A stretch of DNA of 64,000 nucleotides, taken from the NCBI GenBank assembly GCA_035528115.1, contig DATKZF010000002.1, positions 5,751 through 69,750 on the forward strand. The letters run 5' to 3'. The position numbers and the translations under genes are program-made. The notes beneath the pieces are model-generated. The model saw only the letters and a list, made by a program, of their open reading frames with translations. It made no database searches and had not been told where the DNA came from. Shown in pieces: positions 1-64,000 of the stretch. This DNA comes from Candidatus Bipolaricaulota bacterium. GTDB lineage: Bacteria > Patescibacteriota > Patescibacteriia > UBA11705 > DATKZF01. The first letter of the stretch is position 1. Each line of letters begins with the position of its first letter.

Positions 1-159
1 ACAAACAAAAAAGAACGGTGATAATCCGTTCGTTAAATCAATGAACCCGTCGGAACTGTCGCACAACACCGAGTATGCGGTTACGTGAAGAAGAAATTAT
101 TGACTTTTCTTTTCAATTTTAATTGGGCTCTTTTCAATTTTTTCTCTCAGAAATGAAGA

Positions 160-191
160 GGGGCAGGATTGCGAAGTTGCAATCCTGCCCC
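160..191 (-). terminator. hairpin ggggcaggattgc-gaagtt-gcaatcctgcccc downstream of small minus-strand ORF
   Basis: Perfect inverted repeat read directly. Downstream tract is only weakly U-rich. Confidence 0.3.
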
Positions 192-210
192 GATGTGGCA
201 CTGCGTCGTG

Positions 211-417
211 CTACGGCTTGAACTCGTCGCGCGTACCGATCTGACCCGGCTGCAGGTTGGAAGGCAGGGCGTCGGAATTCGTCGCCCATACGATCTTCCC
301 CGAACTCGAGGGGTACACCGGATCGCCACCGCTGCCGATGTGGACCGACTCACCCTGTCCCTTGCTGAAGCGGACGGGCTCACCCTGCCCACTCGTGAGA
401 TGCACACTTCTTGCCAT
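211..417 (-). CDS. small GC-rich hypothetical protein (68 aa, GQGEPV/GQGESV internal repeat) inside the split attC insertion
   Basis: ORF preceded by GGAGG 5 nt upstream of the ATG (minus strand). A perfect 13-bp-stem hairpin (160-191) follows its stop. Composition differs sharply from surroundings. Confidence 0.3.
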   Translation of the reverse strand: MARSVHLTSGQGEPVRFSKGQGESVHIGSGGDPVYPSSSGKIVWATNSDALPSNLQPGQIGTRDEFKP

Positions 418-796
418 GATGGCCTCCTATCTCCGTTACGGAGTATTTACTGAAGGTACAAGGATTTACCCAAAACGAGCTGTCCTCACCCTCAGGCAAA
501 GATACATTACACCACCCTATGTAATCTGTCAATGGTAGGGTGACCCACGACGAAAGAATTGAAAAGAGCCCTAAATTAAGGAAAAAAAATCAATAATTTC
601 TTCTTCACTCCACCCAAATCCCGCTCTTGAAATTGGAGGTTTGAAGTGATAAAATAGGTTTGTTGTTAAGTGAAAGTTTGTACTGTAAATGTAGGGCGGG
701 ACTTCGCATACTCGGGAACGTTAGCCGAAATTGGGCTGTTTTAATTCCTACATTTAAGATATAATTCACTTACTAATTAACCTAACCCAAATCATT

Positions 797-1411
797 ATGG
801 AATCAAAAAGCAATGTGTGGGCAATCGCCCTCGCCATCATCATCACCGCAGTTGTTGTCGGCGGTGGAATATACTGGTGGCAACAAGACAAAGTCGTTCA
901 GGAAACACCCTCAACGGTGACAACTGATACAACAGACACAACAACTGCGGACAAAGAGGAGCCAAAAGAACCTCTAACTTATTCAACAAGTGGCGTCTCC
1001 GCCTCTGTTTCAAAAACGACAGCACCATTTGGTTACACCTCTGATCAATTGGTTTCAATGGCAGAAGAATGCGGTAATAGTCAAACGGCAAGTTATTTCA
1101 GTAATTTGGTTTCTCAATTCAGCGGTGCAACCAAAACCGTCTACAACTTCAAATATACTGGTGCTAGCCAAGAATCTGACACTTTCGTCGTAACACTTTT
1201 ACCAAACGAAGCAGGCTACTCATCGCTTAATGATTTCAAAAAGGACTTTGATCAGTGTTACGCCGGCGGAGACGCTTATCCTAAAATGCTAAATAGTAAT
1301 TGGCTCCTCTTTGTCAACTCCTGCGGAACAGGTTTTGATGATGGCTCGGGCAAACCGATTGGATGCCAAGAAGTTCGTGATGTTGTAGAACCAACGCTTA
1401 AACTGAATTAA
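797..1411 (+). CDS. hypothetical membrane-anchored/secreted protein (cassette ORF)
   Basis: N-terminal hydrophobic helix AIALAIIITAVVVGGGIYWW, then Thr/Asp-rich linker. No recognisable catalytic motif. Confidence 0.5.
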   Translation: MESKSNVWAIALAIIITAVVVGGGIYWWQQDKVVQETPSTVTTDTTDTTTADKEEPKEPLTYSTSGVSASVSKTTAPFGYTSDQLVSMAEECGNSQTASYFSNLVSQFSGATKTVYNFKYTGASQESDTFVVTLLPNEAGYSSLNDFKKDFDQCYAGGDAYPKMLNSNWLLFVNSCGTGFDDGSGKPIGCQEVRDVVEPTLKLN

Positions 1412-1425
1412 AAAAACAGCCCAAC

Positions 1426-1554
1426 ATCGGCTAACACGCAGTATGCGGTTTCGCTCCCGTTGGTCGCTACACCCATATTTGGCAGTGGTAAGCTCCTCCG
1501 TCGCAAATTTTACCACTGCCAAACATCGCATACTGCGGAACGTTATGCGTAATC
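1426..1554 (+). repeat. attC-like structured repeat 1
   Basis: ggctaacacgcagtatgcgg ... ccgcatactgcggaacgttatgcgtaat. Inner hairpin tttggcagtggtaag/ttaccactgccaaa. Conserved cacccatattt module. Confidence 0.6.
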
Positions 1555-1969
1555 TCTTATTTTCCTTTGTTGTACCACCAAAGTAACCTGAGCACTTAAC
1601 GGGCTTTCCTTCGTTTAGCGAGGAAAAAACAAACTGAACAATTGCTTTGCAACTGTATATAACAAATACTAAACGGTTCGTTTCACTCTCCCAAATTTTT
1701 GCCAATGAACGGGGGATTTCTTTGCTAAATGTAACATCTAAGTAGTTACAATAAAAAGATTTAAATACTCTAGAGTACCTACCATTAACTATGAACTCAA
1801 AAACTACTATTAATGGAATTAAATCTTTAATCTTAGTAGTTATGGGTATGATGCTTTAAACGCATCACATTGTCTTTTCTCTTCTTAAAAATTTTTGAAG
1901 TTGGTTTCTCCTGTGGTGTTCATTTCTGATTAAAACCACCTATAAAAAAATAACTAGGAGGCATTAAAA

Positions 1970-3589
1970 ATGAAAACCGAAACAAGAATAATAACTGCAG
2001 CACTTCCCTTTGTAAATAATATCCCTCATCTGGGTAATATTATTGGTAGCCATCTTCCGGCAGACATATTTGCAAGATTTTGCAGATTGAAGAATTATAG
2101 AACCATTTTTGTTGGAGGTACTGATGAGCATGGCACAGCAATAGAGTTTGCTGCACAAATCCAAAAGAAAACACCAGAACAATTATGTACTGAACTATAC
2201 CAAGAACATAAAGAAATTTATGATTGGTTTAAGATTAGTTACGACAATTTCTCCAGAACTTCAAGAACAATCCATCATGAATTAGTCAAAGACTTTTTCC
2301 TTAAATTATACAAAAACGGATTTATAACAGAAAAAACCATCAAAATTCCATTTTGCCTAAAATGTAAAAAAGGATTAGCAGATAGATATATTACGGGAAT
2401 TTGCCCTCACTGTAGTTATGAGCAGGCAAATGGAGATCAATGTGAAAAATGTGCTACTTTAATTGATCCAATAGAATTAATTAATGCTCATTGTTCTGTC
2501 TGCAAATCAAAAGAAGTAGAATTTAGAGATACTAAACATTTATTTCTGGATTTAAGAAGTATTTCTGGAGATATTGAAAAATGGATTGATAATAATAAAA
2601 ACCTCCGACAACAAGTTAGGAATCTTGCAAAGGGATGGTTAAAACAGGGAATCCAAGAAAGATGTATTACTAGAGATTTAAAATGGGGTGTTCAAGTTCC
2701 TTTAGAAGAATATAAAGACAAAGTATTCTACGTTTGGTTTGATAATGTGATTGGATACATTTCTGCAACTTATGAACTTTTAGGTGAGGAAGCACTTGAA
2801 CTTTGGAAAGATAAAAATGTAAAGACATACTATTTTCTTGGAAAAGACAATATCCCTTTCCATACTATCTTTTGGCCTGGACAAATAATCGGACAAAAAG
2901 AATTTGTCTTGCCTTATAATGTAGTTGGCTACCAATATCTTAATTTTGAGGGACAAAAATTTTCAAAAAGTAAGAAAATAGGGATATTTTCAGATCAAGT
3001 AAAAAATAGTAATGTTCCTCTTGATTATTGGAGATTTTATTTAACAAACATTCTTCCAGAAACCAAAGACACTGATTTTTCAGTTGAAGATTTTCAAGAA
3101 AGAATCAATAAAGAACTTATTGGCAACTTTGGAAATTTTGTAAACAGAACCTTAAATTTCATCTGGAATAAGTTTGATGGTAAAGTACCCAAAATCTCTA
3201 ATATTGACGAAGAACTAGAAAAAGAAATCAATCAAAGAATAAAAAAGATTGAGGAATGTTACGAAAAATGTGATCTTCGGGAAGTGCTGCAGGAAATTCT
3301 AAAATTATCAGATTTGGGAAACCAGTATTTCAACAAAAAAGAACCTTGGAAAACAGGTGATAAAGATTGCTTAGCATACTGCTATGAACTTTGCAGAATA
3401 CTATCAGTATTGTTTTCTCCAATAATTCCAGACTCAACTGAGAAATTAAGAATTTTGTTGAATACTGAATATAAAGAGTTGAAAATAAACGGAAGGGAAA
3501 AGACAATTAACAAACCTGAAATCTTATTCAAGAAATTAGAGAATGAAGATTTGGACGAGTTTAAACTTAAAGCAAAGAAATCCCCTTGA
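1970..3589 (+). CDS. metG: methionyl-tRNA synthetase (no C-terminal tRNA-binding extension)
   Basis: Class I aaRS HIGH-type motif HLGN, KFSKS (KMSKS) motif, two Cys knuckles CPHC...CEKC and CSVC. AGGAGG RBS 7 nt upstream. Confidence 0.9.
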   Translation: MKTETRIITAALPFVNNIPHLGNIIGSHLPADIFARFCRLKNYRTIFVGGTDEHGTAIEFAAQIQKKTPEQLCTELYQEHKEIYDWFKISYDNFSRTSRTIHHELVKDFFLKLYKNGFITEKTIKIPFCLKCKKGLADRYITGICPHCSYEQANGDQCEKCATLIDPIELINAHCSVCKSKEVEFRDTKHLFLDLRSISGDIEKWIDNNKNLRQQVRNLAKGWLKQGIQERCITRDLKWGVQVPLEEYKDKVFYVWFDNVIGYISATYELLGEEALELWKDKNVKTYYFLGKDNIPFHTIFWPGQIIGQKEFVLPYNVVGYQYLNFEGQKFSKSKKIGIFSDQVKNSNVPLDYWRFYLTNILPETKDTDFSVEDFQERINKELIGNFGNFVNRTLNFIWNKFDGKVPKISNIDEELEKEINQRIKKIEECYEKCDLREVLQEILKLSDLGNQYFNKKEPWKTGDKDCLAYCYELCRILSVLFSPIIPDSTEKLRILLNTEYKELKINGREKTINKPEILFKKLENEDLDEFKLKAKKSP

Positions 3590-3693
3590 GATAGTCTCGC
3601 TTTGCTCGTGAAATAATAGGTTCATTGGCAAAAACTACGGAAAGCCCTGTGCTCAGGAAAATAAGAGACTTCTCCGTTCCCTTCGGTCACTAC

Positions 3694-3824
3694 GACCACG
3701 CTGCGCTCTCCTCCTTTGGTCGTCGGGACGCATAACAGCGATTATCCGAGAAATCCCTCGGCTCGGGATTTCTCCAAATTTTGGCTACGCCAAAACTTCG
3801 GATAATCGCGATGTTAGGTGAAAT
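3694..3824 (+). repeat. attC-like structured repeat 2 with upstream conserved module ccacgctgcgctctcctcctttggtcgtcggg
   Basis: gcataacagcgattatccgag ... cggataatcgcgatgttaggtgaaat. Inner hairpin ttttggctacgccaaaa. Confidence 0.6.
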
Positions 3825-3943
3825 GCCCTTATTGGCTACTATTAATATGATTTTCCAATGGTTGATTTAAGCACTTTTATTAGTAAATGGATTATTATGA
3901 TAAACTAAATTCACTTAATTTATAAATTTTTAAGTTACCAATT

Positions 3944-5149
3944 ATGTCTAATACCGACCACAGAATCAAAGCTTATAATCCATCGGGTTTTTTTTGGATG
4001 AGTTTACTTTTTAGCCCTATGTGCGTTTTGATTATGAAATATCAAAACAGCAAAACTTTACCTAATGGCAAACTAATTAGGAAGCAAACAAATAAGTATT
4101 TATGGATTTTTATTTTTATACTTCTTGTGATTTTTGCATCCATTTTTTGGGAATCTTACACTTTAGCAAAGTGGGCGTATGATCAAAATAATGCACTTCT
4201 TTTAATCGAAATTAATACTTGGGGTTTTGATTTACATTCTGTTAAAACAGCGCTAAATGAATCTGCAAAACAATCACCTATTTTAAATGCTGCTATAAAC
4301 ATGAGCGATTACAGATCAATTTTCAATTTTATTGCCTGGATAATTTTTGCTTATTTTCTTGGCACCTCAGCTAAAACAACAGAATTGCCTGAATTCAATA
4401 AACTTAAGGAAAGCAAGAAATTGTACTCAAAAGCTCCGCTCCTTCCTATTATTCTTGGTATTGTAATTTTAGTAGGCGTTAATTATGCAATGGTTTATAG
4501 TTCCGCCTACAGTGCAAGCTATACCGCCAAGTATTTTTCACCAAAAACCAATGATTTGTTTGCGGAAGAAGAAGTTCCTCCAACAGAAGAAGGTAATTTA
4601 AATGAAATCACACCTCCATCAATTACCGATGATTCAGATAATGATTTAGTTATAAAAGAAGACGTTACTCCAACAGAAGAAAGTAATGTTTCAGTTAATA
4701 ATATTCAATTAAGCAATAAAACATTTACACTAAAATATCCAAAAGATTATCAATTCGAGAAAATTGATGACAGAAACTATTTAATAAAAAAAGGAGGGAA
4801 TGAACTCTGGAAAATAAACTTCAGAACCCTTGCTGATGTTGAAGAGTTAGACAAAAAATGCCCGCCAGATGACTGCATGCGTAACGAAGTTCCTCTGATA
4901 CAAACTGATCGGTTTGAATATGAAATGAAATTATGGAAGGTTAAGGCAGATGCACAAAAGGATATTAATAAGGTAGATTTTGAATTTGATAGCTATCCAG
5001 TAGGCCACGATGTTGGTTATTTTCATTCATTTTCAAAATATTTCGATGATGTCAGAGTTGCATTTACAGGATATGACCCCAGTGATACTGGCTCAGCTTC
5101 ATTCGATTTTATGGCCGAATTTGGCTTGTTGATAGAATTCACTTACTGA
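3944..5149 (+). CDS. hypothetical integral membrane protein
   Basis: Several predicted TM helices in the N-terminal half, then an acidic Pro/Thr/Glu linker and a C-terminal globular region. Shares a cassette with the next ORF (no repeat between them). Confidence 0.45.
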   Translation: MSNTDHRIKAYNPSGFFWMSLLFSPMCVLIMKYQNSKTLPNGKLIRKQTNKYLWIFIFILLVIFASIFWESYTLAKWAYDQNNALLLIEINTWGFDLHSVKTALNESAKQSPILNAAINMSDYRSIFNFIAWIIFAYFLGTSAKTTELPEFNKLKESKKLYSKAPLLPIILGIVILVGVNYAMVYSSAYSASYTAKYFSPKTNDLFAEEEVPPTEEGNLNEITPPSITDDSDNDLVIKEDVTPTEESNVSVNNIQLSNKTFTLKYPKDYQFEKIDDRNYLIKKGGNELWKINFRTLADVEELDKKCPPDDCMRNEVPLIQTDRFEYEMKLWKVKADAQKDINKVDFEFDSYPVGHDVGYFHSFSKYFDDVRVAFTGYDPSDTGSASFDFMAEFGLLIEFTY

Positions 5150-5179
5150 AAGCTACAAAATTAACAACTTATAAGTAAA

Positions 5180-5899
5180 ATGAAATTAGAACATTACCTA
5201 CAGGAAAACTTTAAAGAACCAAATTTATCTGCGCTGCCCAGATATTTAAAGCTGTCTATTTTTTGGCCTAATTTTTTTAGAAAATTGATCAATAGCTCTG
5301 AATTTAAAGGCTACACTGGTAAATTGATAGGCATAGCTATTCTTTTGGTTGAATTTGGAGTTATTTATTATGTTGTGAATTTATTTTCCATTCTTTTTGT
5401 CTATGGATACTATTCTTTGATTTATTTTCTTGATGGAGAGTTGTTGAACTCTTATAAAAGCATTGAGCATTTAAAACATTATCAAAATTACGTATTTTAC
5501 TGGCTCAATTATTTATTTAGCTTACCGAGTAATATTATTTTACAAAGCCTGCTTTATACTGCGATTGTTTATGCAGAGACTGCCGTTGGTTCGTTCCTAG
5601 TTGCAATTTGGCTTAGGAATAATAAGGACATAAAATTTAAGAAAAAAATAGTTGCTAACTATCCGAATGTTGATTCTTTTAAAGCTTTTTATTCTAAAAA
5701 CGACTTTAAAGAGGCGGCTAAAATCCTCAAGGAATACAAAAGTGCGACGTATTCTCAATTAATCAAAAAGTATCCCAAAAAGATTATCGATTTATTAGTG
5801 CTCGGTGATCACATTTCTTTTGTTGGCGGTAAAAAATTAACCAGAATGGCGTGCATTAAATGTATTGAAGAGGACAAAGATGAGTGTAATTGTAAGTAA
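5180..5899 (+). CDS. hypothetical membrane protein with C-terminal Cys cluster (CIKCIEEDKDECNCK)
   Basis: Hydrophobic helices at residues ~45-140. 30 bp downstream of previous ORF. Confidence 0.4.
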   Translation: MKLEHYLQENFKEPNLSALPRYLKLSIFWPNFFRKLINSSEFKGYTGKLIGIAILLVEFGVIYYVVNLFSILFVYGYYSLIYFLDGELLNSYKSIEHLKHYQNYVFYWLNYLFSLPSNIILQSLLYTAIVYAETAVGSFLVAIWLRNNKDIKFKKKIVANYPNVDSFKAFYSKNDFKEAAKILKEYKSATYSQLIKKYPKKIIDLLVLGDHISFVGGKKLTRMACIKCIEEDKDECNCK

Positions 5900-5944
5900 A
5901 TACTAAAAGTGCTTAAATCTTTGCTTGAGAAACAATAAGGGCAC

Positions 5945-6100
5945 AACACCTAACAAAGTTTGTGGGGTTCATAAATTTCGCTAATTTGATGCTTAAATAG
6001 CGGTACCAAAATTTATTCTCCCAAATGCTTCGGCGGTGAGTCGCTCCGCTCCAAATTATACCGCCTCGCACTTCCCACAAACAGAAACGTTATACGACAT
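5945..6100 (+). repeat. attC-like structured repeat 3
   Basis: cacctaacaaagtttgtgggg ... cccacaaacagaaacgttatacgacat. Internal ctccaaatt and gcttcggcgg hairpin. Confidence 0.55.
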
Positions 6101-6147
6101 ATGACTTCGGGGGCACATTTATATATTACAAAGTTTATTTTTAAAAT

Positions 6148-6909
6148 ATGAAACCCATTTACATTAAAAAAGAGGTCGCACTCAAAAAAGTTTCAGCAAA
6201 ATACAAGCCAATTGTTAAAGATGTTAAATCTGAATTGCTGAAATTTTCTGATAAGATTCACAGCATTTATTTGTATGGAAGTGTTGCCACAGGAAAAGCA
6301 AAATCTCCAACCTCTGATTTAGATTTAGTTGTGGTTCTAAAAGCAAAACCAACATCAAAACTTAAAACTCAATTAAAAGAATTAGAAAATTCACTATCAC
6401 AAAAATATCAAAAAATATTCAGAGAAGTTGGTTTTGCAATCACTTACAAAAATGAAGTTTTAAGAGGCAAAGAAGCATTCGGTTGGAGATTTTTTCTCAC
6501 AATTTTAAGCGTGAAAATTTTTGGAGATAATCTTTTTCAAAAAGAAATGAAGTTTAGCCCGACAAATAAATTAGCAAGAAATCTGCATTCAGATGTTGAT
6601 GAAAATATTGAAGAAGCAAAGAAAAAAATCAAATCTTCAAACGATCAAGAGGCTAAACTTCAAATAAAATCAATAATGAAAAAGATTATCAGGACAGCCT
6701 TCTCTATTGTCATGCAGGATGAGAATTATTGGACTACTGATCTTGATGAAATGACAAAAATTTTCACTAAACATTATCCTGAAAAGAAACAACAAATAAA
6801 TGCTGTTTTGAAATTAGCAAAAAGCAAATCGCCAGATAAAAAGAGTGCGACCTCAATTCTTAATAATTTTGGTAAATGGGTTTCATCGGAATATTTTAAA
6901 AGAGTGTAA
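6148..6909 (+). CDS. nucleotidyltransferase, AadA/ANT(3'')(9)-like aminoglycoside adenylyltransferase fold
   Basis: N-terminal Pol-beta NTase motif LYGSVATGKAKSPTSDLDLVVVL (hG[GS]...DhDh) and ~150-aa helical C-terminal domain, as in AadA. Classic integron cassette gene class. Confidence 0.6.
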   Translation: MKPIYIKKEVALKKVSAKYKPIVKDVKSELLKFSDKIHSIYLYGSVATGKAKSPTSDLDLVVVLKAKPTSKLKTQLKELENSLSQKYQKIFREVGFAITYKNEVLRGKEAFGWRFFLTILSVKIFGDNLFQKEMKFSPTNKLARNLHSDVDENIEEAKKKIKSSNDQEAKLQIKSIMKKIIRTAFSIVMQDENYWTTDLDEMTKIFTKHYPEKKQQINAVLKLAKSKSPDKKSATSILNNFGKWVSSEYFKRV

Positions 6910-6911
6910 TG

Positions 6912-7093
6912 TGCCCCCTGCGTCATACGCTGCGCTCCACTTCGTTACGCTTGGGGACGCTGCGCTTTCGTCGCTACGCTCCTCACCCTCGTATAACAAG
7001 GATTATGAGGAAAATGGCTCGGCTCGCCATTTTCCCAAATTTGCTCCACTTCGTTCCGCAAACTTCTCATAATCCTGACGTTATACGCAATTC
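6912..7093 (+). repeat. attC-like structured repeat 4 with upstream GC-rich module
   Basis: cgtataacaaggattatgagg ... cctcataatcctgacgttatacgcaat. Upstream cgctgcgctc module shared with repeats 2 and 5. Confidence 0.55.
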
Positions 7094-7240
7094 AAAAAAT
7101 ATTTTTCTTAAGGTAAAATGATGATAGGCTTTCTAAAAGGAATAAATTTGATTTTTTCTTTATTATAGAGGGGGATAATATTGTGTTTTCTCCGCTACAA
7201 AAACGATTTATTTATAAATTTTAGATTCTAAACATAAAGT

Positions 7241-8046
7241 ATGGAAACAATAATTAGAAAAGATTCGGAAATTAAAGGGAAACACTCGCTGTTTTTTGTG
7301 GAGTTCATGGAAATGAGAAAGCTGGAGTATATGCGGTAAATAAAATTCTAAATAATATTGAAATCAAAACAGGAATTGTTTATTTTGTTTTTGCTAATCC
7401 TAAGGCTATTGAAGAAAACAAAAGATTTATTGATAAGAATTTAAACAGATGTTTTTTTGATAATCAAAATGGTGAGTCTTATGAAGAAAAAAGAGCAAAA
7501 GATTTAATTAAAATTTTAGAATTATCCGATGCCCTTCTTGATGTTCATGCAAACAATAGTCCAGAGACCATACCATTTGTAATTACCGACAATGGTTTTG
7601 ATGTAGTCAAAAATATGAATTTTGAAATTATTGCTACTGGTTTTGATAATCTTGAACCTGGGGCAACTGATGGATTCATGAAAAACAAAGGGAAAATAGG
7701 AGTTTGTATAGAGTGTGGATATTCTGGCAAAAGCGAAGAAAATATAGATATAGCATACAATTCGATTATTCAATTTTTACAACATTTTAATGCTATAGAC
7801 CACATAATCCCAAGCTATAATATCAAACAAAAAGTATTACATGTTGATAAAGTTCAAAAAGTAACATCAAAAGAGTTTAGTCTAATAAAGACATTTAAGG
7901 ATTTTGAAATAATTAAAAAAGGTTTTGTTATTGCTAAAGACGAAATGAATGAATATTCTGCTGACAAGGATAGAGTAATTTTATTTGGAACGCCTGGAAA
8001 GCCGATTGGAGCAGAAGCATATATTTTAGGTACTTGGATAGAATAA
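7241..8046 (+). pseudogene. succinylglutamate desuccinylase/aspartoacylase (AstE/AspA, M14-like) family gene, frameshifted
   Basis: ATG frame gives METIIRKDSEIKGKHSLFF then a stop. The +1 frame continues VFCGVHGNEKAGVYAVNKIL (HGNE zinc-ligand motif) through to DHIIPSYNIKQ...ILGTWIE. The break falls in a T6 homopolymer at 7292-7297. A T7 run would restore one ORF. Confidence 0.6.
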
Positions 8047-8173
8047 GGAGTTTTGAAAATGAAATTCACCCCCAACCCCTCTTTCATTTTTCAAAACGGA
8101 AAAAATCAAATTTATAAGAAATGAAGAAAGCATATCATAATGAATAAGAACGAAAAATATTTTTTGAACTCAA

Positions 8174-8315
8174 GCCACGCTGCGCTCTCCTCCTTTCAGT
8201 CGTCGGGGCGTATAACAAGGGATATACGGTTCAGCCCTCGGCTCGAGCATCACCCAAATTTTTCTTTCGCTTACGCTACAGAAAAACTTCGTATATCCCA
8301 AACGTTAGGCGAAAT
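8174..8315 (+). repeat. attC-like structured repeat 5 with upstream module ccacgctgcgctctcctcctttcagtcgtcgggg
   Basis: cgtataacaagggatatacgg ... cgtatatcccaaacgttaggcgaaat. Confidence 0.6.
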
Positions 8316-8396
8316 TGCTTTTTGCTTTTACAAAGAAGAAGGCCACCGACGATGTCGCCGATGGCCTTGTGGATCTGGGGTGCGGGCGGCTCCTCG

Positions 8397-8552
8397 CTAA
8401 CCCTTCTTTGACCAGGGAAAGTCCGAAGCGAACCAGATCAGGAGGATGATGGCCCAGAGTGGGCTCGCTGACTGTGTGATGTACATCCCATAGCCGATGA
8501 GTCCTGCGCCACTGACCAGAGCCACGGCGCCACCTACGTCCTTCGCGTTCAT
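8397..8552 (-). CDS. small hydrophobic peptide (51 aa, two predicted TM helices), GC-rich, reverse-oriented in cassette
   Basis: Minus-strand ORF MNAKDVGGAVALVSGAGLIGYGMYITQSASPLWAIILLIWFASDFPWSKKG with GAGGT 6 nt upstream. Below the 60-aa ORF-track cutoff. About 60 % GC versus about 30 % around it. Confidence 0.3.
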   Translation of the reverse strand: MNAKDVGGAVALVSGAGLIGYGMYITQSASPLWAIILLIWFASDFPWSKKG

Positions 8553-8754
8553 GAGGTACCTCGCTAGTTGCGAAAAAACAGATCCCCAACCATGAGGAGC
8601 CGCCCTTTCTGGTTGACAGAAAAACTACTCCAAACCACGTTTGGACAATGACTTTAACATATTACTACATCTAAGTCAACCCCTCACCGAGCAAAAAGCA
8701 ATTTGTTCGCTCCGCTCACATTTGCTCCCGCTGGTCGCAAATTAAAAAAGCAAC

Positions 8755-8891
8755 TACGCCTAACACTGCATAGCCGGCTCGTTCTTTTCCGAAAGAGCTC
8801 ACCCAAATTGCCTCCTCAACAAATATGGTGTAAAATTCTACCACACTTATCTCGTCGGCAACTTCGGCTATGCAGGAACGTTAGCTGAAAT
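8755..8891 (+). repeat. attC-like structured repeat 6
   Basis: cgcctaacactgcatagccgg ... ccggctatgcaggaacgttagctgaaat. Inner hairpin tggtgtaaaattctaccaca. Confidence 0.6.
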
Positions 8892-8939
8892 AGCCTCAAA
8901 TCCTTTCTTGTTTGTAGAAACTCACTAAATAGTAAATAT

Positions 8940-10133
8940 ATGCAAATTATCAAAAAAATATTCAACGGTAAAACCAGCAAATCAGTGTTAACTATGGGCA
9001 TTGTTGCAACATTTCTCCAAATATCAATAGCCGCTTATGCTGTAATTAAGCCAATAAGTCTGAAGAGTGATTTAACACTTTTTTATGGGATTGTAGTTTT
9101 AGAGCTAATATTTTTCCCAATAAGTCTTTCAATAATTTTTTCTTACCTCCTAAATAAAGTTAAGTGGCTTGATAAAAAATCATTTCTGATCACATTCCTT
9201 GTTACGTCTTTATTTATTGTAACCGCTGTAATTTTGGGACAAATGGCTTGGGAACATATCATTCCTTGGGAATTTTGGCTTTTTTATAAATATATAGAAA
9301 TACCTCTAGTCTTTACAGGACTAATTGGCATTCCCTTGATTTATCTTTTGGGATATTCCGGTTGGACAGTTTTCACCTTTGTAATGATAATTGGAATATT
9401 TGTTACCGCTTTTTTGGTTGCTGCTCTTTATTCCTACACAACCCATCTTGCAATCAATAAGAAAAAACAATCTTTTAGAATAATCCTTACAGTAGCCCTC
9501 ATTTTATCTATTGGATGGGGGATATTTCAGGGAGTAAATGAAGCATATGTAAAAAGATTATCTCTAAAAGGTGAGTGTGCTGCAGGACTTAACTTTTACC
9601 AGTGTGACAATTACAGTAACCTTGGAAATAGTTACCACAGATTAAATGATGACATCTATTACAACCTAGGCTATGTAAACGCTGTAAAAATCGACGATGT
9701 CGACATTAATTCCTTTCAAGTGATCAATATCGATTCACTGCGTGTGTCAATTGCCAAAGATAAATACAGAGCATATGCCAATGGGGAAATAATACCAATA
9801 AACAATATTGATTCATGGAAAATCATGGAAGGAGTAGATAATTGGGGCTACTCATCAGACGATAAAAATGTATTTTTCGGAACAAATATTCTAGACGGTG
9901 CCAATCCAGAAAGTACATTTCTCATTGAAAACAGATATGCATGCAATAATGATTTTGTTTACTTTGGAGATAAAATTATTGAGGACGCAGATCCAAGCTC
10001 CTTTGTAACACTGAATTGTGGCGGCTACACAAAAGACGATAAATCATACTATTTTTATGGAGAAAAAATTATTGAGGATGAAACTGGATGCAGAGGTCAA
10101 GATATAATTGACAGCAAATGTGAAATAAAATGA
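8940..10133 (+). CDS. hypothetical polytopic membrane protein with C-terminal extracytoplasmic domain
   Basis: About 6 hydrophobic helices in the first 200 aa. C-terminal 190 aa are hydrophilic and Asp/Asn/Tyr-rich. Confidence 0.45.
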   Translation: MQIIKKIFNGKTSKSVLTMGIVATFLQISIAAYAVIKPISLKSDLTLFYGIVVLELIFFPISLSIIFSYLLNKVKWLDKKSFLITFLVTSLFIVTAVILGQMAWEHIIPWEFWLFYKYIEIPLVFTGLIGIPLIYLLGYSGWTVFTFVMIIGIFVTAFLVAALYSYTTHLAINKKKQSFRIILTVALILSIGWGIFQGVNEAYVKRLSLKGECAAGLNFYQCDNYSNLGNSYHRLNDDIYYNLGYVNAVKIDDVDINSFQVINIDSLRVSIAKDKYRAYANGEIIPINNIDSWKIMEGVDNWGYSSDDKNVFFGTNILDGANPESTFLIENRYACNNDFVYFGDKIIEDADPSSFVTLNCGGYTKDDKSYYFYGEKIIEDETGCRGQDIIDSKCEIK

Positions 10134-10153
10134 CAAGAGATTCGAGGCTACAT

Positions 10154-10244
10154 CAGCTAACAGCGTATATCTGGCTACACTTCGTTTCGCCCATATTACT
10201 CCCTGCGGTCGCAACATCAGATATGCGCGAACGTTAGGTGAAAT
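10154..10244 (+). repeat. attC-like structured repeat 7
   Basis: cagctaacagcgtatatctggc ... cagatatgcgcgaacgttaggtgaaat. Confidence 0.6.
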
Positions 10245-10302
10245 ATTTTTTGAAAATTTTTTAGATTTTTAGTATTTTTAATAGGCTTTAAGTAATATTA
10301 CT

Positions 10303-10746
10303 ATGAAGAAGGAAACTATTCGCCAAATTCAAAGAAAAGTTATTAGATTGTTGCGTAAAAACAATAATAAACCTCTTTATCTGTCATCAACAGACAATTG
10401 TAGTGAAATTGCACGGTTGGTTGGTTGTTGGATTTTTGACAAATTACCTCAGGCTAAAATATATATTTTAAAAGGTAAAAATATACTAGGCACAAAAAAA
10501 TGCCATGACATTTTAGCAGTAGAATACGACAAGCGCATTTCCCTTATCGATCCAACAGTGTGGCAATTTTTCAAGAATAAAAAGAGTATTCTTATTAAAA
10601 CAACAGACAATTTGACGAATGGTTTATTTGAAGCCAGCAAAATATATCGCAGCAAATGGAAAGTCTCAGAAATATTTAAAAAGAATAATTATAAAAATGA
10701 TGAACTTAAGAAAATTGTAGCTTCAAATATTAAGGACTTAAAATAA
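10303..10746 (+). CDS. hypothetical protein (basic, Lys-rich)
   Basis: ORF only. No recognisable motif. Confidence 0.4.
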   Translation: MKKETIRQIQRKVIRLLRKNNNKPLYLSSTDNCSEIARLVGCWIFDKLPQAKIYILKGKNILGTKKCHDILAVEYDKRISLIDPTVWQFFKNKKSILIKTTDNLTNGLFEASKIYRSKWKVSEIFKKNNYKNDELKKIVASNIKDLK

Positions 10747-10817
10747 AAAACGTTATAACACCAGAGAGAAAGCCTATCAAAAATCAAAATTAAGGAACAA
10801 AAATTTTCAAAAAATAC

Positions 10818-10845
10818 AACACCTAACACGCACTTACCAATACAG
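10818..10845 (+). repeat. attC-like 5' remnant (cacctaacacgcacttacc) fused to truncated kinase fragment
   Basis: Only the R''/L''-like half is present. No matching 3' half. Confidence 0.35.
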
Positions 10846-10853
10846 TTGATATT

Positions 10854-11090
10854 TTGGATTTGTTTGATGCAGTTTTTTTGCTTCAAATTTCTGCCGATAC
10901 AATAAGAAAGAGATTGATTGAAAGAACAGAGGTAGGAGCATTCGGTAAATCGGATGATGAAATAGCTGATATCATGAGATGGAAAGATGAATTTGTCAAA
11001 ACAATGATAACGCGTGGCGCAATATCAATTGACGCAGAGAAGGGTGTAAACGAAGTTGTTGAGGAAATTTTATTAAGGAGATTAAAATAA
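10854..11090 (+). pseudogene. C-terminal fragment of a P-loop kinase paralogous to 11141-11695 (truncated)
   Basis: LLQISADTIRKRLIERTE...EVVEEILL parallels FLDASPEVIRQRLTGRY...QVAELILN of the downstream kinase. No Walker A region is present. Preceded by an attC remnant. Confidence 0.45.
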
Positions 11091-11140
11091 TTTAACATTA
11101 GGCTGACTTATAGCAAAGCAGTCTTAATGCAAAAAAAAAT

Positions 11141-11695
11141 ATGAATAAACTCTATTTTATCAGCGGAGTGAATGGGGTGGGAAAAACCTCAATTATGCCT
11201 TTCCTAAAGACATTGTTGCCAAGTAATCAATTTGAAATACATGATTTTGATGAAAGAGGGGTACCGGAAAAGGCTGATGGTAATTGGCGTATTTCTGAAA
11301 CTAAACACTGGGTAGATTTAGGAGTAGGATTGGGATCAAGAGATAAAAACGTTATCGTTTGTGGATTTGTAAAACCCGCAGACTTTCAGGAAATGCTATC
11401 GGATGATTCACTTGGCATCACTTTGATTTTTCTCGATGCAAGTCCGGAAGTTATTCGTCAGCGTTTAACTGGTCGATATACAAAAGACGGTTATTTTGAT
11501 GAATCCCAAATGGTAATTGGCAAGCCAATTGATGTTTTTATTGATGGGAATATTTATATTTCAGGGCAAATGAAAAAAATATTTGAAGAATTAAATTGCT
11601 CAATCGTTGATACATCAAATTTAAGTCCAGAAGCAGTTGCAAGGCAAGTGGCTGAATTAATCCTAAATAATTTTAAAGTTTATATGGCCCCATAA
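11141..11695 (+). CDS. P-loop NTPase, small nucleotide/nucleoside kinase-like (AAA_33-type)
   Basis: Walker A GVNGVGKTS at residues 9-17. Size and layout typical of small kinases. Exact substrate unknown. Confidence 0.6.
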   Translation: MNKLYFISGVNGVGKTSIMPFLKTLLPSNQFEIHDFDERGVPEKADGNWRISETKHWVDLGVGLGSRDKNVIVCGFVKPADFQEMLSDDSLGITLIFLDASPEVIRQRLTGRYTKDGYFDESQMVIGKPIDVFIDGNIYISGQMKKIFEELNCSIVDTSNLSPEAVARQVAELILNNFKVYMAP

Positions 11696-11821
11696 AGGTG
11701 TTTTGGGCTTCGGGCATTCACCCCTTTAATTCCCCTTTGCCTTTCGCCCAAAACAGAAAAAGAAATTTGAAAATTTTTTAAAACAATTCCGACTGCTGTC
11801 GGAAAAAAGAAAAGGAATACA

Positions 11822-11931
11822 TCAGCTAACAACGAGTATCCGGTTACGGCTTTTATCCAAAAGCCTCCACCCAAATTTTTCTTCCGCTACGCTACAGAAA
11901 AACTTCGGATACTCGTAACGTTAGGCGAAAT
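11822..11931 (+). repeat. attC-like structured repeat 8
   Basis: cagctaacaacgagtatccgg ... ccggatactcgtaacgttaggcgaaat. The 3' arm has an extra GT relative to the 5' arm (unpaired bases). Confidence 0.65.
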
Positions 11932-11950
11932 AACACAATAAACATCTCTT

Positions 11951-12268
11951 ATGAAAAAGTTGAAATTTATTCTAAGCATAATTTTTTTAGCTTTCATTGC
12001 AATTTCAATAATTTCTTACAATTATTATTCGTTAATAGATAATCAATCGAACCATACGGGGTTAGATTTAATGAAAGTTAAAATATTCTATCTAGGATTT
12101 TCATTAATTGCGATTGTTGTAGCGCTAATAATAAAATCAAATAAAAAAGCTAAAAAAAATTTCATTATTTCCAGTATATTAGGATTAGTTTTCATTTTTA
12201 ACATTTGGATATTCGAAAAAACAGAAATTATGTTGTATTACGAAGATTGGGTTACCTGCTGCATGTAA
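11951..12268 (+). CDS. small membrane protein (3 predicted TM helices)
   Basis: Hydrophobic 105-aa ORF. Single-ORF cassette. Confidence 0.4.
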   Translation: MKKLKFILSIIFLAFIAISIISYNYYSLIDNQSNHTGLDLMKVKIFYLGFSLIAIVVALIIKSNKKAKKNFIISSILGLVFIFNIWIFEKTEIMLYYEDWVTCCM

Positions 12269-12284
12269 AATTATTGTGTTTCAT

Positions 12285-12396
12285 CGCCTAACAGCGTATA
12301 AACGGTTCCATTCGTTCACCCAAATTGACCAGTGATAAGCCTTCGGCTAGTATATCACAGGCCAACTTCGTTTATGCGCCGGACGTTACGCAAAAT
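12285..12396 (+). repeat. attC-like structured repeat 9
   Basis: cgcctaacagcgtataaacgg ... gcgccggacgttacgcaaaat, with imperfect stem. Inner hairpin ccagtgata/tatcacagg. Confidence 0.55.
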
Positions 12397-12416
12397 TCAA
12401 ATAACCCAAAATTATT

Positions 12417-13088
12417 ATGAAAAAACCACATTACCTTTCACCAGTTAGTAAAATATTTTCAGCTATCGCTGGCAGGACGGAACCAATGAAAGTAAGGATT
12501 GAAAATTATAATTTCGTAGTATTACCAAAAGTATTTCCATCTCATGAATTTAGAGCAGCAAAATGTCTCCCAAAAAGTATTAAAGAAATAATAAAAAACA
12601 AAACAGTACTATATATGGGTTGTGGTTTTGGTATGGTGGGTATTTATTCATTACATCATGGTGCGACAAAAGTTATACTAGCAGACATTAACCCGTATGC
12701 TGTTGAAAATGCAGAAATAAATAAAAAGTCACACAAATTCAGTGATGATCAAATAATGATTTACGAGAGTGATTGTTTTGATAATATCCCAAAACAGACA
12801 TTTGATGTATTAATATTCAACCCACCGTTTAATACTAATGGTAAACCTACAAGCGACGTATTAAGAAAATCTCTATGGGATCCGGGTTTTACTTCATTAA
12901 AAAAGTTCCTGGGAAGTGCCAAGGACTATATGAATATTAGCAGTAAACTCCTGATATACTACTCAGACAGAGGTGATATTAAAACGTTGGAAAAATTATT
13001 TGGTCAATATTTGTATAGATGGAAGCTTTGGAAAGTGTTCAATAAAGACCAAAAATTTGACAATAGGATCTATGTTCTTATTAAATAA
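12417..13088 (+). CDS. class I SAM-dependent methyltransferase (NPPF motif; HemK/RsmC-like small MTase domain)
   Basis: Gly-rich SAM motif LYMGCGFGMVGI, acidic ILADIN, and catalytic DVLIFNPPF. Confidence 0.65.
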   Translation: MKKPHYLSPVSKIFSAIAGRTEPMKVRIENYNFVVLPKVFPSHEFRAAKCLPKSIKEIIKNKTVLYMGCGFGMVGIYSLHHGATKVILADINPYAVENAEINKKSHKFSDDQIMIYESDCFDNIPKQTFDVLIFNPPFNTNGKPTSDVLRKSLWDPGFTSLKKFLGSAKDYMNISSKLLIYYSDRGDIKTLEKLFGQYLYRWKLWKVFNKDQKFDNRIYVLIK

Positions 13089-13125
13089 AATTATATTGGT
13101 AAATCCTATTAGGTTTTTTGAACTT

Positions 13126-13255
13126 CGTCTAACACGGCGTACACGATATTCCCTCGTTCACTCCGGTGGCCACTCGCTAGTCAGTCTCTCCGGCCGCGAG
13201 TGTACCACCTCCGTTCGCTCGGGACATCGCGTGACGCCGGAACGTTGCACAAAAT
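13126..13255 (+). repeat. attC-like structured repeat 10 (last in array)
   Basis: cgtctaacacggcgtacacgatattccc ... gggacatcgcgtgacgccggaacgttgcacaaaat. Confidence 0.5.
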
Positions 13256-13263
13256 CGCTCGCT

Positions 13264-13299
13264 CCGCCTGCCGGCAGGCAGGCAGGCTCGTTTTTTTTT
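13264..13299 (+). terminator. GC-rich palindrome gcctgccggcaggcaggcagg + T9: rho-independent terminator at array boundary
   Basis: Hairpin followed by a 9-T run. The GCAGGCAGG motif recurs at 29.56, 32.52-32.6 and 33.85-33.9 kb. Confidence 0.5.
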
Positions 13300-13418
13300 A
13301 ATTGCCAAAAACCGCATATATTGATAAAATTCAATTGGAGTTTGATGCCGGTTGCGAATCATTTCAATAAAAATGCTTTTAGAGAGCGCACAAGCAAAAG
13401 CGCCAAAGGAGGACGATC

Positions 13419-13625
13419 ATGGGCTTTGGGACCAGACTGCCGACGAGCAACGACCCGCCGCCATCAGCTAAGGGCAAGAGTCCGTGGCTCGGGGCAAACG
13501 AAGAATTTGGCCTTGACGAATTCTGCCTTGTGATCAACCGCAAAACAAGGCAATGCGAGGGTTGCAAACGAATAACTCATGTTCGTCACCTGGACGCCAA
13601 TGGAAGATGCCCTGACTGCCGATGA
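13419..13625 (+). CDS. small zinc-ribbon protein (CEGC ... CPDC)
   Basis: AGGAGG RBS 6 nt upstream. Two CxxC pairs 17 residues apart. Confidence 0.5.
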   Translation: MGFGTRLPTSNDPPPSAKGKSPWLGANEEFGLDEFCLVINRKTRQCEGCKRITHVRHLDANGRCPDCR

Positions 13626-13639
13626 CAAGGAGGATTCTC

Positions 13640-13680
13640 CAGCAGGGATTTCGCAACGAAATCCCTGCTGTCTAAAAACA
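13640..13680 (+). terminator. hairpin agcagggatttcgcaacgaaatccctgct followed by an A/T-rich tract (few T)
   Basis: Perfect 12-bp stem directly after the stop of the zinc-ribbon ORF. Confidence 0.5.
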
Positions 13681-13716
13681 TTTTCATTAGAGATAAATTT
13701 CAATAATATGCGCTTC

Positions 13717-14127
13717 ATGATCTGCGGGAGCATGCATTTTGCCAAAGAAATGCTTGAGGCTCAAAAAAGTTTGCAGGGACTGGGACATGACGCCAAAATT
13801 CCTTCAGACACGCTTGAGTGTTTGGAAAATCCCGAGCTGAACATGGATTTTGATTATTGCGTCAGAACTCAAATCGATAAAAAGGATTTTCAGCAAGTGG
13901 CTGACAGCGACGCGATTTTGGTTTTGAATTATCCGAAAAACGGCATCAAAGGCTACATCGGTGGAGCAACCTTGATGGAAATCGGCCTGGCCAGGCACTT
14001 GGGCAAAAAAATCTTTTTACTGCATGACATCCCTTCGGAAGACGAACTAAGATACGCGCTTGAAGTGCGCCTCACCTCCCCCGTTGTCTTGGGAGGCGAT
14101 ATCAAAAAAATAAATCAATTTATCTAA
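13717..14127 (+). CDS. nucleoside 2-deoxyribosyltransferase-like / DNPH1 (Rcl)-family protein
   Basis: N-terminal MRFMICGSMHF resembles the FCGSIRGG nucleotide-binding motif of DNPH1/NDT-fold proteins. Start moved to the internal Met after the terminator hairpin (the track ORF began at 13579). Confidence 0.45.
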   Translation: MICGSMHFAKEMLEAQKSLQGLGHDAKIPSDTLECLENPELNMDFDYCVRTQIDKKDFQQVADSDAILVLNYPKNGIKGYIGGATLMEIGLARHLGKKIFLLHDIPSEDELRYALEVRLTSPVVLGGDIKKINQFI

Positions 14128-14134
14128 AAACAAT

Positions 14135-14548
14135 ATGACCGAAAGACCCAAAGTCGGAGTCGGAGTAATCATCATCAAAGACGACAAAGTTCTTCTCGGC
14201 AAAAGAAAAGGCGCGCTCGGCCAATGCACTTGGTGTTTCCCGGGCGGGCATTTGGAATACGGCGAATCTTGGCAGGAATGCGCCAAGCGCGAAACCATGG
14301 AGGAAACCGGCATTAACATAAAAAACATTCGCTTCGCTTCAACCACCAATGATATTTTTCAATCGGAAGGCAAGCATTACATTACCATTTTCATGGTGTC
14401 CGATTTTGATTCGGGGGAAGTTAAGGTGATGGAGCCCGAGAAATGCGAGGGATGGGAGTGGTTCGAATGGGATCAATTGCCCGAGCCGCTTTTTCTGGCC
14501 GTTAAAAATTTACTTGAAATCGGCTTTAATCCGTTCGATGAGAAATAA
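14135..14548 (+). CDS. NUDIX hydrolase
   Basis: Nudix box GGHLEYGESWQECAKRETMEETGI (Gx5Ex7REUxEExGU). Confidence 0.8.
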   Translation: MTERPKVGVGVIIIKDDKVLLGKRKGALGQCTWCFPGGHLEYGESWQECAKRETMEETGINIKNIRFASTTNDIFQSEGKHYITIFMVSDFDSGEVKVMEPEKCEGWEWFEWDQLPEPLFLAVKNLLEIGFNPFDEK

Positions 14549-14621
14549 AACAACGGCCAAAGCCTTCGTGACTGATAAAAACAAATTAAAATAAAAGCCA
14601 ACAATCCATAACAAAAAACTT

Positions 14622-15152
14622 ATGCGAACAAAAAAAATCTTTTTATCCACGCTTTTTTTATGCTTGATTATGTTAACCGGTTGCAACGCCTCGGACACCG
14701 ATGAATCCGAAACGACAAAAACCGACATGGGAGAATTTTTCAATGAGTATTGCGACATTTACGTCAATAAATTTCAAGCCAGGGACTTGGAAAGTTATGG
14801 CATAAAAATCACCGATAATATGGGCTATGGGTATTACAATACCATAGATGAGTGCGTCAAAGAGCTGCTGACAATAGACAACCAAGCCGCGGACGCTTGC
14901 TCTCTGTATGCCAAAACCAACGGACTGGATTGCGACAAGGCCGGACAAACGCGCCAAGAAAATTATAAAAAAAACATGACCAAAGATGGCTGCGTTCAAA
15001 ACGGCAAAAATAACCGTTGCGCTTTGTTCGACACCTCTCAACCTCAATGGAGCGGGGCCGACACCGCGCAAATATCGGACGCCAACGTCAAATACACGGA
15101 TTGCTTGCAAAAAGTAGACTATGCTTGCGGCGGACTGCCGGAATCCTGGTAA
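14622..15152 (+). CDS. secreted lipoprotein, Cys-rich (hypothetical)
   Basis: Signal peptide with lipobox LTGC. 10 further Cys. No enzymatic motif. Confidence 0.55.
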   Translation: MRTKKIFLSTLFLCLIMLTGCNASDTDESETTKTDMGEFFNEYCDIYVNKFQARDLESYGIKITDNMGYGYYNTIDECVKELLTIDNQAADACSLYAKTNGLDCDKAGQTRQENYKKNMTKDGCVQNGKNNRCALFDTSQPQWSGADTAQISDANVKYTDCLQKVDYACGGLPESW

Positions 15153-15217
15153 TTGCTTTTAGCGGCATCGTTTGCGAAAAAACGCCACCGGGGATAAAAT
15201 GAAAAGCATCAATATTT

Positions 15218-15764
15218 ATGAAAAAATTATTATATTTAATTATAATCTGCGTGTTTGTTTTGATTCCTTCAATTTCTTGGGCTCAAACCGATTCCGGCCA
15301 AGCGAGCGAACAAATCTTCAAAGCCCAGGTGACCGAAATTTTGGATCAGCAAACGTTCACCAGAGACGACGGCTCGGTTTCCGAGCGACAAAAAATCAAA
15401 CTGGTCGGACTTGAAGGCGAATGGAAAAACAAAACCATAATTTTTGACGGCACCTAATTTGATGTTTTATCCAATGCCAAATACGCGATCGGCGATAAAG
15501 TCTTGGTCAATTACAGCGTCGGACAGGGAGGCGAAGAAAATTTTTACGTGTTCGGGTTTTCCCGCACGGCCGCCATTTACTGGCTCGCTTTGTTATTCGC
15601 GATTATCGTCAATGTTGTTTACGATCAAACAACAGCCTTTTTTAACCTTTCAGCAAGTCTTGGACAGCGAAATGATCGCCGAAGAAGTGGTTAGAACTTT
15701 CACGGGTAGCATCGGTTTGGTGTTGGCCGTGCAATTCATTAAGGTTTTAAAAACCGATAAATAA
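15218..15764 (+). pseudogene. disrupted gene for a signal-peptide/membrane protein (in-frame TAA at 15455 plus a frameshift near 15650)
   Basis: Signal peptide MKKLLYLIIICVFVLIPSISWA in frame A. The same frame resumes after one TAA (FDVLSNAKY...NFYVFGFSRTAAIYWLALLFAIIV). The C-terminal segment ...SEMIAEEVVRTFTGSIGLVLAVQFIKVLK lies in another frame. Confidence 0.4.
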
Positions 15765-15852
15765 CTGAACCAGCAAGGCTTTAATATTGCCCTCTCCCCC
15801 ATTTTCTACTATACTGGAAGCAATGAACGCGAAAAATTCGCCTTAAAATCCT

Positions 15853-16557
15853 ATGCTTTCCATCATTATCCCCACCTTAAACGAAGAAGAACGCCTGCCC
15901 AGATTACTTGACTGCCTCAAATCTCAAAAGCCGGAAGACTGCGAAATCATAGTTTCTGACGGACAGTCGAAAGATCGTACCGTGGAAACAGCCAACCGAT
16001 TCGGCTGCCGCACAGTGGTCAATCCGCCGAAAAACCCGGCAAGGCAAAGAAATGAAGGCGCGAAAATAGCCCGCGGAAATTTGCTTTTATTCCTTGACGC
16101 GGACACGCTCTTGCCCGATCATTTCCTTGAAAACGTTTTAAAAGAATTCGAAGATCGGCGGCTTGACGTGGCCGGTTTTTATTTTAAATTTCATTCGGAC
16201 AAATTGAAATATAGAATCGCTTCCTCTTGGTGGAAATACAATTTCTGGATGTTTCACTTTTTTTACCCCATGTCAATCGGCGCGGCTATTTTGGCGGACA
16301 AGTCATTCCACGAAAAGACGGGCGGCTTCGACGAGTCGCTTTACATCGGAGAAGATCATTTTTATTCTAAAAAAATAAAAAAGGCCGGTGGTAAATACGG
16401 CTTGATAAAATCAGACACGATAATTTATTCGACTCGAAGATTTGAAAAAGAAGGATTTTTGAAGGTTAATCTGAAATGGTACATCGCGTCAATAAATTAT
16501 CTGATTTTCGGACACCGAATGAAAAAAATCGTCAAATACGAATTCAACAATAGGTAA
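15853..16557 (+). CDS. family 2 glycosyltransferase
   Basis: IIIPTLNEEERL start, DGQSKD ... DAD motifs typical of GT-A/GT2. Confidence 0.8.
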   Translation: MLSIIIPTLNEEERLPRLLDCLKSQKPEDCEIIVSDGQSKDRTVETANRFGCRTVVNPPKNPARQRNEGAKIARGNLLLFLDADTLLPDHFLENVLKEFEDRRLDVAGFYFKFHSDKLKYRIASSWWKYNFWMFHFFYPMSIGAAILADKSFHEKTGGFDESLYIGEDHFYSKKIKKAGGKYGLIKSDTIIYSTRRFEKEGFLKVNLKWYIASINYLIFGHRMKKIVKYEFNNR

Positions 16558-16627
16558 TCCCTGTTTTAAAATGAAAAAAGTCTGCCGGTGCAGCAGACGG
16601 GGTGAAAAGGTTGGAGTGTTGCTTGGT

Positions 16628-16831
16628 TCATGCCGCCCTCATCGTTGTGAGGTAGCGCAGACCTTCATCAGTAGCGAGAGCTCTGAGCCCGAGCCGCTTG
16701 AGCATGCCTAAAGTCACCTCCTTGGCTTCGTCTTTTCTCGTAATATCGAGAATTCGCTTGAAACCGGCAGGCCCGAAACGCCGTCTCAGGACTTCGATCT
16801 CGCGATCGAAATCATCGCAGTGAGCGCTCAT
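16628..16831 (-). CDS. hypothetical protein
   Basis: ORF only. Elevated GC (~55 %). Confidence 0.3.
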   Translation of the reverse strand: MSAHCDDFDREIEVLRRRFGPAGFKRILDITRKDEAKEVTLGMLKRLGLRALATDEGLRYLTTMRAA

Positions 16832-16864
16832 GACTCGGTCTCCTTTCCTCTGAAAATATGTAAA

Positions 16865-17197
16865 CTACTTATTGCTGGCGATGAAGTCATCGATCATCTT
16901 ACGGAATGAATCGTCTCCTTCCAAATCGAGGAACATTTTGTCTTTTTCTTCTCGAGGAAGAGTGCTGCCGATGGCCACGTGATACATCAAACATTCATTG
17001 AGTTTCGGCTGTCCGTGCTTGCTCCTCATCTTATTGACCTGCGCAACCATCGTATCGTAGAATTCCAGCACCAGATCGGAATCGTGATCATCCGTCAACT
17101 CCTGAAGTTTGCGCCGATAAATCCGCTCCTGCTCCAACATCTGCTCCGCCACGGCTCTGCCCTCCCCGCTTCCGCTTTGTCCTTCGATTATCGGCAT
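16865..17197 (-). CDS. hypothetical protein
   Basis: ORF only. Elevated GC. Confidence 0.35.
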   Translation of the reverse strand: MPIIEGQSGSGEGRAVAEQMLEQERIYRRKLQELTDDHDSDLVLEFYDTMVAQVNKMRSKHGQPKLNECLMYHVAIGSTLPREEKDKMFLDLEGDDSFRKMIDDFIASNK

Positions 17198-17287
17198 AAA
17201 ATAAATAGGTATCTTATTTCTCCTACCTTTATTTTACCGGACCTGGCATATTAAAGCAATATTCACCTTATTGTCAAATTTCCAAAT

Positions 17288-17884
17288 ATGTTCAAATGGA
17301 TACTCTTTGACCAAGCCAATGTCTTAACGCACCATGTTTTTACCACCAAACCGCTTTATTGCGCTGACAATCAGTGCTTTCCGGCCAAAGATTTGGAAAA
17401 AATTTATTACAGCCCCGAATTCTCCGCTTTCGAACTGGGTAAATTGGATTCGACCGCTCTGATCGATTCTTTTTTAAAACAACACAAAATCTGTCTGACC
17501 GTTCAAGGCTATAAAAAAATTTATCGGGAAAGCATTGAGCCGATCTTCGGCATGAAGGAAATAATCGAAAAATTAAAACAAAATTTCAGATTGGCGACTT
17601 TAATCAATGAAGGCGCCGAATGGGCGGAGCATAAATTCGAAGCCATGGGGTATAAACATTTTTTTGAACGAAATATCATCTCCGGCGATTTGGGAATGGT
17701 CAAGCCGGATGAAAGAATTTATAAAAAAGCTTTGGAGATAATCAATGCCGCGCCGGACGAATGCCTTTTCATCGACGATTTGGAGAAAAATTGCCGCGGC
17801 GCGGAAAACGTCGGCATAAAAGCCATTATGTTCATCAGTCCTGAGCAATTAACCAGGGAACTTGAAAAACTTTCAGTAATTTAA
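17288..17884 (+). CDS. HAD-superfamily hydrolase
   Basis: ILFDQANVL motif I-like start and C-terminal LFIDDLEKN (HAD motif IV DD). Confidence 0.6.
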   Translation: MFKWILFDQANVLTHHVFTTKPLYCADNQCFPAKDLEKIYYSPEFSAFELGKLDSTALIDSFLKQHKICLTVQGYKKIYRESIEPIFGMKEIIEKLKQNFRLATLINEGAEWAEHKFEAMGYKHFFERNIISGDLGMVKPDERIYKKALEIINAAPDECLFIDDLEKNCRGAENVGIKAIMFISPEQLTRELEKLSVI

Positions 17885-17892
17885 AAACAAAA

Positions 17893-17950
17893 ACGCCCAG
17901 CACCTTTTTGAAAGATAATTCATTTTTCAAAAAGGTGCTGGGCGTTTTTT
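17893..17950. terminator. bidirectional rho-independent terminator (16-bp stem cgcccagcaccttttt/aaaaaggtgctgggcg + T6)
   Basis: Lies between convergent genes. T/A runs on both sides. Confidence 0.6.
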
Positions 17951-17960
17951 ATCGTTGATT

Positions 17961-20153
17961 TTACGGATTGGTGATTTCAAGCTTTATCTGGCCATTATAA
18001 TTCGGAATGACCGACACCTGATAGTCAAAGGATGAAACCCGTTGATTTTGAAGACTTAAATAAAACGTTAAATTTCTTGGATTGGTATAAAACTGAAAAT
18101 ACCCGTTTGAATCCGTTGTTGCCAATAATTTATATGGCGATACGACATCATGAATTTCAACATATCCAATTCCTTCTTTTGTAACTTTATCCACGACCCA
18201 ACCGGAAATCATTCCCTGATTGCTGTCATTGGGACTGTATGAATAGGTTATTTGTGGAGATTCGTAAGAATCATTGATTATTTCAAGCGTCATCTGGCCA
18301 TTATAATTTGGGACGACAGACACCAGATATTCACCGCTGGGCGAAGCCCAATGATTGTGGATGCGTATCTTAAACTTTAATATCTTTGGGTCGGTAGAAA
18401 TCTGAAAATACCCGTTTGAGTCGGTCGTAGCCAATACAAGCGGACTCATATATGAAGCGGCGGTAATTTCTACATTGGCAATACCTTGTTTTGTGACATT
18501 ATCAATAACCCGACCGGAAATCATCCCATTGTTGCTATCATTCGGACTATAAGAATAAGTTACTTGCGGATATTTATAATTATTGTTATCCGGAGTAAGG
18601 CTGAAATCAGCCCTATACGAATTACCCAAAATTATTGACTTTTCAGCGGGATACAAGTTACCACTATACGCCTTAATTAAAAGGCTCTTGCCTCTAGTCC
18701 CGTAAAAATTAAATGAATACTCACCATTAATGTCTGTGCGGACATAAACGCGAGAGTTGCCCTGCAAAGCAGCTACTTCTACGGCCGGAATCGGCTGTCC
18801 GGTAACGCTGTTCGTCACTTTACCTCTAATTAAGAAGTATTCGAAATTCGGAATATTGCATGTCGGGCAAAGCGTTGGATTATTTATCTCGGGACGAATT
18901 TCAACTCTATAATCAGCAATGACTGAAACCTGATATCTAATTGATGTATCAGGAGAATAATCCAAATCCTTAGCGCTAAAATAAAGATTGATTACGCCGG
19001 GGACGTGATAAAAACTGAAATACCCATTAGAATCAGTAATCGGCTGATTTTTAAAACTAACCGGTTCACCGGCGACGCCCACCATAACATTGCCGATTCC
19101 TTTTTTAGTTGTTTTATCGATCAAAAATCCTGAGACTAACCCTTGCTTCACTTTATATCCATCAGGGGTTGGGCTATAGGAATAAGAAGCTGTAGGAATT
19201 TTTACTACCGTCTCTTCAACCGGATAATAAACAATGCTAAAATTCACCTGATTAGTATTACCCAATACAATGGATTTTTGATATGAATTGTAATTATCTT
19301 GCGACGCGGTTAAACGTATTGATTGCCCGTTTATTGCATATATCCGCAATGAATAATTACCGTTAACATCCGTTCTGTCTGAAGATGAATTTATTGAATT
19401 GGTTATCAAAATATTTGGTACCGGCTGACCATTCGCGCTATTTATCACCTTACCGCTGATCGTGAAGTATTGATAATTTTCGCTTACAGGAGTGGGCACT
19501 GTGCCTCCCGTCGGATAAACATAACCCGTATTCACCGAAATCTGCGACAAATCGGAATTGGTGATGCCAAGTCCTAATTTTCGCATCATGGTGTAAGCCG
19601 CGTCGGCACTACCCAAATAATATCTTCGTCCGTCCGAAGGATTAACATACCAAGCTTCGCCCGCGTGCTGAACCTGTAAAAATATTTTGCCTTTTTGATT
19701 ATTGGCGAAATTTAAATCAACGACTTTGTTGCCGAATCGAATGATCGGGCTGTAGCCGTTTAAAACTTCCGTTTTATCTTCATAACCATCGCCATCGCTG
19801 TCGCGAGAATTGGGATTGGAACCGAGTGATCTTTCGATCACATCAGCCAAACCGTCGCCGTCAGCGTCAATGCCATCGACATTCCAAGTGCCCAAAGGGA
19901 TTTTCATCAAATCCGCGTTGGTGATGCCGATCCCCAGGCTTCTCATTAAATTATAAGCGGCCGCGCCATCGGCCAAATAGATTCTTTTATTGTCGGCCGG
20001 ATTGACATACCAGGCTTCGCCATGATTTTGCACCTGCAATAAAATCTTGCCGGACAAACGCTCGGACATGGTCTGGGCAGAGCCGGAAACAGGTAAAATT
20101 AGCGAAAAAACTAACAGAAATAAACAACTTGAGATAATCAATGATTTTTTCAT
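17961..20153 (-). CDS. secreted surface protein with duplicated N-terminal modules, thrombospondin-type-3-like Ca-binding motifs and 5 carboxypeptidase-regulatory-like beta-sandwich repeats
   Basis: Signal peptide. Tandem LLQVQNHGEAWYVNPADNKRIYL / FLQVQHAGEAWYVNPSDGRRYYL modules. DADGDGLAD...DSDGDGYED. ISGKVINSANGQPV...TDVNGNYS-type repeats. C-terminal near-identical tandem duplication (MISGRVIDNVTKQGI / MISGWVVDKVTKEGI). Confidence 0.7.
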   Translation of the reverse strand: MKKSLIISSCLFLLVFSLILPVSGSAQTMSERLSGKILLQVQNHGEAWYVNPADNKRIYLADGAAAYNLMRSLGIGITNADLMKIPLGTWNVDGIDADGDGLADVIERSLGSNPNSRDSDGDGYEDKTEVLNGYSPIIRFGNKVVDLNFANNQKGKIFLQVQHAGEAWYVNPSDGRRYYLGSADAAYTMMRKLGLGITNSDLSQISVNTGYVYPTGGTVPTPVSENYQYFTISGKVINSANGQPVPNILITNSINSSSDRTDVNGNYSLRIYAINGQSIRLTASQDNYNSYQKSIVLGNTNQVNFSIVYYPVEETVVKIPTASYSYSPTPDGYKVKQGLVSGFLIDKTTKKGIGNVMVGVAGEPVSFKNQPITDSNGYFSFYHVPGVINLYFSAKDLDYSPDTSIRYQVSVIADYRVEIRPEINNPTLCPTCNIPNFEYFLIRGKVTNSVTGQPIPAVEVAALQGNSRVYVRTDINGEYSFNFYGTRGKSLLIKAYSGNLYPAEKSIILGNSYRADFSLTPDNNNYKYPQVTYSYSPNDSNNGMISGRVIDNVTKQGIANVEITAASYMSPLVLATTDSNGYFQISTDPKILKFKIRIHNHWASPSGEYLVSVVPNYNGQMTLEIINDSYESPQITYSYSPNDSNQGMISGWVVDKVTKEGIGYVEIHDVVSPYKLLATTDSNGYFQFYTNPRNLTFYLSLQNQRVSSFDYQVSVIPNYNGQIKLEITNP

Positions 20154-20396
20154 AACTCACTATTTATTATTAACTTGAAATTTTAGCATATTAAAGCTAT
20201 AAAGTCAAGCACTATTCCTAATTACAATTTAACATTTAAAATGGCTTTTCTTCAAACAAAAAACATCGAACAGATATCGATGCCGCTGAATGAATTTCAA
20301 TTTTCAGGAAAAGATTTCTCCACGCGCCCTTATGGGCTTGGTCGAAATGACAAAAAGATACTACTCCCTATTCCCTTTTGCCTATTGCCTCAATTG

Positions 20397-22055
20397 CTAC
20401 TGCCCCGCTTCCCTGATCGATTCTTCCGCAATATCGAGTTTTCCTTTCCTTCTCCACAACCGACGAGCCAAACCGTCTTTTAACCGCAACATCTCTTCGC
20501 TTTTCAATAAATATGAAATCAAAACAAAACAAGCCAAGCCCACTGAACCGGCCACCGCGCCCTGAATGAATATGCCCCAAAATTTTTGCATATCCACGAC
20601 GCGACCTAAAATTTCCTTTGACAATTGAATGGCAATGGCCATGCCTATGGCCGCCAAGGACATTTTGCCCAAAGACGCGGCGATTCTTTTGATTCCGAAA
20701 TCCCCGACTCTGGATCGCAAGAAAACGAACAGCAACGCGAAGTTAACCACATTGGAAACCGTAAAAGCGAAAGACAATCCCATCACCCCGTAATTTTCAA
20801 CCAACAGCAAGCTTAGCGCTATATTGATGGTCATGGAAATCAAACTGATGATAAATGGAACCATAGTGTTTTGCATGGCGTAATACGCTCTGGCCAAAAG
20901 CGGGATCAATGACTGCGCGAAAAGGCTCAGAGCGAAAACCCCAAGCACGTCCGCGGTCAAAATCGTCTCGGTCCAACCGAATTGTCCGGCGCCCAAAACT
21001 ATTCTGACGATTTGAATTCGCAATAAAATAAAAATAATGGTGAACGGCACGGTAAACAACAAAATTTGCCGCAAAGTCGTTTCCAGAGAATTTTTAAAAT
21101 CTCCCATGTTCTTTTTGGCGAAAGCAATCGACATGGCCGGAAAGGCCGCCAATGAAAACGCGATGCCGAAAAGGCCTATCGGGAAGCTTTGCAGGTTCGT
21201 GGCGAAGTTGTAAATGGTAATGCTGCCGGCCGTGAGGGTCGAACCCAGAATCGTCACCACGATCAGATTCAATTGAGCCGTGGCGAGTCCCATGGTGCGA
21301 GGAATCATCATCCGGCCGATCTTTCTGATGTTTTTATTTCTCAATTGAAAAACGGGACGATAGCGAAATCCCAGATCAATGGCCACGGGCAACTGCAAAA
21401 TCATGTGCAAAAAAGCTCCCAAAACCACGCCGATCGCCAATCCGTAAATGCCGACATAATCGACTATGAAAAAAGCTCCCAAAATAATGCCCAAATTGTA
21501 CATGATCGGCGCCAAGGAAAAAAGCAAAAATCTTTTGAATGACTGGAGCACGCCTCCGAAGATGCCGCTGATGCCCAAAAAGATCGGACTCAAAAACATT
21601 ATTCTGGTCAAATTCACGGTGACTTGCAGCTGTTCGCCGTTAAAACCCGGGGCGATGTATTTCATCAACCACGGCGTGGCGATAAATAATATACCGCAGG
21701 CCACGGTCAGAAAAATCAAAACCGTGTTCAAAACATTATTCACCAAATCCCATGCGTCTTTATTAGATTCATAACCTTCTTTGTCATGTTTTTTTAACAG
21801 CGAAGTGAATACGGGAATAAAACCGGCTGACAGCGCGCCCAAAATAACCAAATTATAAATCAAATCCGGCACGCGAAAAGCGGCATAATACATGTCCAGC
21901 TCGGCGCCGGCGCCAAATTGTGAGGCCAAGACTCTGTCTCGCACAACACCCAGAAGCCGACTGGCCAACGAAGCAATGCTTATAATGGCCGCGCCGGAAA
22001 TTATCGACGAGCTTTTTGAGTTTAAAAATTTTTTTATTTTGCTTAAAGCTATCAT
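20397..22055 (-). CDS. murJ: lipid II flippase MurJ (MviN family)
   Basis: About 14 TM helices. N-terminal LLGVVRDRVLASQFGAGAELDMYYAAFRVPD typical of MurJ. Confidence 0.85.
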   Translation of the reverse strand: MIALSKIKKFLNSKSSSIISGAAIISIASLASRLLGVVRDRVLASQFGAGAELDMYYAAFRVPDLIYNLVILGALSAGFIPVFTSLLKKHDKEGYESNKDAWDLVNNVLNTVLIFLTVACGILFIATPWLMKYIAPGFNGEQLQVTVNLTRIMFLSPIFLGISGIFGGVLQSFKRFLLFSLAPIMYNLGIILGAFFIVDYVGIYGLAIGVVLGAFLHMILQLPVAIDLGFRYRPVFQLRNKNIRKIGRMMIPRTMGLATAQLNLIVVTILGSTLTAGSITIYNFATNLQSFPIGLFGIAFSLAAFPAMSIAFAKKNMGDFKNSLETTLRQILLFTVPFTIIFILLRIQIVRIVLGAGQFGWTETILTADVLGVFALSLFAQSLIPLLARAYYAMQNTMVPFIISLISMTINIALSLLLVENYGVMGLSFAFTVSNVVNFALLFVFLRSRVGDFGIKRIAASLGKMSLAAIGMAIAIQLSKEILGRVVDMQKFWGIFIQGAVAGSVGLACFVLISYLLKSEEMLRLKDGLARRLWRRKGKLDIAEESIREAGQ

Positions 22056-22063
22056 TTACTTTA

Positions 22064-22168
22064 TTGTTACGAGATTTACAAGATTTTTGTACAAAATCTT
22101 ACAGATTATATAGTTCCATATCTTGTACTATCTGGTATGTAAATCTTGTAGATCTCGTAACTAACATA
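22064..22168. repeat. YGTAA short-repeat array (TCTTGTA / TCTCGTAA units)
   Basis: gttacgagatttacaagatttttgtacaaaatcttacag...atcttgtactatctggtatgtaaatcttgtagatctcgtaac. Confidence 0.5.
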
Positions 22169-23243
22169 TTAATTTAGCCATCATCAATTCCTCATTGGCC
22201 GGCACTACCAACACTTTTGCTTTGATCGGCAATCCCGATATTATCAATTTTCTGATTTGCCCGCTTCTTTCCCCGATTCCGGCGGTGAACGCAATGGCGT
22301 CAACTTTGCCCAAAACAGCGGCGTACGCGCCTATGTATTTTTTGATTCTGTAAACAAACATGTCCAAAGCGAGCTTGGCTGGCTTTTTTTCGGAAGCTAA
22401 AATTTCGCGCATGTCCTTGAAACCGGAGACGCCGTAAAACCCCGATTCGAAATTTAACATTTTTTCAATCGCGGGCAATTTATAACCTTTTTTATTCAAA
22501 TGAAAAACAATGGCCGGATCGATATCTCCGCTTCTGGTGGCCATCATCAAGCCTTCAAGCGGCGTAAAACCCATGGATGTATCTATTGGTTTGCCATTTT
22601 GAATGGCGGAAATACTGCATCCCGAACCCAAATGGCAGGTTATCAAATTCAGCCGACTTAATTTTTTATTCAGTCTTTTTGAGCTGTTTTCAGCCACAAA
22701 CTGATGAGATAATCCATGAAATCCGTAACGTCTGATGTTCATTTTTTCCGTCAGCTTCATCGGTAAAGGATAATACTTTGTCCGATCGGGCAAATCATGA
22801 AAAAAGGCGGTGTCAAAGCAGGCGTAGTTTTTAGCTTGTGGCAACAGCTTTATAACCGCCTTAATTCCTGCCAAATTATGCGGATTATGAAGCGGAGCCA
22901 AGTCGTTTAATTTTTCCAATTCCTTAATATTTTTTGAATTGACCAAAAGCGGTTTATAAAACTTTTCTCCGCCATGAACATAACGGTGTCCGACTTTTTT
23001 CATGGATGAAAGATCGATTTTTTTCGATGTCAAAAACAAAAAAACAGCGGTAATCGCCTCATGATGATTTTTTATTTTAACTATAGTCTTATGGCCGTCA
23101 AAGTCGCAAAACGATTGACCGCTAATTTGCTCCACTATCCCTGCATGAAGCTTCTTTAAATTTTGATCAAACAATTTGAATTTTACACTGGAGGAACCGG
23201 CATTGATTATTAATATCAAATTTCCCATACCAAAATTACTCAA
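22161..23243 (-). CDS. ackA: acetate (propionate) kinase family protein
   Basis: N-terminal ILIINAGSSSVKFKLF (acetate kinase signature 1). About 360 aa. Confidence 0.8.
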   Translation of the reverse strand: MSNFGMGNLILIINAGSSSVKFKLFDQNLKKLHAGIVEQISGQSFCDFDGHKTIVKIKNHHEAITAVFLFLTSKKIDLSSMKKVGHRYVHGGEKFYKPLLVNSKNIKELEKLNDLAPLHNPHNLAGIKAVIKLLPQAKNYACFDTAFFHDLPDRTKYYPLPMKLTEKMNIRRYGFHGLSHQFVAENSSKRLNKKLSRLNLITCHLGSGCSISAIQNGKPIDTSMGFTPLEGLMMATRSGDIDPAIVFHLNKKGYKLPAIEKMLNFESGFYGVSGFKDMREILASEKKPAKLALDMFVYRIKKYIGAYAAVLGKVDAIAFTAGIGERSGQIRKLIISGLPIKAKVLVVPANEELMMAKLIC

Positions 23244-23799
23244 TTATAAGCTCTCCCTCTCCAACCGGCGCCAAATCGGCCGCATTGCCTTCATCAGTGT
23301 CTATTTGAAACGATTGGTCGAAATTCCCTTTCACGCGAATAACAACTTGGTCAAAAACCAAAGCGCGGTCGCCGCCGACTTTTACCTTAACAATATCGCC
23401 GTTCTTTAAACCAAGCTCCGTAGCTTGCGACTCGGAAAGATGAACATGGCGCTTGGCCACTATCAAACCTTCCTTTAACTCCGCTTCTCCCGCCGGACCT
23501 ATGATTTTGATGGCTCCGGAACCGGCCACATCTCCGGAAACCCTGAGCGGGGCTTCGCTGCCGAGAAAAAAAGCGTCCGTTCTGGAAATTTCAACTTGCG
23601 TGTTCACTCTGACCGGACCGATCACGGTCACGTTTTCCAATTGCCTTTTCGGACCGACTAAAGTCACCTTGGCTGAACTGGCGAATTCGCCGTGCTGGGA
23701 TAATTCTTTTCCCGGCTCCAATTTATAACCCTTGCCGAATAATTTTTCCAAATCCTTTTGACATAAATGCAAGTGGCGGGCGGAGATTTCTATTTTCAT
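23236..23799 (-). CDS. pduL: PduL-type phosphate acyltransferase
   Basis: Duplicated PduL modules: ISARHLHLCQKDLEKLFG...VRVNTQVEISRTDAFFLG and IVAKRHVHLSESQATELG. Overlaps ackA by 8 nt. Confidence 0.75.
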   Translation of the reverse strand: MKIEISARHLHLCQKDLEKLFGKGYKLEPGKELSQHGEFASSAKVTLVGPKRQLENVTVIGPVRVNTQVEISRTDAFFLGSEAPLRVSGDVAGSGAIKIIGPAGEAELKEGLIVAKRHVHLSESQATELGLKNGDIVKVKVGGDRALVFDQVVIRVKGNFDQSFQIDTDEGNAADLAPVGEGELIIE

Positions 23800-23808
23800 A
23801 TTTTTTTG

Positions 23809-23866
23809 AATTTACAAGATTACAAGATCAGTGTACAAGATATACAAGATTCCTAATCTTGTGACT
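23809..23866. repeat. YGTAA short-repeat array (TACAAGA x4, inverse orientation)
   Basis: aatttacaagattacaagatcagtgtacaagatatacaagattcctaatcttgtgac. Confidence 0.5.
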
Positions 23867-24254
23867 TTTTCTGATGCTCAGGATCATTTACGACTCGACG
23901 AACCTGAACTTCTTCGCTATTAAATAAAATTATCAGGCCTAATCTCAAATCTGTTGCCACAAGATATTCATATAATTGATCAAAATGTTTTTTTATTATT
24001 TTTTTTCCGACTTTCAATTCAACTAGCATTTTATTTTCTATCAAGAAATCCGCTCTCCTTCTGACAGAGTATTTCCCCTTATGCAATAAATTTATCGCAT
24101 ATTGCCTTTGGACACGAATGCCCTTCTCCATTATCATTTGATAAGCTATATCCTCATAATATCTTTCCCTGAAGCCAAAATCATTTTCATTATAAACCTC
24201 AAAAAATATTCCAATTATCTTATCACTCAAATCTTTATAATAAAACTCTGGCAT
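23853..24254 (-). CDS. GxxExxY family protein (PD-(D/E)xK-like)
   Basis: IIGIFFEVYNENDFGFRERYYEDIAYQMIMEKGI and ADFLIENKMLVELK match the GxxExxY family. Paralog at 35371-35745. Confidence 0.6.
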   Translation of the reverse strand: MPEFYYKDLSDKIIGIFFEVYNENDFGFRERYYEDIAYQMIMEKGIRVQRQYAINLLHKGKYSVRRRADFLIENKMLVELKVGKKIIKKHFDQLYEYLVATDLRLGLIILFNSEEVQVRRVVNDPEHQKKSQD

Positions 24255-24262
24255 ATATTAAC

Positions 24263-24370
24263 AATCTACAAAATCACGAGATCAACGTACAAGATACCAA
24301 ATACGCTAATCTTGTACATCTTGTAATCCGTATAATCTTGTAACGCAATATCTTGTAATCTCGTAAATTA
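24263..24370. repeat. YGTAA short-repeat array incl. ~55-bp unit catcttgtaatccgtataatcttgtaacgcaatatcttgtaatctcgtaa
   Basis: Near-identical unit recurs inside the GT4 ORF at 31096-31160. Confidence 0.55.
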
Positions 24371-24371
24371 A

Positions 24372-25337
24372 TTATTTACTTAAAAGTCCGTTCTGCGCCC
24401 CGATCTTCGCCACCACTGCTCCGCTGTTTTTCAATCCCAAATCCAAAGCTTTTTTCGCGTCATGATCGTATTTTATCAATCCGGCCAAAAAACCCGAGCC
24501 GAAAGCATCGCCAGCGCCGACTGTGTCCACGACGTTTTTTCCCATGGCCGGCAGATGATAAAACTTGCCCGCCGCGTCCAAAAGATTGGCGCCGCCGGCG
24601 CCTTCGGTCACCACCACGGCGATCGGGCCGAGTTGCTTTAATTTATTCGTTAGAAATTTCACGTTGTTTAATTTCGAACTTTTTCCAAAAAAAGTCATGA
24701 CCAGTTGTATTGCTTCGTCTTTATTTACAATCAAAATTTCTGTCTGCGTTAAAAACGGCAACATCAAAGAAACCCGATTAATTTGCTTTTGTCCGGGGTT
24801 CCAAACGATAAGCGAAGCGTCCTTTCTGGCTTTGTTAAAAACTTTTTTTAATTCAACTTCCCAATTTTTCTGGCTTTGAGCGGCGACATAAAAATAATCG
24901 GCTTTGAATTCAGTGAGCAGGGTTTGAGAATAACTAAAATTTGCGCTCGCGCCTTTGTGAGTGAAAATGACGTGATCTTTAAATTTTTTCGAACCCAAAA
25001 TAAAAGAAAAGCCGGTCAGCTCTTTTTTATTTTTTAAAATCAAGGAAACATCAATTCCGTTTTTCTTGAAATTCTCAAGCATCTGATCGGAATCATCTCC
25101 CACGCAGCCCACCGGCGCGACTTTGATCCCCAGTTTATTCAAACCAAAGGAAACATTGCCCGCTCCCCCGCCGAAATTATAATAAACCTTATCAATCGGC
25201 AGTTTGGCGCCGTACTCGAAAGCGAACATTTTCTGGCGCGTCAAATCTTTTTTGTTTTCAATGACAAAAACCTCGTCGCTGAAAAACTCGATGTCTTTGA
25301 TCAAACTTCCAAAAACGGCGACCTGATATTTCTTCAT
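24372..25337 (-). CDS. PfkB-family carbohydrate/nucleoside kinase (ribokinase-like)
   Basis: PfkB signature DTVGAGDAFGSGFLAGL near the C-terminus. GG motif NFGGGAGN near the N-terminus. Confidence 0.8.
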   Translation of the reverse strand: MKKYQVAVFGSLIKDIEFFSDEVFVIENKKDLTRQKMFAFEYGAKLPIDKVYYNFGGGAGNVSFGLNKLGIKVAPVGCVGDDSDQMLENFKKNGIDVSLILKNKKELTGFSFILGSKKFKDHVIFTHKGASANFSYSQTLLTEFKADYFYVAAQSQKNWEVELKKVFNKARKDASLIVWNPGQKQINRVSLMLPFLTQTEILIVNKDEAIQLVMTFFGKSSKLNNVKFLTNKLKQLGPIAVVVTEGAGGANLLDAAGKFYHLPAMGKNVVDTVGAGDAFGSGFLAGLIKYDHDAKKALDLGLKNSGAVVAKIGAQNGLLSK

Positions 25338-25341
25338 AAAT

Positions 25342-26715
25342 TTATTTTAACTTTTCGCTTAAATAATCTTTCAACTCTCCAACCTTCACTCTCTCCTGCT
25401 TCATCGAATCCCGATCTCTGACCGTCACCGAATCATCTTTTTCAATGGTGTCAAAATCAATGGTCACGCAATACGGCGTGCCGATTTCGTCTTGTCGTCG
25501 GTAACGTTTGCCGATATTGCCGTTGTCGTCAAATTCAACCAGCCAATTTTTTCTCAAGGAATCATAAACTTCTCTGGCTTTTTCAACCAGCTTGGGTTTG
25601 TTTTTAAGCAACGGAAACACGGCCACTTTGATCGGCGCCAGCGATATTGGAAATTTCATCACCACTCGTTCGCCATCATCAAGTTTTTCTTCATTGTACG
25701 CTGACAGCAACGCAAGCAAAATACTTCTTTCCAAACCGAAAGTGGGCTCAATCACGTGCGGAATATATTTTTCTCCGGTTCCCGGATCCGTATATTCCAA
25801 TTTTTGACCGGTGGCTTTGGCGTGACTGGTCAAATCAAAATCGGTTCGATTAGCCAAACCGAAAAGCTCGTTGAAACCAAACGGATAATTATATTCAATA
25901 TCAACCGTCTTTTTGGAATAATGACACAATTTTTCCTTCGGATGTTCGCGACGACGCAAATCTTTTTTATCCGCTCCCAGACTCAAAGCGAAAGATTCCT
26001 GATCGTCCAGCCAAGTATCAAACATCTTTTTCCATTTGTCTTTGGGAGAAATGAAGTATTCGATCTCCATTATTTCAAATTCCCTTAACCTAAATATAAA
26101 ATTGCCGGCTACGATCTCATTGCGAAAAGATTTACCGATCTGGGCGATGCCGAAAGGAATTTTAACCCTGGACGAATCCAAAACATTTTTAAAATCAATA
26201 AAAATAGCGCCGGCTGTTTCCGGGCGCAAATAAACAACACTTTCAGCTTCGTCGCTGACATTGTTCATTTCCGTTTTGAACATCATGTTAAACCCGCGCG
26301 CTTCCGTCCAATCAATTGACCCGCACACCGGACACTTTATCTTTCCTTTTTTCAAAACTTCGTTCATTTTCTTCAAATCGCCTTCCAAATCAAGCCCGGT
26401 CGCGTCTTCGACCAAATGATCCGCGCGAAATCTATGTTTGCATTTTTTGCAATCCACCAAAGCGTCGTTGAAGCCTTTGGTATGCCCGGAAGCTTCCCAT
26501 AATTTGGGATGCAATAAAATGGGACCGTCAATTCCCACGATGTCGGGTCTATTGTGAACAAACGTTTTCCACCACAAATTTTTAATGTTTTTTTTCAGCT
26601 CAACGCCGTAAGGCCCGTAGCTATAAGTTCCGGCCAAACCTCCATAAATTTCCGAACCGGGATAGACGAAGCCTCGACGTTTGCACAAGCTGACTAATTT
26701 TTCCATTGTATCCAT
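25342..26715 (-). CDS. glyQS: glycyl-tRNA synthetase, alpha2 (archaeal/eukaryal-like) type
   Basis: MEKLVSLCKRRGFVYPGSEIYGGLAGTYSYGPYGVELKKNIKNLWW N-terminus. Class II motifs. C-terminal anticodon-binding domain. Confidence 0.9.
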   Translation of the reverse strand: MDTMEKLVSLCKRRGFVYPGSEIYGGLAGTYSYGPYGVELKKNIKNLWWKTFVHNRPDIVGIDGPILLHPKLWEASGHTKGFNDALVDCKKCKHRFRADHLVEDATGLDLEGDLKKMNEVLKKGKIKCPVCGSIDWTEARGFNMMFKTEMNNVSDEAESVVYLRPETAGAIFIDFKNVLDSSRVKIPFGIAQIGKSFRNEIVAGNFIFRLREFEIMEIEYFISPKDKWKKMFDTWLDDQESFALSLGADKKDLRRREHPKEKLCHYSKKTVDIEYNYPFGFNELFGLANRTDFDLTSHAKATGQKLEYTDPGTGEKYIPHVIEPTFGLERSILLALLSAYNEEKLDDGERVVMKFPISLAPIKVAVFPLLKNKPKLVEKAREVYDSLRKNWLVEFDDNGNIGKRYRRQDEIGTPYCVTIDFDTIEKDDSVTVRDRDSMKQERVKVGELKDYLSEKLK

Positions 26716-26777
26716 ATTTTTTCATCGATCACGTATCATGGATCACATATCATTTCGAAATGCCCCATGTTCCATGA

Positions 26778-27332
26778 CTATATAGTCATTATTTCCTTCC
26801 TCTTCTTCTCCGCCATTTCTTCCAGGTTTTTGTTTAACGCTTCCACGTGTTTATCCAGTTCCTCGCGATAAGCGTAGCGATTGTCTTCGGTGAGTTCAGA
26901 AGCTTTAAACGCTTTTTCAATTTCTTCTTTCACCTTGTCTCTCAATTGCCTGACGCTGATTTTGGCGGTTTCCAATTTCTCGCCCAAAAGTTTAACGAGA
27001 TTTTTCCTTGACTCCTCGGTCATTTGCGGAAAGACGACGCGCACCACCGTATCGTCTATTGAAGTGCTAACGCCCAAATTCGCCTCAGAAATGGCCTTTT
27101 CAATGCTTTTGAGCAATGTTTTATCCCAGGGCTCGATTCTAAGCGACCGAGCTTCGGGCACGGAAATGCTGGCCAATTGCTTCAATGGCGTGGGCGCGCC
27201 ATAGGCGTCCGCGAAAAGCCCCTCGACCATGGCCGGATTGGCTCGACCGGTTCTGATTTTCGATAATTCCTCTCGAAAAAAATCCATGGAATTTTCAAAA
27301 GCCTCTTTAAATTTGCTTATAAATTCATTCAT
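26778..27332 (-). CDS. frr: ribosome recycling factor
   Basis: 184 aa. EELSKIRTGRANPAMVEGL and VRQLRDKVKEE motifs. Confidence 0.9.
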   Translation of the reverse strand: MNEFISKFKEAFENSMDFFREELSKIRTGRANPAMVEGLFADAYGAPTPLKQLASISVPEARSLRIEPWDKTLLKSIEKAISEANLGVSTSIDDTVVRVVFPQMTEESRKNLVKLLGEKLETAKISVRQLRDKVKEEIEKAFKASELTEDNRYAYREELDKHVEALNKNLEEMAEKKRKEIMTI

Positions 27333-27389
27333 ACGTTTAATTAATAACTAATTTAACTTTTCAAACCACTCTAACTATGAACTTTTAAA

Positions 27390-28448
27390 TTATTGCTCGT
27401 ACGATCTTACCCCCAAATAAATGACATTACCGTCCTCCGGATGCACGGTCAAGGCTCTGCCCGCTCTCGTGGTCGGCAATTTGGACGCGCTCCAGGTCTC
27501 GCCGCCATCCGCGCTGCGATAATAATTGGTATCGGTCGCGTAGTATATCTCATTGCCGTTTTTGGGGTTGATGGCCATGGAAAATATTTTGGTAGCATCG
27601 GGTTCTGTCAATAATTTCACTTCCTGCCAAGTCGCGCCGCTATCGACCGATTTCAAAATTCCGTAACCGGTGGCGTACAAAAGTGCGCCCGTTTGCCGAG
27701 ACTGGGCAATTTCAATCGATCTGCCAGCGTTGCTGAATTCTCTCAATTGATCTCGCAAACTCTGCCAATTTTGACCGCTGTCCGAGCTTTTATAAAGATA
27801 ATTTTTTTCCGTGCCCACGTAAAGCTTGCGAGAATCATCTTTATCCAAAACGATTTGATTGACTCTTGAAGGAAAATTATAAAGTCTTTCCCAATTTTTT
27901 CCGGCGTCCTGGCTTTTATAGAAATCCCCGGAATCAAGTCCGATATAAACCATGTCGGAATTGTAATAATCCACCGTCACCGCGGTCACCAATTGTCCGG
28001 CCGCCACCTTGAATACGTCTTCCCATTCTCTGGCGCAAGTCGAAGATTTGACCAATCTGGTATTGATGGCTACATAAATGGCGCAAGGATTTTTCGAATC
28101 CACATCCACTCCTCTGACAAAACCGGAATTCAAATCATCCACGGGCATCCAGCCATTGCCGTTATTGATCGAATAAAACAAACCATTTTCCGCGGTGGAC
28201 AAATACAGCACGTTCGAATCGCTCGGATCAAAAGTAAAATCCACCACATTGACGTCGCCGATCGTTCCCGGTGTCGCGCCCGGAGTCATCAAGTCCACTT
28301 TTCTTCCCCAATTTTCTCCGTTATCCGCGGAAATGAACACACCGCCCAAGTTTTGATCCGTCTGTTTATCGCCGCCCAATTTGATGCATCCCGACAGCGA
28401 AATCATCAATAAAATCGCCGCGCAGACAACTGATATTTTTTTTGGCAT
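27390..28448 (-). CDS. lipoprotein with BNR/Asp-box (SxDxGxTW) beta-propeller repeats (Ycf48-like)
   Basis: Lipobox LSGC. Asp-boxes SADNGENWG, SINNGNGW, SQDAGKNWE, SSDSGQNWQ, SVDSGATWQ, SADGGETWS. Confidence 0.6.
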   Translation of the reverse strand: MPKKISVVCAAILLMISLSGCIKLGGDKQTDQNLGGVFISADNGENWGRKVDLMTPGATPGTIGDVNVVDFTFDPSDSNVLYLSTAENGLFYSINNGNGWMPVDDLNSGFVRGVDVDSKNPCAIYVAINTRLVKSSTCAREWEDVFKVAAGQLVTAVTVDYYNSDMVYIGLDSGDFYKSQDAGKNWERLYNFPSRVNQIVLDKDDSRKLYVGTEKNYLYKSSDSGQNWQSLRDQLREFSNAGRSIEIAQSRQTGALLYATGYGILKSVDSGATWQEVKLLTEPDATKIFSMAINPKNGNEIYYATDTNYYRSADGGETWSASKLPTTRAGRALTVHPEDGNVIYLGVRSYEQ

Positions 28449-28452
28449 AAAT

Positions 28453-29490
28453 TCATGCTTTTAGAAAAAAGTTTTCTAAACTTAATTTTATATTTATATT
28501 TTTAATAATATCTTGCCTTAAAGATTCCACTCCGAATAGCAGCGCCGTCAAATGATCGCAAGAAAACCTGCCGCGCAACTTGAGCAAATCATCGGCCAAA
28601 TGAATGTTGGAAATTTTTTCCGCCGCGCCCATTTCCGTCAAGAGCAAATCCCTGAGCACAATCGACCATTCATTGGCGTCGCTTAGCAAATCATCTTTTT
28701 TCTTTTGGCTGAATTCATCCGCGAAAAAAAACTTTTCCTTGACGCCACCGCAAAGCGCGCGCAAAAAACCGGCCTGATTGTCTTGGAGCGCCGAATATTG
28801 GTCGCCGTTCGACAAAAGTCTCATCGCCCTGGTCGGCCGGCCGAGCGCCAACCTCGAAAATATTTTCGCCTGATCTCTCGACGCGCTTTGTCCGAGCAAA
28901 TAATCGTATATGTCCGCTTTGGACACGGCCGAGAAAGAAAACGATTGGCATCTGGACACGATCGTGTCCAAAAGATTGTTCTTTGATCGGGCGATTAAAA
29001 TAATCACCGTCTTTTGCGCCGGTTCCTCCAGCGTCTTTAACAAGCTGTTGCTCGCCTTTTCATTCAAAGAATCCGCCTGCGGAACCAGCACGATTTTATA
29101 TGAATTTAGAAACGCTCTTTTACTTATTTTATCCTGCAAACCTTGCACTTGCTTGATCGAAATCTGCGTTTTCGAATCATCGCCCTCGCTGTTCAATTCC
29201 CTTTCCAAAAAATTTACGTCCGGATGAATGTTTTTCTCGAATTGCCGGCAATGGGAACATTGATTGCAAGGAACCTTCAATTTAGAATCCGAAGCTCCTT
29301 CTCTGAATTTCTTATAATTTTCGCAAAGTAATGTTTTGGCGAAAAGCTTGGCGGTCAAGGTTTTGCCCACATTATTGGGACCGTAAAACAAATACGCGTG
29401 AGTAAAAGACTCATTTTTCACGCTCTTTTGCAAAAACTTTTTGATTTTCTCCTGACCCAAAATCGGCCAGTCGAATTCCAAGTCTTTCAT
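28453..29490 (-). CDS. holB: DNA polymerase III delta' subunit
   Basis: Walker A GPNNVGKT. Zn module CNQCSHCRQF. LVPQADSLN (SRC/sensor-like). Clamp-loader size. Confidence 0.75.
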   Translation of the reverse strand: MKDLEFDWPILGQEKIKKFLQKSVKNESFTHAYLFYGPNNVGKTLTAKLFAKTLLCENYKKFREGASDSKLKVPCNQCSHCRQFEKNIHPDVNFLERELNSEGDDSKTQISIKQVQGLQDKISKRAFLNSYKIVLVPQADSLNEKASNSLLKTLEEPAQKTVIILIARSKNNLLDTIVSRCQSFSFSAVSKADIYDYLLGQSASRDQAKIFSRLALGRPTRAMRLLSNGDQYSALQDNQAGFLRALCGGVKEKFFFADEFSQKKKDDLLSDANEWSIVLRDLLLTEMGAAEKISNIHLADDLLKLRGRFSCDHLTALLFGVESLRQDIIKNINIKLSLENFFLKA

Positions 29491-29552
29491 AGATTATTAT
29501 AGCATAATATTCATGAAGCATGAATAATGAAACATCAAACCCTCAAAGGACG

Positions 29553-29640
29553 GGGGGGCAGGCAGGTTGTCCACTTTTTGGCGTCAAAAAGTGGGTCGGC
29601 GCCGCCCCAAATGGGCAAGCCGAAACCCATTCTAATTTTA
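29553..29640 (+). repeat. GCAGGCAGG structured element, copy A
   Basis: ggcaggcaggttgtccactttttggcgtcaaaaagtgggtcggcgccgccccaaatgggcaagccgaaac. Hairpin stem covaries with copy B. Confidence 0.5.
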
Positions 29641-29652
29641 TAAAAGCAAGGT

Positions 29653-30258
29653 TTATAAAAAATTTTTGGACTCTTTTAATATTGTCAAATCTCTCTGTAA
29701 GATCATCTTTCCGATTTGATCGTCTGTTGTATCATTTTCAAATAATTCAATAGCTTGCTCAAAATTAACCCAGAGCAATTTAAAACCGAATGCTATTTCT
29801 TTATCTGTAAAGGATGTTTTTCCTTTATTTCCATCAACAACGGCCACATAACAATAAGAAGTGGAGATTTCTTTAACATTGTCACGGTACTCCTTAATAA
29901 TTCCCAACTCTTTAATATTCTTTATTTCACATCCGACTTCTTCCAGGCATTCTCTCTTTAAGGTTTCAATAGGTGTTTCATTTCCCTCAATTCCGCCACC
30001 CGGCAATTTATGATAATCATATTTCCCCACATAAAGCAAAGCCACCTTGAATTCTTCATCAAAAATTACGGTTCTGGAAGCTTTTATTACTTTATAATCG
30101 TCCCTTGGCAAGGCCTCCCTTTCCCTAGCTCTTTGATAAATTGTTTTCAGCATTTTCATAATCGCTCCTTGTTTTCGTAATTTTTGTAGCCGATTAGTAG
30201 ATTCGTAGCTTAATCGCCCAAAATCACTTCCAACGTCTCGCGAGCGCATTTTTCCCAT
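29653..30258 (-). CDS. NUDIX hydrolase
   Basis: Nudix box GGGIEGNETPIETLKRECLEEVG. Confidence 0.75.
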   Translation of the reverse strand: MGKMRSRDVGSDFGRLSYESTNRLQKLRKQGAIMKMLKTIYQRAREREALPRDDYKVIKASRTVIFDEEFKVALLYVGKYDYHKLPGGGIEGNETPIETLKRECLEEVGCEIKNIKELGIIKEYRDNVKEISTSYCYVAVVDGNKGKTSFTDKEIAFGFKLLWVNFEQAIELFENDTTDDQIGKMILQRDLTILKESKNFL

Positions 30259-31400
30259 GAAAATCTCTTTATATTTTCAAAACCTTTGGCGATCAATTCT
30301 TTTCTTAAATTTTCATCAGCGTCAATTTTGTTCATGGCTCGGACAATTTCTTCTTTGCTTTTCGGATCGATCAATAAAGCCGCGTCTCCCGCCACTTCGG
30401 GCAAACTGGTCGTATTGGAACAAATCACCGGGCAGCCGCAGGCCATGGCTTCCAGCGGCGGAATGCCGAATCCTTCATACAAACTCGGAAAAACCAAGGC
30501 TCTCGCGCCGGCCGTTAATTTTGACAAGTCCTCGACGCCCACCCAGCCCGGCGTGATAACGTCTTTTTGCAAGCCGAACTTTTCAATGTTTTCTTTGACG
30601 CGCTCAAAACCGTGCGTCACGAACCCGGAACCGGTTTTTGTATTGCCAACTAAAACCAACTTGCACTCCGGTCGCGATTTTTTGAATTCAGCGAAACATT
30701 CCACCAAAAACGGCGTGTTCTTTTTTTCTTCCAGTCTGCCCGTAAAAATGAAATAAGGTGAATTCAAACCGTATTTTAATTTGATTGATTCGATTTCTTC
30801 AGCCGGATAAATTTTATAATTGCCGGCGTCAAATCCGTTATAAACCACTTTTATTTTTTCAGCCGGAATTTTAAAAACATCCATTATTTCTTTTTTGGAA
30901 AATTCGGAAATGGTGATTATTTTCCAAGCAGAAAATTTGGCGAAACGAAGAGCGTATTTATGATAGACAATATCGTACCAAGGATAAATTTTCGGAAAGC
31001 GCTCAAAGCCTATATCATGCATGGTCACCACGGTTTTCTTCGGATGAAAAAGAGGAATGACATGCGCGGACACGAACAGCCTATCAGGCTCCTTTCCTGT
31101 TTTATCTCGTACATCTTGTAATCTGTATAATCTTGTACAAAAATCTCGTAATCTCGTAACCAACATTTCATAAGACAACCGAAACTGCGTCCACAATCTG
31201 CCCGGCGGCCAATTCAAAATTTTCTCCTCAAAATTTTCAGGACAGTTTTCCAGCCCATCTTTTAGCGGAACATTGGTATATAAAAAATAGCGGTTTTCTT
31301 TATCCAATTTTTTAAACCACTGAATCAAATGATATGAATACCACTCGGTACCCGTTTTATTGGGCTTATTGGCCCGAGAAGCGTCGATGCCAATTAACAT
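30210..31400 (-). CDS. family 4 (GT-B) glycosyltransferase carrying an in-frame 66-nt repeat-derived insertion
   Basis: C-terminal EGFGIPPLEAMACGCPVICS (GT4 E-x7-E region). Residues VTRLRDFCTRLYRLQDVRDKTG are encoded by a copy of the TCTTGTAA repeat unit (31096-31160). Confidence 0.8.
   Translation of the reverse strand: MLIGIDASRANKPNKTGTEWYSYHLIQWFKKLDKENRYFLYTNVPLKDGLENCPENFEEKILNWPPGRLWTQFRLSYEMLVTRLRDFCTRLYRLQDVRDKTGKEPDRLFVSAHVIPLFHPKKTVVTMHDIGFERFPKIYPWYDIVYHKYALRFAKFSAWKIITISEFSKKEIMDVFKIPAEKIKVVYNGFDAGNYKIYPAEEIESIKLKYGLNSPYFIFTGRLEEKKNTPFLVECFAEFKKSRPECKLVLVGNTKTGSGFVTHGFERVKENIEKFGLQKDVITPGWVGVEDLSKLTAGARALVFPSLYEGFGIPPLEAMACGCPVICSNTTSLPEVAGDAALLIDPKSKEEIVRAMNKIDADENLRKELIAKGFENIKRFSWEKCARETLEVILGD
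31096..31160. repeat. YGTAA repeat unit inside GT4 coding sequence
   Basis: cctgttttatctcgtacatcttgtaatctgtataatcttgtacaaaaatctcgtaatctcgtaac is near-identical to the intergenic copy at 24318-24370. Confidence 0.6.
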
Positions 31401-31479
31401 ATTAGGTTATTAGGTAATTAGGTTATTAGGCAAAAACCACTATCCTGTGAATCTAAGAACCTAATAACCTACAAGCTCG

Positions 31480-32487
31480 TTACCTGGTCGCAAGTATTGA
31501 TCTTTTATACAAATCCAAATTATCCAAAGCCACGCCCGTGCCTTTGGCCACGCAAAGTAGCGCGTCGTCGGCGATATAGACCGGCACGCCGATGGCTTTG
31601 GAAATCAAGCGATCTATATTTCGGAGCAAGCTGCTGCCGCCGGACATGATGATGCCTTTATCGATCACGTCAGCCGATAATTCCGGCGGCGTGATGTGCA
31701 AAACTTCCTTGGTGGAATTGATAATGCCGTCCAGTTCTTTTTGCAAAGCTTCGGTCACGTCATTGGAATTCATTATAATGGTCTTCGGCAGCCCCGTGAT
31801 CATGTCCCGGCCGCGAACATCCATGGTCGGCGGACCTTCTTGATACATGGCCGAACCGATTTCTATCTTTATCGCCTCCGCAGTCCGTTCACCGATGGCC
31901 AGATTGTATTTTTTCCGAGTGTAGTCGGCAATGGCTTGATCGAATTTATTTCCGCCGATTCTAACTGATTTTGAAGTGACAATGCCTCCCAAAGAAATAA
32001 CGGCGACTTCGGAAGTGCCGCCGCCGATATCGATAATCATGTGTCCGGAAGCGCTGCCTATCGGGATATTGGCGCCGATGGCGGCCGCGATCGGTTCTTT
32101 GATAATGTAAGCGGCTCGCGCGCCCGCCGTGATGGTGGCGTCGATCACCGCTCTTCTTTCAGTCGAAGTGATACCGGCCGGCACGGCCACCATGACCTCG
32201 GGCCTGAAAATTTTAATACCGCCCAACGCTTTATTTATGAAGTATCTGAGCATGGCTTCGGTTATTTTGTAATCGGCTATTACTCCGTCTTTTAACGGCC
32301 GGCAGGCGACAATGGTGTCGGGCGTGCGACCGAGCATTTCCTTGGCCTCATCGCCGACAGCCAATATTTTTTTATCGGTCACTGAAATCGCCACAACAGA
32401 GGGCTCGTTGATCACGATCCCTTTTTTGGGCAAATGCACCAGCGTGTAAGTTGTCCCCAAATCAATGCCGATTTTTTTTATAAACAT
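31480..32487 (-). CDS. mreB: rod-shape determining actin homolog MreB
   Basis: IGIDLGTTYTLV phosphate-1 motif, DIGGGTSEVAV phosphate-2 motif. 335 aa. Confidence 0.9.
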   Translation of the reverse strand: MFIKKIGIDLGTTYTLVHLPKKGIVINEPSVVAISVTDKKILAVGDEAKEMLGRTPDTIVACRPLKDGVIADYKITEAMLRYFINKALGGIKIFRPEVMVAVPAGITSTERRAVIDATITAGARAAYIIKEPIAAAIGANIPIGSASGHMIIDIGGGTSEVAVISLGGIVTSKSVRIGGNKFDQAIADYTRKKYNLAIGERTAEAIKIEIGSAMYQEGPPTMDVRGRDMITGLPKTIIMNSNDVTEALQKELDGIINSTKEVLHITPPELSADVIDKGIIMSGGSSLLRNIDRLISKAIGVPVYIADDALLCVAKGTGVALDNLDLYKRSILATR

Positions 32488-32518
32488 ATTTAAGCGTATT
32501 CTTGAGTATCTTGTAATT

Positions 32519-32606
32519 CCTGCCTACCGGTCTTCGACTCCCGTTCGGCCACGAGCTCACGGCCGAGTGGCGAGCTCAGACTCGAGGAGCAGGCAGGCGT
32601 AACAAA
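32519..32606. repeat. GC-rich palindromic element cctgcct...gagcaggcagg
   Basis: Terminal inverted CCTGCC/GGCAGG motifs enclose an 75-bp GC-rich core in an otherwise AT-rich spacer. Confidence 0.4.
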
Positions 32607-32650
32607 TAACATAAAAGATTGATAGCCGATTGTAATTCGTAACACGCGCT

Positions 32651-33334
32651 TCATGCTCCATCCTCCCTTTTTTTCATCTCCAGCAATTTATCCAATTTTA
32701 TCTTGGTCTCCTGTTCCAAAAAATATTTGTTTATACCGGGCAAAAAAGAAAGCCACCGTCTGAGCAAGTCTATTATTTTACTCACGTTGACTTTAACCTT
32801 GTTCAATAAAATTTGAATTTTTCCGGCCGTGATTTTTCCTTCGGCAGCGAATTTTTTCTGCTCGGAAGCGGACAATTGAACATACAGTTCATAAATGTCT
32901 TCTTGCATCACATCTTGAATGGATTTCAGCTGAATATTCGCCGGCGCGGCCGTTTGCGAGGCCAAATGACTCGCCGATTCCAAATCCAAAGCTCCGCGAA
33001 CATCTTCCTTGGCTGAAGCTTCAAATTCTTTTTTTGCCGCGGCCAGCTTTTCGTGAGTTAACCTTTCTTGCTCTTTGACTTCTTGCTCTGCTTTTTCTTC
33101 CGAAACCTTTTCCAAAGCCGGCTCGGCCGGCGTTAACTTTTCCAATTGCGCGTCCTTTTTTAATGGGTCCATTGGGGTCATATGAGTTTGATTAAGTGTA
33201 ATATTTTTTTGATTTTTTTGCAAATTTTGCCAAATATCATTATAAATTGTATCATATAAATGCCCCCCTTGACAAATCTCTTGTTTTTTTGTAAGGTATA
33301 ACAAATATGAAAAAAGCAAGATTAATCTATACAA
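32651..33334 (-). CDS. hypothetical coiled-coil protein
   Basis: Glu/Lys/Ala/Gln-rich heptad-like sequence. Confidence 0.4.
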   Translation of the reverse strand: MYRLILLFSYLLYLTKKQEICQGGHLYDTIYNDIWQNLQKNQKNITLNQTHMTPMDPLKKDAQLEKLTPAEPALEKVSEEKAEQEVKEQERLTHEKLAAAKKEFEASAKEDVRGALDLESASHLASQTAAPANIQLKSIQDVMQEDIYELYVQLSASEQKKFAAEGKITAGKIQILLNKVKVNVSKIIDLLRRWLSFLPGINKYFLEQETKIKLDKLLEMKKREDGA

Positions 33335-33699
33335 TTTACGCCATAATCGCCCTGTTTATCGTGGCTTTGCCGGCCATGACCGCTTCGGGTGCGTTTTCCG
33401 ATATGCAAAACGGCCTGGAAGTATTTAATCAGCACGCGGGCTTGCCGCAGGCAGGGTTGAACCAGTTGGTAGGCAGCATTATTAAACAAGCGCTGTCATT
33501 GCTGGGCATTTTTACCCTGATTATAGTCATGTATGGCGGCTTCTTGTGGATGATTTCAGGCGCCAACGAAGACAAAAAGAAAGAAGCCAAAGGAGTCTTC
33601 GTCAATGGCCTGATCGGCCTGGCCATCATTTTAATGGCTTATTCGGCCGTAAATTATATCTTTGACGTTTTTCAGAGCGCTACCATGAGTATTGAATAA
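33307..33699 (+). CDS. small membrane protein, possibly TrbC/VirB2-like pilin
   Basis: Signal peptide-like N-terminus (…ALPAMTASG) then two hydrophobic helices separated by a short charged loop (ANEDKKKEAKG). Weak architecture match only. Confidence 0.35.
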   Translation: MKKARLIYTIYAIIALFIVALPAMTASGAFSDMQNGLEVFNQHAGLPQAGLNQLVGSIIKQALSLLGIFTLIIVMYGGFLWMISGANEDKKKEAKGVFVNGLIGLAIILMAYSAVNYIFDVFQSATMSIE

Positions 33700-33715
33700 A
33701 ATTACATAATAATAA

Positions 33716-33742
33716 AAGACAGCCTAATCGGCTGTTTTTTTG
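33716..33742 (+). terminator. rho-independent terminator gacagcctaatcggctg + T7
   Basis: Hairpin followed by a T-run directly after the stop. Duplicated at 33983-34008. Confidence 0.7.
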
Positions 33743-33759
33743 TTTAATATCATCGATCC

Positions 33760-33960
33760 TTCACATTTCCAGCACCAGGGGTCTGGGGGAAAAGCTGAGC
33801 CATAGCGCGATCCTGGTAATTTAATCGTCGCATCGCGAATCTTTTTCCCCCAGAACTTTCCTGCCTGCCGCCTGCCTGCCGGCAGGCAGGGCAGGCAGGT
33901 TGCCTACTTTTTGGTTACAAAAAGTAGGTCGACGCTGCCCCAAATGGGCAAGTCGAAACA
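33760..33960 (+). repeat. GCAGGCAGG structured element, copy B, with upstream 12-bp-stem palindrome ctgggggaaaag/ctttttcccccag
   Basis: cctgcctgccgcctgcctgccggcaggcagggcaggcaggttgcctactttttggttacaaaaagtaggtcgacgctgccccaaatgggcaagtcgaaac. Confidence 0.5.
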
Positions 33961-33982
33961 AGCCTGCTTAATCTATTTTAAA

Positions 33983-34008
33983 AGACAGCCAAAACGGCTG
34001 TTTTTTTG
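33983..34008 (+). terminator. second copy of terminator hairpin gacagccaaaacggctg + T7
   Basis: Near-duplicate of 33716-33742. Flanks the structured element (possible target duplication). Confidence 0.55.
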
Positions 34009-34078
34009 TATTCGCCAAGTATTGACTTTTTTAATAAAATATGATATAATTAAATATCCGAAACGGAAAGGAACGACC

Positions 34079-34288
34079 ATGCAATGGGAGTACTTGCTGG
34101 GATCCCTGCTGACGCTGTTCATTATGGCGTACGGCATGGCCAAGATCCTCGGAGTCCAGAAAAAGTTTGTTTCCGTCTCCAAAAAAGGCGGCCGCAAGCT
34201 CACCCGGGGAATCGTCAACCTTGTCCGAGAAGTCATCGCTCTGCCGTTTCGAATGATTCGGTGGGGCTGGCGCCGCCTGTCGAGGTGA
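34079..34288 (+). CDS. small membrane protein (69 aa)
   Basis: GGAAAGGAA RBS region. One TM helix then an Arg-rich tail. The track ORF (33911-34288) was trimmed to the RBS-supported Met. Confidence 0.3.
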   Translation: MQWEYLLGSLLTLFIMAYGMAKILGVQKKFVSVSKKGGRKLTRGIVNLVREVIALPFRMIRWGWRRLSR

Positions 34289-34368
34289 CGCCATGGTTTC
34301 ACGGATTTTGCACAGCCACTCGCCTCGCGGGTGGCTGAAATCTTTTTAAAATGTTATAATAAAATCAG

Positions 34369-35322
34369 TTGAAACAAAAATACAAAGATCGTATGGCGAA
34401 CAAATATCCCACGCTTAAAAATTCCGCGGGACTGACCTGGCTCAAAATAAAAAAACCGAGAAAAAAAGAAATCGAGTATTTGCAAAACAACTACCATTTT
34501 TCAATGGTGCATTTAAACGATTGCCTGCCTCCGCTGCAACGGCCGAGACTGATCGAACACGACGATTATCTGTTCATGATTTTGACTTTCCCCGTCTATC
34601 AAGCCAAGTCAAGAAAGATAGTGCCTCTAGAAGTGGATTTTTTTATCAGTCAAAATTATTTGATCACCTGCCAGGAAACCGATTTTTTACCGCTTGATCG
34701 ATTGTTCGAGCAATATCGAAAAGACAAAAAATTACCCTCGGCTTTGGGGTCGTCCCCAGGATCTCTTTTATATGAAATACTTAACGATTCCATCGACAAC
34801 GCTTTCCCCATGCTCAATCATATCAGCAATGACATTGAAACGCTTGAGGACAAAATATTTTTAACTAAAAAATTCAAAGAAAACGTCATTCACGATATTT
34901 TGATTGCCAGAAGAAATATCGTCAGTTTCAAAAAATCGATTCAAGCTCACAAGGCGGTCATCAGAAAAATGGTGGATAAATCGACCAAATTTTTTCCGAC
35001 CAAACGGCTGGAGACGTACTTCACCAACGTGGTTGACGATCTGAAAGAAATTTGGGACACGCTGGACAATTACGGTGGCACCATTTCCGCCATTTTCGAA
35101 AGCAATGAATCCATTTATTCCGACAGATTGAATTCAATCATCAAAACTTTGACCATTTTCTCGGTAATCGTCTTCCCGCTGACCCTTTTGGCCGCGATTT
35201 TCGGCATGAACACGACCATGCCCCTGGTAGACACGCCCTACGGCTTTTATAAAATTGTGGGCTTGATGGCGTCAGGAACACTTATCATGCTGACCATTTT
35301 TAAAAAGAAGCACTGGCTCTAA
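34369..35322 (+). CDS. corA: CorA-family magnesium/cobalt transporter
   Basis: Two C-terminal TM helices with GMN signature (IFGMNTTMP). Confidence 0.8.
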   Translation: MKQKYKDRMANKYPTLKNSAGLTWLKIKKPRKKEIEYLQNNYHFSMVHLNDCLPPLQRPRLIEHDDYLFMILTFPVYQAKSRKIVPLEVDFFISQNYLITCQETDFLPLDRLFEQYRKDKKLPSALGSSPGSLLYEILNDSIDNAFPMLNHISNDIETLEDKIFLTKKFKENVIHDILIARRNIVSFKKSIQAHKAVIRKMVDKSTKFFPTKRLETYFTNVVDDLKEIWDTLDNYGGTISAIFESNESIYSDRLNSIIKTLTIFSVIVFPLTLLAAIFGMNTTMPLVDTPYGFYKIVGLMASGTLIMLTIFKKKHWL

Positions 35323-35370
35323 ACGACTACGAATCTACGAACATTCTACCTATACTACCAAAACAATAAT

Positions 35371-35745
35371 ATGACGGAGATCCTGTATAAAGATTTAAGT
35401 TATGTATTAAATGGCATCTTCTTTGACGTCTATAACACAATCGGTTACGGAAAACGGGAAAAGGCCTATTGCCAAGCGATCATAAAAGCTTTATACAATA
35501 ATAAAATAAAGTTCCTCTATCAATTCAAAGTCCCTTTAATTTATCATGAACATAAAATCGGCAATAGATATGCGGATTTTTTTATTGATGATAAAATTAT
35601 TGTCGAAATCAAAGTTGGAAAAACAACTTCATCTGATTTCAATCAAATAAAAGAATACCTGAACGTATCCGGATTAAAATTAGGATTATTAGTTGCATTC
35701 AAAAAAGAAGAAGTGAAAATATATAGAGTCCTCAATTTATATTAA
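35371..35745 (+). CDS. GxxExxY family protein
   Basis: LNGIFFDVYNTIGYGKREKAYCQAI ... YADFFIDDKIIVEIK. Paralog of 23853-24254. Confidence 0.6.
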   Translation: MTEILYKDLSYVLNGIFFDVYNTIGYGKREKAYCQAIIKALYNNKIKFLYQFKVPLIYHEHKIGNRYADFFIDDKIIVEIKVGKTTSSDFNQIKEYLNVSGLKLGLLVAFKKEEVKIYRVLNLY

Positions 35746-35756
35746 TCATCCTTTCC

Positions 35757-35803
35757 TAGTCTCCATGTTTTCGTAGGATTCGTAACCTTCCGTAGTTTCG
35801 TAG
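35757..35803. repeat. 45-bp TTCGTAA/TTTCGTAG repeat unit (copy 1)
   Basis: ctccatgttttcgtaggattcgtaaccttccgtagtttcgtagtc is near-identical to 39943-39987. Confidence 0.55.
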
Positions 35804-35805
35804 TC

Positions 35806-36759
35806 TTAAATTTCCTTCAAGACTTTCTCCACGTCTTTTAACGTCTCCACCTTCACCAGCCTCTGCCTCGCTTCGCTCGCGTTGGGGAAACCTTTGAAAT
35901 AAAAAAGTAAAAATTTTCGCATTTCCATTATTCCTTTGTTGCCTTTCGTCTCAAACATCAATTTGGCGTGCTCAATAGCCATTTTTTTTATTTTTCTCAA
36001 ATCCCAATTTTTATAATCCCCTTTTTTCAAATACTCTTTTATCAATTTACCCAAATAAGGTTTTTTCCACAGCCCTCTGGCCAGACCGACGCCATCAACT
36101 CCGGTCTTATCAATCATTTTCTTGGTCGCTTCGGGCGAGTCTATTCCCCCATTGCCCAAAACAATTCCCTTAAAAGTTTCCTTAACTTTTTTAATCATTT
36201 CAAAATCAACAGGGCCGCTGAATCCTCCCTCATAACTTCGACCATGGATCATGACCGCGGCCACGGGCAAATCTTTTATTTTTTCAATCAAATCAGTGGC
36301 GTAAATGATTTGCTCGCCTTTTTTTATGGAAGCGCGAATTTTAATGGAAACCGGCACCTTGGCCGCTTCGCAGACGATTTTAATTATTTCATAACAATTA
36401 TCCAAATCTCTCATTAAAGTGACTCCCCCGCCATGCGCCACCACTTTTCTGGCCGGACAGCCGAAATTTATATCGATACCGTCATAGCCGAAACTTTCAA
36501 CGATTTTCACGGCCTTGGCGAACATTTCCGGACGTTTACCAAAAAGCTGGCAGACAACCGGTTTTTCTTTTTTATTAAATTTAAGCATTTCCAAAGTCTT
36601 TTTGGCATCATAATGCAGCGCGTCAGCGGAAATCATTTCCGTGTAGACAACGTCAGCGCCGTATTTTCGACAAATCAAACGAAAGGCGGAGTCAGTGTAT
36701 CCGGCCATGGGCGCCACGGCGATGATCGGCTTTTTCAATTTTTGCCAAAAATTCTTCAT
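35806..36759 (-). CDS. dus: tRNA-dihydrouridine synthase
   Basis: N-terminal IAVAPMAGYTDSAFRLICRKYGADVVYTEM. TIM-barrel FMN-site residues. C-terminal helical domain. Confidence 0.85.
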   Translation of the reverse strand: MKNFWQKLKKPIIAVAPMAGYTDSAFRLICRKYGADVVYTEMISADALHYDAKKTLEMLKFNKKEKPVVCQLFGKRPEMFAKAVKIVESFGYDGIDINFGCPARKVVAHGGGVTLMRDLDNCYEIIKIVCEAAKVPVSIKIRASIKKGEQIIYATDLIEKIKDLPVAAVMIHGRSYEGGFSGPVDFEMIKKVKETFKGIVLGNGGIDSPEATKKMIDKTGVDGVGLARGLWKKPYLGKLIKEYLKKGDYKNWDLRKIKKMAIEHAKLMFETKGNKGIMEMRKFLLFYFKGFPNASEARQRLVKVETLKDVEKVLKEI

Positions 36760-37355
36760 CTGAAATTTCTATATTTTAATTCAAAACCATAAATCTTCTC
36801 AAAATTCTTTTTAAAATCAGCTTTGCTTTTTATTTTTTTCAAACTTTCAATCAATGAAAGCAGTTTTTTCGCTCCATATTTTTTTACCAAAAACGAAACC
36901 GCATTGCCGGATTCCTTAAAAACGCCCGGACCGGTTTTTTTATAATATCTTAAAAAACTTTTGTATTCATTCATTTTTTTATCCAATTGACCCGATAAAA
37001 ACAATGAAGTCCCTTCCCACAGCCAATCGGGTTCCGCCTTTCCATTTGATAATTTCAAAAAAAACAAATGCGCCAATTCATGTTTGATCAATTGATAATA
37101 ATCTTTGTCCGAATATTTATGAATGCTTTCCGCGTTATAATTCTCGGGTCGCAATATGTAAATCTTGCCTTTATGAGCCCAACCGACAAGCCAACGAGGG
37201 GTCTTGTAACCCAAAAACTTGTCAATCTCTTTTCGGTCATTGACGAATCGAACCTGCGGTTTTAATTTCAAGTCAAAAAAAGCTTCAAGCTCTTTTAAAG
37301 CTTGCTCGTAGAACTTTTTTATTTTCATTGGCATGATAAATTTTTCTTTGGGCAT
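36756..37355 (-). CDS. hypothetical HExxH zinc-metallopeptidase-like protein
   Basis: IKHELAHLFF motif followed by WLWEG. Family not determinable. Confidence 0.4.
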   Translation of the reverse strand: MPKEKFIMPMKIKKFYEQALKELEAFFDLKLKPQVRFVNDRKEIDKFLGYKTPRWLVGWAHKGKIYILRPENYNAESIHKYSDKDYYQLIKHELAHLFFLKLSNGKAEPDWLWEGTSLFLSGQLDKKMNEYKSFLRYYKKTGPGVFKESGNAVSFLVKKYGAKKLLSLIESLKKIKSKADFKKNFEKIYGFELKYRNFR

Positions 37356-37389
37356 ATGATCACAAACTATAAGTCACAAGACTGGACAA

Positions 37390-38241
37390 TTATTTTAAAC
37401 GGTTATTATCCCCGCGTCCAAGCTGTCGCGAGTTCCGCTTGTCAATCACGCTTTTTCCTGTTTTACTCTCAATCTCTTTTCTGGCGTTGCCGGCCACGTT
37501 CCCTCCTTGTCGCGCCACGACTTTATTTTGATCAAGATTTTTAGGCTCATGCTTTCGTGAAATTTCAGTTGTGGCGGTTTCAGCCAACATATTCAAAACC
37601 AACTCCATATTAGTCATATTGTCCCGCAAATTTTCTTTTTGAAGTTTCTTTAATCTTTTATATTCTTTGGTGGTCATTCCCGCCCAGGCTTCGGTAATTT
37701 CATCGGTTAAAATAGCGAATTCCCGTCCATCGCTAACCCCTCGATGTTCCCATTCATCAGTTAAAGCTTTACGTATCTCAATGCTTTTTAATCTTTGATT
37801 TATCCATTCCGGGCCATAGCCTTTTTGCAGATAGGTTTTTAACGCGCGATTGATAGCCAGCTCTGGATCAGCGGTTTCTTCCAATCTTTCATATCCAACC
37901 CTTGCCAACCATAACTTGAAAGGCTCCGCGTTGGGAGAAGGTATGGACTGAATAAGTCGAAGCATGGTTTCCGTATCAGCGGCGTCAGCAAGGCGCATTT
38001 TGCCGTCAGCGGCAATCATTTTCAAAGCGTGACATTTTGTCACGGTTTCATTTCCGCCCTCTTTAAGCAGTCTTTCCTTAAATTTCCGCCAATATGCCTG
38101 CGGGTCAACGCTCTTGGTCAAAACCGCAATTACATCTGATACGGCAAAATACCACAGCTCTTTATCCTCGTCCCAATGGCGACGGATTTGCTGGCCATCA
38201 AAGATAGCGATTGTCTTATGCTTTAATTGTTTTTTAGCCAT
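37390..38241 (-). CDS. Bro-N domain protein (DinD/antirepressor-like), likely mobile-element derived
   Basis: N-terminal IAIFDGQQIRRHWDEDKELWYFAVSDVIAVL resembles the Bro-N/DinD N-domain. GC (~50 %) is above the local background. Confidence 0.45.
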   Translation of the reverse strand: MAKKQLKHKTIAIFDGQQIRRHWDEDKELWYFAVSDVIAVLTKSVDPQAYWRKFKERLLKEGGNETVTKCHALKMIAADGKMRLADAADTETMLRLIQSIPSPNAEPFKLWLARVGYERLEETADPELAINRALKTYLQKGYGPEWINQRLKSIEIRKALTDEWEHRGVSDGREFAILTDEITEAWAGMTTKEYKRLKKLQKENLRDNMTNMELVLNMLAETATTEISRKHEPKNLDQNKVVARQGGNVAGNARKEIESKTGKSVIDKRNSRQLGRGDNNRLK

Positions 38242-38337
38242 ATTTTTTCTTGTAAAAACAAATTGTAGGCCGGCGCATCACCCGGATTCCTGCATCTCAA
38301 TTATTTCGAGCCTCGATACCCCTACCGCAACCGCGGA

Positions 38338-39735
38338 TCATTTTTTAAATACCTCATATCCTCCGGCCGTATCCTCCACCTCCCAGCCCAAAACCTCAAT
38401 CTCTTTGCGAAACGAATCAGCCAGCTCAAAATCTTTTTTCTTTCTGGCCGCCAATCTGTCTTCGGCCAATTTTTTGATTGCCGCCGGAATCGCTTCAGGA
38501 TTTAGATTTTCCAAGCCCAGCCCCAATATCGAATCAAATCGAAGCAGCGTCTCTCTCTTGTTAGCTTCTTTTTCTTTTGACTTGATCAAGTCCCAAACGA
38601 TCGCCAAGGCCTGCGGAGTACTAAGATCGTCATTAATCGCTTGATGAAATTTTTCTTCCCAGGCCGGCAAAACCTCGCCCGGATTTTCACCCCAGCTTAA
38701 AAAATCCCGTTTTAATTTGCATAGAGCGCTTTGGGCCGCGGCAATGGCCTCGAGAGAAAAATTCAATTCCTTTCGGTAATGAGTATTCAAAAGCAAATAG
38801 CGGTAATCAAGCGGCTCGAATCCTTTCAAATGCAAATCTTTGAGCGTGGTTATATTGCCCACTGACTTGGCCATTTTTTCATTGTTCATCAAAATAAAAT
38901 TGTTGTGCAGCCAAAATCGAACGAACTGTCGGCCGGTCGCCGCTTCGCTTTGGGCGATTTCATTCGAATGATGCACGGGAATATGATCAATGCCGCCCGT
39001 GTGAACATCAATCGTCTTGCCCAAATATTTCATGGACATGGCCGAGCATTCGATATGCCAGCCCGGAAAGCCGACGCCCCACGGAGAATCCCACTCCATG
39101 TCGCGCTTTTTGTCCTTTGGCGAGAATTTCCACAAAGCGAAATCGGTCGGCTTTTTTTTCTCGCCGATTTCAATTCTCTTGCCCGCTTCAAGTCCGGCAA
39201 TATCGAGCCGCGCCAGTTTGCCATAATCTTTTAATTTGGAAGTGTCGAAATAAACCCCATCCGAAGTTTTATAAGTAAAGCCTTTGGCTTCAAGTTTTTT
39301 CACCAAATCAATCATCGCTTTGATATGGTCGGTCGCCTTGGCCCAGACCATGGGCTCAAGATTGTTGAGCTTAATAAAATCGCTTTTGAAAGCTTCAGTG
39401 TAATACTCGGCGATTTGCCAGGCGGTTTTTCGCTCAGCCGCCGCCTTTTTGGCGATTTTGTCCTCGCCGGAGTCTTCATCTCCGGTCAGGTGGCCGACAT
39501 CAGTGATATTGATTACCTGCCAAACTCGGAATTTATTATAGCGCAAAACTCTTTTTATAATATCGGCAAAAACATAACTTCTGAAATTGCCGATATGCGC
39601 GTAGTCGTAAACGGTCGGACCGCAAGTGTACATTGAAACTGTTTTACGCCACCAACGAATCGGCCTGAATTTTTCCTTTTTTCGAGATAACGTGTTGAAT
39701 AAATGTAAATCCATAATTTTTAAATAAAAAATCAA
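38338..39735 (-). CDS. cysS: cysteinyl-tRNA synthetase
   Basis: YTCGPTVYDYAHIGNFRSYV (HIGH region) and KMAKSVGN (KMSKS). The start may be the second Met at 39714 (MDLHLFNTLSRKKEKF). Confidence 0.9.
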   Translation of the reverse strand: MIFYLKIMDLHLFNTLSRKKEKFRPIRWWRKTVSMYTCGPTVYDYAHIGNFRSYVFADIIKRVLRYNKFRVWQVINITDVGHLTGDEDSGEDKIAKKAAAERKTAWQIAEYYTEAFKSDFIKLNNLEPMVWAKATDHIKAMIDLVKKLEAKGFTYKTSDGVYFDTSKLKDYGKLARLDIAGLEAGKRIEIGEKKKPTDFALWKFSPKDKKRDMEWDSPWGVGFPGWHIECSAMSMKYLGKTIDVHTGGIDHIPVHHSNEIAQSEAATGRQFVRFWLHNNFILMNNEKMAKSVGNITTLKDLHLKGFEPLDYRYLLLNTHYRKELNFSLEAIAAAQSALCKLKRDFLSWGENPGEVLPAWEEKFHQAINDDLSTPQALAIVWDLIKSKEKEANKRETLLRFDSILGLGLENLNPEAIPAAIKKLAEDRLAARKKKDFELADSFRKEIEVLGWEVEDTAGGYEVFKK

Positions 39736-39814
39736 ATATAAAATATAAAAAACAAATATTAAAAATAAAAAAAATTGAATGCCTCATTCGTCCCAAAGGG
39801 ATCCCATTGGGATA

Positions 39815-39987
39815 AATTTGTAACTATTTGTAAAATTCGTACAAAATTCGTAATTTGTAACCTTTTCTCAATTTTAGCAAATTTGGCCAAAAAATCAAAA
39901 AAACATCCCCTTTCCCGGAATGCTTCATTCGTAATCTCCCAAATCCATGTTTTCGTAGTATTCGTAAAGATTCGTAGTTTCGTAGCC
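39815..39987. repeat. TTTGTAA/TTCGTAA short-repeat array incl. 45-bp unit copy 2
   Basis: atttgtaactatttgtaaaattcgtacaaaattcgtaatttgtaacc ... ccatgttttcgtagtattcgtaaagattcgtagtttcgtagcc. Confidence 0.55.
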
Positions 39988-39989
39988 CA

Positions 39990-40508
39990 TCACTCTTCTT
40001 TTTCCTTCACCAGCATCATGGCCAAAATCGGCAACCCCAGCCAAACCAATCTGCCAATATCGCTAACAAAAACTTCCCTGGTTACAAAACTGAAATTATT
40101 CAAAAAACTTGATGGCAAAAAAGTGAAAATCACGCTGATCAAAAGCCCGATTTGCAAAAAGCTGAACACGATCACCTGCCACCACGCCCCGGAGCTGTCG
40201 CCGATCACCCGGCCCACGGCCGACCGCGAAATCAAGAAAAAACAAACCACCAGTAAAATGATAAACACCGTGGCCTGCAAAACAAAGGCGTTATTGATGC
40301 TGATCGAGCCTTTCAAATACTTTGACCATGGAATGGTGTAAGCGATGGCCAAAGTGATATACAAAGACAATAAAACCACGATGATTCTGCTTCTGCCCAT
40401 GGCAATGCCGTAAAGCAAAGCGCCGACGGTAAAAAAAAGCAAAACGATCAAATCCCAGCTGGGATTCACCCAATCGATTGTTGTAAACCAATCTATGACT
40501 GCGGACAT
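39990..40508 (-). CDS. hypothetical membrane protein (5 predicted TM helices)
   Basis: Hydrophobic ORF. Confidence 0.45.
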   Translation of the reverse strand: MSAVIDWFTTIDWVNPSWDLIVLLFFTVGALLYGIAMGRSRIIVVLLSLYITLAIAYTIPWSKYLKGSISINNAFVLQATVFIILLVVCFFLISRSAVGRVIGDSSGAWWQVIVFSFLQIGLLISVIFTFLPSSFLNNFSFVTREVFVSDIGRLVWLGLPILAMMLVKEKEE

Positions 40509-40604
40509 AAATTTCTGTTTTTATTTTATGAAGTTTAAAACAATTGTTTCATGATTCATGATCCATGTTTCATGATAAGAATATTATAACACAAACCGAT
40601 TCAT

Positions 40605-41195
40605 TTAGGCTACCTTTTTCATCATTTGAGATTTAATCTCAAGAGGTAATTTCCTTTCCCAGCGAACTAAACTCTCTTCAAGATCCGCTTTTTCCGCCTT
40701 ATTCGGCCAAACTGACACGGCATCCGCGACTAATTCTATTGAGCTGATTACCCTGTTTACAAATTCAGGATCGTCCATATAAGCATTTTTACCGACCATT
40801 TGTCTTAAAGCTCCCATAAAACCGATTAATTCATCAGGATCCTCGTTCATTTTTTCAAAATCTTTTTTTGCCTTTAAAAGCTCATCCAAACCTTCGCTTA
40901 TTTTCAAAGCGGGCATTTCTCTGACCTTATCATTATCCTCATCGACCTTCGCTCCTTTCAGCTCCTGCATGCCTTGCAATACTTCTTTTACGCCCAGAGC
41001 GTTAACCCCCCGCAAAGCGTTAATCACTTTATCCTCCGAACCGTCAAACATGGTGGCGTCTTGATTAAAAAGCCGGACGATTTCGCCAACCGCAAAATTT
41101 CTCTCGCGCTCGTCTTCGGAATTCAAATCTTCCAAAACCGCGTCAGTGGCCGAGCCGCCTCCCTGTTCTACTCCTTTAAATGGATTCCAACCCAT
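40605..41195 (-). CDS. hypothetical acidic protein
   Basis: ORF only. Confidence 0.4.
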   Translation of the reverse strand: MGWNPFKGVEQGGGSATDAVLEDLNSEDERERNFAVGEIVRLFNQDATMFDGSEDKVINALRGVNALGVKEVLQGMQELKGAKVDEDNDKVREMPALKISEGLDELLKAKKDFEKMNEDPDELIGFMGALRQMVGKNAYMDDPEFVNRVISSIELVADAVSVWPNKAEKADLEESLVRWERKLPLEIKSQMMKKVA

Positions 41196-41199
41196 ATTT

Positions 41200-42270
41200 T
41201 TATAAATCCAATTTATTTAATAAATCTTTTTGTTCTCTGGTCAAATTTTTCGGCACATTGACATCAATTATCACCCAATGATCTCCTCTTCCATAGCCGC
41301 GCAGCTTGGGAATACCTTTGCCTTTTAACCTAAACTTCGTACCCGGCTGAGTGCCGGCCGGAATTTTCAAACTTACTTCGCCGTCAATCGTATTTATTTC
41401 CATTTTATCACCCAATGCCGCTCGCGCAAAGCTTATCTGTTGATTACTTAAAATATCATAACCGCGGCGTTCGAACTGATCGCTGGGTCTGACGCGAATA
41501 TGGAGGTACAAATCACCGGCCTCGCCCGAGGAAGCCGCTTCGCCGCGGCCGCTCAATTTGAGAGATTCGCCGTTGTCTATGCCGGCCGGAACGCTGACTT
41601 TAATTTCCTCATTTTCATTAACAATACCCATTCCTTTGCAACGAGAACATTTTTTCTCTATTTTTCGCCCTTTGCCTCCGCAGTCCGGACAAGCTACCTG
41701 AGTTTGAATCGCTCCCAAAATTGTTTGTTGAACCCTGCTTTGCCGACCGGAACCTTTGCAAGCCGGACATTCGTAAATTTTCGATCCCGGCTCAGCTCCG
41801 TTTCCCGAACAATTAGGGCAAACAATATTTTTGTTCAGGGAAATTACCTTTTCCGCGCCAAAAACCGCTTCCATGAAATCGACTGTCAAATCCATTTCAA
41901 TATCAGCTCCTCTGGCTTGGCGACGACTTCTAGAGCCGAAGCCGAAGACATCGCCAAAGATATCTCCCAAGTCGCCCATGTCGAAATTAGCGGATGAAAA
42001 ACCGCCCCCGAAAGGATTTTGGCCGGAAAACCCGCCGAATCCTCCGGCTCCGGCCTGGTCGAATGTCGAGCCGAATTGATCATATTGCTGACGCTTCTTT
42101 TCATCTCCCAAGGCCTGATAAGCCTCATTGACTTCCTTGAATTTCTGCTCATTGCCATCCGGTTTATCCGGGTGGTATTGATGCGCGAGTTTTCTAAAAG
42201 CGCGCTTTATTTCGTCTTGCGAAGCGTTTTTTTCAACTCCCAATGTTTTATAGTAATCCTTTGAAGCCAT
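41200..42270 (-). CDS. dnaJ: chaperone DnaJ
   Basis: J domain with HPD (YHPDKP). G/F-rich linker. Four CxxCxGxG repeats. C-terminal domains. Confidence 0.9.
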   Translation of the reverse strand: MASKDYYKTLGVEKNASQDEIKRAFRKLAHQYHPDKPDGNEQKFKEVNEAYQALGDEKKRQQYDQFGSTFDQAGAGGFGGFSGQNPFGGGFSSANFDMGDLGDIFGDVFGFGSRSRRQARGADIEMDLTVDFMEAVFGAEKVISLNKNIVCPNCSGNGAEPGSKIYECPACKGSGRQSRVQQTILGAIQTQVACPDCGGKGRKIEKKCSRCKGMGIVNENEEIKVSVPAGIDNGESLKLSGRGEAASSGEAGDLYLHIRVRPSDQFERRGYDILSNQQISFARAALGDKMEINTIDGEVSLKIPAGTQPGTKFRLKGKGIPKLRGYGRGDHWVIIDVNVPKNLTREQKDLLNKLDL

Positions 42271-42275
42271 AATTT

Positions 42276-42587
42276 TTACGCTCTCTCCCCGAAGCCCACT
42301 TCGTTTTTGGGCATATCCGCGATTTCGATTTCGCCAAAAGTATTTTCATACTTTTTCAAATTGTCCTGCAGCGCCAAGACGATTCTTTTCAAATGTCCGG
42401 GCGTGGTGATGATTCTGGCATTAAGCGTGCCTTGCGGCGGAAAAATGTTGAGAAAGTCCAAAACAAACTCTTCTCTGGTGTGAGTAATCTGCATGGCATT
42501 GGCGAAAATGCCCTTCAAATCCGCGTCTTGAGCTTTGATTTGAATCTGTTTGGGTGGCTGTTGATTCTGGAAATTTTGATCATTCAT
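42276..42587 (-). CDS. hypothetical protein (co-transcribed upstream of dnaJ)
   Basis: ORF 4 nt upstream of dnaJ start. Confidence 0.4.
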   Translation of the reverse strand: MNDQNFQNQQPPKQIQIKAQDADLKGIFANAMQITHTREEFVLDFLNIFPPQGTLNARIITTPGHLKRIVLALQDNLKKYENTFGEIEIADMPKNEVGFGERA

Positions 42588-42657
42588 ATTGACAAATAAT
42601 TAAAAATCGGTTAGATTATATTGAACCGCCGAAAAGGCGCTGACAAGGAGGATCGAG

Positions 42658-43146
42658 ATGTACGCGATCATCTTTCGTCCCGGCGCCAATCTGTTTTGGC
42701 GCGGGACATACGGAAAGTTCGTCAACCGGGTGAAAATGGGAGAAATCAGCGTTTCATCCATAGCCATGCCGACTCCATCGCCAAGCGCGAAAAAACTTCG
42801 CGTGCGATGCGGCTCCGGCAAAGACAAGGAGGTCTTCATCCCTCTCGTTTTGCTGATGGCGGTCGTCATCGGCATACGAAAAGGCGTGCTCTTTCGCGGC
42901 CAAGTGGTGCGGCACCTGTTCATCAGCGAACGCTGGGTGACCGTGCAAATAAATGAACAAGCGCTGTTGAATCTCCTGCCCGGAGAGAGAGGCCAACGAT
43001 TGGCCAAATCTCTGCGCGGCAAGTTGAGGATCCCCAGAGAAATGATCAAGATCTGCCTTGACGTCAGACCCGTAGCCGAAGGCGGCACCCAGATCATCTG
43101 GGACGCCAACGGCTCTCAGAATCCATTCATCAAGAAGGAGTCATAG
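42658..43146 (+). CDS. hypothetical protein in a GC-rich islet
   Basis: AAGGAGG 7 nt upstream of the ATG. About 55 % GC. An antisense ORF of similar size exists (rejected). Confidence 0.35.
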   Translation: MYAIIFRPGANLFWRGTYGKFVNRVKMGEISVSSIAMPTPSPSAKKLRVRCGSGKDKEVFIPLVLLMAVVIGIRKGVLFRGQVVRHLFISERWVTVQINEQALLNLLPGERGQRLAKSLRGKLRIPREMIKICLDVRPVAEGGTQIIWDANGSQNPFIKKES

Positions 43147-43168
43147 ACCAAAGCCCTCGAGCCGCGGT

Positions 43169-45082
43169 CTATTTTTTTTCTTTAAAATCCCCTTCTTGCG
43201 TCTTTTCTTTTTCGTCTTTGGGTTGCTCAGCGTCCGGTTTGGTTTCAGCGCCCGCCTGTTGATTGGCCGCGGCTTGGTTTGAGGCCGCGTACATTTCAGC
43301 GCCTATCTTTTGCGCGGCTTGACCCAAGTCATCGGTCGCTTTTTTAATCGCCTCGAAATCATCGCCGTCTTTTATTTTCTTTAAAGCTTCCAATTTTTCT
43401 TCGAGCGACTTTTTGTCCTCGTCTTTTATTTTGTCAGCTTGTTCTTTAATCAATTTTTCCGTGGTGTAAATCAAACTTTCCGCGATGTTTTTAGCTTCAA
43501 TCGATTCTTTTTTCTTTTTATCTTCCTCGGCGTGAGCTTCGGCGTCTTTTTTCATTTTCTCGATTTCGTCTTTGGACAAACCCGAAGAAGCGGTGATGGT
43601 GATATTTTGCTTTTTGCCCGTGGCCTTATCGGTCGCGGAAACATTCAAAATGCCGTTGGCGTCAATATCGAAAGTCACTTCAACTTGCGGAATGCCTCGC
43701 GGAGCCGGCGGTATGCCGTCCAAAATGAATCGACCCAAAGCTTTATTGTCCCCGGCCATTTCGCGCTCGCCCTGCAAAACATGAATTTCAACCGAAGGCT
43801 GATTGTCCCCGGCCGTGGAAAAAATTTGAGATTTGGAAGTCGGCACCGTGGTGTTTCGCTCTATCAATTTGGTCATCACCCCGCCCAAAGTTTCCAGTCC
43901 CAAAGAAAGCGGAGTCACGTCAAGCAATAATACGTCTTTGACATCGCCCTGCAAAACGCCGGCCTGAACGGCCGCGCCAATGGCCACGACTTCATCCGGA
44001 TTGACTTCCATATTGAGTTTTTTGCCGAAAAACTCTTCGACTTTTTTCTGAACCAGCGGCATTCTGGTCATGCCGCCGACCAAAACGACTTCGTCTATTT
44101 TCGATTTGTCGAGCTTGGCGTCGTCCAGCGCTTTCTTGCATGGCTCAATCGTTTTCTCCACCAAATCCATGACCAGCTCTTCAAGTTTGGCGCGAGACAA
44201 TCTCAAATCAAGATGCAAAGGACTGCCGTCTTTATCCTGAGTGATATAAGGTTGATTGATCAAAGCTTCTTGGCTGGAGCTCAATTCGTGCTTGGCTTTT
44301 TCCGCGGATTCTTTAATTCTTTGCAAAGCCATTTGATCCTTTTTCAAATCAATGCCATTTTGCTTTTTAAACTCTTCGACTATCCAATCAATAATCTTTT
44401 TATCGAAATCATCTCCGCCAAGATGCGTGTCCCCGTTGGTGGACAAAACCTCAATGGTATCGTCGCCGATATCCAAAATGGAAATATCAAAAGTGCCGCC
44501 GCCAAGATCATAAACCGCGATTTTCTGATTTTTCTTTTTATCAAAACCGTAGGCGAGGGCCGCGGCCGTCGGCTCATTGATGATTCTTTTCACCTTCATG
44601 CCCGCGATCTCGCCCGCGTCTTTGGTCGCTTGTCTTTGAGAGTCGTCGAAATAAGCGGGCACGGTGATGATCACCTCTTCGATTTTTTCGCCCAATTTGC
44701 TCTCCGCGTCAGCTTTCAGTTTTTGCAAAATCATGGCGGAAATTTCCTGCGGCGAAAACTCCTTGCCATCCATAGCCACTTTTATACCGGAACCGGACTG
44801 TTTTATTTCGTATGACATGTTCTCCATATCCTCTTTCACTTCCGCGTCATCGGCTCGGCGGCCAATCAATCTTTTCACGGAATAAACAGTGTTCTTCGGA
44901 TTGGTCACGGCCTGGTGTTTGGCTGTCTGCCCGACCAGTCTCTCCCCTGTTTTTGAAATCGCCACAATGGACGGAGTGGTTCTGTTGCCCTCCGAATTTT
45001 CCAAAACCTTGGGCTTGCCGCCCTCGACAATGGCCATGCAGCTGTTGGTTGTTCCCAAGTCAATGCCTAGAATTTTACTCAT
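43169..45082 (-). CDS. dnaK: chaperone DnaK (Hsp70)
   Basis: [26 protein letters not shown], and EEVD-less bacterial C-terminus. 637 aa. Confidence 0.95.
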
Positions 45083-45086
45083 ATGT

Positions 45087-45162
45087 GTTTTACAAATTTA
45101 CGAATGCGTTACAAAATTTGTAATTATTTGTATCATTTGTAATCGATTTGTAATTTGTAACT
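45087..45162. repeat. inverted+direct TTACRAA / TTTGTAA array immediately upstream of dnaK
   Basis: tttacaaatttacgaatgcgttacaaaa then tttgtaa units at 45117, 45127, 45136, 45147, 45154 (7-11 bp spacing). Confidence 0.6.
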
Positions 45163-45373
45163 CTTTAATATTTACTCACCCGAAGCGAAGAAACTTTCCT
45201 CGCCTCGAAAAGCAAACATTTAATTAGAGGGCTATAGAAGCCTTAAGAAGGCTAAAGAAGTAAATGGGACAAGAAGATTAGAGATTTATAAGGTATAAGA
45301 CAATCTCCAAAAAACTCATAAAAGCCCTCTTTTCATCTTGACTCCCATACCTTTCAAGCCTTATCAAGCCCCC

Positions 45374-45811
45374 TTAAGCCTTCTTCCCGTTTTTATTTTT
45401 AGCGATCACTTTGACTTTTTTCGCGGACGGCGCTTTTTCTTTCGGAATCACGACTTTTAAAACTCCGTCTTCGAATTCGGCCGCGGCCTTATCGCCCTGC
45501 ACGTGCGCGGGCAGAGCCAGCGAGCGGTAGAAACCGCCGGCGTGAATTTCCTTTCGATAATAATTTTTCTCTTCCACTTCAGACTTTTTCTCGGTCTTTC
45601 CTTTAATGGTCAGAATATCGTTTTCAACCGAAATATCCAATTTATCAGGATCAATGCCCGGGAGTTGAGCTTCCACAATGACATTGTTTCCTTTTTCATA
45701 CATGTCGATGGCCGGCAAAAACCCGGCGATCGCGCCGCGTTTCATGTCGTCGAAGATTTTATCGAAATCCCCGAACGGCTCCATGAACGGACTCCATTTG
45801 ATTAATGGCAT
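45374..45811 (-). CDS. Hsp20/alpha-crystallin small heat-shock protein
   Basis: Alpha-crystallin core (…GVLKVVIPK…). Start placed at MPLIKW with AAGGGGGAA RBS. Confidence 0.8.
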   Translation of the reverse strand: MPLIKWSPFMEPFGDFDKIFDDMKRGAIAGFLPAIDMYEKGNNVIVEAQLPGIDPDKLDISVENDILTIKGKTEKKSEVEEKNYYRKEIHAGGFYRSLALPAHVQGDKAAAEFEDGVLKVVIPKEKAPSAKKVKVIAKNKNGKKA

Positions 45812-45963
45812 ATTATTTTCCCCCTTTGTTAGCCCATTGAAGACTAACATTATTTATTTTTTTAGATGCTGGAAGATAGATTATGGGTTTGGATGCTGGA
45901 ATTTTTTCTGTTTCTAGCCTCTAAACCCACGCCCAGCCTCTAGCATCCCAAATTATTAATTTT

Positions 45964-46449
45964 TTACTTAGAAACAATTACTTTTGCAAAAACAACGGTC
46001 TCTTTATTCAATTCATATCCCGGCATTACCTCTTTAACAATCACTCCTTCTTTTTCATCGGACGTTTCCTCCCCCACCGCTTCGTGCAAAGTCGGATCGA
46101 ATTTTTCGCCGACGGTCTTTATTTGCTCCACTCCCCAATTTTTCAAAATCTCATCCAATTGCCGCTTAATGCACATAAACCCTTTCACCCAATTATCGTC
46201 TTTTTTATTTTCGGGCACGCTTTTTTCAGCCTGGCAAAACGAATTTAAGACCGGCAAAATCCCGACAATCAAATCTTTTTTTATGAATTTGCCCAGCTCC
46301 GCTTGCCTGGCTGACGATTCTTTCAACAAATTTTCATAATCCGCTTTGGCGCGTTGCCAGCCGGCCAAATTTTCCGCGGCTCTGTCCGTTAATTCCTGAA
46401 TCTTCTTCGGCCAATTTTTATCGTCTTTTTTTCTTTCTTCTTTGCTCAT
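45964..46449 (-). CDS. grpE: nucleotide exchange factor GrpE
   Basis: C-terminal VGEKFDPTLHEAVG...VVFAKVIV beta-domain signature. Coiled-coil N-terminus. Confidence 0.8.
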   Translation of the reverse strand: MSKEERKKDDKNWPKKIQELTDRAAENLAGWQRAKADYENLLKESSARQAELGKFIKKDLIVGILPVLNSFCQAEKSVPENKKDDNWVKGFMCIKRQLDEILKNWGVEQIKTVGEKFDPTLHEAVGEETSDEKEGVIVKEVMPGYELNKETVVFAKVIVSK

Positions 46450-46450
46450 A

Positions 46451-47137
46451 TTAATTCAATTCTTCTGTTAAAAATTTTAACAATGATAAATTATTCTCAT
46501 AATCCATTCTGGTCGCGCCCAAAATGACTATTAAATGATTTTTAACCGGAATCATGGCCGAACCGCAAGCCTCGCTGAATCGATTTTCTTTGCCGATTTC
46601 TATTTTTATGTCTTTTGATTCAATCCGTTCTTTGAAAATATTGAAGATCACCTTATCCAATTCATCCAACACCGAGCTCAATTCAAAAATCAAATTTCTC
46701 TCTTCAAATTCCGGCTTGGAAAAAAGATTGCTCAAGCCGGTATAATAAACATCATTTTCCGCGAACGCCACGATCACCGCGTCCCCGGACGCTTCAGCCA
46801 CTATTTTGGCGATTTCTTTCAAACCCTGCCGAACATCTTTGCCCATGATTTTCTTTTGCTTTTTTATTTTCTCGGCGATGGCCGATTGAAGCTTTTTTCC
46901 TTTGATGAAATTTTCCAAATAAAATTTGTAACCTAGCTCGGTCGGGATCCTGCCCGCTGACGTATGCGGCTGATAAATAAAGCCCGCTTTTTCCAATTCG
47001 GCCATTTCATTTCTGACCGTGGCCGAGCTGACTTCGTCTTTTAATTTTCCGACCAGAAACCCGGAAGCCACGGGCTCGGCCGTCTTTATATAGTGATTGG
47101 TTAAATTTTTGAGCAATTCCTTCTGCCTTTCTTTCAT
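46451..47137 (-). CDS. hrcA: heat-inducible transcription repressor HrcA (short form, 228 aa)
   Basis: N-terminal winged-helix EPVASGFLVGK...VSSATVRNEMAELEKAGFIYQPHTSAGRIPTELGYKFY. CIRCE abuts its start. Confidence 0.7.
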   Translation of the reverse strand: MKERQKELLKNLTNHYIKTAEPVASGFLVGKLKDEVSSATVRNEMAELEKAGFIYQPHTSAGRIPTELGYKFYLENFIKGKKLQSAIAEKIKKQKKIMGKDVRQGLKEIAKIVAEASGDAVIVAFAENDVYYTGLSNLFSKPEFEERNLIFELSSVLDELDKVIFNIFKERIESKDIKIEIGKENRFSEACGSAMIPVKNHLIVILGATRMDYENNLSLLKFLTEELN

Positions 47138-47138
47138 A

Positions 47139-47165
47139 TTAGCAGTCTTATTATGTGAGTGCCAA
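47139..47165. promoter_or_regulatory. CIRCE operator (TTAGCAGTC-N9-GAGTGCCAA)
   Basis: Matches CIRCE consensus TTAGCACTC-N9-GAGTGCTAA at 16/18 positions. Lies 2 bp upstream of the hrcA start codon. Confidence 0.7.
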
Positions 47166-47204
47166 TTTCATTATAGCAATATAAAAAAAGGTGTCAAGGA
47201 TTAT

Positions 47205-47565
47205 GACTACGAACCTACAAAATACTACAAATACTACGAAAACAAAGCCATATTAATAATATTCGTAATTATTTGTATTAAATTCAAAACCTTTTATTTG
47301 TAAATTCGTAACCATTGGTAACCACTTAAATAAATATTCGTAACATTTGTAACCATTCGTAACAAAACAAAAAAAACTACAGCCAAGTCTAGCTTATTAG
47401 ATGTAGTAATTTGTAATCCACCCAAATACCTGTCCCATTTGTAATTATTCGTAATAAAACCCAAATAATTTTTATTTTTAATAATTTGTAACCACTCAAT
47501 TGCCAATTCAATTTGTAACTATTTGTAATAAAACTTCAAAAACAAAAACTAAGGCTATCTTAATA
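47205..47565. repeat. long array of TACGAA/TTCGTAA/TTTGTAA units and composite AGCTTATTAG-N8-10-TTTGTAA repeats
   Basis: For example atttgtaattattcgtaataaaac, atttgtaactatttgtaataaaac, tagcttattagatgtagtaatttgtaa, ctatcttaatagcggcagtcatttgtaa. Confidence 0.55.
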
Positions 47566-47610
47566 GCGGCAGTCATTTGTAATAAATTTAAAACCGCCGA
47601 TTTCATGCAA

Positions 47611-48072
47611 TCAGCGGCTGTCTTCACTGAAATAGAAGTCCCTGTCCGGCCGCAGACTGTGCGGCAGGTTCTGCGCCGCCCAGCTCATCAGCCTAGCCAC
47701 GGCCACCACGACCAAAATGTCGCCGCACTCAGCCGCTTTCATCCAGTGGATGAAAACCGCGTTCATGAAGAGCTCGGCCTTCTTTGTCATCGGCTTGATC
47801 TTGATCTCGCCAACGAAACTCAACTGATCTTCGTAGAACCGCATGGCCAGAAACGCCCGGCCGTCGATCGACACTCCTTCAAGCAAGTGAACATCCGGAA
47901 AGGGAAGACCATCGGGCTTCAAGGAAAACATCCTGGCCGCGCCCGGGTTTCCGATGCGCGTCTGAATCAACCCTCCCTGTTGCGAGAACAAGGCCACGAA
48001 AAGCCTCCTCCCAACTATTGAATACGGCACCAGCGCCACCTCTTGATCTTGTTGCACCTGAACCTCCTTCAT
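47611..48072 (-). CDS. hypothetical protein in a GC-rich islet
   Basis: AAGGAGGAG RBS directly upstream. About 58 % GC. Bounded by repeat arrays on both sides. Confidence 0.4.
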   Translation of the reverse strand: MKEVQVQQDQEVALVPYSIVGRRLFVALFSQQGGLIQTRIGNPGAARMFSLKPDGLPFPDVHLLEGVSIDGRAFLAMRFYEDQLSFVGEIKIKPMTKKAELFMNAVFIHWMKAAECGDILVVVAVARLMSWAAQNLPHSLRPDRDFYFSEDSR

Positions 48073-48159
48073 AGTCTCCTCCTTGCGTGATAGTGGTTGG
48101 CAGTCGAGAACACGTTATCGAAAAAGGCGGTCATTGTCAAACAATGCGCGAGCTTTTAG

Positions 48160-48330
48160 GTAGTAGCTTATTAGCTTTTCAGGTAGCTCCCAACCAGCCA
48201 ATAAGCTGATTTGTAATTATTCGTAATTTCTAGGCAAAGGCAAGCTTAATAGCTTCAGTAATTCGTAATAAAACAGGTAAACCTAAACCTAGCTTGTCCT
48301 ATTAGATTCTACTATTCGTAATTTTAAAAA
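48160..48330. repeat. composite AGCTTATTAG ... TTCGTAA repeat array
   Basis: tagcttattagcttttcaggtagc..ccaataagctgatttgtaattattcgtaa, aagcttaatagcttcagtaattcgtaa, ctagcttgtcctattagattctactattcgtaa. Confidence 0.5.
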
Positions 48331-48356
48331 CGCTACCCAGTGTGGTAGCGTTCCTC

Positions 48357-49004
48357 CTAAATCTTGATTCCCTCCTTGACGAAACCGTTCCGAATTCCCA
48401 CCATGGCCGCTGCCAAGACGATGATATCGTCGAGGATGGTCCTGGCTCCGGGCCGGAGAATGTATGAGTTCGACGCTTTCTCGAACAACTCGTCGTGCGT
48501 CGCCAACACCCCGGGATATCGTTTCCACTCTCCCAGATCGCCGGGCAACGGGACCTCAAAGGCCGTGGACTTATGCTGATTCGCGAGCAACCGCTTGACC
48601 TCGGTCAGCGCATATTCCGCCGGCTCGTGGAGTTCAACGATGCGCATGCGCAGATCCTGCGCCGCCAAATGCGCTACCTCACGCGCGCAGTAAGTGGCGC
48701 TGCCCTTGCCTACCTTGAGTGAAGCCAACAAATTGCTTCGTTCACTTTGCAAATCCCTCTTTTTGGGATTCGCCCCCTTGCCTTTTACGTTGCCGTTCGG
48801 CTGTTCGGCAAACAGCTTGGGACGTTCTCTGAGCGGGCAGTCCTCATAGTGCTCGCATCGCTCGCCTTTCATCGGATCGCTCGGTCCGGCAACCCTTTCC
48901 TTGCCGAACCAAAACCCTAGACTCGCGAGGCACGGCTTTCTTCTCGATTCCCAAATCCCCCGTAGCTCTCCCTCCACGGCATACCTCCTCTTTCGCTGCG
49001 TCAC
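48357..49004 (-). CDS. hypothetical protein in a GC-rich islet (4 Cys; CEHYEDCPLRERPKLF motif)
   Basis: ORF with about 55 % GC. The C-x5-C-P-L-R-x-R-P-x-L-F segment resembles the Fe-S loop of family 4 UDGs, but the GEAPG motif is absent. Confidence 0.35.
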   Translation of the reverse strand: MTQRKRRYAVEGELRGIWESRRKPCLASLGFWFGKERVAGPSDPMKGERCEHYEDCPLRERPKLFAEQPNGNVKGKGANPKKRDLQSERSNLLASLKVGKGSATYCAREVAHLAAQDLRMRIVELHEPAEYALTEVKRLLANQHKSTAFEVPLPGDLGEWKRYPGVLATHDELFEKASNSYILRPGARTILDDIIVLAAAMVGIRNGFVKEGIKI

Positions 49005-49133
49005 GGTTGATTACTGTCGAAATTTTATTAAATTTAGAAAATAATGTCAATTTTTTAAATTCAAAAAAGCGTCTTTTCAAAAACAAGACGCCTTAATCGC
49101 CCCGAACAAAAAAATTGTTCTCACAATAACTTT

Positions 49134-50414
49134 TTACCCCATTTCGCCTCCCCTTGCCACCAAAGAATTGTATGCATCCATCAATTTCAAATAATATTCA
49201 CCTGAATTATACTCTTTTTCCGCCTTTTCCCTAGCCTCATTTCCCATTTTTATCAACTTCTCCTTATCATTATACGAAGACTCAATAATTTTTTTCAGCG
49301 ACTCAATATCGCCGACTTTAACCTGATAACCGGTCTTTTCTTCATCAATCAATTCCTGCATGGCTCCGCGTTGATTGGCCACAATGACTTTGCCCAAAGC
49401 CATGCCTTCGAGAATGGTCAAGCCGAAAGTTTCATAATATTTGGACAAATTGAGCACCAAACGAGCGCCGCTGACCTCTTTAATCAAAGCCGACCAGCCG
49501 AGGTGAGGAATAAACTCGATATTTTTCAAATCTTTCGCCAAATCTTTTATTTTCGCTTCATCCGGACCCGAGCCGATTATTTTCAAATGAATATTCGGCA
49601 ACCCTCTCATGACCTTGATCAAAGTGTCATATCCCTTGGCCATTTCCAATCTGCTGTATGAAATGATGTAATCTTTTAATTCGCTGGTCGCGTGAAATCT
49701 GTCCAAATCAATAAAATGAGGCAAGACCCTGATTTTCCCCTCGGGCCAACCCCATTCCACAAACTTGTTTTTGGTGAAATTACTCGGCGTCAAAAACAAA
49801 TCAATGTTTTTTTGATAAACATTCATTAATCGATGAATGGTCGATTCAACGGCAATGGCCAGTCCGGCCAACCGGGAATTCTTGAAACATTTCTGAAACA
49901 CCGGTTGATAGTATTTATAGCGTTTGCATTTTTCGCACACATCCGTTTTATTGAACAGCGTGTAATTGGGACAAATCAATTTATAATCATGGACGGTCAT
50001 CACCGATGGAATATTTCTTTCTTTGGCCGCGGATAAAATCGACGGCGATATTTGATGATAAATATTATGATAATGAATGACATCCGGCTTGAATTCATCC
50101 AGCATTTTTGCGAATTTTCTTTTGGCGTCCAATGAATAAATCATTCGACCGATCATCTTTAAACCGGTCAAACTGTAAATAGGCTTTGACATATCCACAT
50201 AGCTGACGAAATATTTATCAAAATCGCTCTGCTGATTTTGCGGGTGATGCATGGAAAAAAACGCGACCTGATGCCCCTCTTCCGATAATAACCTGGCCTG
50301 CTCGAACATGGAAATTTCAGCGCCGCCTTTCGGGTAAAAAAACTTATTGACCAGCAATATTTTCATATTTTTCAAACTTTTAATTTTTCTTTTTGCGCCA
50401 AGGAAACCACGCAA
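49134..50414 (-). CDS. family 4 (GT-B) glycosyltransferase
   Basis: ETFGLTILEGMALGKVIVANQRGAMQELIDEEKTGYQV (E-x7-E region). Confidence 0.8.
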   Translation of the reverse strand: MRGFLGAKRKIKSLKNMKILLVNKFFYPKGGAEISMFEQARLLSEEGHQVAFFSMHHPQNQQSDFDKYFVSYVDMSKPIYSLTGLKMIGRMIYSLDAKRKFAKMLDEFKPDVIHYHNIYHQISPSILSAAKERNIPSVMTVHDYKLICPNYTLFNKTDVCEKCKRYKYYQPVFQKCFKNSRLAGLAIAVESTIHRLMNVYQKNIDLFLTPSNFTKNKFVEWGWPEGKIRVLPHFIDLDRFHATSELKDYIISYSRLEMAKGYDTLIKVMRGLPNIHLKIIGSGPDEAKIKDLAKDLKNIEFIPHLGWSALIKEVSGARLVLNLSKYYETFGLTILEGMALGKVIVANQRGAMQELIDEEKTGYQVKVGDIESLKKIIESSYNDKEKLIKMGNEAREKAEKEYNSGEYYLKLMDAYNSLVARGGEMG

Positions 50415-51913
50415 GCCAGCGTCAACCAGAAATAAAACGCCAACGTGCGCACTTCAAGGTAAGTGCCGAGCAAGGCTTGAAAACCGACGGCCAAAACAAT
50501 GCCCACGCAAGCGAACGACAATGCCCGCAAAAACTTATCCTTGGTCGATTTATATACTTTTAAATTATAAACCAACAACAGCACAAAAGCCACCACATAA
50601 GCGCAAAATCCCACAATGCCGGTCTCTCCGAGTAATGAGAACCAATTGTTATCGATATAACCTTCAGTGCCGTAAACGCCGAAAGGCAAGCTCAATTTGT
50701 CGTAAACGGTCGTATTATGCAGAGCCGCCACCGCTCCCCCGCCGTATTGACCGGGTCCGGCCCCGAAAACCGGATACGCGGGCAAAACCGTGGTTAACGT
50801 ATTTACGAAAAAATACAACCGGCCGAAATAATAATATTCTCCCCGCCATCTGGCCAATGAAAACGCTTCGAAAAATCTCTCCGAGATGGTTTGACCGGGC
50901 ACGTCCGTCAAATATTTCACGGCAATGCCGGAGTACAATAAATACGAAGACAGCAACGCGACCAAAATCACGAAAACGATAAGCACTCTTCTGTCTTTTC
51001 GTAAAAAAATCGCAATGAATAAAAAAGCTCCCAAAAAACCGAACCAAGACGCGCGCGAATAGGTCAAAATCAAAGCGGGAAAACCCAAGATAAAAATCAG
51101 CCATTTAACATATTTCTTTCTGATAAATTCCGGGTTGTAATACATCAGACCGACCGCGATCAGCAAAACCAAACATAAAAATGTTCCCAGCTGATCATAT
51201 CTGCCCATAAAGGCGCTGACTCTCTGACCCGGCTCCCAAAATTGATCAGTGCCTGAAGTCAGCTGAATGTCGCCGTAAAACTTCCTGTCTTCGGGAATCA
51301 AAATACTGTCCGCCGGCGCTCCGATAGCCGCCTGCAATACGCCCACTCCACTTTGAAAAACCAAAATTATCAACAACACTTTGATAATTTGTTTAATAAA
51401 ATTTTTGTCGAGATTCAAATATACTATGGTGTAAAAAAGCAAAATAAATCGGATTATTTGCCTGATGCCCAAAACTGAAATCTTCAGTGGCACGAAATTA
51501 ACCACAGCTGAAATTATCATGACAATAAAAAAAATCAGCATGGGAATGTCAATCGGCGTTTTCTTATATTTTCTGGTGTACAAAATTTTCAAAAAAGCGA
51601 CCAGCGTCAATAAATACAACAAGCCTTCGCTGAAATATCTGGCAAAGATATATATCGAGTCCGGGACATATTTTAAAACAAACGGTTCAAAAGCTATATA
51701 GGCGATCAAAAAAAGCAAGATTAATTTAGGTCGAAGAAACGTCAACACAACGAAAATCGCGCCGACGAAAAAACTTATGGCGAGCAGCGGCGAATAAAAA
51801 ACTATCATCGCGCTGGCGAATACAATCACGATTGATAAAAAAACAATCTTTTTTAAATTAAGTCCTGAAAATTCGTCGTCCGAAAACGACTCCATTTTTT
51901 TTAACAAAGACAT
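50372..51913 (-). CDS. O-antigen ligase/polymerase (Wzy_C)-like polytopic membrane protein
   Basis: About 12 TM helices. Periplasmic loop with LTYSRASWFGFLGAF, typical of the WaaL/Wzy_C family. Confidence 0.6.
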   Translation of the reverse strand: MSLLKKMESFSDDEFSGLNLKKIVFLSIVIVFASAMIVFYSPLLAISFFVGAIFVVLTFLRPKLILLFLIAYIAFEPFVLKYVPDSIYIFARYFSEGLLYLLTLVAFLKILYTRKYKKTPIDIPMLIFFIVMIISAVVNFVPLKISVLGIRQIIRFILLFYTIVYLNLDKNFIKQIIKVLLIILVFQSGVGVLQAAIGAPADSILIPEDRKFYGDIQLTSGTDQFWEPGQRVSAFMGRYDQLGTFLCLVLLIAVGLMYYNPEFIRKKYVKWLIFILGFPALILTYSRASWFGFLGAFLFIAIFLRKDRRVLIVFVILVALLSSYLLYSGIAVKYLTDVPGQTISERFFEAFSLARWRGEYYYFGRLYFFVNTLTTVLPAYPVFGAGPGQYGGGAVAALHNTTVYDKLSLPFGVYGTEGYIDNNWFSLLGETGIVGFCAYVVAFVLLLVYNLKVYKSTKDKFLRALSFACVGIVLAVGFQALLGTYLEVRTLAFYFWLTLACVVSLAQKEKLKV

Positions 51914-51973
51914 ATTTACAAATATTATAACATAAATATGACAATCCGATAAATATCATTTTAAAATTATAAA

Positions 51974-52038
51974 AGGGATAGATAAATCTATCCCTTTAGG
52001 CTGACTTTGTCAGCCGGTTAGGTGGCGCTATGGCGCCA
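51974..52038 (-). terminator. three consecutive hairpins (gggatagataaatctatccc; ggctgactttgtcagcc; gtggcgctatggcgccac) downstream of giant gene, at the 33->65 % GC junction
   Basis: Perfect short palindromes read directly. T-rich tract after the first hairpin on the minus strand. Confidence 0.45.
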
Positions 52039-55000
52039 CGCCGCAGTCAAGAGGACACGAGTCCGGGGTCTCGTTCTGGGAGCAGAACAGATCCCCGCAC
52101 ACTTCCCCGCAGTCGGCCGGGCACGAGTTCGTGGTCTCGCTCGCCCGACAGACGGAATCTCCGCAAACGACGCCGCAGTCGGCTCGGCAAGAAACAGTAT
52201 CTTCACCGAGGCCGCAGAAGCCGTCGCCGCAGGACGAGCCACAGTCGCTCGCGCAAGTGACCGGCGTTTCAGGCGCCACGCACGCGCCGTCTCCGCAAAT
52301 CACCCCGCAATCGGCCGGGCAGTTGATGGTGTCCTCGCCGACTCCGCAGAAGCCGTTGCCACACGGTTCTCCGCAATCAGCCGGACACGTTCTGGTGTTT
52401 TCGTTCGCGCTGCAGAGTGTGTCGCCACACTCCCAGCCGCAATCGGCTTCGCAGTTCACGGAACTCTCGAAGCCGTTGCAAATGCCGTCTCCGCAGAGCG
52501 ACCCGCAATCCGCGGCGCAGTTGATCGAGGTTTCGACCGCCGCGTCACAGAAAGCGTCGCCGCAATTTTGGCCGCAATCGCCGGCGCAGTTCGCCGACGT
52601 CTCGCCTCCATTGCAGACATGGTCGCCACATCGGGTACCGCAGTCTGCTGGGCAATTCAGCGTGGTTTCGCCGGGAGTGCAGTCGCCGTTGCCGCAGACG
52701 CTTCCGCAATCTGCCGGACAAGTGGCGCTGTTTTCGTTCTGCGAGCAGTAGGCGTCGCCGCATTCCTGTCCGCAGTCCTCCTCGCAGATGGACGAATCCT
52801 CGCTCGCCCCGCAGGTCGTATCGCCGCAAGCGTCGCCGCAGTCGGCGGGACAGCTGGTCGTCGTTTCCGACTCCCCGCATGTACCGTCGCCGCAAGCATT
52901 GCCGCAGTCAGCCGGGCATGTCACCTGCGTTTCCGCGCCGTTGCAGGCATCATCACCGCAAACATATCCGCAATCGCTCGGACACGTCACCGTGTCTTCG
53001 CCGACACCGCAGATCTTGTTGCCGCAATTCTCGCCGCAATCGGCCGGGCACGTCCGGGTGTCTTCGTTCGGCGAGCAGTATGCGTCTCCGCATACCGCGC
53101 CGCAATCGCTTTCGCAGCTCACCGAGTTTTCCGACTCGCCACATACCATGTCACCGCAGGAATCCCCGCAGTCCACGGCGCAGCTTGCCGAAGTCTCGCC
53201 GGCCGCGCAGAAACCATCGCCGCATTCCAGGCCGCAGTCGGCCGGGCAATTCAGCGTGGTCTCGGTCCAGTTGCAGGCACCATCCCCGCAGGACGAGCCG
53301 CAGTCAAGTGGACAAATCCACGTGCCTTCGCTCATCGAGCAGTAGCCGTCACCACAGGATTCCCCGCAGTCCGGCAGGCAGGTGGCGCTGCTTTCGTTCT
53401 GCGAACAGTAGGCGTCGCCGCACTCCTGTCCGCAATCCGGTTCGCACGAGGACGAATCCTCGTTCCTGCCGCACGCGCCGTCCCCGCAGATATCGCCGCA
53501 GTCATCGGGGCAGCTCGTCGAGCTCTCGCTCGATCCGCATGTCCCGTCGCCACAGCTGTCTCCGCAGTCCGCCGGACACGTCGCGGAATTCTCGGCGCCG
53601 TTGCACGACGTATCGCCGCAGGTCGAGCCACAGTCCGCCGGACAAGAGGACGTATCCTCTCCGTTGCCGCAAACGCCGTTTCCACAACGCTCACCGCAAT
53701 CGTCCGGACACCTGACCGTGTTCTCTCCGCTACCGCAGAAGCCGTCACCGCAGTTCACGCCGCAATCGCTTTCGCAGCTCGCCGGAGTCTCCGACGATCC
53801 GCACACCGTATCACCGCAGGCATCCCCGCAATCCACGGCGCAGTTCGTCGAAGTCTCGCCGGCCGCGCAATAGGCGTCGCCACACTGCGCCCCACAGTCC
53901 GTGAGGCAACTCCAGGTGGTCTCGCCCCAGTTGCACACGCCGTCTCCGCAGCTCGGCCCACAGTCGGCCGGGCAGTTCATCGAGCCTTCGCTCGAAGAAC
54001 ACCACCCGTCGCCGCAGGATTCCCCGCAGTCCGTCATGCACGTAACCGTGGTTTCGGTCCCGTTGCAGGTTCCGTCACCACACTCAGTGCCGCAATCCAG
54101 CGCGCACGTCACCGTGTCCTCGCTGGTATCGCATGCCCCGTCTCCGCAGTACGGCCCGCAGTCCGCGGGACAGCTCGACGTCGTCTCCGACGCTCCGCAC
54201 GTCCCGTCGCCACAGGCGTCGCCACAGTCGCTCGGGCAGCTCGCCGGAGTCTCGGCTCCGTTGCATGCGGCGTCCCCGCAGTTCGTCCCGCAGTCATCCG
54301 GGCACGTCACCGAGCTTTCACTCGATCCGCACGCCGAATCTCCGCAGAAGTCACCGCAGTCCGCCGGGCAACTTCCCTCGTCCTCCGTAGCCGTATCGCA
54401 CTGACCATCGCCACACTGCGTGCCGCAATCGGTCGCGCAGGTCACGCTGGTCTCGCTTCCGTTGCACCTGCCGTCTCCGCAGGTGACCCCACAGTCAAAC
54501 GGGCAGCTCCACGTGCTTTCGCTCGTCGAGCAGTAGCCGTCGCCGCAGTAGTCCCCGCAGTCCGCCGGACAGGTCGCGCTCGTCTCCGAGTCCGGCGAGC
54601 AATACGCATCGCCGCACTCCACTCCGCAGTCCGCCTCGCAGCTTGCGCTGTCCTCGGTCGAACCGCAGGTGCTGTCTCCGCAGACGTCGCCGCAGTCCGC
54701 CGGGCACGTGGTCGAACTCTCGCTCGATCCGCATGTCCCGTCGCCGCAGGCGTCGCCGCAGTCCGCCGGACACGTCACGGACGTTTCCGAACCGTTGCAG
54801 GCGCTGTCGCCGCAAACAAATCCACAGTCCATCGGGCACGTAATCGTGTCCTCCTCAGGACCGCAGACCAGGTTGCCGCACGGCTCGCCGCAATCTGCCG
54901 GGCAAGTCAGCGTCGTTTCGTTCGGGGAGCAGTAGTTGTCCCCGCACTCAACGCCGCAGTCCGCCTCGCAACTCGCCGAGGTCTCCGACGATCCGCATGT

Positions 55001-58000
55001 CCCGTCGCCGCAGCTGTCGCCACAGTCATCGGGACACGTCGCCGAGCTCTCGCCGTTGTCGCAGAAACCATCGCCGCACTGCGTGCCGCAATCGGCCGCG
55101 CAGCTGATGGTGGTCTCCGCTCCGTCGCACCGGTCGTCGCCGCAGCTGGTGCCGCAGTCAGCCGGGCAGCTCGCCGTACTCTCGTTCGCCGAGCAATAGG
55201 TATCACCGCATGCCTCGCCGCAATCGGCGGGGCAAGTCAACGTCGTTTCGGAGCTCGACGAGCAATACGCATCGCCGCACTCCACTCCGCAGTCCGCCTC
55301 GCAGCTTGCGCTGTCCTCGGTCGAACCGCAGGTGTTGTCTCCGCAGACGTCGCCGCAGTCCACCGGGCACGTGGTCGAACTCTCGCTCGATCCGCATGTC
55401 CCGTCGCCGCAGGCGTCTCCGCAGTCGGCCGCACACGTCGCCGGGGTTTCCGCCGTCGGGTCACAGTACGTGTCCCCGCAGACGAATCCGCAGTCGCTCG
55501 GACACGTCACCGTGTCCTCGCCCACTCCGCAGACCCCATTGCCGCACGGCTCCCCACAGTCAGCAGGGCAGCTCACGTCGCTCTCCGTCGGGGAACAGTA
55601 GTTGTCCCCGCACTCAACGCCGCAATCCGCCTCGCAACTCGCCGAATTCTCAGACTCGCCGCACAGGCCGTCACCGCAGGCATCCCCGCAGTCGGCCGGG
55701 CAGCTGATCGTGGTCTCGGATGCGCCGCAGTAACCGTCGCCACAACCGTCCCCGCAATCGCCGGGGCAGCTGGCGAACGTTTCGAGACCGTTGCAGGTCC
55801 CGTCACCGCATTGCTGACCGCAGTCAGCCGGGCAGTTGATGGTGTCTTCGCCGACGCCGCACACCGTGTTTCCACACGGCTCGCCGCAATCGGTCGGACA
55901 CCTCACCGAGTTTTCGCTCGGGCTACAGTAGTTGTCGCCACAGACTTCGCCGCAGTCCGCCTCGCAGCTCACGCTGGTTTCGGAAGCGCCGCAGGCGCCG
56001 TCAGCGCACACATCGCCGCAGTCCGCGGGACAGGTGACCGTCGTTTCCGACGCGCCACAAGTACCATCGCCGCACGTGTCGCCGCAATCGGCCGGACACG
56101 TCGCGGGAGTCTCGGTATCGTTACAGGCGCCGTCGCCGCAGAAATGGCCACAGTCCACAAAGCACGAAACCGTGTCCTCGTCCGGACCGCAATAGCCATC
56201 GCCACAGGAGTCGCCGCAATCCTCGGGGCAGTTCGAGAAACTCTCGCCGCCGTTGCACGCGCCGTCGCCACAGCTCTGTCCGCAGTCAGCGGGACAGGAA
56301 ACCGTGGTCTCGGCGCCATCGCACCGGCCATCACCGCAGGAAGTCCCGCAGTCGGCCGGACAGCCCGACGTTGTTTCCATGGTCGAGCAGAAGGTGTCTC
56401 CGCAGGCCGTGCCGCAGTCAGCCTCGCAGCTGACCGTGTCTTCGGACAGGCCGCAGATGCCGTCGCCGCAGTCATCGCCGCAGTCGAGCGGGCAGTCCGT
56501 GCTGTCCTCGTTGGTCGCGCAGAAGCCATCACCGCAGAGCTCGCCGCAATCTGCCGGGCAGGTCACGGAGCTCTCGGTGCCGTTACAGGTCCCGTCGCCG
56601 CACTGCATGCCGCAGTCGGCCGGACAGTTGATGCTGGTCTCGCCGACGCCGCAAACCGTGTTTCCACACGGCTCACCGCAGTCGATGGGACACCTAATAG
56701 TGTTCTCGTCCGACCCGCAGTACCCGTCGCCGCAGGAATCCCCGCAGTCCTCCGGGCAAGTGGCCGAGGTCTCGGTGCCATTGCAGGCGGTATCGCCGCA
56801 GGCAGCGCCGCAGTCGGCAGGGCAAGTGACCGAATTCTCATCCGGCCCGCAGTACCCGTCGCCACAGGCGTCGCCGCAGTCCTCTGGACAGCTGGCGGGA
56901 TTCTCAGCGCCGCTGCACGCGTTGTCGCCGCAGTCGTCGCCGCAATCCGCGGGACATTTCGCCGCGGTTTCATCGAAACCGCAGTAACCGTCGCCGCAGG
57001 AGTCCCCGCAGTCTTCGGGACAACTGGAGTAGGTCTCCGCGCCGTTGCACGTGCCGTCGGGGCAGAATTCCCCGCAGTCCGCGAAACACGACGAAGAGCT
57101 TTCCTCAGGCCCGCAGTACCCGTCTCCGCAAGCGGAGCCGCAGTCCTCCGGGCAATTCGCAGTGGTCTCGGCGCCGCTGCAAGCGTTGTCGCCGCAGTCG
57201 TCGCCGCAATCCGCGGGACAGCTGGCCGCGGTTTCGTCGAAACCACAGTAACCGTCGCCGCAGGTATCCCCACAATCCTCCGGACACGTCGCCGGCGTTT
57301 CACCGCCATTGCACGCGCCGTCGGGACACAGCTCTCCGCAGTCCGAAAGGCACGTCACCGTGCTTTCGTCCGGACCGCAGACGCCGTTACCGCAAACCTC
57401 GCCGCAATCGCTCGGACACTTGACCGTGTCCTCGAGACTCGGCGAACAGAATGCGTCACCGCAGGTCGCCCCGCAGTCGATTTCGCAGCTGGTCGTGGTT
57501 TCCGACGCGCCGCAAACTCCGTCACCGCAGTCGTCCCCACAGTCGGCCGGACAGACACCGGAATTCTCACCGGGTCCGCACGTGCCGTCGCCGCAGTTCT
57601 CCCCGCAGTCGGCCGGGCAGCTGGCCGTCGTCTCGAGCCCGTTGCACGAGCCGTCGCCGCAGCTGTTGCCGCAATCGGCAACGCACGAAGCGGTGGTCTC
57701 AGTCAGGGCGCACACCGTGTTGCCGCAGTACTCGCCGCAATCGGCGGCGCACTTGACCGAATCCTCGTCCGCGGAGCAATGGCCGTCTCCGCAGGACTGA
57801 CCGCAGTCAGCCTCGCAGATGGCCGAGCTCTCCAAGGCGCCGCACGAAGCGTCGCCGCAGACGTTGCCGCAGTCGGCCGGACACGAGATCGTGTCTTCGT
57901 CCGGGCCGCAGAAAACGTCGCCGCATTCGTCCCCACAGTCCTCAGGGCAGGCCGCGTTGGTTTCCGTGCCGTTGCAGGCGCGGTCGCCACACTGCATGCC

Positions 58001-59245
58001 GCAGTCCTGGGGACAGGACACGGTGGTTTCGCCATCTCCGCACACGGTGTTGCCGCAAGGCTCGCCGCAGTCGGCCGGACAACTGACCGTGCCCTCGTCG
58101 GGAGAGCAGAAGTCATCGCCACATACCACTCCGCAGTCCTGCTGGCAGTTCCAGGTACGCTCGGTGAGGCCGCAGAGGCCGTCACCGCAGTCATCGCCGC
58201 AGTCGAGAGGACAATTCGTCGTCCCCTCGCCCGGGCCACAATCGCCGTCACCGCAGTACGTGCCGCAATCGGCAACACAGTCCAGAGAGGACTCCGTGCC
58301 GTTGCAAACTCCGTCGCCGCAGAGACTGGCGCAGTCTGCCGGACAACTCATGGTCGTCTCGGCATTGTTGCACGTCCCATCGCCGCAGGCCGTGCCGCAA
58401 TCGTACGGACAGCTGGCCGTGTTCTCGACTCCGTTGCAGGAGCCGTCGCCGCAGGCCGTGCCGCAGTCGTGCGGACAGTTCTGCGATGTCTCGTGCGCCG
58501 GGTCACAGAACCCGTCGCCGCAGTAGCTCTGGATCGGGGGCGCGCAGCCCTCGTCCACGAAGCCGTCGCAGTCGTTGTCCAGTCCGTCGCTGCAGACCTC
58601 GGGCGCGCCGGGGTAAACCGACGCGTTCAGGGGCGCGCAGTCGACGTTGTCGGGAGAGCCGTCGCCGTCCTGATCGGGCGGAGGCGGCTGACCGCAGTCG
58701 GCCGGACAGGTCACGGTCGTCTCGCCGTTGTTGCACGTGCCGTCGCCACACCACATGGTGGGCTGGCCGCCGCAGTCGGCCGGACAGCTCATTGCCGTCT
58801 CGCCGTTGTTACAGCTGCCATCGCCACACCACACGGTGGGCTGGCCGCCGCAATCGGCCGGACAGCTCATTGCCGTTTCCGTGCCATTGCAGCTGCCGTC
58901 GCCACACCACACGGTGGGCTGGCCGCCGCAATCGGTCGGACAGCTCTGCTGGGTCTCGCCGTTGTTGCAGCTGCCGTCGCCACACCACATGGTGGGAGAC
59001 TGGTTGCAGTCGGCGGGACAGTTGACGGGGGTCTCGATGGCGCTACAAACGCCATCACCGCAGACCGCCGGATTCGAACCTTGGGAGTTGTCGTACTCCC
59101 AATCGTTCGGCACGCACCGATGATCATCGGTGCAGTAGTGCCCTTCCGGGCAATCCACTCCGCCATTGCACTGCTTGTTGTCATCGCCACAACCGGCGAG
59201 AAGCAGCGCGACCAAGGCCACCAGGAACCAGAAACGTGCCTTCAT
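52028..59245 (-). CDS. giant secreted lipoprotein (2,405 aa) composed almost entirely of ~100 tandem Cys-rich CGDGxC-x4-5-E[TS]-x3-CPxDCG repeats
   Basis: Start chosen at [20 protein letters not shown] (lipobox) with GGGAGGA RBS. N-terminal MopE-like motif [33 protein letters not shown]. About 18 % Cys. Third-position GC strongly elevated. Confidence 0.8.
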
Positions 59246-59559
59246 GGTTTTCCTCCCGTGTTCGGCACTGTAAAGAAACGCGAAACTCAACTCTTGAGTT
59301 TTCGGTTGTCAAAGGTCAGCCAATTTGGCTGGAAGCAATGAAAAAGCAAAAAATTTTTCACTATTTCCAGCCAAATTTCATTCCCAAAGACGCAATTTTT
59401 GCACCTTATTAGGACAGCTAAACTTAACAAAAAAACATAGTTTTGTCAAGTTTTTTGGGCTATTTTTTAAATACACAATTTTTTGCCAATTTGTCAAGTT
59501 TATTTTTTAATAAATTTAGCCAAAACTTCCACTTATGAAGTCGATTTTAAACGGATTAA

Positions 59560-59625
59560 CTTACAATCAGAAAAGCGGCTCCAAACATGTTGGAACCGCT
59601 TCCTTTCCACCCGCATTGCGGGTAA
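59560..59625 (-). terminator. tandem hairpins (gcggctccaaacatgttggaaccgc; acccgcattgcgggt) downstream of 59638-61350 gene
   Basis: Read on minus strand: hairpins followed by TTTTCTGATT. Confidence 0.45.
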
Positions 59626-59637
59626 ATAAGTTAACGA

Positions 59638-61350
59638 TTACTGATTTCCTCCGGCGGCCGTGGCCCCGGGGAGGTACATTTTCAAGGCCGCCCCGGTGCC
59701 GGTGCACCAGAGGTAGCCGCCGGCGACGGCCTGAGGATCGGACTCGTCGCAAATTGCGCCGTAGTCCGCCCAGTCGATCGGGTGGCCGGAGTTTGACGAG
59801 TCGTACTGGACGTACGTAAACTCGCAGACTCCGGAGTAAAGGATGTCGCTCGGCTGGAATCGAAATTCGATCCAGCCATCCATGTCACCGTCGTAGAACG
59901 GCCCCATCCTGCCGTCCCAGACATACGTGATGCCCAGCTGGGGACAATCCCCCAGGATCCAGACCTCCGTGTCGTTGCTCACGTATTTACGATTGAGCTT
60001 GACACAGTTGGCCTCGTACGGGCAGGGCTCGGCCACGACGTCGTCGCCGGTCTCAGTGGGAGCAGACGACCCGCTGCATGCCTCCCAGTGGAAGGTGCAG
60101 TCGGCGTTGCACCACAGCGTCCCGGTCCAGCCGTGCTTGGCGCACGACTCGCCGTTCAGCTTGGTGTAGTCGCACTCCTCGCCGGCGTCGATGACATCGT
60201 TGCCGCAGGTCGGCGACGAGTCTCCCCCGCTGCATGCCTCCCAATGGAAGGTGCAATCGGCGTTGCACCACAGCGTCCCGGACCATCCGTGCTTGGCGCA
60301 CGACTCGCCGTCCAGCTGGGTATAGTCACATTCCTCGCCCGCGTCGAGTACGCCGTTGCCGCAGGTCGGCGACACCTCCCCGCCGCTGCATGCCTCCCAA
60401 TGGAAGGTGCAGTCGGCGTTGCACCACAGCGTCCCGATCCAGCCGTGCTTGACGCACGACTCGCCGTCCAGCTGGGTATAGTCACATTCCTCGCCTGCGT
60501 CGAGTACGCCGTTGCCGCAGGTCTGCGACACGTCTCCACCGCTGCACGCCTCCCAGTGGAAGGTGCAGTCAGTGTTGCACCATAGCTCTCCCGACCAGCC
60601 GTGCTTCGCGCACGACTCGCCGTTCAGCTTGGTGTAGTCACATTCCTCGCCCGCATCCAGGATATCGTTTCCGCAAACCCCGGAAGGGTCAGGATCGGGG
60701 TCGGGCATGGGATTTGGCGAACACGACTCGTCGGTCAAGCCGTCGCAGTCGTTGTCCACTCCGTCCCCGCACTCCTCGTTGTAGTACTGGCACGCCCCCC
60801 ACTGCCTGTTCTGGCAATGGGTGATGCCGATCTTGCAACCGGTCGGGGTGTAGCACCAATCGACTTGATTGGTCTGGCACTCGACCGTCGACAACGGCCG
60901 CTCGTTGACGTTGACGTCCACGTCGTTGTTGTTGTCGACATTGACGTTGTCAACGGCCTCGCACACGCAGGCGTTGACCGTGACGTCAACGTGCGTGCCG
61001 TCCGGACAAGTGACGGTCGCTTGCCCGTCTCTCGCGGGCGCGCTGGTCTGCTCAGCGAAGCAGAACTGCTCCGCCTCGCTCCAGCTCGCGCCGGTCGGAC
61101 AGAAAGCGCACTTGCCCGTCGCGGTCAGGTGAGCCCCGACCGGACAGGTCTTGCCCGCGCCGCTCTCGTATGGCGGCGCGTACGCATTCTGGCCGGTGAC
61201 TGCCGGCTGGTACTCGTAGCCAGCTTCCACACAAGCGCCGTCTTCGGCGCAGAAGTGCCCCGAAGGGCAACTGTTTTCGAAACACCCCCCCGCGTCTCCG
61301 CAGGAGGCAACCAGGAAACAGACGAAACCAAGAAAAATCAACCGTTTCAT
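59638..61350 (-). CDS. secreted Cys-rich repeat protein with four near-identical 50-aa Myxococcus-type Cys repeats and a MopE-like metal-binding motif
   Basis: Signal/lipobox MKRLIFLGFVCFLVASCG. Four tandem repeats of CGNGVLDAGEECDYTQLDGESCAKHGWSGTLWCNADCTFHWEACSGG. GDGVDNDCDGLTDESC. C-terminal domain shared with 61641-63194. Confidence 0.75.
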   Translation of the reverse strand: MKRLIFLGFVCFLVASCGDAGGCFENSCPSGHFCAEDGACVEAGYEYQPAVTGQNAYAPPYESGAGKTCPVGAHLTATGKCAFCPTGASWSEAEQFCFAEQTSAPARDGQATVTCPDGTHVDVTVNACVCEAVDNVNVDNNNDVDVNVNERPLSTVECQTNQVDWCYTPTGCKIGITHCQNRQWGACQYYNEECGDGVDNDCDGLTDESCSPNPMPDPDPDPSGVCGNDILDAGEECDYTKLNGESCAKHGWSGELWCNTDCTFHWEACSGGDVSQTCGNGVLDAGEECDYTQLDGESCVKHGWIGTLWCNADCTFHWEACSGGEVSPTCGNGVLDAGEECDYTQLDGESCAKHGWSGTLWCNADCTFHWEACSGGDSSPTCGNDVIDAGEECDYTKLNGESCAKHGWTGTLWCNADCTFHWEACSGSSAPTETGDDVVAEPCPYEANCVKLNRKYVSNDTEVWILGDCPQLGITYVWDGRMGPFYDGDMDGWIEFRFQPSDILYSGVCEFTYVQYDSSNSGHPIDWADYGAICDESDPQAVAGGYLWCTGTGAALKMYLPGATAAGGNQ

Positions 61351-61570
61351 GAAACCTTCTCCTTGCCGCGATTGCGGCTCCGTCTTGAACTTTTAGGCAA
61401 CTTGCCTATGGCTGAAAAGTAAACAAAAAGCCTCTCAAATCTACCTTTCAATCACAGGCAAATTCCGCTAAATTAACATATAAGTATATCATATTTAATC
61501 AAAAAAGTCAATAGTAAATAGAAAAAAACTCCAATTTTAACTTATTTTAGACAAATTTTTAAAATTAGAA

Positions 61571-61636
61571 GACGCTCTCGGTAAAGACCAAGAGCGTCAG
61601 TTGTGCATCCCCTCGTTGAGGGGGGTTGTTTTGATT
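61571..61636 (-). terminator. tandem hairpins (gacgctct..agagcgtc; cccctcgttgagggggg) downstream of 61641-63194 gene
   Basis: Two perfect stems between convergently ending and starting minus-strand genes. Confidence 0.45.
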
Positions 61637-61640
61637 CTTG

Positions 61641-63194
61641 CTAGAAGTGCAACTCGCCGTCGAGCCAGCAGCTGGTGGCGTCGCACTCCACCTGGAGCCC
61701 GCACTTGAAGACGGTGCAGTATAGCCCCTGGCCGCAGCACGCCAGAGGATTCGCGTAGTTCGCGCAGTCTCCGTACTGCGCGAAGTCGAACGGATCCCCG
61801 TCCATGCTGTTGTCCGGCTGGACGTAGGTGAACCGCAGGGTTCCCACGCCGGCCGGGACGATGAATTCGTAGTACCCGTCACCATCGGTATCCGTGAACG
61901 GACCGAGGCGATCGTCCCAATCGTAGCTAGGGCCACCGAACTTGGTCGAGCCCTCGACCACATGTCCGGCTTCGTCGATCTCATCGCCCAAGACGTAGAT
62001 CTCGGGCGAGTTGCTCGTCGGGAATCCCTTGTACAGACCGATGACTCGGCCTCCCAGGGACTTCACGATCTCCGTGCACTCGAAGTTGACCGGGCCCGGA
62101 CAGGCGCCGCAGTCAACCGCGCAGGTGGAGCATGTCTCCGTGCCCGCGCAGAACCCGTCTCCGCAGATGACGGGATCCTCGGAACCGCACGCTTCCAGGT
62201 GGAAGGTGCAGTCCGGGTTGCACCAGAGCTCACCGGTGTCAAACCCCAGTGACTGGCAGGTCTTGCCGTTGAGCTGGTAGTTGTCGCACTGCTCCGTGCC
62301 CTCGAGCACGTTGTTGCCGCAGATCTGAGTCGGCGTGGGCGGCGTGTTGGAACAGCCGCTCACGTCGAAGTGACACGACTCCAGGCACCCGAGGGCGCCA
62401 CCACCGTTGTAGCCGAGCGTCAGGCAGGTCGCCCCGCCGAACGCCAGGCCGTCGCATTGCTCGCCGCTGTCGAGGAACCCGTCCCCGCAGTGGCTGACCG
62501 GCGGCTGCGCGCACCCGTCGTCGGGCACACCGTCGCAGTCCTCGTCGATGCCGTTGCCGCAGACCTCAACCGCGCCCGGGTGGACGCTGGCGTTGAGGTC
62601 GTTGCAGTCCTGCGACGCCGGCGACCCGTCGTGGTCGCGGTCCGGGTCGCAGTCGGCCGGACAGTTGTCGAAGCTCTCGCCGAGCTCGCACTGCCCGTTG
62701 CCGCAGATCGGTCCGCCCGACGGCGGGCAGTCCTGCGGACAGTTGGCATTGTTCTCGCCATTGCCGCAGGTTCCGTTGCCACAGATCTCTGTGGCCGACA
62801 GCGGCGGGATGATGTTGTTGACGATGACGGTACTTCCGCCCTCAGGCTTGTCCGCGCAAACGCCGTTGTTGTTCGCGGACACGCCGTCCTCGTCGCAGTG
62901 ACCGACCTCGGCGCGCGCGTCGTCGAAGACGCAGCGCGTGCCGGGCAGGCACTCGTCGTTCGTGATGCACCCGGGAACGCACTTGAACGCGTTCTCCGGA
63001 CACGCCAGCTCCTTGACCTCTCGACAGACAGTGCCGCAGGAGCATTGCCCCTGATCGGCTCCGCTGACGTTGGTCCCGCAATCGGGGTAGTTCACAGCCT
63101 CACAGCTGGGGACTACGGTGTAGTTTTCGTCCGTGCCGCAACCGCTCAGCGCGGCCGCGACGACCAGAGCCACCAGACACAACATGCTCTTCAT
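61641..63194 (-). CDS. secreted Cys-rich lipoprotein, paralog of 59638-61350 (MopE-like motif + Myxo-type Cys repeats + shared C-terminal domain)
   Basis: Start at MKSMLCLVALVVAAALSGCG with AGGAGAG RBS. DCNDLNASVHPGAVEVCGNGIDEDCDGVPDDGC. CGNNVLEGTEQCDNYQLNGKTCQSLGFDTGELWCNPDCTFHLEAC. Confidence 0.75.
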   Translation of the reverse strand: MKSMLCLVALVVAAALSGCGTDENYTVVPSCEAVNYPDCGTNVSGADQGQCSCGTVCREVKELACPENAFKCVPGCITNDECLPGTRCVFDDARAEVGHCDEDGVSANNNGVCADKPEGGSTVIVNNIIPPLSATEICGNGTCGNGENNANCPQDCPPSGGPICGNGQCELGESFDNCPADCDPDRDHDGSPASQDCNDLNASVHPGAVEVCGNGIDEDCDGVPDDGCAQPPVSHCGDGFLDSGEQCDGLAFGGATCLTLGYNGGGALGCLESCHFDVSGCSNTPPTPTQICGNNVLEGTEQCDNYQLNGKTCQSLGFDTGELWCNPDCTFHLEACGSEDPVICGDGFCAGTETCSTCAVDCGACPGPVNFECTEIVKSLGGRVIGLYKGFPTSNSPEIYVLGDEIDEAGHVVEGSTKFGGPSYDWDDRLGPFTDTDGDGYYEFIVPAGVGTLRFTYVQPDNSMDGDPFDFAQYGDCANYANPLACCGQGLYCTVFKCGLQVECDATSCWLDGELHF

Positions 63195-63505
63195 GTCTCT
63201 CTCCTGTTGGGTTGCAATTTCGCGTGTTGTCAAGGTTCGTGCTGCCTCACTCGAGGCATTTTAATGACTCGCATTGATGCGGGGCATGAAAATGATTCAA
63301 GTGAAAGGAAAAGATTTCTCCACTCCGTCGTCCTTCGCCAAAGCTTCGGACGACTTCGGTCGAAATGACAAGAGTGTAAATCCTGAACTGCGCCTGCTTC
63401 TTTTCAGAAACAAACGCGGTTCAGGAGACCAACGAATAAGTGATTCGCTGGCTCCACTCCACTCCTTTCCGCCTTCAGTTGAAGGCCACGATTACGGCTA
63501 GTCGC

Positions 63506-63925
63506 CTAGTCGCCGTAGCCGTAGTAGGACTTTTTTGTCCCAGCGACGTGATGGCAGTGGCCAGTGCCGCAGACGATTGCGGTAATCAGTAGCCCAAGGC
63601 CGGCAGCGCTCCCAGCGGTGATACCGAAGATCTCCCAGCCCGTGAGCTTGCGCCCCTCCACGATAAACGTTGTGTCGTCGTGGTACTCGAGCGTCTGGTT
63701 CTGGTCGCTCTGCCCCTTGACCGCTCCGCTCTGCCGTCGCAGAAGCTTCTGCGGATCGGGCGGGACCAAGATGTTCTTGCCGTCCGAGCAGGTTACGCTC
63801 AGACTCTGGTTTTCTGCGGCGACGACCTTCGCCGCCGGGCACACAAGAGTGCTCCCGTCTTTGCAGGAGAACACCAGGCCTCCATCGGAGGTCGGCGTCG
63901 GCTCCTTGACGATCGGGCAGACCAT
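63506..63925 (-). CDS. hypothetical Cys-containing protein with C-terminal TM anchor. N-terminus may lie beyond the window end.
   Basis: ORF with about 60 % GC. Hydrophobic C-terminal segment ITAGSAAGLGLLITAIVC. The frame stays open towards position 64000. Confidence 0.35.
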   Translation of the reverse strand: MVCPIVKEPTPTSDGGLVFSCKDGSTLVCPAAKVVAAENQSLSVTCSDGKNILVPPDPQKLLRRQSGAVKGQSDQNQTLEYHDDTTFIVEGRKLTGWEIFGITAGSAAGLGLLITAIVCGTGHCHHVAGTKKSYYGYGD

Positions 63926-64000
63926 CTGCCCGCTGTCCGGCTGGGGCGACGCGGCCGTCGCCTCGTTCGAGGAACGGCGCGTCGTCGTTCTCGTCGAGGT

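Follow-up and report, generated by a model that had tools for sequence, protein, structure and literature searches.

An in-frame array of short DNA words in a Patescibacteria glycosyltransferase gene resembles the arms of intergenic repeats

How does DNA that resembles an intergenic repeat come to be read in frame inside the gene of a glycosyltransferase, and at which level, DNA, RNA or protein, is it maintained there? The question is raised by an ORF on the minus strand of a Patescibacteria contig, within the 64,000 nucleotides of DNA that were analysed as a whole and that we call the window. A sequence-only reading had pointed to a 65-bp near-copy of an intergenic unit at 31096-31160, inserted into this ORF and translated without stop, and had concluded that the repeat family is mobile or recombinogenic and can be tolerated in coding sequence. 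The 65 bases are present in the window as first reported. The two features at issue are the following.

30210-31400, minus strand: intact gene of a GT4 retaining-type glycosyltransferase of GT-B fold, 396 aa (Pfam, AlphaFold, Foldseek).
31104-31160, minus strand: in-frame word-array insert of 57 nt, 19 codons, corresponding to residues 81-99 of the GT4 (peptide VTRLRDFCTRLYRLQDVRD).

The assignment of the host ORF to GT4 is confirmed by the Pfam domains Glycos_transf_1 (3e-37) and Glyco_transf_4 (2e-10). The ORF is intact and runs through the segment without stop, and translation of the insert is predicted on this basis. In the EX7E motif of the C-terminal domain, 110 homologues show no variation at E309 and hardly any at E317. 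The AlphaFold2 model of the enzyme, built with 110 homologues, reaches a pLDDT of 94.5 and a pTM of 0.92, and its best Foldseek matches are the solved GT4 enzymes MshA, BshA, WaaG and PimB' (E 1e-17 to 1e-21). The insert had been placed in the N-terminal half of the protein; the model agrees and would locate it in the N-terminal Rossmann half, after helix 70-79 and before strand 107-110. There, a modelled helix 70-92 spans the first 12 inserted residues and residues 93-106 form a loop back to strand 107-110, the pLDDT being 71 over residues 91-100. In the model, therefore, the protein tolerates the insert as a helix extension followed by a loop. Other GT4 genes carry additional DNA in loops: in P0027, a distant orthologue, an unrelated GC hairpin of 27 nt (CCCCGC...GCGGGG) occupies the position of the insert, and P0100 has a palindrome of ~120 nt in a different GT4 loop, so that the loops concerned are permissive.

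Comparison with orthologues that have an empty site sets the limits of the insert at exactly 31104-31160. The extent first given has accordingly to be corrected from 65 to 57 nt, and the supposed extension of ~22 residues to 19, because the KTG that follows is native linker and lies outside the insert. In gene sense the insert reads GTTACGAGAT TACGAGAT TTTTG TACAAGAT TA TACAGAT TACAAGAT G TACGAGAT. Its intergenic counterpart is:

24309-24367, minus strand: intergenic near-copy of the insert, an array that makes up the 5' arm on the upstream side of a GxxExxY gene (alignment to the insert; 29-nt block, see below).

Here the earlier claim of a near-copy holds. Aligned globally, the insert and 24309-24367 match in 51 of 60 columns, and a 33-nt core, TCTYGTACATCTTGTAATCYGTATAATCTTGTA, occurs at two sites of the window, 24310-24342 and, with 1 mismatch, 31105-31137, for 0 expected by chance (100 dinucleotide-preserving shuffles). 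No local hairpin was detected in the insert (fold z -0.9 in the window; the three variants described below have -0.9, +0.8 and -0.8), which carries direct words only. It is a single arm and not a full palindromic unit. At the insert site we found no target-site duplication, transposase, pair of terminal inverted repeats or other signature of mobility. The insert contains no sigma-70-like promoter, such sites not being enriched in the region (27 versus 21 +/- 5 expected), and Rfam covariance models gave 0 matches at the gathering threshold over the whole 64-kb window.

That the segment is an insertion and not ancestral sequence, as had been proposed, follows from the alignment of orthologues. 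The 120 best GT4 homologues are typically ~370 aa long, and about 115 of them lack the segment. When 26 and 110 sequences were aligned, residues added after LS(W/Y)EML appeared only in the query and in P0002 and P0003, which are respectively 72% and 70% identical to the window GT4; the same segment was not seen in unrelated taxa among the homologues compared. Six close orthologues (L004, L005, L007, L128, L129/L133 and L130) display a clean empty site GAAATGCTG|AAAAAAAGA, that is EML|KKRKK, the empty junction being defined as GAAATGTTG|AAAACAGGA. The empty site was also seen in every further close orthologue that a metagenome scan supplied (65-68% identical). Empty sites contain no seed word. 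Three filled sites are available:

Window: insert of 57 nt, peptide VTRLRDFCTRLYRLQDVRD.
L003: insert of 42 nt, peptide VTRLRDLLYKIVRD.
L001: insert of 66 nt, peptide VTRCALRCDSGWARSVYKILQD.

The three inserts lie at the identical nucleotide position and share both the start GTTACGAGAT and the end TAC(A/G)AGAT. Their lengths are all multiples of three and the frame is kept in each variant seen. Since the loci are syntenic (mreB-GT4-holB-BNR-frr...), the compared GT4 genes are true orthologues. Independently assembled genomes of other samples (L001/L002, L003) have variants at this site, which excludes an assembly artefact.

Inheritance of the insert is not simple. A neighbour-joining tree of GT4 proteins, including outgroups and made after exclusion of the insert columns, is a ladder in which the window, L001 and L003 (with L004) precede the empty-site sequences, carriers forming a paraphyletic grade; its two deepest splits have bootstrap values of 100% and 86%. 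The MreB tree pairs the window with L001, and the carrier L003 with the non-carrier L005. GT4, MreB and HolB trees partly conflict, and carriers form no clade in any of the trees made. As carriers are not monophyletic on any topology, at least two gain or loss events have to be assumed, whether a gain followed by precise loss(es) or several gains that hit the same nucleotide. A single clean gain was considered and rejected for this reason, the conflict between trees leaving the number of events at ‘at least two’. The GT4 proteins of carriers differ by 25-33%, which indicates that the insert is old, and its site is still polymorphic across close lineages.

The conserved part of the insert is its DNA words and not its peptide. 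The L003 insert matches the window insert at 41 of 42 nt, in genes whose overall DNA identity is 72% and falls to 51% at third codon positions. All three reading frames are used for the word TACRAGAT, giving TR, LRD (or LQD, VRD) and YKI. In the insert as in the intergenic copy, the gene-sense strand is stop-free in 3 of 3 frames, while the opposite strand has stops in 2 of 3, and this property explains the orientation in which the insert has survived. Moreover, the window insert and its intergenic copy have in common a 29-nt block with a non-word spacer in it (TACAAGATTATACRGATTACAAGATGTAC), which was found in 0 of 143 other loci compared, among them the orthologous inserts and the orthologous L001 spacer. 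Its restriction to the two copies of the window points to a lineage-specific exchange between them, possibly by gene conversion or template switching. The L001 insert, for its part, includes a nested GC-rich motif that resembles the intergenic motif CCCTTCGACTGCGCTCAGGGCAGGC of that genome, suggesting that the insert behaves like intergenic DNA. So strong a conservation of words across lineages could mean that they have a functional role as DNA or RNA instead of passenger status.

Between genes, the same words are abundant in the window. The 9-nt word ATCTYGTAA is present 13 times versus 0.9 expected, and triple-word arrays are found only at 22120-22159, 23813-23850, 24309-24365 and 31104-31158. 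More generally, most spacers from 20 to 52 kb contain words of 7-10 nt (TCTTGTAA, TTCGTAG, ATTTGTAA, TTAGGTTA, TCATGA), and direct or inverted 7-mer self-similarity exceeds that of shuffles in about half of 27 spacers. The main intergenic elements, of the TACRAGAT family and of others, are:

24255-24371, minus strand: spacer between the PfkB and GxxExxY genes, an imperfect hairpin of TACRAGAT / ATCTYGTA words (RNA fold -33.1 kcal/mol, z -4.6).
23800-23852, minus strand: 3' arm array downstream of the GxxExxY gene, with ATCTTGTA four times in gene sense (word scan).
22056-22160, minus strand: ORF-less palindromic element with TACRAGAT-type words and 18-nt terminal inverted repeats TTACGAGATTTACAAGAT / ATCTTGTAGATCTCGTAA (fold z -5.7).
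31401-31479, minus strand: spacer upstream of GT4, a hairpin with TTAGGTTA-type words, which belong to a different family (TRF score 55; fold z -3.3).
26716-26777, minus strand: ORF-less hairpin of CATG words (inverted 7-mer cover z 3.8).

A scan for three ATCTYGTA words in genomic and viral contigs, giant-virus bins included, returned predominantly unrelated minisatellites among the matches listed, and word scans are therefore uninformative on homology or host range.

Some of these arrays border small genes of two families. In the window two such cassettes are present:

23853-24254, minus strand: GxxExxY / PDDEXK_3 small nuclease-family gene, 133 aa (Pfam PF13366 1e-24; TIGR04256).
35323-35805, plus strand: second GxxExxY cassette with different words, composed of a CTACGAA array (35323-35370), the gene (35371-35745) and a TTCGTAG array (35746-35805).

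The first gene, whose product shows a D...ELK motif, has TACRAGAT arrays upstream and ATCTYGTA downstream (flank-flank duplex z -3.2). The second was predicted to be GxxExxY from its flanks alone and then recognized by Pfam (PF13366 9e-25); its flanks are also complementary (duplex z -3.3). A TACRAGAT-flanked GxxExxY gene is found at the syntenic L001 locus and, at a different genomic position, in L141. A search for GxxExxY homologues gave at least 4 proteins, and the 2 usable contigs both have inverted arrays. In L001, L054, L063 and L143, genes of PF05635 (S23p / four-helix bundle) are located between inverted arrays, and PF05635 is the only recurrent family among the small ORFs flanking arrays in unrelated genomes, among the matches listed. 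Complementary flanks (duplex z <= -2.7) characterize 8 of 9 GxxExxY/S23p genes versus 1 of 46 control genes. These cassettes have in common a small PF05635 or PF13366 ORF between complementary arms, of which the GT4 insert is a solo arm. In the frr-glyS spacer, L001 has an S23p gene between inverted CATGTAA arrays, where the window has only the ORF-less hairpin 26716-26777 with similar words; ORF-less hairpins may thus be decayed cassettes. In the literature searched, no description of GxxExxY flanks or of word arrays in Patescibacteria was found.

Within the 64-kb window, GT4 is the only clear case of a word array in coding sequence. Pyruvate kinase of other Patescibacteria provides further ones: in L041, (TACAAGA)5 is in frame in a loop of the B domain (peptide IQDTRYKIQDTR). 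Among 34 Patescibacteria orthologues this loop varies in length by 0-27 residues and contains peptides resembling translated word arrays (ISNFQTISNDQISN, SQISNSQFLISNQ). DNA confirms the arrays in two of them, (AATTTCC)n in L142 and ATACGAA ATACGAG ATACAAG ATACAAA in L143. The notion of a mobile or recombinogenic repeat tolerated in coding sequence holds in its essentials. It is supported by the polymorphic site with its two or more events, by the exclusive 29-nt block and by the pyruvate kinase arrays. It has to be corrected in that no transposition signature was found at the site, and in that the insert is old, hence no recent hop, and consists of a single arm.

We consider it probable that the insert is a passenger repeat, which entered a permissive A-rich linker, stays in frame because the enzyme is under selection, and is altered through indels of words and exchange with intergenic copies. 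It would represent one arm of a lineage-specific intergenic repeat made of 8-9-nt words (TACRAGAT in gene sense), from which, here and in relatives, the inverted arms flanking a small GxxExxY (PD-(D/E)XK) gene are built, as are ORF-less hairpins. A copy of the array would have entered GT4 in the ancestor of a small Patescibacteria clade, exactly between the codon of L80 and the A-rich KKRKK linker, at what is predicted to be a solvent-exposed helix end. Its persistence would be due to words that are stop-free in any frame in this orientation, to a length that is a multiple of three, and to the capacity of the protein to absorb a helix and a loop. The insert would then evolve as DNA and not as protein, with words gained and lost, presumably by slippage, a GC-rich hairpin motif probably nested into it in one lineage and, in the window lineage, a likely exchange of sequence between the insert and its intergenic copy at a distance of 6.8 kb. 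The data show the insertion itself, its kinship with the arrays, its polymorphism, its conservation as DNA and its tolerance by the modelled fold; the neutrality of the insert and the mechanisms of its entry, exchange and loss are what we infer in this reading.

Conservation of the words at the DNA level across lineages would also be expected if the array acted in RNA, by pairing the GT4 mRNA with ATCTYGTA arms, of the same operon transcript or of others, into long double-stranded RNA for RNase III, thus coupling GT4 expression to the cassette. Computed duplexes of the insert with 23800-23852 (-44 kcal/mol, z -10) and with 22056-22100 (z -11.5) are compatible with such pairing, and stems with heptamer repeats of the Coxiella intervening sequence (IVS) are RNase III substrates (PMC4990558). 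Yet the partners are 6.8-9 kb distant, six close relatives dispense with the insert, and its inner sequence and length vary freely among carriers, so that we regard an RNA-level role as improbable. Selection could instead act on the protein, the R/L/D-rich helix being an adaptive extension that confers a new property, e.g. membrane or partner binding. The regular helix extension modelled with fair confidence by AlphaFold2 and the retention of the insert in three diverged lineages would fit this proposal, which nevertheless appears unlikely to us: the words are read in three frames, the peptides VTRLRDFCTRLYRLQDVRD, VTRLRDLLYKIVRD and VTRCALRCDSGWARSVYKILQD differ strongly where the DNA words are kept, and the closest relatives lack or have lost the insert.

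The likeness to intergenic arrays might in turn be a convergence under shared mutational bias, if a short seed had grown in situ by replication slippage. Tandem 7-9-mers are slippage-prone, an A-rich tract directly follows the insert site and the genome has arrays of many different words. Slippage would not, however, recreate the non-word spacers (TTATACRGAT) of the shared 29-33-nt block, and the seed word is missing at empty sites; we give this origin little credence. Last, the 85-97% identity to the copy 6.8 kb away and the existence of ORF-less palindromic copies with terminal inverted repeats could evoke a recent, genome-specific transposition of a MITE-like element. This is highly improbable in view of two other genomes that have variants at exactly this site, with GT4 proteins 25-33% different, and of an insert reduced to a single arm with neither target-site duplication nor a pair of terminal inverted repeats. 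Beyond the passenger repeat that we favour for GT4, a wider scenario can be put forward, possible but doubtful at present. Arrays would be the terminal arms of widespread, undescribed IVS-like selfish cassettes carrying a GxxExxY PD-(D/E)XK or an S23p gene, the nuclease or host repair acting at arrays would spread arms and ORF-less hairpins, and solo arms in permissive loops would be a major source of the lineage-specific insertions of housekeeping proteins in Patescibacteria, GT4 and pyruvate kinase among them.

Genomes of Patescibacteria/CPR are characterized by conserved proteins with lineage-specific insertions. Our results suggest a concrete source for such insertions, namely intergenic word arrays that are stop-free in one orientation and can be read through at surface loops, and pyruvate kinase in other lineages is a second gene family backing insertions derived from arrays. 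They also connect GxxExxY and S23p/four-helix bundle, two very common ‘hypothetical’ families, with an architecture of repeats resembling that of rRNA IVS, and this link offers a testable handle on the role of these genes and of the repeats. In practice, in-frame inserts of this kind can lead to errors in gene calling, in the delimitation of domains and in phylogenies.

Several known systems share features with these arrays. The 23S rRNA IVS of Coxiella contains an S23p ORF between terminal inverted repeats that are cut by RNase III, with variable-number tandem heptamers adjoining the ORF, and such IVS are regarded as selfish elements (PMC4990558). The cassettes of L001, L054, L063 and L143 likewise have an ORF of the PF05635 family between long-stem inverted repeats, as in Coxiella and Leptospira (PMC4990558). 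The cassettes described here differ from IVS in being located between protein genes and not in rRNA helices, and many of them have a GxxExxY nuclease-family ORF instead; the GT4 copy differs further in being a solo arm within coding sequence. ERIC, BOX and REP-type repeats and MITEs are intergenic families that occasionally occur inside ORFs as in-frame fusions (PMC10969869). These have consensus units with terminal inverted repeats and often target-site duplications, whereas only word arrays are seen here: the GT4 insert has neither terminal inverted repeats nor a target-site duplication, and the ORF-less element 22056-22160 has 18-nt terminal inverted repeats. VNTRs or contingency-type coding repeats, and the STRR heptamers of cyanobacteria, consist of short tandem units whose number varies between close lineages. 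The arrays described here are similar in both respects, but their units are imperfect and shared with specific intergenic sites, spacers included, and every variant is in frame, with no sign of on/off phase variation.

The functionally closest known case is that of the Rickettsia palindromic elements (RPEs; Ogata et al. 2000, as reviewed in PMC10969869), palindromes of ~100-150 bp with a conserved encoded peptide. Like the GT4 insert, RPEs are short non-autonomous repeats that also exist between genes, lie in frame and are translated at fold-compatible sites, and recur in related genomes (PMC10969869); in GT4, translation is predicted from the intact ORF. RPEs occur in unrelated housekeeping genes (PMC10969869). 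The GT4 insert has intergenic family members in the same genome (22056-22160, 23800-23852 and 24255-24371) and preserves the frame with respect to its orthologues, and lacks the palindromic unit and the conserved peptide. In contrast to RPEs, the insert is a one-armed array of 8-9-nt words, with no conserved peptide and with words that shift in frame; its host belongs to Patescibacteria, and the arrays double as arms around GxxExxY/S23p genes. The GT4 insert is thus RPE-like and not a member of the RPE family. It resembles the ‘selfish DNA in genes’ of Rickettsia, and is a different type of repeat, of which we found no description for Patescibacteria in the literature searched.

In-frame hairpin inserts, unrelated, are also present in other GT4 orthologues. 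In P0027 (L138 627-1808), a GC stem-loop of 27 nt occupies a site identical to that of the window's insert, and P0100 (L139 10001-11248) carries in another loop a palindrome of about 120 nt with ends GTCATTCC/GGAATGAC. In a close relative (L007 2492-3604), the GT4 gene is broken into ORFs of 218 and 142 aa, which is a frameshift or else a pseudogene.

The B-domain loop of pyruvate kinases from many Patescibacteria is hypervariable (alignment A4), and its inserts are in-frame arrays of heptamer words such as (TACAAGA)5, (AATTTCC)n and ATACGAA/ATACGAG/ATACAAG.

Pyruvate kinase loop arrays in loci from other genomes
L041 1615-1650, array within gene 506-1939 (minus strand)
L142 8001-9464, gene with loop array
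L143 6001-7503, gene with loop array

Spacers contain further repeats. The unusually long ones of window 1-13500 house a separate family, whose units of about 100-130 nt have complementary ends (..GCTAACA..GTATGCGG.. / ..CGCATACTGCGGAACGTTAG..) and for which no Rfam match was found at the gathering threshold. GC-rich palindromes of the CCTGCCTGCCGGCAGGCAGG type also recur in spacers, in some cases enclosed by word arrays; an example lies upstream of mreB (32488-32650).

Other spacer repeats
Window 701-731, 1523-1553, 6070-6100, 8861-8891, 10214-10244, examples of the 100-130-nt family
Window 13270-13300, 29556-29572, 32520-32610, 33860-33899, GC-rich palindromes
L001 (another genome) 1096-1153, 4060-4110, GC-rich palindromes

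At about 52 kb, the GC content of the window rises sharply, from about 0.43 to 0.62-0.66. Positions 52000-64000, packed with Cys-rich tandem repeats of 66 nt (22 codons) in an ORF of 2439 aa (52022-59341), similar repeats continuing to 63 kb, may be an island of foreign DNA, or else result from a chimeric join. The source MAG of the whole window (P0001) bears the NCBI name 'Candidatus Bipolaricaulota bacterium'. This label is probably wrong, since the close relatives of the MAG's GT4, MreB and GxxExxY genes all carry a Patescibacteria/Parcubacteria label.

Short-word arrays in inverted orientation regularly border small genes encoding GxxExxY (PF13366) and S23p/four-helix-bundle (PF05635) proteins, the word changing between cassettes. 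In the duplex test, which scores pairing between the two flanks of a gene, z was -2.7 or lower for 8 of 9 such genes versus 1 of 46 controls.

GxxExxY/S23p cassettes in the window and in other genomes
Window 35323-35805
Window 23800-24371
L001 14023-14465
L001 16955-17489
L140 1374-1754
L141 2880-3330
L119 435-827
L054 5353-5800
L063 1055-1508
L143 3243-3693

This architecture resembles that of rRNA intervening sequences but, unlike the latter, these cassettes sit between protein genes.

Follow-up and report, generated by a model that had tools for sequence, protein, structure and literature searches.

A 64,000-nt stretch of bacterial DNA (the window) contains a minus-strand reading frame predicted to encode a lipoprotein made of almost nothing but four-cysteine minirepeats. 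Such a locus raises the questions of whether so repetitive a gene is real, on which strand it is read, whether its repeat belongs to a known family, and what a protein of this build could do for the cell. The host is a Patescibacteria (CPR) bacterium, very small and probably symbiotic, and the relatives of its DnaK are Patescibacteria.

The gene and its predicted product

The minus strand at 52028-59245 holds an intact gene, with a Shine-Dalgarno sequence and ATG start, a lipobox, and a terminator. Its features, in the direction of reading, are as follows.

59462..59489, minus strand: promoter-like site (consensus match only) in the AT-rich spacer (GC 0.30) upstream of the giant gene
59252..59257, minus strand: Shine-Dalgarno GGGAGG, 6 nt before the ATG (from the sequence itself)
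52028..59245, minus strand: gene for the giant lipoprotein (2,405 aa; about 234 kDa when mature)
59189..59245, minus strand: signal peptide with lipobox L-A-G-C (aa 1-19), Cys19 being the predicted lipidation site
51972..51997, minus strand: terminator-like hairpin and T-run, 30 nt past the stop codon

An ORF scan returned an open frame at 52028..59290 (minus strand), within which the ATG at 59245 gives the single 2,405-aa product of the original prediction. Composition was also as foreseen (about 18% Cys and about 65% GC): Cys makes up 17.5% of the protein, and the gene has a GC content of 0.64-0.70 with a GC3 of 0.78 in the sense frame. Acidic residues far outnumber basic ones (461 Asp plus Glu versus 23 Lys plus Arg, for a net charge of about -440), and His is almost absent, with 7 residues. 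Several further TTGACA motifs lie close to the promoter-like site.

The predicted lipobox signal is present, since LAGC at Cys19 conforms to the pattern [LVI][ASTVI][GAS]-C; lipoprotein signal-peptide models match the N terminus weakly, and neither lgt nor lspA was found in the ~71 kb of genome visible. The protein is thus predicted to be exported and lipidated.

Anatomy and conservation of the repeat array

A regular expression for C-x4-C-x8/9-C-x3-C finds 103 units in the giant protein, against a chance expectation of 0.24 and a maximum of 3 in 2,000 composition-preserving shuffles. The earlier estimate of about 100 tandem four-Cys units was therefore accurate, and 98 of them follow one another without interruption. 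From the N terminus of the mature protein, the layout is as follows.

59063..59188, minus strand: small N-terminal Cys knot (C-x5-C-x5-CPxGHxC-x6-C) and spacer, aa 20-61
58694..59062, minus strand: five 4-Cys units, 26-aa period, linker GGQPT[VM]W, aa 62-184
58523..58693, minus strand: Pro-rich/TSP3-like acidic linker and one MopE-type motif (PF11617, 49.7 bits)
52043..58522, minus strand: main array of 98 four-Cys units, 22-aa period, uninterrupted, aa 242-2401

The Cys knot is shared with the neighboring gene product n1 and with a homolog from another metagenome, and the five-unit stretch is a young sub-array (78-nt period, 85% matches). The main array, which grew via block duplications of 5 and 10 units, has the consensus C-G-D-G-x-C-[GNS]-x-x-E-[TDS]-[TS]-x-[ST]-C-P-A-D-C-G-x-x. 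Because the linkers measure exactly 3 residues across all 98 contiguous units, the true period is 22 aa, and this register is kept together with the reading frame without exception. The four-Cys unit had thus been described correctly, except for the spacing between C6 and E10, which is x3 (x4 in 7 units) rather than x4-5. The 420 gaps between successive Cys residues are mostly of 3 (200), 4 (103), or 8 (96) residues, followed by 7 and 9 (7 each), 5 (3), 6 (1), and 14, 17, and 18 (once each); the gap count includes no CC, CxC, or CxxC motif.

Across 91 aligned units, residues C1, C6, E10, C15, D18, and C19 never vary (100%). Synonymous codons are mixed at these positions (57 GAG and 34 GAA at E10; 34 TGT and 57 TGC at C15) and the mean nucleotide identity between units is 59%, which together indicate that conservation acts on the protein.

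Scans of the full-length protein with Pfam and NCBIfam were empty. As the MopE motif is masked by the bias correction, pieces had to be scanned in isolation, and the proposed check against PF11617 then gave a single-copy match at about aa 196-231 (49.7 bits versus a cutoff of 27). The MopE-like motif of the original prediction is accordingly real, and its supposed N-terminal position is not, since the signal peptide, the Cys knot, and five units precede it. Other HMM similarity was weak or nil (TSP_3, E = 0.065 on the linker; Ldl_recept_a, E = 8.5). The chain stops 4 residues beyond the last unit with no other domain, in agreement with the predicted pure-repeat build lacking an enzymatic domain, and neither the Pfam and NCBIfam scans nor inspection of the C-terminal end revealed a distal adhesive or ligand-binding domain.

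A widespread, uncatalogued module

A profile of four units retrieved 3,975 protein clusters, 335 of them at E<=1e-30, and the module was seen in Myxococcota, CPR, Omnitrophota, Chloroflexota, and other groups, where its arrays usually sit at the N or C terminus of multidomain proteins of secreted or lipoprotein type. Its hallmarks, all present in the giant protein, are tandem C-x4-C-x8/9-C-x3-C units that carry G2, D/N3, E10, D18, and G20. The giant array is by far the longest among the arrays found: the extreme copy number claimed at the outset stands at 103 units, against at most 44 (longest run 22) in the runner-up among the 251 best hits of two database-wide searches. Neither the Pfam and NCBIfam models nor any solved structure matched the unit, so that the module is common in nature yet uncatalogued. 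The claim that it has no described counterpart holds as far as curation goes; it fails in that the unit itself is common and that large Cys-rich CPR proteins were described in 2016 (PMC4736985).

The closest arrangements are lipoproteins of Myxococcota and other groups (P0005, P0125, and P0128), whose units match those of the giant protein in consensus, 22-aa period, and 3-residue linkers; an N-terminal lipobox is frequent among them. They differ from the giant protein, with its 98 contiguous units and no other domain, in carrying 11-18 contiguous units before or after a large globular domain; in the Myxococcota proteins P0005 and P0125, 15-18 units precede it.

The original prediction derived the unit from the 6-Cys Myxococcus repeat, a descent that our comparisons do not support. 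The Myxococcus cysteine-rich acidic repeat (TIGR02232 / PF13948 DUF4215) is likewise an acidic extracellular repeat that opens with CG[DN]G, and it is found alongside the unit in the same proteins and in the neighbors n1 and n2. It differs in length (about 38-52 aa versus 22) and Cys pattern, and its models miss the unit: the suggested TIGR02232 check, like that with PF13948, stayed empty for both the full-length protein and the isolated arrays, even with the limit at E<=10. Alignment of the unit profile with the neighbors' DUF4215-like repeats by hhalign yielded a probability of 0.8%; short profiles have little power, and a very distant link to the Myxococcus repeat is for that reason still conceivable. 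The unit has its own 6-Cys variant, CGDGxCxxxExCxxCxxDCGxC, in which an extra Cys at C3-3 was paired with one at C4+3 in 820 of 841 units, the remaining 21 being unpaired (odds ratio for co-occurrence, about 150).

A GC-rich island in a surface-polysaccharide locus

The giant gene closes a 15.7-kb GC-rich island of Cys-rich lipoprotein genes, directly downstream of n1 and n2, within a surface-polysaccharide locus.

63506..64000, minus strand: 3' part of a 213-aa GC-rich gene with lipobox LMASC and a C-terminal TM, its start beyond the window end
61641..63194, minus strand: n2, 517-aa Cys-rich lipoprotein (HUT22094.1), paralog of n1
59638..61350, minus strand: n1, 570-aa Cys-rich lipoprotein (HUT22093.1), partner gene
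50372-51913, minus strand: Wzy_C-family membrane protein gene, flank of host composition
49134-50414, minus strand: GT4 glycosyltransferase gene, flank of host composition

The island runs about 3.7 kb past the window end (L003 3650-7350) and is flanked on its far side by a Wzz-like gene. At least three lipoprotein-type genes stand beside the giant gene, namely the Cys-rich n1 and n2 and that of a fourth protein. Four 52-aa DUF4215-like repeats, a rare C-terminal domain, and a degenerate MopE-like motif below the Pfam threshold make up n1, while n2 combines PF11617 and a few 4-Cys and 6-Cys minirepeat units with the same C-terminal domain, whose model reached a pLDDT of 39 from a 3-row alignment. 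GC3 is ~0.8 in the island (0.65-0.87 in seven genes) versus ~0.5 elsewhere (0.24-0.55), and each island gene has promoter-like and terminator-like sites in the host-like, AT-rich spacers beside it. The island has neither an integrase nor a transposase at its flanks, and no tRNA or Rfam feature was found in the 64,000-nt window. The PHROG matches on a 299-aa island protein are to collagen repeats only and do not point to a prophage.

The search of related metagenomes that had been recommended found a related gene pair in one of them (L088; a single-protein scan gave 2 loci) and Cys-rich, GC-enriched genes at the syntenic site in two relatives (L005 and L006) whose DnaK is 82-85% identical.

Proposed structure and role

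With moderate confidence, we propose that the product is a disulfide-stapled, possibly Ca2+-binding, polyanionic fiber on the surface of the CPR cell, serving for spacing or attachment. The N-terminal lipid would anchor the protein in the cell membrane and leave the remainder outside the cell. Each 19- to 20-residue module most likely forms a mini-knot closed by two disulfide bonds, in which the invariant acidic trio D3, E10, and D18 may offer a Ca2+ site, as in other small disulfide/Ca2+ modules. Chained together, the modules would make a stiff fiber that resists proteases and bears a very high negative charge. It would be long, ~0.1-0.2 micrometre if each unit contributes 1-2 nm, and could be regarded as a “presentation stalk” without a head domain and would most likely act as a surface spacer, coat, or attachment fiber of an episymbiotic cell.

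The joint gain and loss of the extra Cys pair indirectly supports the disulfide logic. An AF2 model of four units (pLDDT 71.6) shows a single short helix in each unit, at CPxDC, and lacks extended secondary structure, as would fit small knots. A surface role is supported by the lipoprotein neighbors, by the recurrence of the gene pair in L088, by the Cys-rich genes at the syntenic site in L005 and L006, and by the Wzz, Wzy_C, and GT4 flanks. Judged as a fibrillar adhesin, the protein has the repetitive stalk (the 98-unit array) and the cell anchor (the lipobox) and lacks the adhesive domain.

A broader form of this proposal, which we consider rather improbable, is a dedicated CPR surface organelle, in which the lipid-anchored rod and partners of the n1/n2 type would bridge or space episymbiont and host, with genes kept GC-rich in a locus-specific manner within an AT-rich genome and with such fibers widespread but missed in databases. 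The cause of the GC-richness might then be surface mimicry, in which genes are exchanged time and again with high-GC hosts or donors, or GC-biased conversion among repeats.

The four invariant Cys and the invariant Asp/Glu residues in each unit also invite the reading, unlikely in our view, that Cys stays reduced in an anoxic habitat and that the array binds Zn, Fe, Cu, Ni, or sulfide outside the cell at about 103 Cys4 (or Cys/Asp/Glu) sites. The protein would then be a sponge or sheath for metals, much like the metal-chelating sheath of the original prediction, or, speculatively, a string of redox centers. By our own reading of the sequence, CPxDCG resembles the CPxCG metal “knuckle” plus one inserted residue; in the region examined, no gene for a disulfide-forming enzyme came to light, and one PF11617 “putative metal-binding motif” is present, although “Cu-binding” is in this case a family annotation name only. 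However, Myxococcota, which are aerobic, carry this module abundantly in their secreted proteins, and the extra Cys residues come and go jointly, as a disulfide pair would. C-x4-C and C-x3-C are not canonical knuckle spacings, and the scarcity of His and the lack of metallothionein-like CxC or CC also argue against metal sites. A metal-chelating sheath is thus possible, but less likely than a disulfide-stabilized structural fiber.

We consider it quite improbable that the island is foreign cargo, of scant or no benefit to the host, from a high-GC, Myxococcota-like donor, with an array that has undergone runaway expansion and is poorly expressed or decaying. Its elevated GC3 would fit such an origin, as would the best homologs of the array and of n1, which come from Myxococcota, Sandaracinaceae, and “Deltaproteobacteria” (GC3 of the Myxococcota homolog, 0.85). 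Decay, however, is hard to reconcile with a frame intact through 7.2 kb and with key residues that are invariant in all units although synonymous sites diverge. The regulatory-like sites in host-like spacers, the retention of Cys-rich, GC-enriched genes at the syntenic site by two diverged relatives, and the gene pair of the same type in L088 likewise count against it.

Assembly and coding strand

That short reads collapsed or expanded the repeats, giving a wrong copy number or a spurious continuity of the ORF, is very improbable. All available assemblies are short-read, the Logan contig (k=31) breaks within the array, and the contigs of the relatives (L005, L006, and L088) stop inside Cys-rich genes. 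Nevertheless, the longest exact repeat in the locus is 76 nt; k-mers of >=77 nt never repeat, and a k=141 graph therefore has a single path. The locus is 100% identical between the ENA/MEGAHIT-k141 and JGI contigs, and the Logan contig ends exactly at the sole cluster of repeated 31- to 55-mers. Only 3 of 4,560 unit pairs exceed 85% nucleotide identity, and frame and register are unbroken. The artifact that the original prediction had named as a hazard is accordingly disfavored. A chimeric contig was also rejected, as the GC switch falls at gene boundaries and recurs at every intergenic spacer, with junctions identical in independent assemblies.

The ENA and JGI gene calls annotate the opposite strand:

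52022..59341, plus strand: antisense “shadow” ORF, 2,439 aa, Ala/Arg/Val/Gly-rich, in exact antisense codon register

It is scarcely credible that this ORF is the real gene or an additional one, even though it exceeds the longest (TTG-start) sense ORF by 19 codons and the ATG-start gene by 34 and has 0 stops against about 7.5 expected from island codon usage (P about 0.0005-0.001, post hoc, in units whose shared ancestry means that stop-free frames are not independent events): its product is of low complexity and without a signal, as predicted, and has no database match, not even itself (probably through low-complexity filtering), whereas thousands of proteins, the best at E=1e-160, match the sense product; its GC3 is 0.55 versus 0.78 for the sense frame; and it opposes all neighboring genes and crosses the promoter and terminator of the sense gene. 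Since the public gene calls took this strand, the true protein is missing from protein databases.

Implications

The module is now defined, and its 103 natural variants in one chain are well suited to seed a family model and to serve structural studies. The locus also exposes an annotation blind spot, in that repeat genes rich in GC and poor in Ser and Leu leave their antisense frame free of stops, and the ENA and JGI calls favor that frame; as short-read contigs also tend to end in such loci, the largest members are likely under-counted. To our knowledge, the contact of ultrasmall CPR cells with their hosts is poorly understood beyond type IV pili, and the conserved gene module of this locus, whose proposed surface fiber is very long and lipid-anchored, would be a testable candidate for such contact. 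The clade-wide, gene-specific GC3 excess between host-like AT-rich spacers has a bearing on how horizontal transfer and amelioration proceed in reduced genomes.

Comparison with known systems

LDL-receptor class A modules are short extracellular units that are closed by internal disulfides and conserve acidic residues, and bacterial TSP3 repeats, on which Dai et al. worked in 2017, are reportedly short disulfide/Ca2+ modules in which acidic residues are conserved. The giant protein shares the short repeats and the conserved acidic residues, its Ca2+ binding being putative. Metallothioneins, in contrast, are small and cytosolic with dense CxC, CC, and CxxC motifs, none of which occurs in this 234-kDa protein with its signal peptide.

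The giant proteins of Omnitrophota, an example of the fibrillar adhesins and giant repeat proteins on the surface of episymbionts and predators, resemble it as very long, repetitive surface proteins of organisms with a cell-associated lifestyle; they combine Ig-like, HEAT, dockerin, or TSP3 domains with functional domains, adhesion has been proposed for them, and the paper describing them mentions cysteine 0 times (bioRxiv 10.1101/2023.11.21.568195).

Closer are the clustered, large (about 1,650 aa), Cys-rich extracellular proteins with signal peptides of CPR Peribacteria, which weakly resemble Myxococcus Cys-rich repeat proteins and, it was suggested, may serve in attachment or rigidity (Anantharaman et al. 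2016, PMC4736985). CPR host, large size, signal peptide, high Cys content, and gene clustering are all found here as well. Compared by description only, the Peribacteria proteins have about 7% Cys and mixed domains, whereas the giant protein has 17.5% Cys, a pure 103-unit array, and a lipobox.

TraA of Myxococcus xanthus is likewise a lipid-anchored surface protein, and its Cys-rich repeat region has been described as a disulfide-stiffened presentation stalk (PMC12045341). TraA differs in its PA14-like variable head, C-terminal MYXO-CTERM anchor, and beta-hairpin repeat; Pfam and NCBIfam scans and the sequence itself reveal neither a PA14-like domain nor a MYXO-CTERM tag in the giant protein, which has no head, an N-terminal lipobox anchor, and a different, 22-aa module. 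The giant protein is thus akin to both the large Cys-rich surface proteins of CPR bacteria and the stalk of TraA.

Architecture of the giant lipoprotein

The window contains a minus-strand open reading frame that spans 52028 to 59290 in its longest form and that, when the ATG at 59245 (6 nt past a GGGAGG sequence) is taken as its start, encodes exactly the 2,405 residues of the original prediction. A hairpin followed by a T-run lies 30 nt beyond its stop codon. The product, hereafter the giant protein, is rich in Cys (17.5%, close to the 18% first estimated), Gly (15.5%), Asp (12.4%), Ser (8.9%), and Thr (8.7%) and poor in Lys (0.2%) and Arg (0.7%), and its mature form, of about 234 kDa, carries 461 acidic residues versus 23 basic ones. 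The predicted lipoprotein signal is borne out by the N-terminal 19 residues, which read as a textbook lipobox sequence. Approximately 100 tandem four-Cys units had been claimed; the pattern C-x4-C-x8/9-C-x3-C occurs 103 times, 98 of them contiguously, versus 0.24 times (maximum, 3) in 2,000 shuffles of the protein itself.

Segments of the giant protein (amino acid positions)
1-19: signal peptide and lipobox
20-61: small Cys knot and spacer
62-184: five units with a 26-aa period and the linker GGQPT[VM]W
185-241: Pro-rich, TSP3-like acidic linker with one MopE-type motif (PF11617)
242-2401: 98 units, with linkers of exactly three residues and zero exceptions
2402-2405: four-residue tail

Since three-residue linkers run throughout the main array, the unit period is 22 aa and not the approximately 20 aa first proposed, while the claim that nothing but units extends toward the stop codon holds up to the four-residue tail. 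The MopE-like motif is likewise present, matching PF11617 with 49.7 bits only when its region is scanned in isolation, but it is found in a linker after five units instead of preceding the repeats. Across 91 aligned units, C1, C6, E10, C15, D18, and C19 never vary, G2 and G20 reach 97% conservation or more, and position 3 holds either D or N without exception. The main array has grown via block duplications of 5 and 10 units. The first five units (58692-58996), with their longer GGQPT[VM]W linker, form a younger sub-array with a 78-nt period and 85% matches, which indicates continuing growth of the gene at its 5' end.

Assembly integrity and coding strand

Judged from the short-read assemblies in which it is found, the giant gene is genuine and not an artefact. 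Its units are old at the DNA level, with a mean pairwise identity of 59% that exceeds 85% in just 3 of 4,560 pairs, and Tandem Repeats Finder (TRF) detected patches only. No k-mer of 77 nt or longer is repeated within the gene, so the de Bruijn path at k=141 is unique. The full-length gene is 100% identical in ENA MEGAHIT contig k141_3262450 (138 kb) and JGI contig Ga0307380_10000089 (151 kb); a Logan contig (k=31) is identical but ends at 54625, within the sole cluster of repeated 31- to 55-mers. Invariant residues are written in mixed synonymous codons (57 GAG and 34 GAA for E10; 62 GAC and 29 GAT for D18), indicating conservation acting on the protein and not homogenisation of the DNA. Contigs of related genomes begin or end within Cys-rich repeat genes, at L005 1-3466 and L006 1-1473 (both from CPR relatives), at 4070-6552 of L088 (metagenome contig JABAHP010020461.1), and at the start of contig L002, which points to systematic under-assembly of such loci by short reads and a likely under-counting of long arrays.

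In the exact antisense register, a plus-strand frame (52022-59341) runs for 2,439 codons with no stop, since TCA, TTA, and CTA codons are all missing from the sense gene. Under the island's codon usage about 7.5 antisense stops were expected versus 0 found (P of about 0.0005 to 0.001, post hoc). We treat this shortfall as a post hoc curiosity, exaggerated because the units descend from a common ancestor. Both the ENA and the JGI gene tables annotate this antisense frame (12010-19329 on the opposite strand of the matching public contig L003, exactly 52022-59341). In keeping with this, the true protein lacks a database record, gave no self-match among 5.8 billion proteins, and is absent from a 15-billion-protein collection. 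Several observations support the sense strand as the correct one, as originally called: GC3 is 0.78 in the sense frame versus 0.55 in the antisense, the sense strand has the signal peptide, ribosome-binding site, and terminator and is co-oriented with its neighbours, and its product matches thousands of proteins, whereas the antisense product had zero database matches in the homology search, itself included, probably as an effect of low-complexity filtering.

A GC-rich island within a surface-polysaccharide locus

Seven genes, all in one direction and ending with the giant gene, make up a 15.7-kb island (about 3650-19400 of L003) with a GC content of 0.6 to 0.72 and a GC3 of 0.65 to 0.87, within a genome of about 0.40 GC. 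The window stops within this island, whose far portion (3650-7350 of L003) lies past the window's end.

Other island genes, in upstream order from the giant gene
59638-61350, minus strand: n1, 570-aa Cys-rich lipoprotein; degenerate MopE-like motif under the Pfam threshold
61641-63194, minus strand: n2, 517-aa Cys-rich lipoprotein, paralog of n1; PF11617 motif
Upstream of the giant gene: 213-aa lipoprotein-like protein
Upstream of the giant gene: 244-aa protein
Within L003 3688-6122: 299-aa membrane protein; N-terminal zinc ribbon, acidic tract, collagen-like GPxG repeat, C-terminal TM segment
Within L003 3688-6122: 477-aa membrane protein; N-terminal zinc ribbon, TM segment, long coiled coil

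The island splits a surface-polysaccharide locus: a Wzz-like gene and HtrA flank one end of the island, Wzy_C and GT4 genes the opposite end; no integrase or transposase was found near it. Each island gene has an AT-rich upstream spacer (GC, 0.27 to 0.32) and promoter-like and terminator-like sites.

The lipoproteins n1 and n2 have in common 52-aa DUF4215-like repeats and a rare C-terminal domain. In n1, four 156-nt tandem repeats of 89% identity (60070-60654) encode a 52-aa six-Cys repeat, CGNGVLDAGEECDYTQLDGESC..HGW.G.LWCN.DCTFHWEAC, which falls under the TIGR02232 and PF13948 thresholds; PF13948 is present in its homologs. The C-terminal domain, of about 130 aa (...DGDG.YEF...FTYVQ.D.S..G.P.D.A.YG...; 59641-60042 in n1 and 61644-62090 in n2), was found elsewhere only in one other database protein (P0271) and in a neighbour gene on L088. 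It had no family match, and its structure model was unusable (pLDDT, 39).

Directly downstream of the giant gene, 50372-51913 encodes a 513-aa Wzy_C-family membrane protein, and on L005 a Wzy-like gene also follows the Cys-rich genes. The Wzy_C Pfam family includes PglL-type protein O-oligosaccharyltransferases. By analogy, the Thr/Ser-rich units are possible candidates for O-glycosylation by the adjacent protein.

Host assignment and flanking genes

The flanking genes are ordinary (HrcA-GrpE-sHSP-DnaK-DnaJ, with DnaK at 43169-45082; CysRS at 38338-39735; MetRS, MurJ, MreB, Pol III delta', and glycosyltransferases). The source MAG, from JGI sample 3300031539 (run SRR8554512), is entered at NCBI as "Candidatus Bipolaricaulota bacterium" (HUT22084.1, HUT22093.1, and others), a label that is probably wrong. 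The best 80 genomic relatives of DnaK (about 68 to 85% identity) belong in their great majority to Patescibacteria/CPR (Falkow-, Kerfeld-, Moran-, and Uhrbacteria among them), and the flanks encode the CPR-typical families DUF5656 and T4SS_pilin, together placing the host in Patescibacteria/CPR.

Elsewhere in the window, 17961-20153 (minus strand) encodes a 730-aa probable surface protein with CarboxypepD_reg domains and a bacterial TSP3 repeat. The region from about 2000 to 14000 has a GC content of 0.32 to 0.39 (MetRS GC3, 0.24), below the mid-window 0.40 to 0.49, and holds several genes without a family match, a nucleotidyltransferase, and a DKNYY-family protein. A 283-aa protein encoded at 37390-38241 (minus strand), flanked by the CysRS and Dus genes, has a weak match to Bro-N, a domain often associated with phages.

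Distribution of the unit

The original prediction saw no obvious described counterpart, which stands for the copy number and fails for the unit. An exhaustive HMM search with a four-unit profile returned 3,975 cluster representatives with an E-value of 1e-3 or less, of which 1,751 remained at a cutoff of 1e-10 and 335 at 1e-30, and matches from a word-indexed search were labelled Myxococcota, "Deltaproteobacteria," Omnitrophota, Anaerolineae, and Staskawiczbacteria. In database matches, arrays of the unit stand at the N or C terminus of secreted multidomain proteins, and the unit has two forms, one with four Cys and one with six (CGDGxCxxxExCxxCxxDCGxC). Among the best 251 matches, the maximum was 44 units and the longest contiguous run 22, compared with 103 and 98 in the giant protein. 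Judged from these searches, the unit is common yet uncatalogued, and the copy number of the giant protein is exceptional, although long arrays are probably under-represented in protein databases, since antisense frames get called in their place and contigs break within them.

A DNA-level metagenome scan for homologs, a course proposed with the original prediction, recovered one further example on L088. There, an n1/n2-like lipoprotein gene is followed by an AT-rich spacer and then by an array gene, running off the contig, that encodes a lipobox, the same N-terminal knot as the giant protein, and at least 30 contiguous units; the gene pair thus recurs in a second, independent metagenome contig.

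GC3 excess and origin of the island

GC3 is 0.78 to 0.87 in the giant gene, n1, n2, and the small island genes and 0.65 in the 477-aa gene, compared with 0.24 to 0.55 across the rest of the window. The minirepeat itself does not force a high GC3: a Staskawiczbacteria gene with the same units has 0.52 versus 0.53 expected from host codon usage, with no excess, and a Myxococcota homolog has 0.85 in a genome of 0.70 GC. The best relatives of both the array and n1 belong to Myxococcota-type bacteria, which suggests a horizontal origin. Cys-rich MopE-type genes are also found in the two closest DnaK relatives (85% and 82%), where they occupy the syntenic position upstream of (Wzy)-GT4-HrcA-GrpE-sHSP-DnaK.

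GC3 of Cys-rich genes, observed versus expected under host codon usage
Window: 0.80 versus 0.57
L006: 0.74 versus 0.56
L005: 0.47 versus 0.33

Because the relatives share the excess and the AT-rich spacers are fully host-like, neither a simple recent transfer nor simple amelioration fits. Candidate explanations are an ancient transfer that has ameliorated slowly, repeated exchange with high-GC donors, and a process that biases GC at this locus specifically.

Proposed structure and function

An AlphaFold2 (AF2) model of four units, built from an alignment of 24 paralog rows, reached a pLDDT of 71.6, with one four-residue helix per unit at CPxDC and the rest irregular, and is compatible with small cross-linked knots. 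In the six-Cys variant, 820 of 841 units combine the extra Cys at C3-3 with another at C4+3 (odds ratio, about 150), as a disulfide pair would if its two Cys were gained or lost jointly; by inference, the four invariant Cys would form two more disulfides. Other small disulfide/Ca2+ modules offer an analogy: given the invariant D/N3, E10, and D18 and the extreme acidity of the protein, the units may bind cations such as Ca2+.

The main alternative, a metal-binding array of reduced thiols, would suit an anaerobic host, and the region examined showed no oxidase of the Dsb or VKOR type. We consider it improbable, since the unit is abundant in Myxococcota, which are mostly aerobic, the extra Cys come and go as a pair, and the Cys spacings are non-canonical. 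The disulfide logic and putative cation binding suggest instead that the giant protein is a polyanionic fibre, stapled by disulfides and anchored by a lipid, in effect a "stalk without a head." It would serve in attachment or as a spacer, and the partner lipoproteins n1 and n2, with their distinct C-terminal domain, may supply specificity.

The original observation was real and accurately described. Its interest lies in the record array length, a partner-gene module recurring in CPR genomes, an annotation of the wrong strand that keeps the protein out of databases, and a persistent, gene-specific GC3 excess. Two precedents support the fibre reading: TraA, a lipid-anchored receptor whose Cys-rich region is viewed as a disulfide-stiffened presentation stalk (PMC12045341), and the clusters of large Cys-rich extracellular proteins of CPR Peribacteria, with a proposed role in attachment (PMC4736985). 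The closest architectural relatives are the Myxococcota-type lipoproteins P0005 and P0125, with 15 to 18 contiguous 22-aa units; their arrays are fused to a large domain, whereas that of the giant protein is not. The giant protein is not categorically new, being built from a widespread but uncurated module as an extreme, head-less form of known Cys-rich repeat surface proteins.

Follow-up and report, generated by a model that had tools for sequence, protein, structure and literature searches.

In eukaryotes, thrombospondin type-3 (TSP3), EGF and LDLR-A arrays are built from acidic, disulfide-knotted modules with DxDxDG-type loops and combine a rigid spacer with a globular head, and they serve here as an analogy. 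In uncultivated bacteria, Cys-rich surface proteins are suspected mediators of attachment. In Candidatus Peribacter riflensis, genes for large extracellular Cys-rich proteins occur in clusters; these proteins show weak similarity to the Myxo repeat, and a role in attachment has been proposed for them (PMC4736985). In MopE*, the high-affinity Cu(I) site is formed by His132, His203 and kynurenine130, and the N-terminal 46 residues are missing from the crystal structure (PMC3423442). Here we describe two Cys-rich genes, P1 and P2, in a 64,000-nt stretch of DNA (the window) labelled Candidatus Bipolaricaulota. Their products are predicted to be lipid anchored and end in a shared domain that appears to be almost an orphan.

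Results

P1 and P2 are both intact minus-strand ORFs (Table 1). The NCBI record for P1 (HUT22093.1, VMX18_01640) is named 'hypothetical protein', and five contigs carry exactly this protein. P2 is named 'putative metal-binding motif-containing protein'; an alternative TTG start at 63233 would give 530 aa, while the ATG is the choice of the public gene calls. The two proteins contain 51 (P1) and 52 (P2) Cys residues, or 9-10%, and are strongly acidic, with 80-89 D+E against 16-20 K+R (89 against 20 in P1). BLASTP aligned them over 272 aa with 36% identity (E 1e-39); by sequence, P1 and P2 are paralogues. The first-pass annotation was thus right in describing two paralogous Cys-repeat proteins with export signals, and the motifs that it quoted were found as written.

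Table 1. Features of P1, P2 and their neighbours (positions in the window)
Feature	Coordinates	Strand	Details
P1 gene	59638..61350	-	ORF listing; 570 aa; acidic Cys-rich predicted lipoprotein
P1 signal peptide and lipobox	61300..61350	-	aa 1-17; MKRLIFLGFVCFLVAS/C; PROSITE-type lipoprotein rule (regex)
P1 N-terminal Cys module	61096..61299	-	aa 18-85
P1 half MopE-type motif	60715..60777	-	aa 192-212; ECGDGVDNDCDGLTDESC; CGDGVDNDCDG half only
P1 four tandem six-Cys repeats	60052..60675	-	aa 226-433; 156 nt (52 aa) each
P1 C-terminal orphan domain	59641..60033	-	aa ~440-570; DGDMDGWIE loop, DxDxDG type
Candidate sigma-70-like promoter for P1	61483..61511	-	TTGACT-17-TATACT, TG extension; 10/12 consensus matches
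Terminator-like hairpin 3' of P2	61571..61598	-	12-bp stem, then T run
P2 gene	61641..63194	-	ORF listing; 517 aa from ATG; acidic Cys-rich predicted lipoprotein
P2 signal peptide and lipobox	63138..63194	-	aa 1-19; MKSMLCLVALVVAAALSG/C; PROSITE-type rule
P2 two 4-Cys CGNGxC...CPxDC units	62649..62783	-	aa 138-182; regex coordinates
P2 MopE-type motif (PF11617)	62517..62609	-	43.4 bits vs cutoff 27; E 3.9e-11; model 1-30 of 30
P2 two ~46-aa six-Cys repeats	62187..62489	-	aa 236-281 and 292-336; homologous to P1 repeats (BLASTP alignment)
P2 third 4-Cys CGNGxC...CPxDC unit	62109-62165	-	regex coordinates
P2 C-terminal orphan domain	61644..62102	-	aa 365-517; DTDGDGYYE loop
Giant lipoprotein	52028..59245	-	2405 aa; ~100 units of a 22-aa CGDGxC...CPxDCG repeat; 17.5% Cys
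~187-aa lipoprotein, 3' part	63506..64000	-	C-terminal TM helix; lipobox MKRFARMASMFTCVTFLMAS/C; start ~64069, past the window

The export signals were assessed with a PROSITE PS51257-type rule (basic n-region, uncharged h-region and lipobox [LIVMFWSTAG]2-[LIVMFYSTAGCQ]-[AGS]-C within the first ~35 residues). The lipobox expression was satisfied by P1 (Cys17) and P2 (Cys19), which bears out the lipobox signals first noted in both, and also by the giant protein (Cys19) and the ~187-aa neighbour (Cys21). The signal peptide is the sole hydrophobic window of P1 (KD19 = 1.86), and no hydrophobic segment was present past residue 30 in either protein, where the best KD19 window was at most 1.07. Lgt, LspA and disulfide-forming machinery were not seen among the scanned ORFs of the window. 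A promoter scan of the region gave six sites, against 1.0 expected by shuffling; the promoter-like site of P1 and the terminator-like hairpin of P2 are predicted to be separate transcription signals.

The N-terminal Cys module of P1 resembles the N-terminus of lipoprotein C from another cluster, L008 (31% identity over 87 aa, E 3.7e-7). For the P1 repeat array, TRF reported a period of 156, 3.8 copies, 89% matches and a score of 909. The four tandem units originally described as near-identical 150-nt (50-aa) copies are therefore present, but they are 156 nt (52 aa) long and their pairwise DNA identity is only 78-93%. With dS of 0.17-0.97 and dN/dS of 0.11-0.30, the units appear to be old duplications under purifying selection. 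The suspicion that their copy number is unstable or under-assembled found no support: between units, 7-22% of bases differ and no exact common run exceeds 43 nt, so reads of 150 nt, or any assembler using k>43, would place each uniquely. Moreover, a MEGAHIT k141 contig and a JGI contig both carry P1 and P2 at 100% nucleotide identity, which makes under-assembly unlikely; Logan contigs alone break within repeat 1. In P2, the DNA of the six-Cys repeats constitutes DNA repeats D2 and D3, and the 4-Cys units are a building unit of the giant protein too.

Each six-Cys repeat opens with a motif that fits the Myxo-type label given earlier, yet the curated models reach only part of the unit and score below threshold. 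TIGR02232 gave 13.8 bits on the P1 repeats and 16.3 bits on P2 (cutoff 20.8), PF13948 gave 17.4 bits on the P2 repeats (cutoff 27), and the alignments covered no more than the first ~15 model positions out of 38 (TIGR02232 model 2-17). Full membership in the Myxococcus Cys-rich repeat (TIGR02232/PF13948 DUF4215) was accordingly rejected. A MopE-like motif had been assigned to both proteins; it is complete in P2, but P1 has only half of it, with no Pfam match for PF11617 at E<=0.01 and an NF033662 score of 17.4 bits (cutoff 41). This half motif pairs with P2 62507-62567 as DNA repeat D4 and also matches the giant protein (E 2.8e-4). The P2 motif aligns with residues 6-50 of MopE* (PDB 2VOV; E 1.9e-7). 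We rejected the identification of either protein as a MopE copper protein, since only these residues align and the core domain with the His/His/kynurenine Cu(I) site has no counterpart here.

The C-terminal domains, when aligned alone as a check, are significantly similar (E 4e-18, 37% identity over 114 aa). The domain is indeed shared and has fewer Cys residues than the repeats; it is, however, not Cys-poor as had been stated, with ~5 (P1) and ~10 (P2) counted from the sequence. A profile search of 1.84 billion representative proteins gave strong matches only to P1, P2 and one fragment, plus one more distant member with the P1/P2 architecture, suggesting that the domain is close to an orphan, with about five proteins among billions. 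It had no match in Pfam, NCBIfam or PDB; library matches were 7e-7 or weaker and aligned only a ~30-residue W.WD..GP..D.DGDG.Y.F hairpin motif, CarbopepD_reg_2 matched weakly (E 0.16), and hhalign gave a CBM48/Ig-like repeat a probability of only 17%. The AlphaFold2 models were unusable (pLDDT 33.6 and 32.2). A DxDxDG loop is kept in four of the five aligned members (Table 1 for P1 and P2; DDDGDGFYE in L008-A and DSDGDGWPE in P0012). It conforms to the calcium-loop motif D-x-[DN]-x-[DN]-G followed by an acidic residue, from which Ca2+ binding is predicted.

P1 and P2 belong to a larger island. The giant protein had been grouped with them in a 'three-gene secretome island', and it is related (P2 aa 135-246 against giant aa 137-252: 52.6% identity over 116 aa, E 3e-27), but the island is ~15.7 kb long, holds at least seven envelope genes and continues past the window end. 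Public gene callers annotate an antisense ORF (52022-59341) in place of the giant gene. The ~187-aa lipoprotein corresponds to ORF 7204-7845 of L001. The products of all seven genes are predicted to be membrane-anchored or lipid-anchored, one being a collagen-like repeat protein, and the island adjoins cell-surface polysaccharide genes (Wzz-like, Wzy_C, GT4). GC3 is 0.74-0.85 in the island and ~0.5 in host genes, and the two make opposite codon choices, whereas the island's spacers are AT-rich (GC about 0.3) and host-like. The same limitation of GC enrichment to coding sequence was seen, more weakly, in two related clusters. The window also holds a third compositional class, whose MetRS falls, at >=90% identity, into a cluster with proteins that carry the label Woesearchaeota.

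The gene family recurs, clustered, in two other metagenomic lineages. P0012 repeats the whole architecture (lipobox, Cys modules, MopE, six-Cys repeats and a divergent C-terminal domain), and two genes downstream of it, in L011, lies a giant CGDGxC-repeat lipoprotein. L008 contains a tandem array of relatives.

Discussion

Most likely, and with middling confidence on our part, P1 and P2 are surface-exposed, lipid-anchored stalk-and-head proteins. This proposal builds on the export signals, modules, paralogy, purifying selection, separate promoter and terminator, and clustered recurrence read from the sequences. Sec would export the two proteins, and lipidation at Cys17 or Cys19 would tether them to the membrane by the N-terminus. 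The acidic body would be a chain of modules, namely an N-terminal knot, 22-aa four-Cys CGxGxC...CPxDC units, a MopE/TSP3-like DxDxDG motif and 46-52-aa six-Cys units, and this chain may act as a rigid spacer held by disulfides and Ca2+. The membrane-distal domain of ~130-150 aa, which keeps the DxDxDG-[WFY]-x-E loop and conserved aromatic blocks (WD, FTY-Q, WAQYG), is a probable ligand-binding head with a presumed adhesive or binding role. Several points weigh on the other side. Neither Lgt/LspA nor disulfide-forming machinery was seen among the scanned window ORFs, and the AlphaFold2 models give no usable structure. The head domain has no match among known binding folds, which counts against its being a head, and the foreign codon usage of the island raises doubt over how well the cluster is expressed. 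Extracellular disulfides would also be less obviously stable in Candidatus Bipolaricaulota, going by its label, a group that we take to be anaerobic.

The same modules and anchors could serve a structural purpose. P1 and P2 might be parts of an envelope matrix rather than adhesins, forming a cross-linked S-layer-like or spacer lattice in which the giant lipoprotein and the collagen-like, tail-anchored protein are partners and the C-terminal domain mediates self- or protein-protein association. The membrane or lipid anchors predicted for all seven island products, the collagen-like repeat protein among them, the surrounding polysaccharide and O-antigen-type genes and the modules common to P1, P2 and the giant protein are consistent with such a lattice. 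We nevertheless consider it rather unlikely, given that no S-layer homology or SLH domain was found, that the other lineages repeat only part of the cluster, and that the data fit self-association no better than foreign-ligand binding. The first-pass annotation had offered two roles for the C-terminal domain, a functional head or a sorting/attachment module for a dedicated export or anchoring system. The domain is always C-terminal among family members, and some of its weak profile matches are proteins ending in T9SS tails; these matches, however, map to internal repeats and leave the tails uncovered. No Por_Secre_tail, MYXO-/PEP-CTERM, LPXTG or other CTERM model in Pfam or NCBIfam matched at E<=10, a terminal hydrophobic helix and basic tail are absent, and a domain in about five proteins among billions has too few members for a general sorting signal. 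Nor did a dedicated secretion or sorting system appear, as no secretion or sortase-type genes occur in the window or in the ~12 kb past its end. We regard a sorting function as very improbable and prefer the functional head, which better fits an N-terminal lipid anchor that is already predicted.

Metal handling, with the Cys/Asp clusters sequestering or acquiring copper or another metal in the manner of MopE, is suggested by the PF11617 'putative metal-binding motif' that P2 passes, by its match to MopE* and by the great abundance of Cys and acidic residues. The matched part of MopE* is nonetheless absent from the crystal structure and the Cu(I) site lies elsewhere (PMC3423442), P1 has the half motif only, and the regular Cys spacing fits structural disulfides, so that we judge this role improbable. 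The deviant GC3 and codon choices of the island and the third compositional class in the window could instead point to a chimeric assembly join or to recent foreign DNA lying idle in the host. This is scarcely credible: host-type genes stand on both sides of the island in contigs 138 kb and 150 kb long, and a 763-kb carrier contig is on record. Every island gene is an intact ORF with a ribosome-binding site of the GGAGG type; an AT-rich spacer lies ahead of most of them and a host-like TTGACx-17-TAxAAT promoter ahead of several, and the P1 repeats bear the mark of purifying selection. Neither an integrase nor a tRNA gene was found, and direct repeats at the flanks were likewise absent, which counts against this reading.

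If P1 and P2 are stalk-and-head proteins, they offer a testable architecture (N-terminal lipid anchor, disulfide stalk and orphan head) for a poorly understood class of Cys-rich surface proteins, and the head, with ~5 known members among billions, would be a new fold family. The foreign codon usage beside host-like spacers offers a small, clear-cut example on which to study the acquisition or evolution of surface-gene clusters. In a broader and quite unlikely version, the island would be a cassette for surface display that uncultivated bacteria with small genomes exchange horizontally, with the orphan domain as a new Ca2+-dependent receptor-binding fold for cell-cell attachment. Within that version, the GC enrichment might stem from a gene-specific process, for example biased gene conversion between surface genes that recombine, and not from import from a GC-rich donor. 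The work does not bear on a long-standing open question, and its value is modest.

The resemblance to eukaryotic TSP3, EGF and LDLR-A arrays does not extend to significant sequence similarity, the sole match being a weak one to TSP_3 in an L008 relative (E 0.021), and the anchor here is predicted to be a bacterial lipid anchor. With MopE of Methylococcus capsulatus, P2 has in common one full PF11617 motif and a surface-associated or secreted location (predicted for P2), but P1 and P2 lack the core domain and the Cu(I) site. The Myxococcus repeat is closer in that every repeat here opens with the CGNGxlDxGEeCD motif, and many homologues recovered with P2, from Myxococcota or 'Deltaproteobacteria', bear PF13948; the units described here differ in being 46-52 aa long, with six Cys and another second half (..G.sC...G..G.LwC...C.F....C). 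The nearest likeness in setting is to Peribacter riflensis (Peregrinibacteria, CPR), likewise uncultivated and with a small genome, whose clustered Cys-rich genes encode secreted or membrane-associated proteins of ~7% Cys with weak Myxococcus-repeat similarity, like P1 and P2; an attachment or rigidity role was proposed for them and, as here, the genome invests in surface polysaccharide (Anantharaman et al. 2016, PMC4736985). This comparison is one of published description. Unlike those proteins, P1 and P2 carry explicit lipoprotein signals, are smaller (517-570 aa) save for their 2405-aa neighbour, and belong to an island with codon usage foreign to its host. P1 and P2 are probably of a kind that has been described before in bacteria with small genomes, from which their orphan head sets them apart.

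Two paralogous Cys-rich genes in a GC-rich island

P1 and P2, the two neighbouring Cys-rich lipoproteins under study, match each other at 36% identity over 272 aa (BLASTP 1e-39). For P2, a TTG at 63233 is an alternative start that would add 13 residues; the public gene calls chose the ATG. The PROSITE-type lipoprotein rule recognized both N-termini (MKRLIFLGFVCFLVAS followed by C in P1, MKSMLCLVALVVAAALSG followed by C in P2), and no further hydrophobic segment was found in either protein, the best 19-residue Kyte-Doolittle window past residue 30 scoring at most 1.07. Both proteins are strongly acidic (80-89 D+E versus 16-20 K+R) and contain 9-10% Cys. Because a terminator-like hairpin follows P2 and a promoter-like site precedes P1, we regard the two genes as separate transcription units.

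The GC fraction climbs from ~0.40 to ~0.65 at 52.0 kb of the window. On L001, the public contig that carries the island (locus position x is window position 71351 - x), the GC-rich block covers ~3650-19380, about 15.7 kb, and comprises at least seven genes on one strand. Four of them, all envelope genes, lie at L001 3688-7845, from window position 63506 to beyond 64000. The first-pass annotation had described a three-gene island; the secretome cluster is upheld, while its size was underestimated, as the island extends past the window. One flank carries Wzz-like, HtrA-like, DUF5656, AI-2E, SmpB, and IF3 genes and the other Wzy_C and GT4 genes. Inspection of the gene content of ~12 kb past the window end revealed no secretion or sorting system; this was the check proposed for the region beyond 64 kb.

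For the giant gene, the public ENA/JGI calls give a plus-strand ORF at 52022-59341 (2439 aa, Ala/Arg/Val-rich), which is a shadow ORF. The plausible gene lies on the minus strand and would encode a lipoprotein with a lipobox and ~100 22-aa four-Cys units, homologous to P2 and to the giant of L011, a metagenomic locus with relatives; for these reasons the public records probably mis-annotate the giant. Upstream of it, the AT-rich spacer holds two AACTTGACAAA copies ~50 nt apart; each could be a -35 element, and the promoters would then be in tandem.

Features of the island and of the remaining window (window positions)
Feature	Position	Strand	Remarks
P1 gene	59638-61350	minus	intact ORF, 570 aa
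Four 52-aa six-Cys units of P1	60052-60675	minus	aa 226-433
P2 gene	61641-63194	minus	intact ORF, 517 aa counted from ATG
Three 4-Cys CGxGxC...CPxDC units			in P2; identical unit type builds the giant
Giant lipoprotein gene (plausible)	52028-59245	minus	island; 2405 aa
Spacer upstream of giant	59291-59637		AT-rich
Promoter-like site	61483-61511		upstream of P1; TTGACT-17-TATACT with TG extension
Terminator-like hairpin	61571-61598		after P2; 12 bp
~187-aa lipoprotein	63506 to beyond 64000, cut by window end		island; C-terminal TM helix
244-aa signal-anchored protein	beyond window		island
299-aa tail-anchored protein	beyond window		island; Zn-ribbon, acidic stretch, collagen-like repeat
477-aa protein	beyond window		island; Zn-ribbon, TM helix, coiled coil
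MetRS gene	1970-3589		GC 0.31
730-aa protein	17961-20153	minus	three CarboxypepD_reg domains, weak TSP3_bac match
BNR/Sortilin-Vps10-type repeat protein	27390-28448	minus	
Bro-N protein	37390-38241	minus	283 aa

Cys-rich modules and the tandem repeats of P1

The MopE-like motif that had been assigned to both proteins is complete in P2, where one motif scores above the Pfam PF11617 cutoff (43.4 bits versus 27), but not in P1, which has only the CGDGVDNDCDG half of it (NF033662, 17.4 bits versus a cutoff of 41). The P2 motif aligns with residues 6-50 of MopE* (2VOV; 1.9e-7). In MopE*, these residues are missing from the crystal structure and the Cu(I) site is formed elsewhere, by His132, His203, and kynurenine130 (PMC3423442). 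The match is therefore uninformative on copper binding by P2.

The 46-52-aa repeats had been called Myxo-type. Their CGNGxlDxGEeCD opening does match, over the first ~15 of the 38 model positions only, but the scores fall below the curated cutoffs of TIGR02232 (13.8 and 16.3 bits versus 20.8) and PF13948 (17.4 versus 27). These repeats are related to the Myxo repeat but are long, with six Cys, and by the curated tests they are not members of the family. P2 aa 135-246 and giant aa 137-252 are 52.6% identical (3e-27). With full-length P2 as the query, 341 proteins were retrieved, of which the top-listed ones align to parts of P2 only; many matches carry PF11617 or PF13948, and their source labels include Myxococcota, 'Deltaproteobacteria', Patescibacteria, and others.

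Tandem Repeats Finder located a repeat of period 156 in P1 (3.8 copies, 60070-60654). Four tandem units are thus present as first described, each of 156 nt and 52 aa instead of 150 nt and 50 aa. To call them near-identical was an overstatement, given that any two of them are 78-93% identical in nucleotide sequence and share exact runs of at most 43 nt. Nei-Gojobori estimates (dS 0.17-0.97, dN/dS 0.11-0.30) mark the units as old duplications retained under purifying selection, with only units 2 and 3 representing a fairly recent duplication. Both genes are 100% identical in nucleotide sequence between the ENA MEGAHIT (k141) contig and the JGI contig. Clustering of ~15 billion proteins at 90% identity leaves P1 as a singleton, and no allele of differing copy number is on record. 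Because the units have diverged, the ENA and JGI contigs agree, and no other copy-number allele was found, repeat collapse or mis-assembly in P1 is unlikely, and the suspected instability or under-assembly of the repeats is not supported. Only the short Logan contigs (L006 and L007, 2.75 kb) stop inside P1 repeat 1, at aa 247, a point that the longer ENA and JGI contigs pass without a break; these breaks are consistent with exact repeats of 31-43 nt disrupting a small-k assembly graph.

The C-terminal domain and its relatives

Aligned separately, the C-terminal segments of P1 and P2 are significantly similar (4e-18, 37% identity over 114 aa), which bears out the proposed shared domain, and the conserved blocks quoted for it are present. 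Four of the five aligned family members have an invariant D-x-D-x-D-G-[WFY]-x-E loop, and aromatic blocks and one or more Cys pairs are conserved in the alignment as well.

Beyond these two proteins, the domain is nearly an orphan. Word-indexed searching across 5.8 billion proteins gave no match for the P2 domain and, with the five-member alignment as query, a single match, P0003, a fragmentary relative. When 1.84 billion representative proteins were searched exhaustively with HMMER, the strong matches were P1, P2, and P0003 (1.3e-9), with five weak matches at 7e-7 or worse. Three of the latter were examined, and all are multi-domain Ig/cadherin/CBM48-like repeat proteins; as read from the sequences, the weak matches appear to rest on a ~30-residue W.WD..GP..D.DGDG.Y.F hairpin. 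Against one such CBM48/Ig-like repeat, hhalign gave the family a probability of 17%, too low to accept homology. A Saprospiraceae protein from a genome-contig scan is a chance-level match of 28 residues that looks like a CarboxypepD_reg-type hairpin. No match was obtained in two metagenome-contig scans, a viral-contig scan, or a plasmid tblastn; neither Pfam nor NCBIfam yielded a useful match to the domain at E<=10, and PDB sequence and profile searches gave nothing for the domain or for P1. AlphaFold2 produced unusable models both for full-length P2 with no alignment (pLDDT 33.6) and for the P1 domain with a three-sequence alignment (pLDDT 32.2).

P0003 is the tail of a Cys-rich protein (at least 257 aa) in the metagenomic locus L008 (JGI 3300009320), where two more lipoproteins follow in tandem. 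In the first, a divergent copy of the domain is recognizable by eye alone and escapes the HMM; the second shares an N-terminal module with P1 (3.7e-7). P0012, a 792-aa protein of L011 (NCBI GCA_012974705.1), repeats the whole architecture, with a lipobox, an N-terminal Cys region, MopE motifs, a CGNGxC unit, two six-Cys repeats, and a divergent C-terminal domain (29 bits against the family HMM). It matches P1 and P2 at ~2e-17 each by BLASTP. Downstream of P0012 come a small lipoprotein and, after it, a giant CGDGxC-repeat lipoprotein, 41% identical to the window giant (3e-32). From the L008 tandem array and the L011 cluster, the gene family is seen to recur in clusters in at least three lineages. 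By tblastn, the 188-, 244-, and 477-aa island proteins have no significant counterpart in L008 or L011, so that synteny is claimed for the P2-like and giant genes only.

Composition of the island and of the host chromosome

Island genes have a GC3 of 0.74-0.85 and prefer CTG/CTC, CGG, AAG, and GAG, whereas host genes, including those for DnaK, MreB, and DnaJ, have a GC3 of ~0.5 and prefer TTG, AGA, AAA, and GAA. Because DnaK, MreB, and DnaJ keep host codons, translational selection is ruled out as the source of the high GC3, and the island coding sequences are compositionally foreign. Most intra-island spacers are host-like (0.26-0.38 GC); TTGACx-17-TAxAAT promoters occur in several of them, and GGAGG-type ribosome-binding sites stand ahead of the genes. 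No integrase, no tRNA gene, and no direct or inverted repeats at the island edges were found, and neither the Rfam nor the tRNA scan had any hit in the window. A phage origin is without support, as the PHROGs match was confined to a collagen-like, low-complexity stretch in a neighbouring gene. In the related clusters at L011 1537-10190 and L008 2-3791, taken from other metagenomes, coding GC is likewise much higher than spacer GC, in a milder version (GC3 0.39-0.70, spacers 0.25-0.36). The coding-versus-spacer gap thus travels with the gene family, and, the spacers being host-like and the gap recurring in related clusters, a simple recent import from a GC-rich donor does not account for everything.

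Outside the island, the window is ordinary bacterial chromosomal DNA (MetRS, MurJ, Ack/PTAC, GlyRS, RRF, MreB, CysRS, HrcA-GrpE-DnaK-DnaJ). The genome is labelled 'MAG TPA: Candidatus Bipolaricaulota bacterium' at NCBI, and the longest contig bearing the P1 and P2 genes is 762,837 bp. Three codon-usage classes occupy the 64 kb (1-12000, 14000-52000, and 52000-64000; GC3 0.27, ~0.5, and 0.74-0.85), and the MetRS gene clusters at >=90% identity with 'Candidatus Woesearchaeota archaeon'-labelled and Tara Oceans sequences, suggesting a strongly mosaic genome or mis-binned relatives. The Bro-N protein, whose gene sits between the housekeeping genes for CysRS and Dus, matches the phage family phrog_15286 from end to end (E 1.1e-120). 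The BNR/Sortilin-Vps10-type protein and the 730-aa protein, both with normal host codon usage, are surface-protein candidates.

Discussion

In this study, the observation made in the first-pass annotation was partly confirmed and its interpretation partly supported. On the best-supported reading, which we propose with middling confidence, P1 and P2 sit at the cell surface on lipid anchors, and in each an acidic stalk displays a rare C-terminal head. The stalk would be stabilized by disulfides and probably by Ca2+ too. A structural envelope lattice, which P1 and P2 would build together with the giant and the collagen-like proteins, seems rather unlikely.

Metal handling by P1 and P2 is suggested by the MopE motif, but the MopE* match lies outside the Cu(I) site, and we consider this function quite improbable. 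That the C-terminal domain is a sorting module is very doubtful, with no secretion or sorting system within ~12 kb past the window end. We give hardly any credence to an artefact or dead cargo; the genes are intact and the P1 units have been kept under purifying selection.

Our reading of P1 and P2 as anchored surface proteins has its closest published precedent in Candidatus Peribacter riflensis, in which a cluster of large extracellular Cys-rich proteins has weak Myxo-repeat similarity and a proposed attachment role (PMC4736985). The kind of system is therefore already known. Compared with that cluster, P1 and P2 are new in being explicit lipoproteins, in carrying an orphan head domain, and in their contrasting composition.
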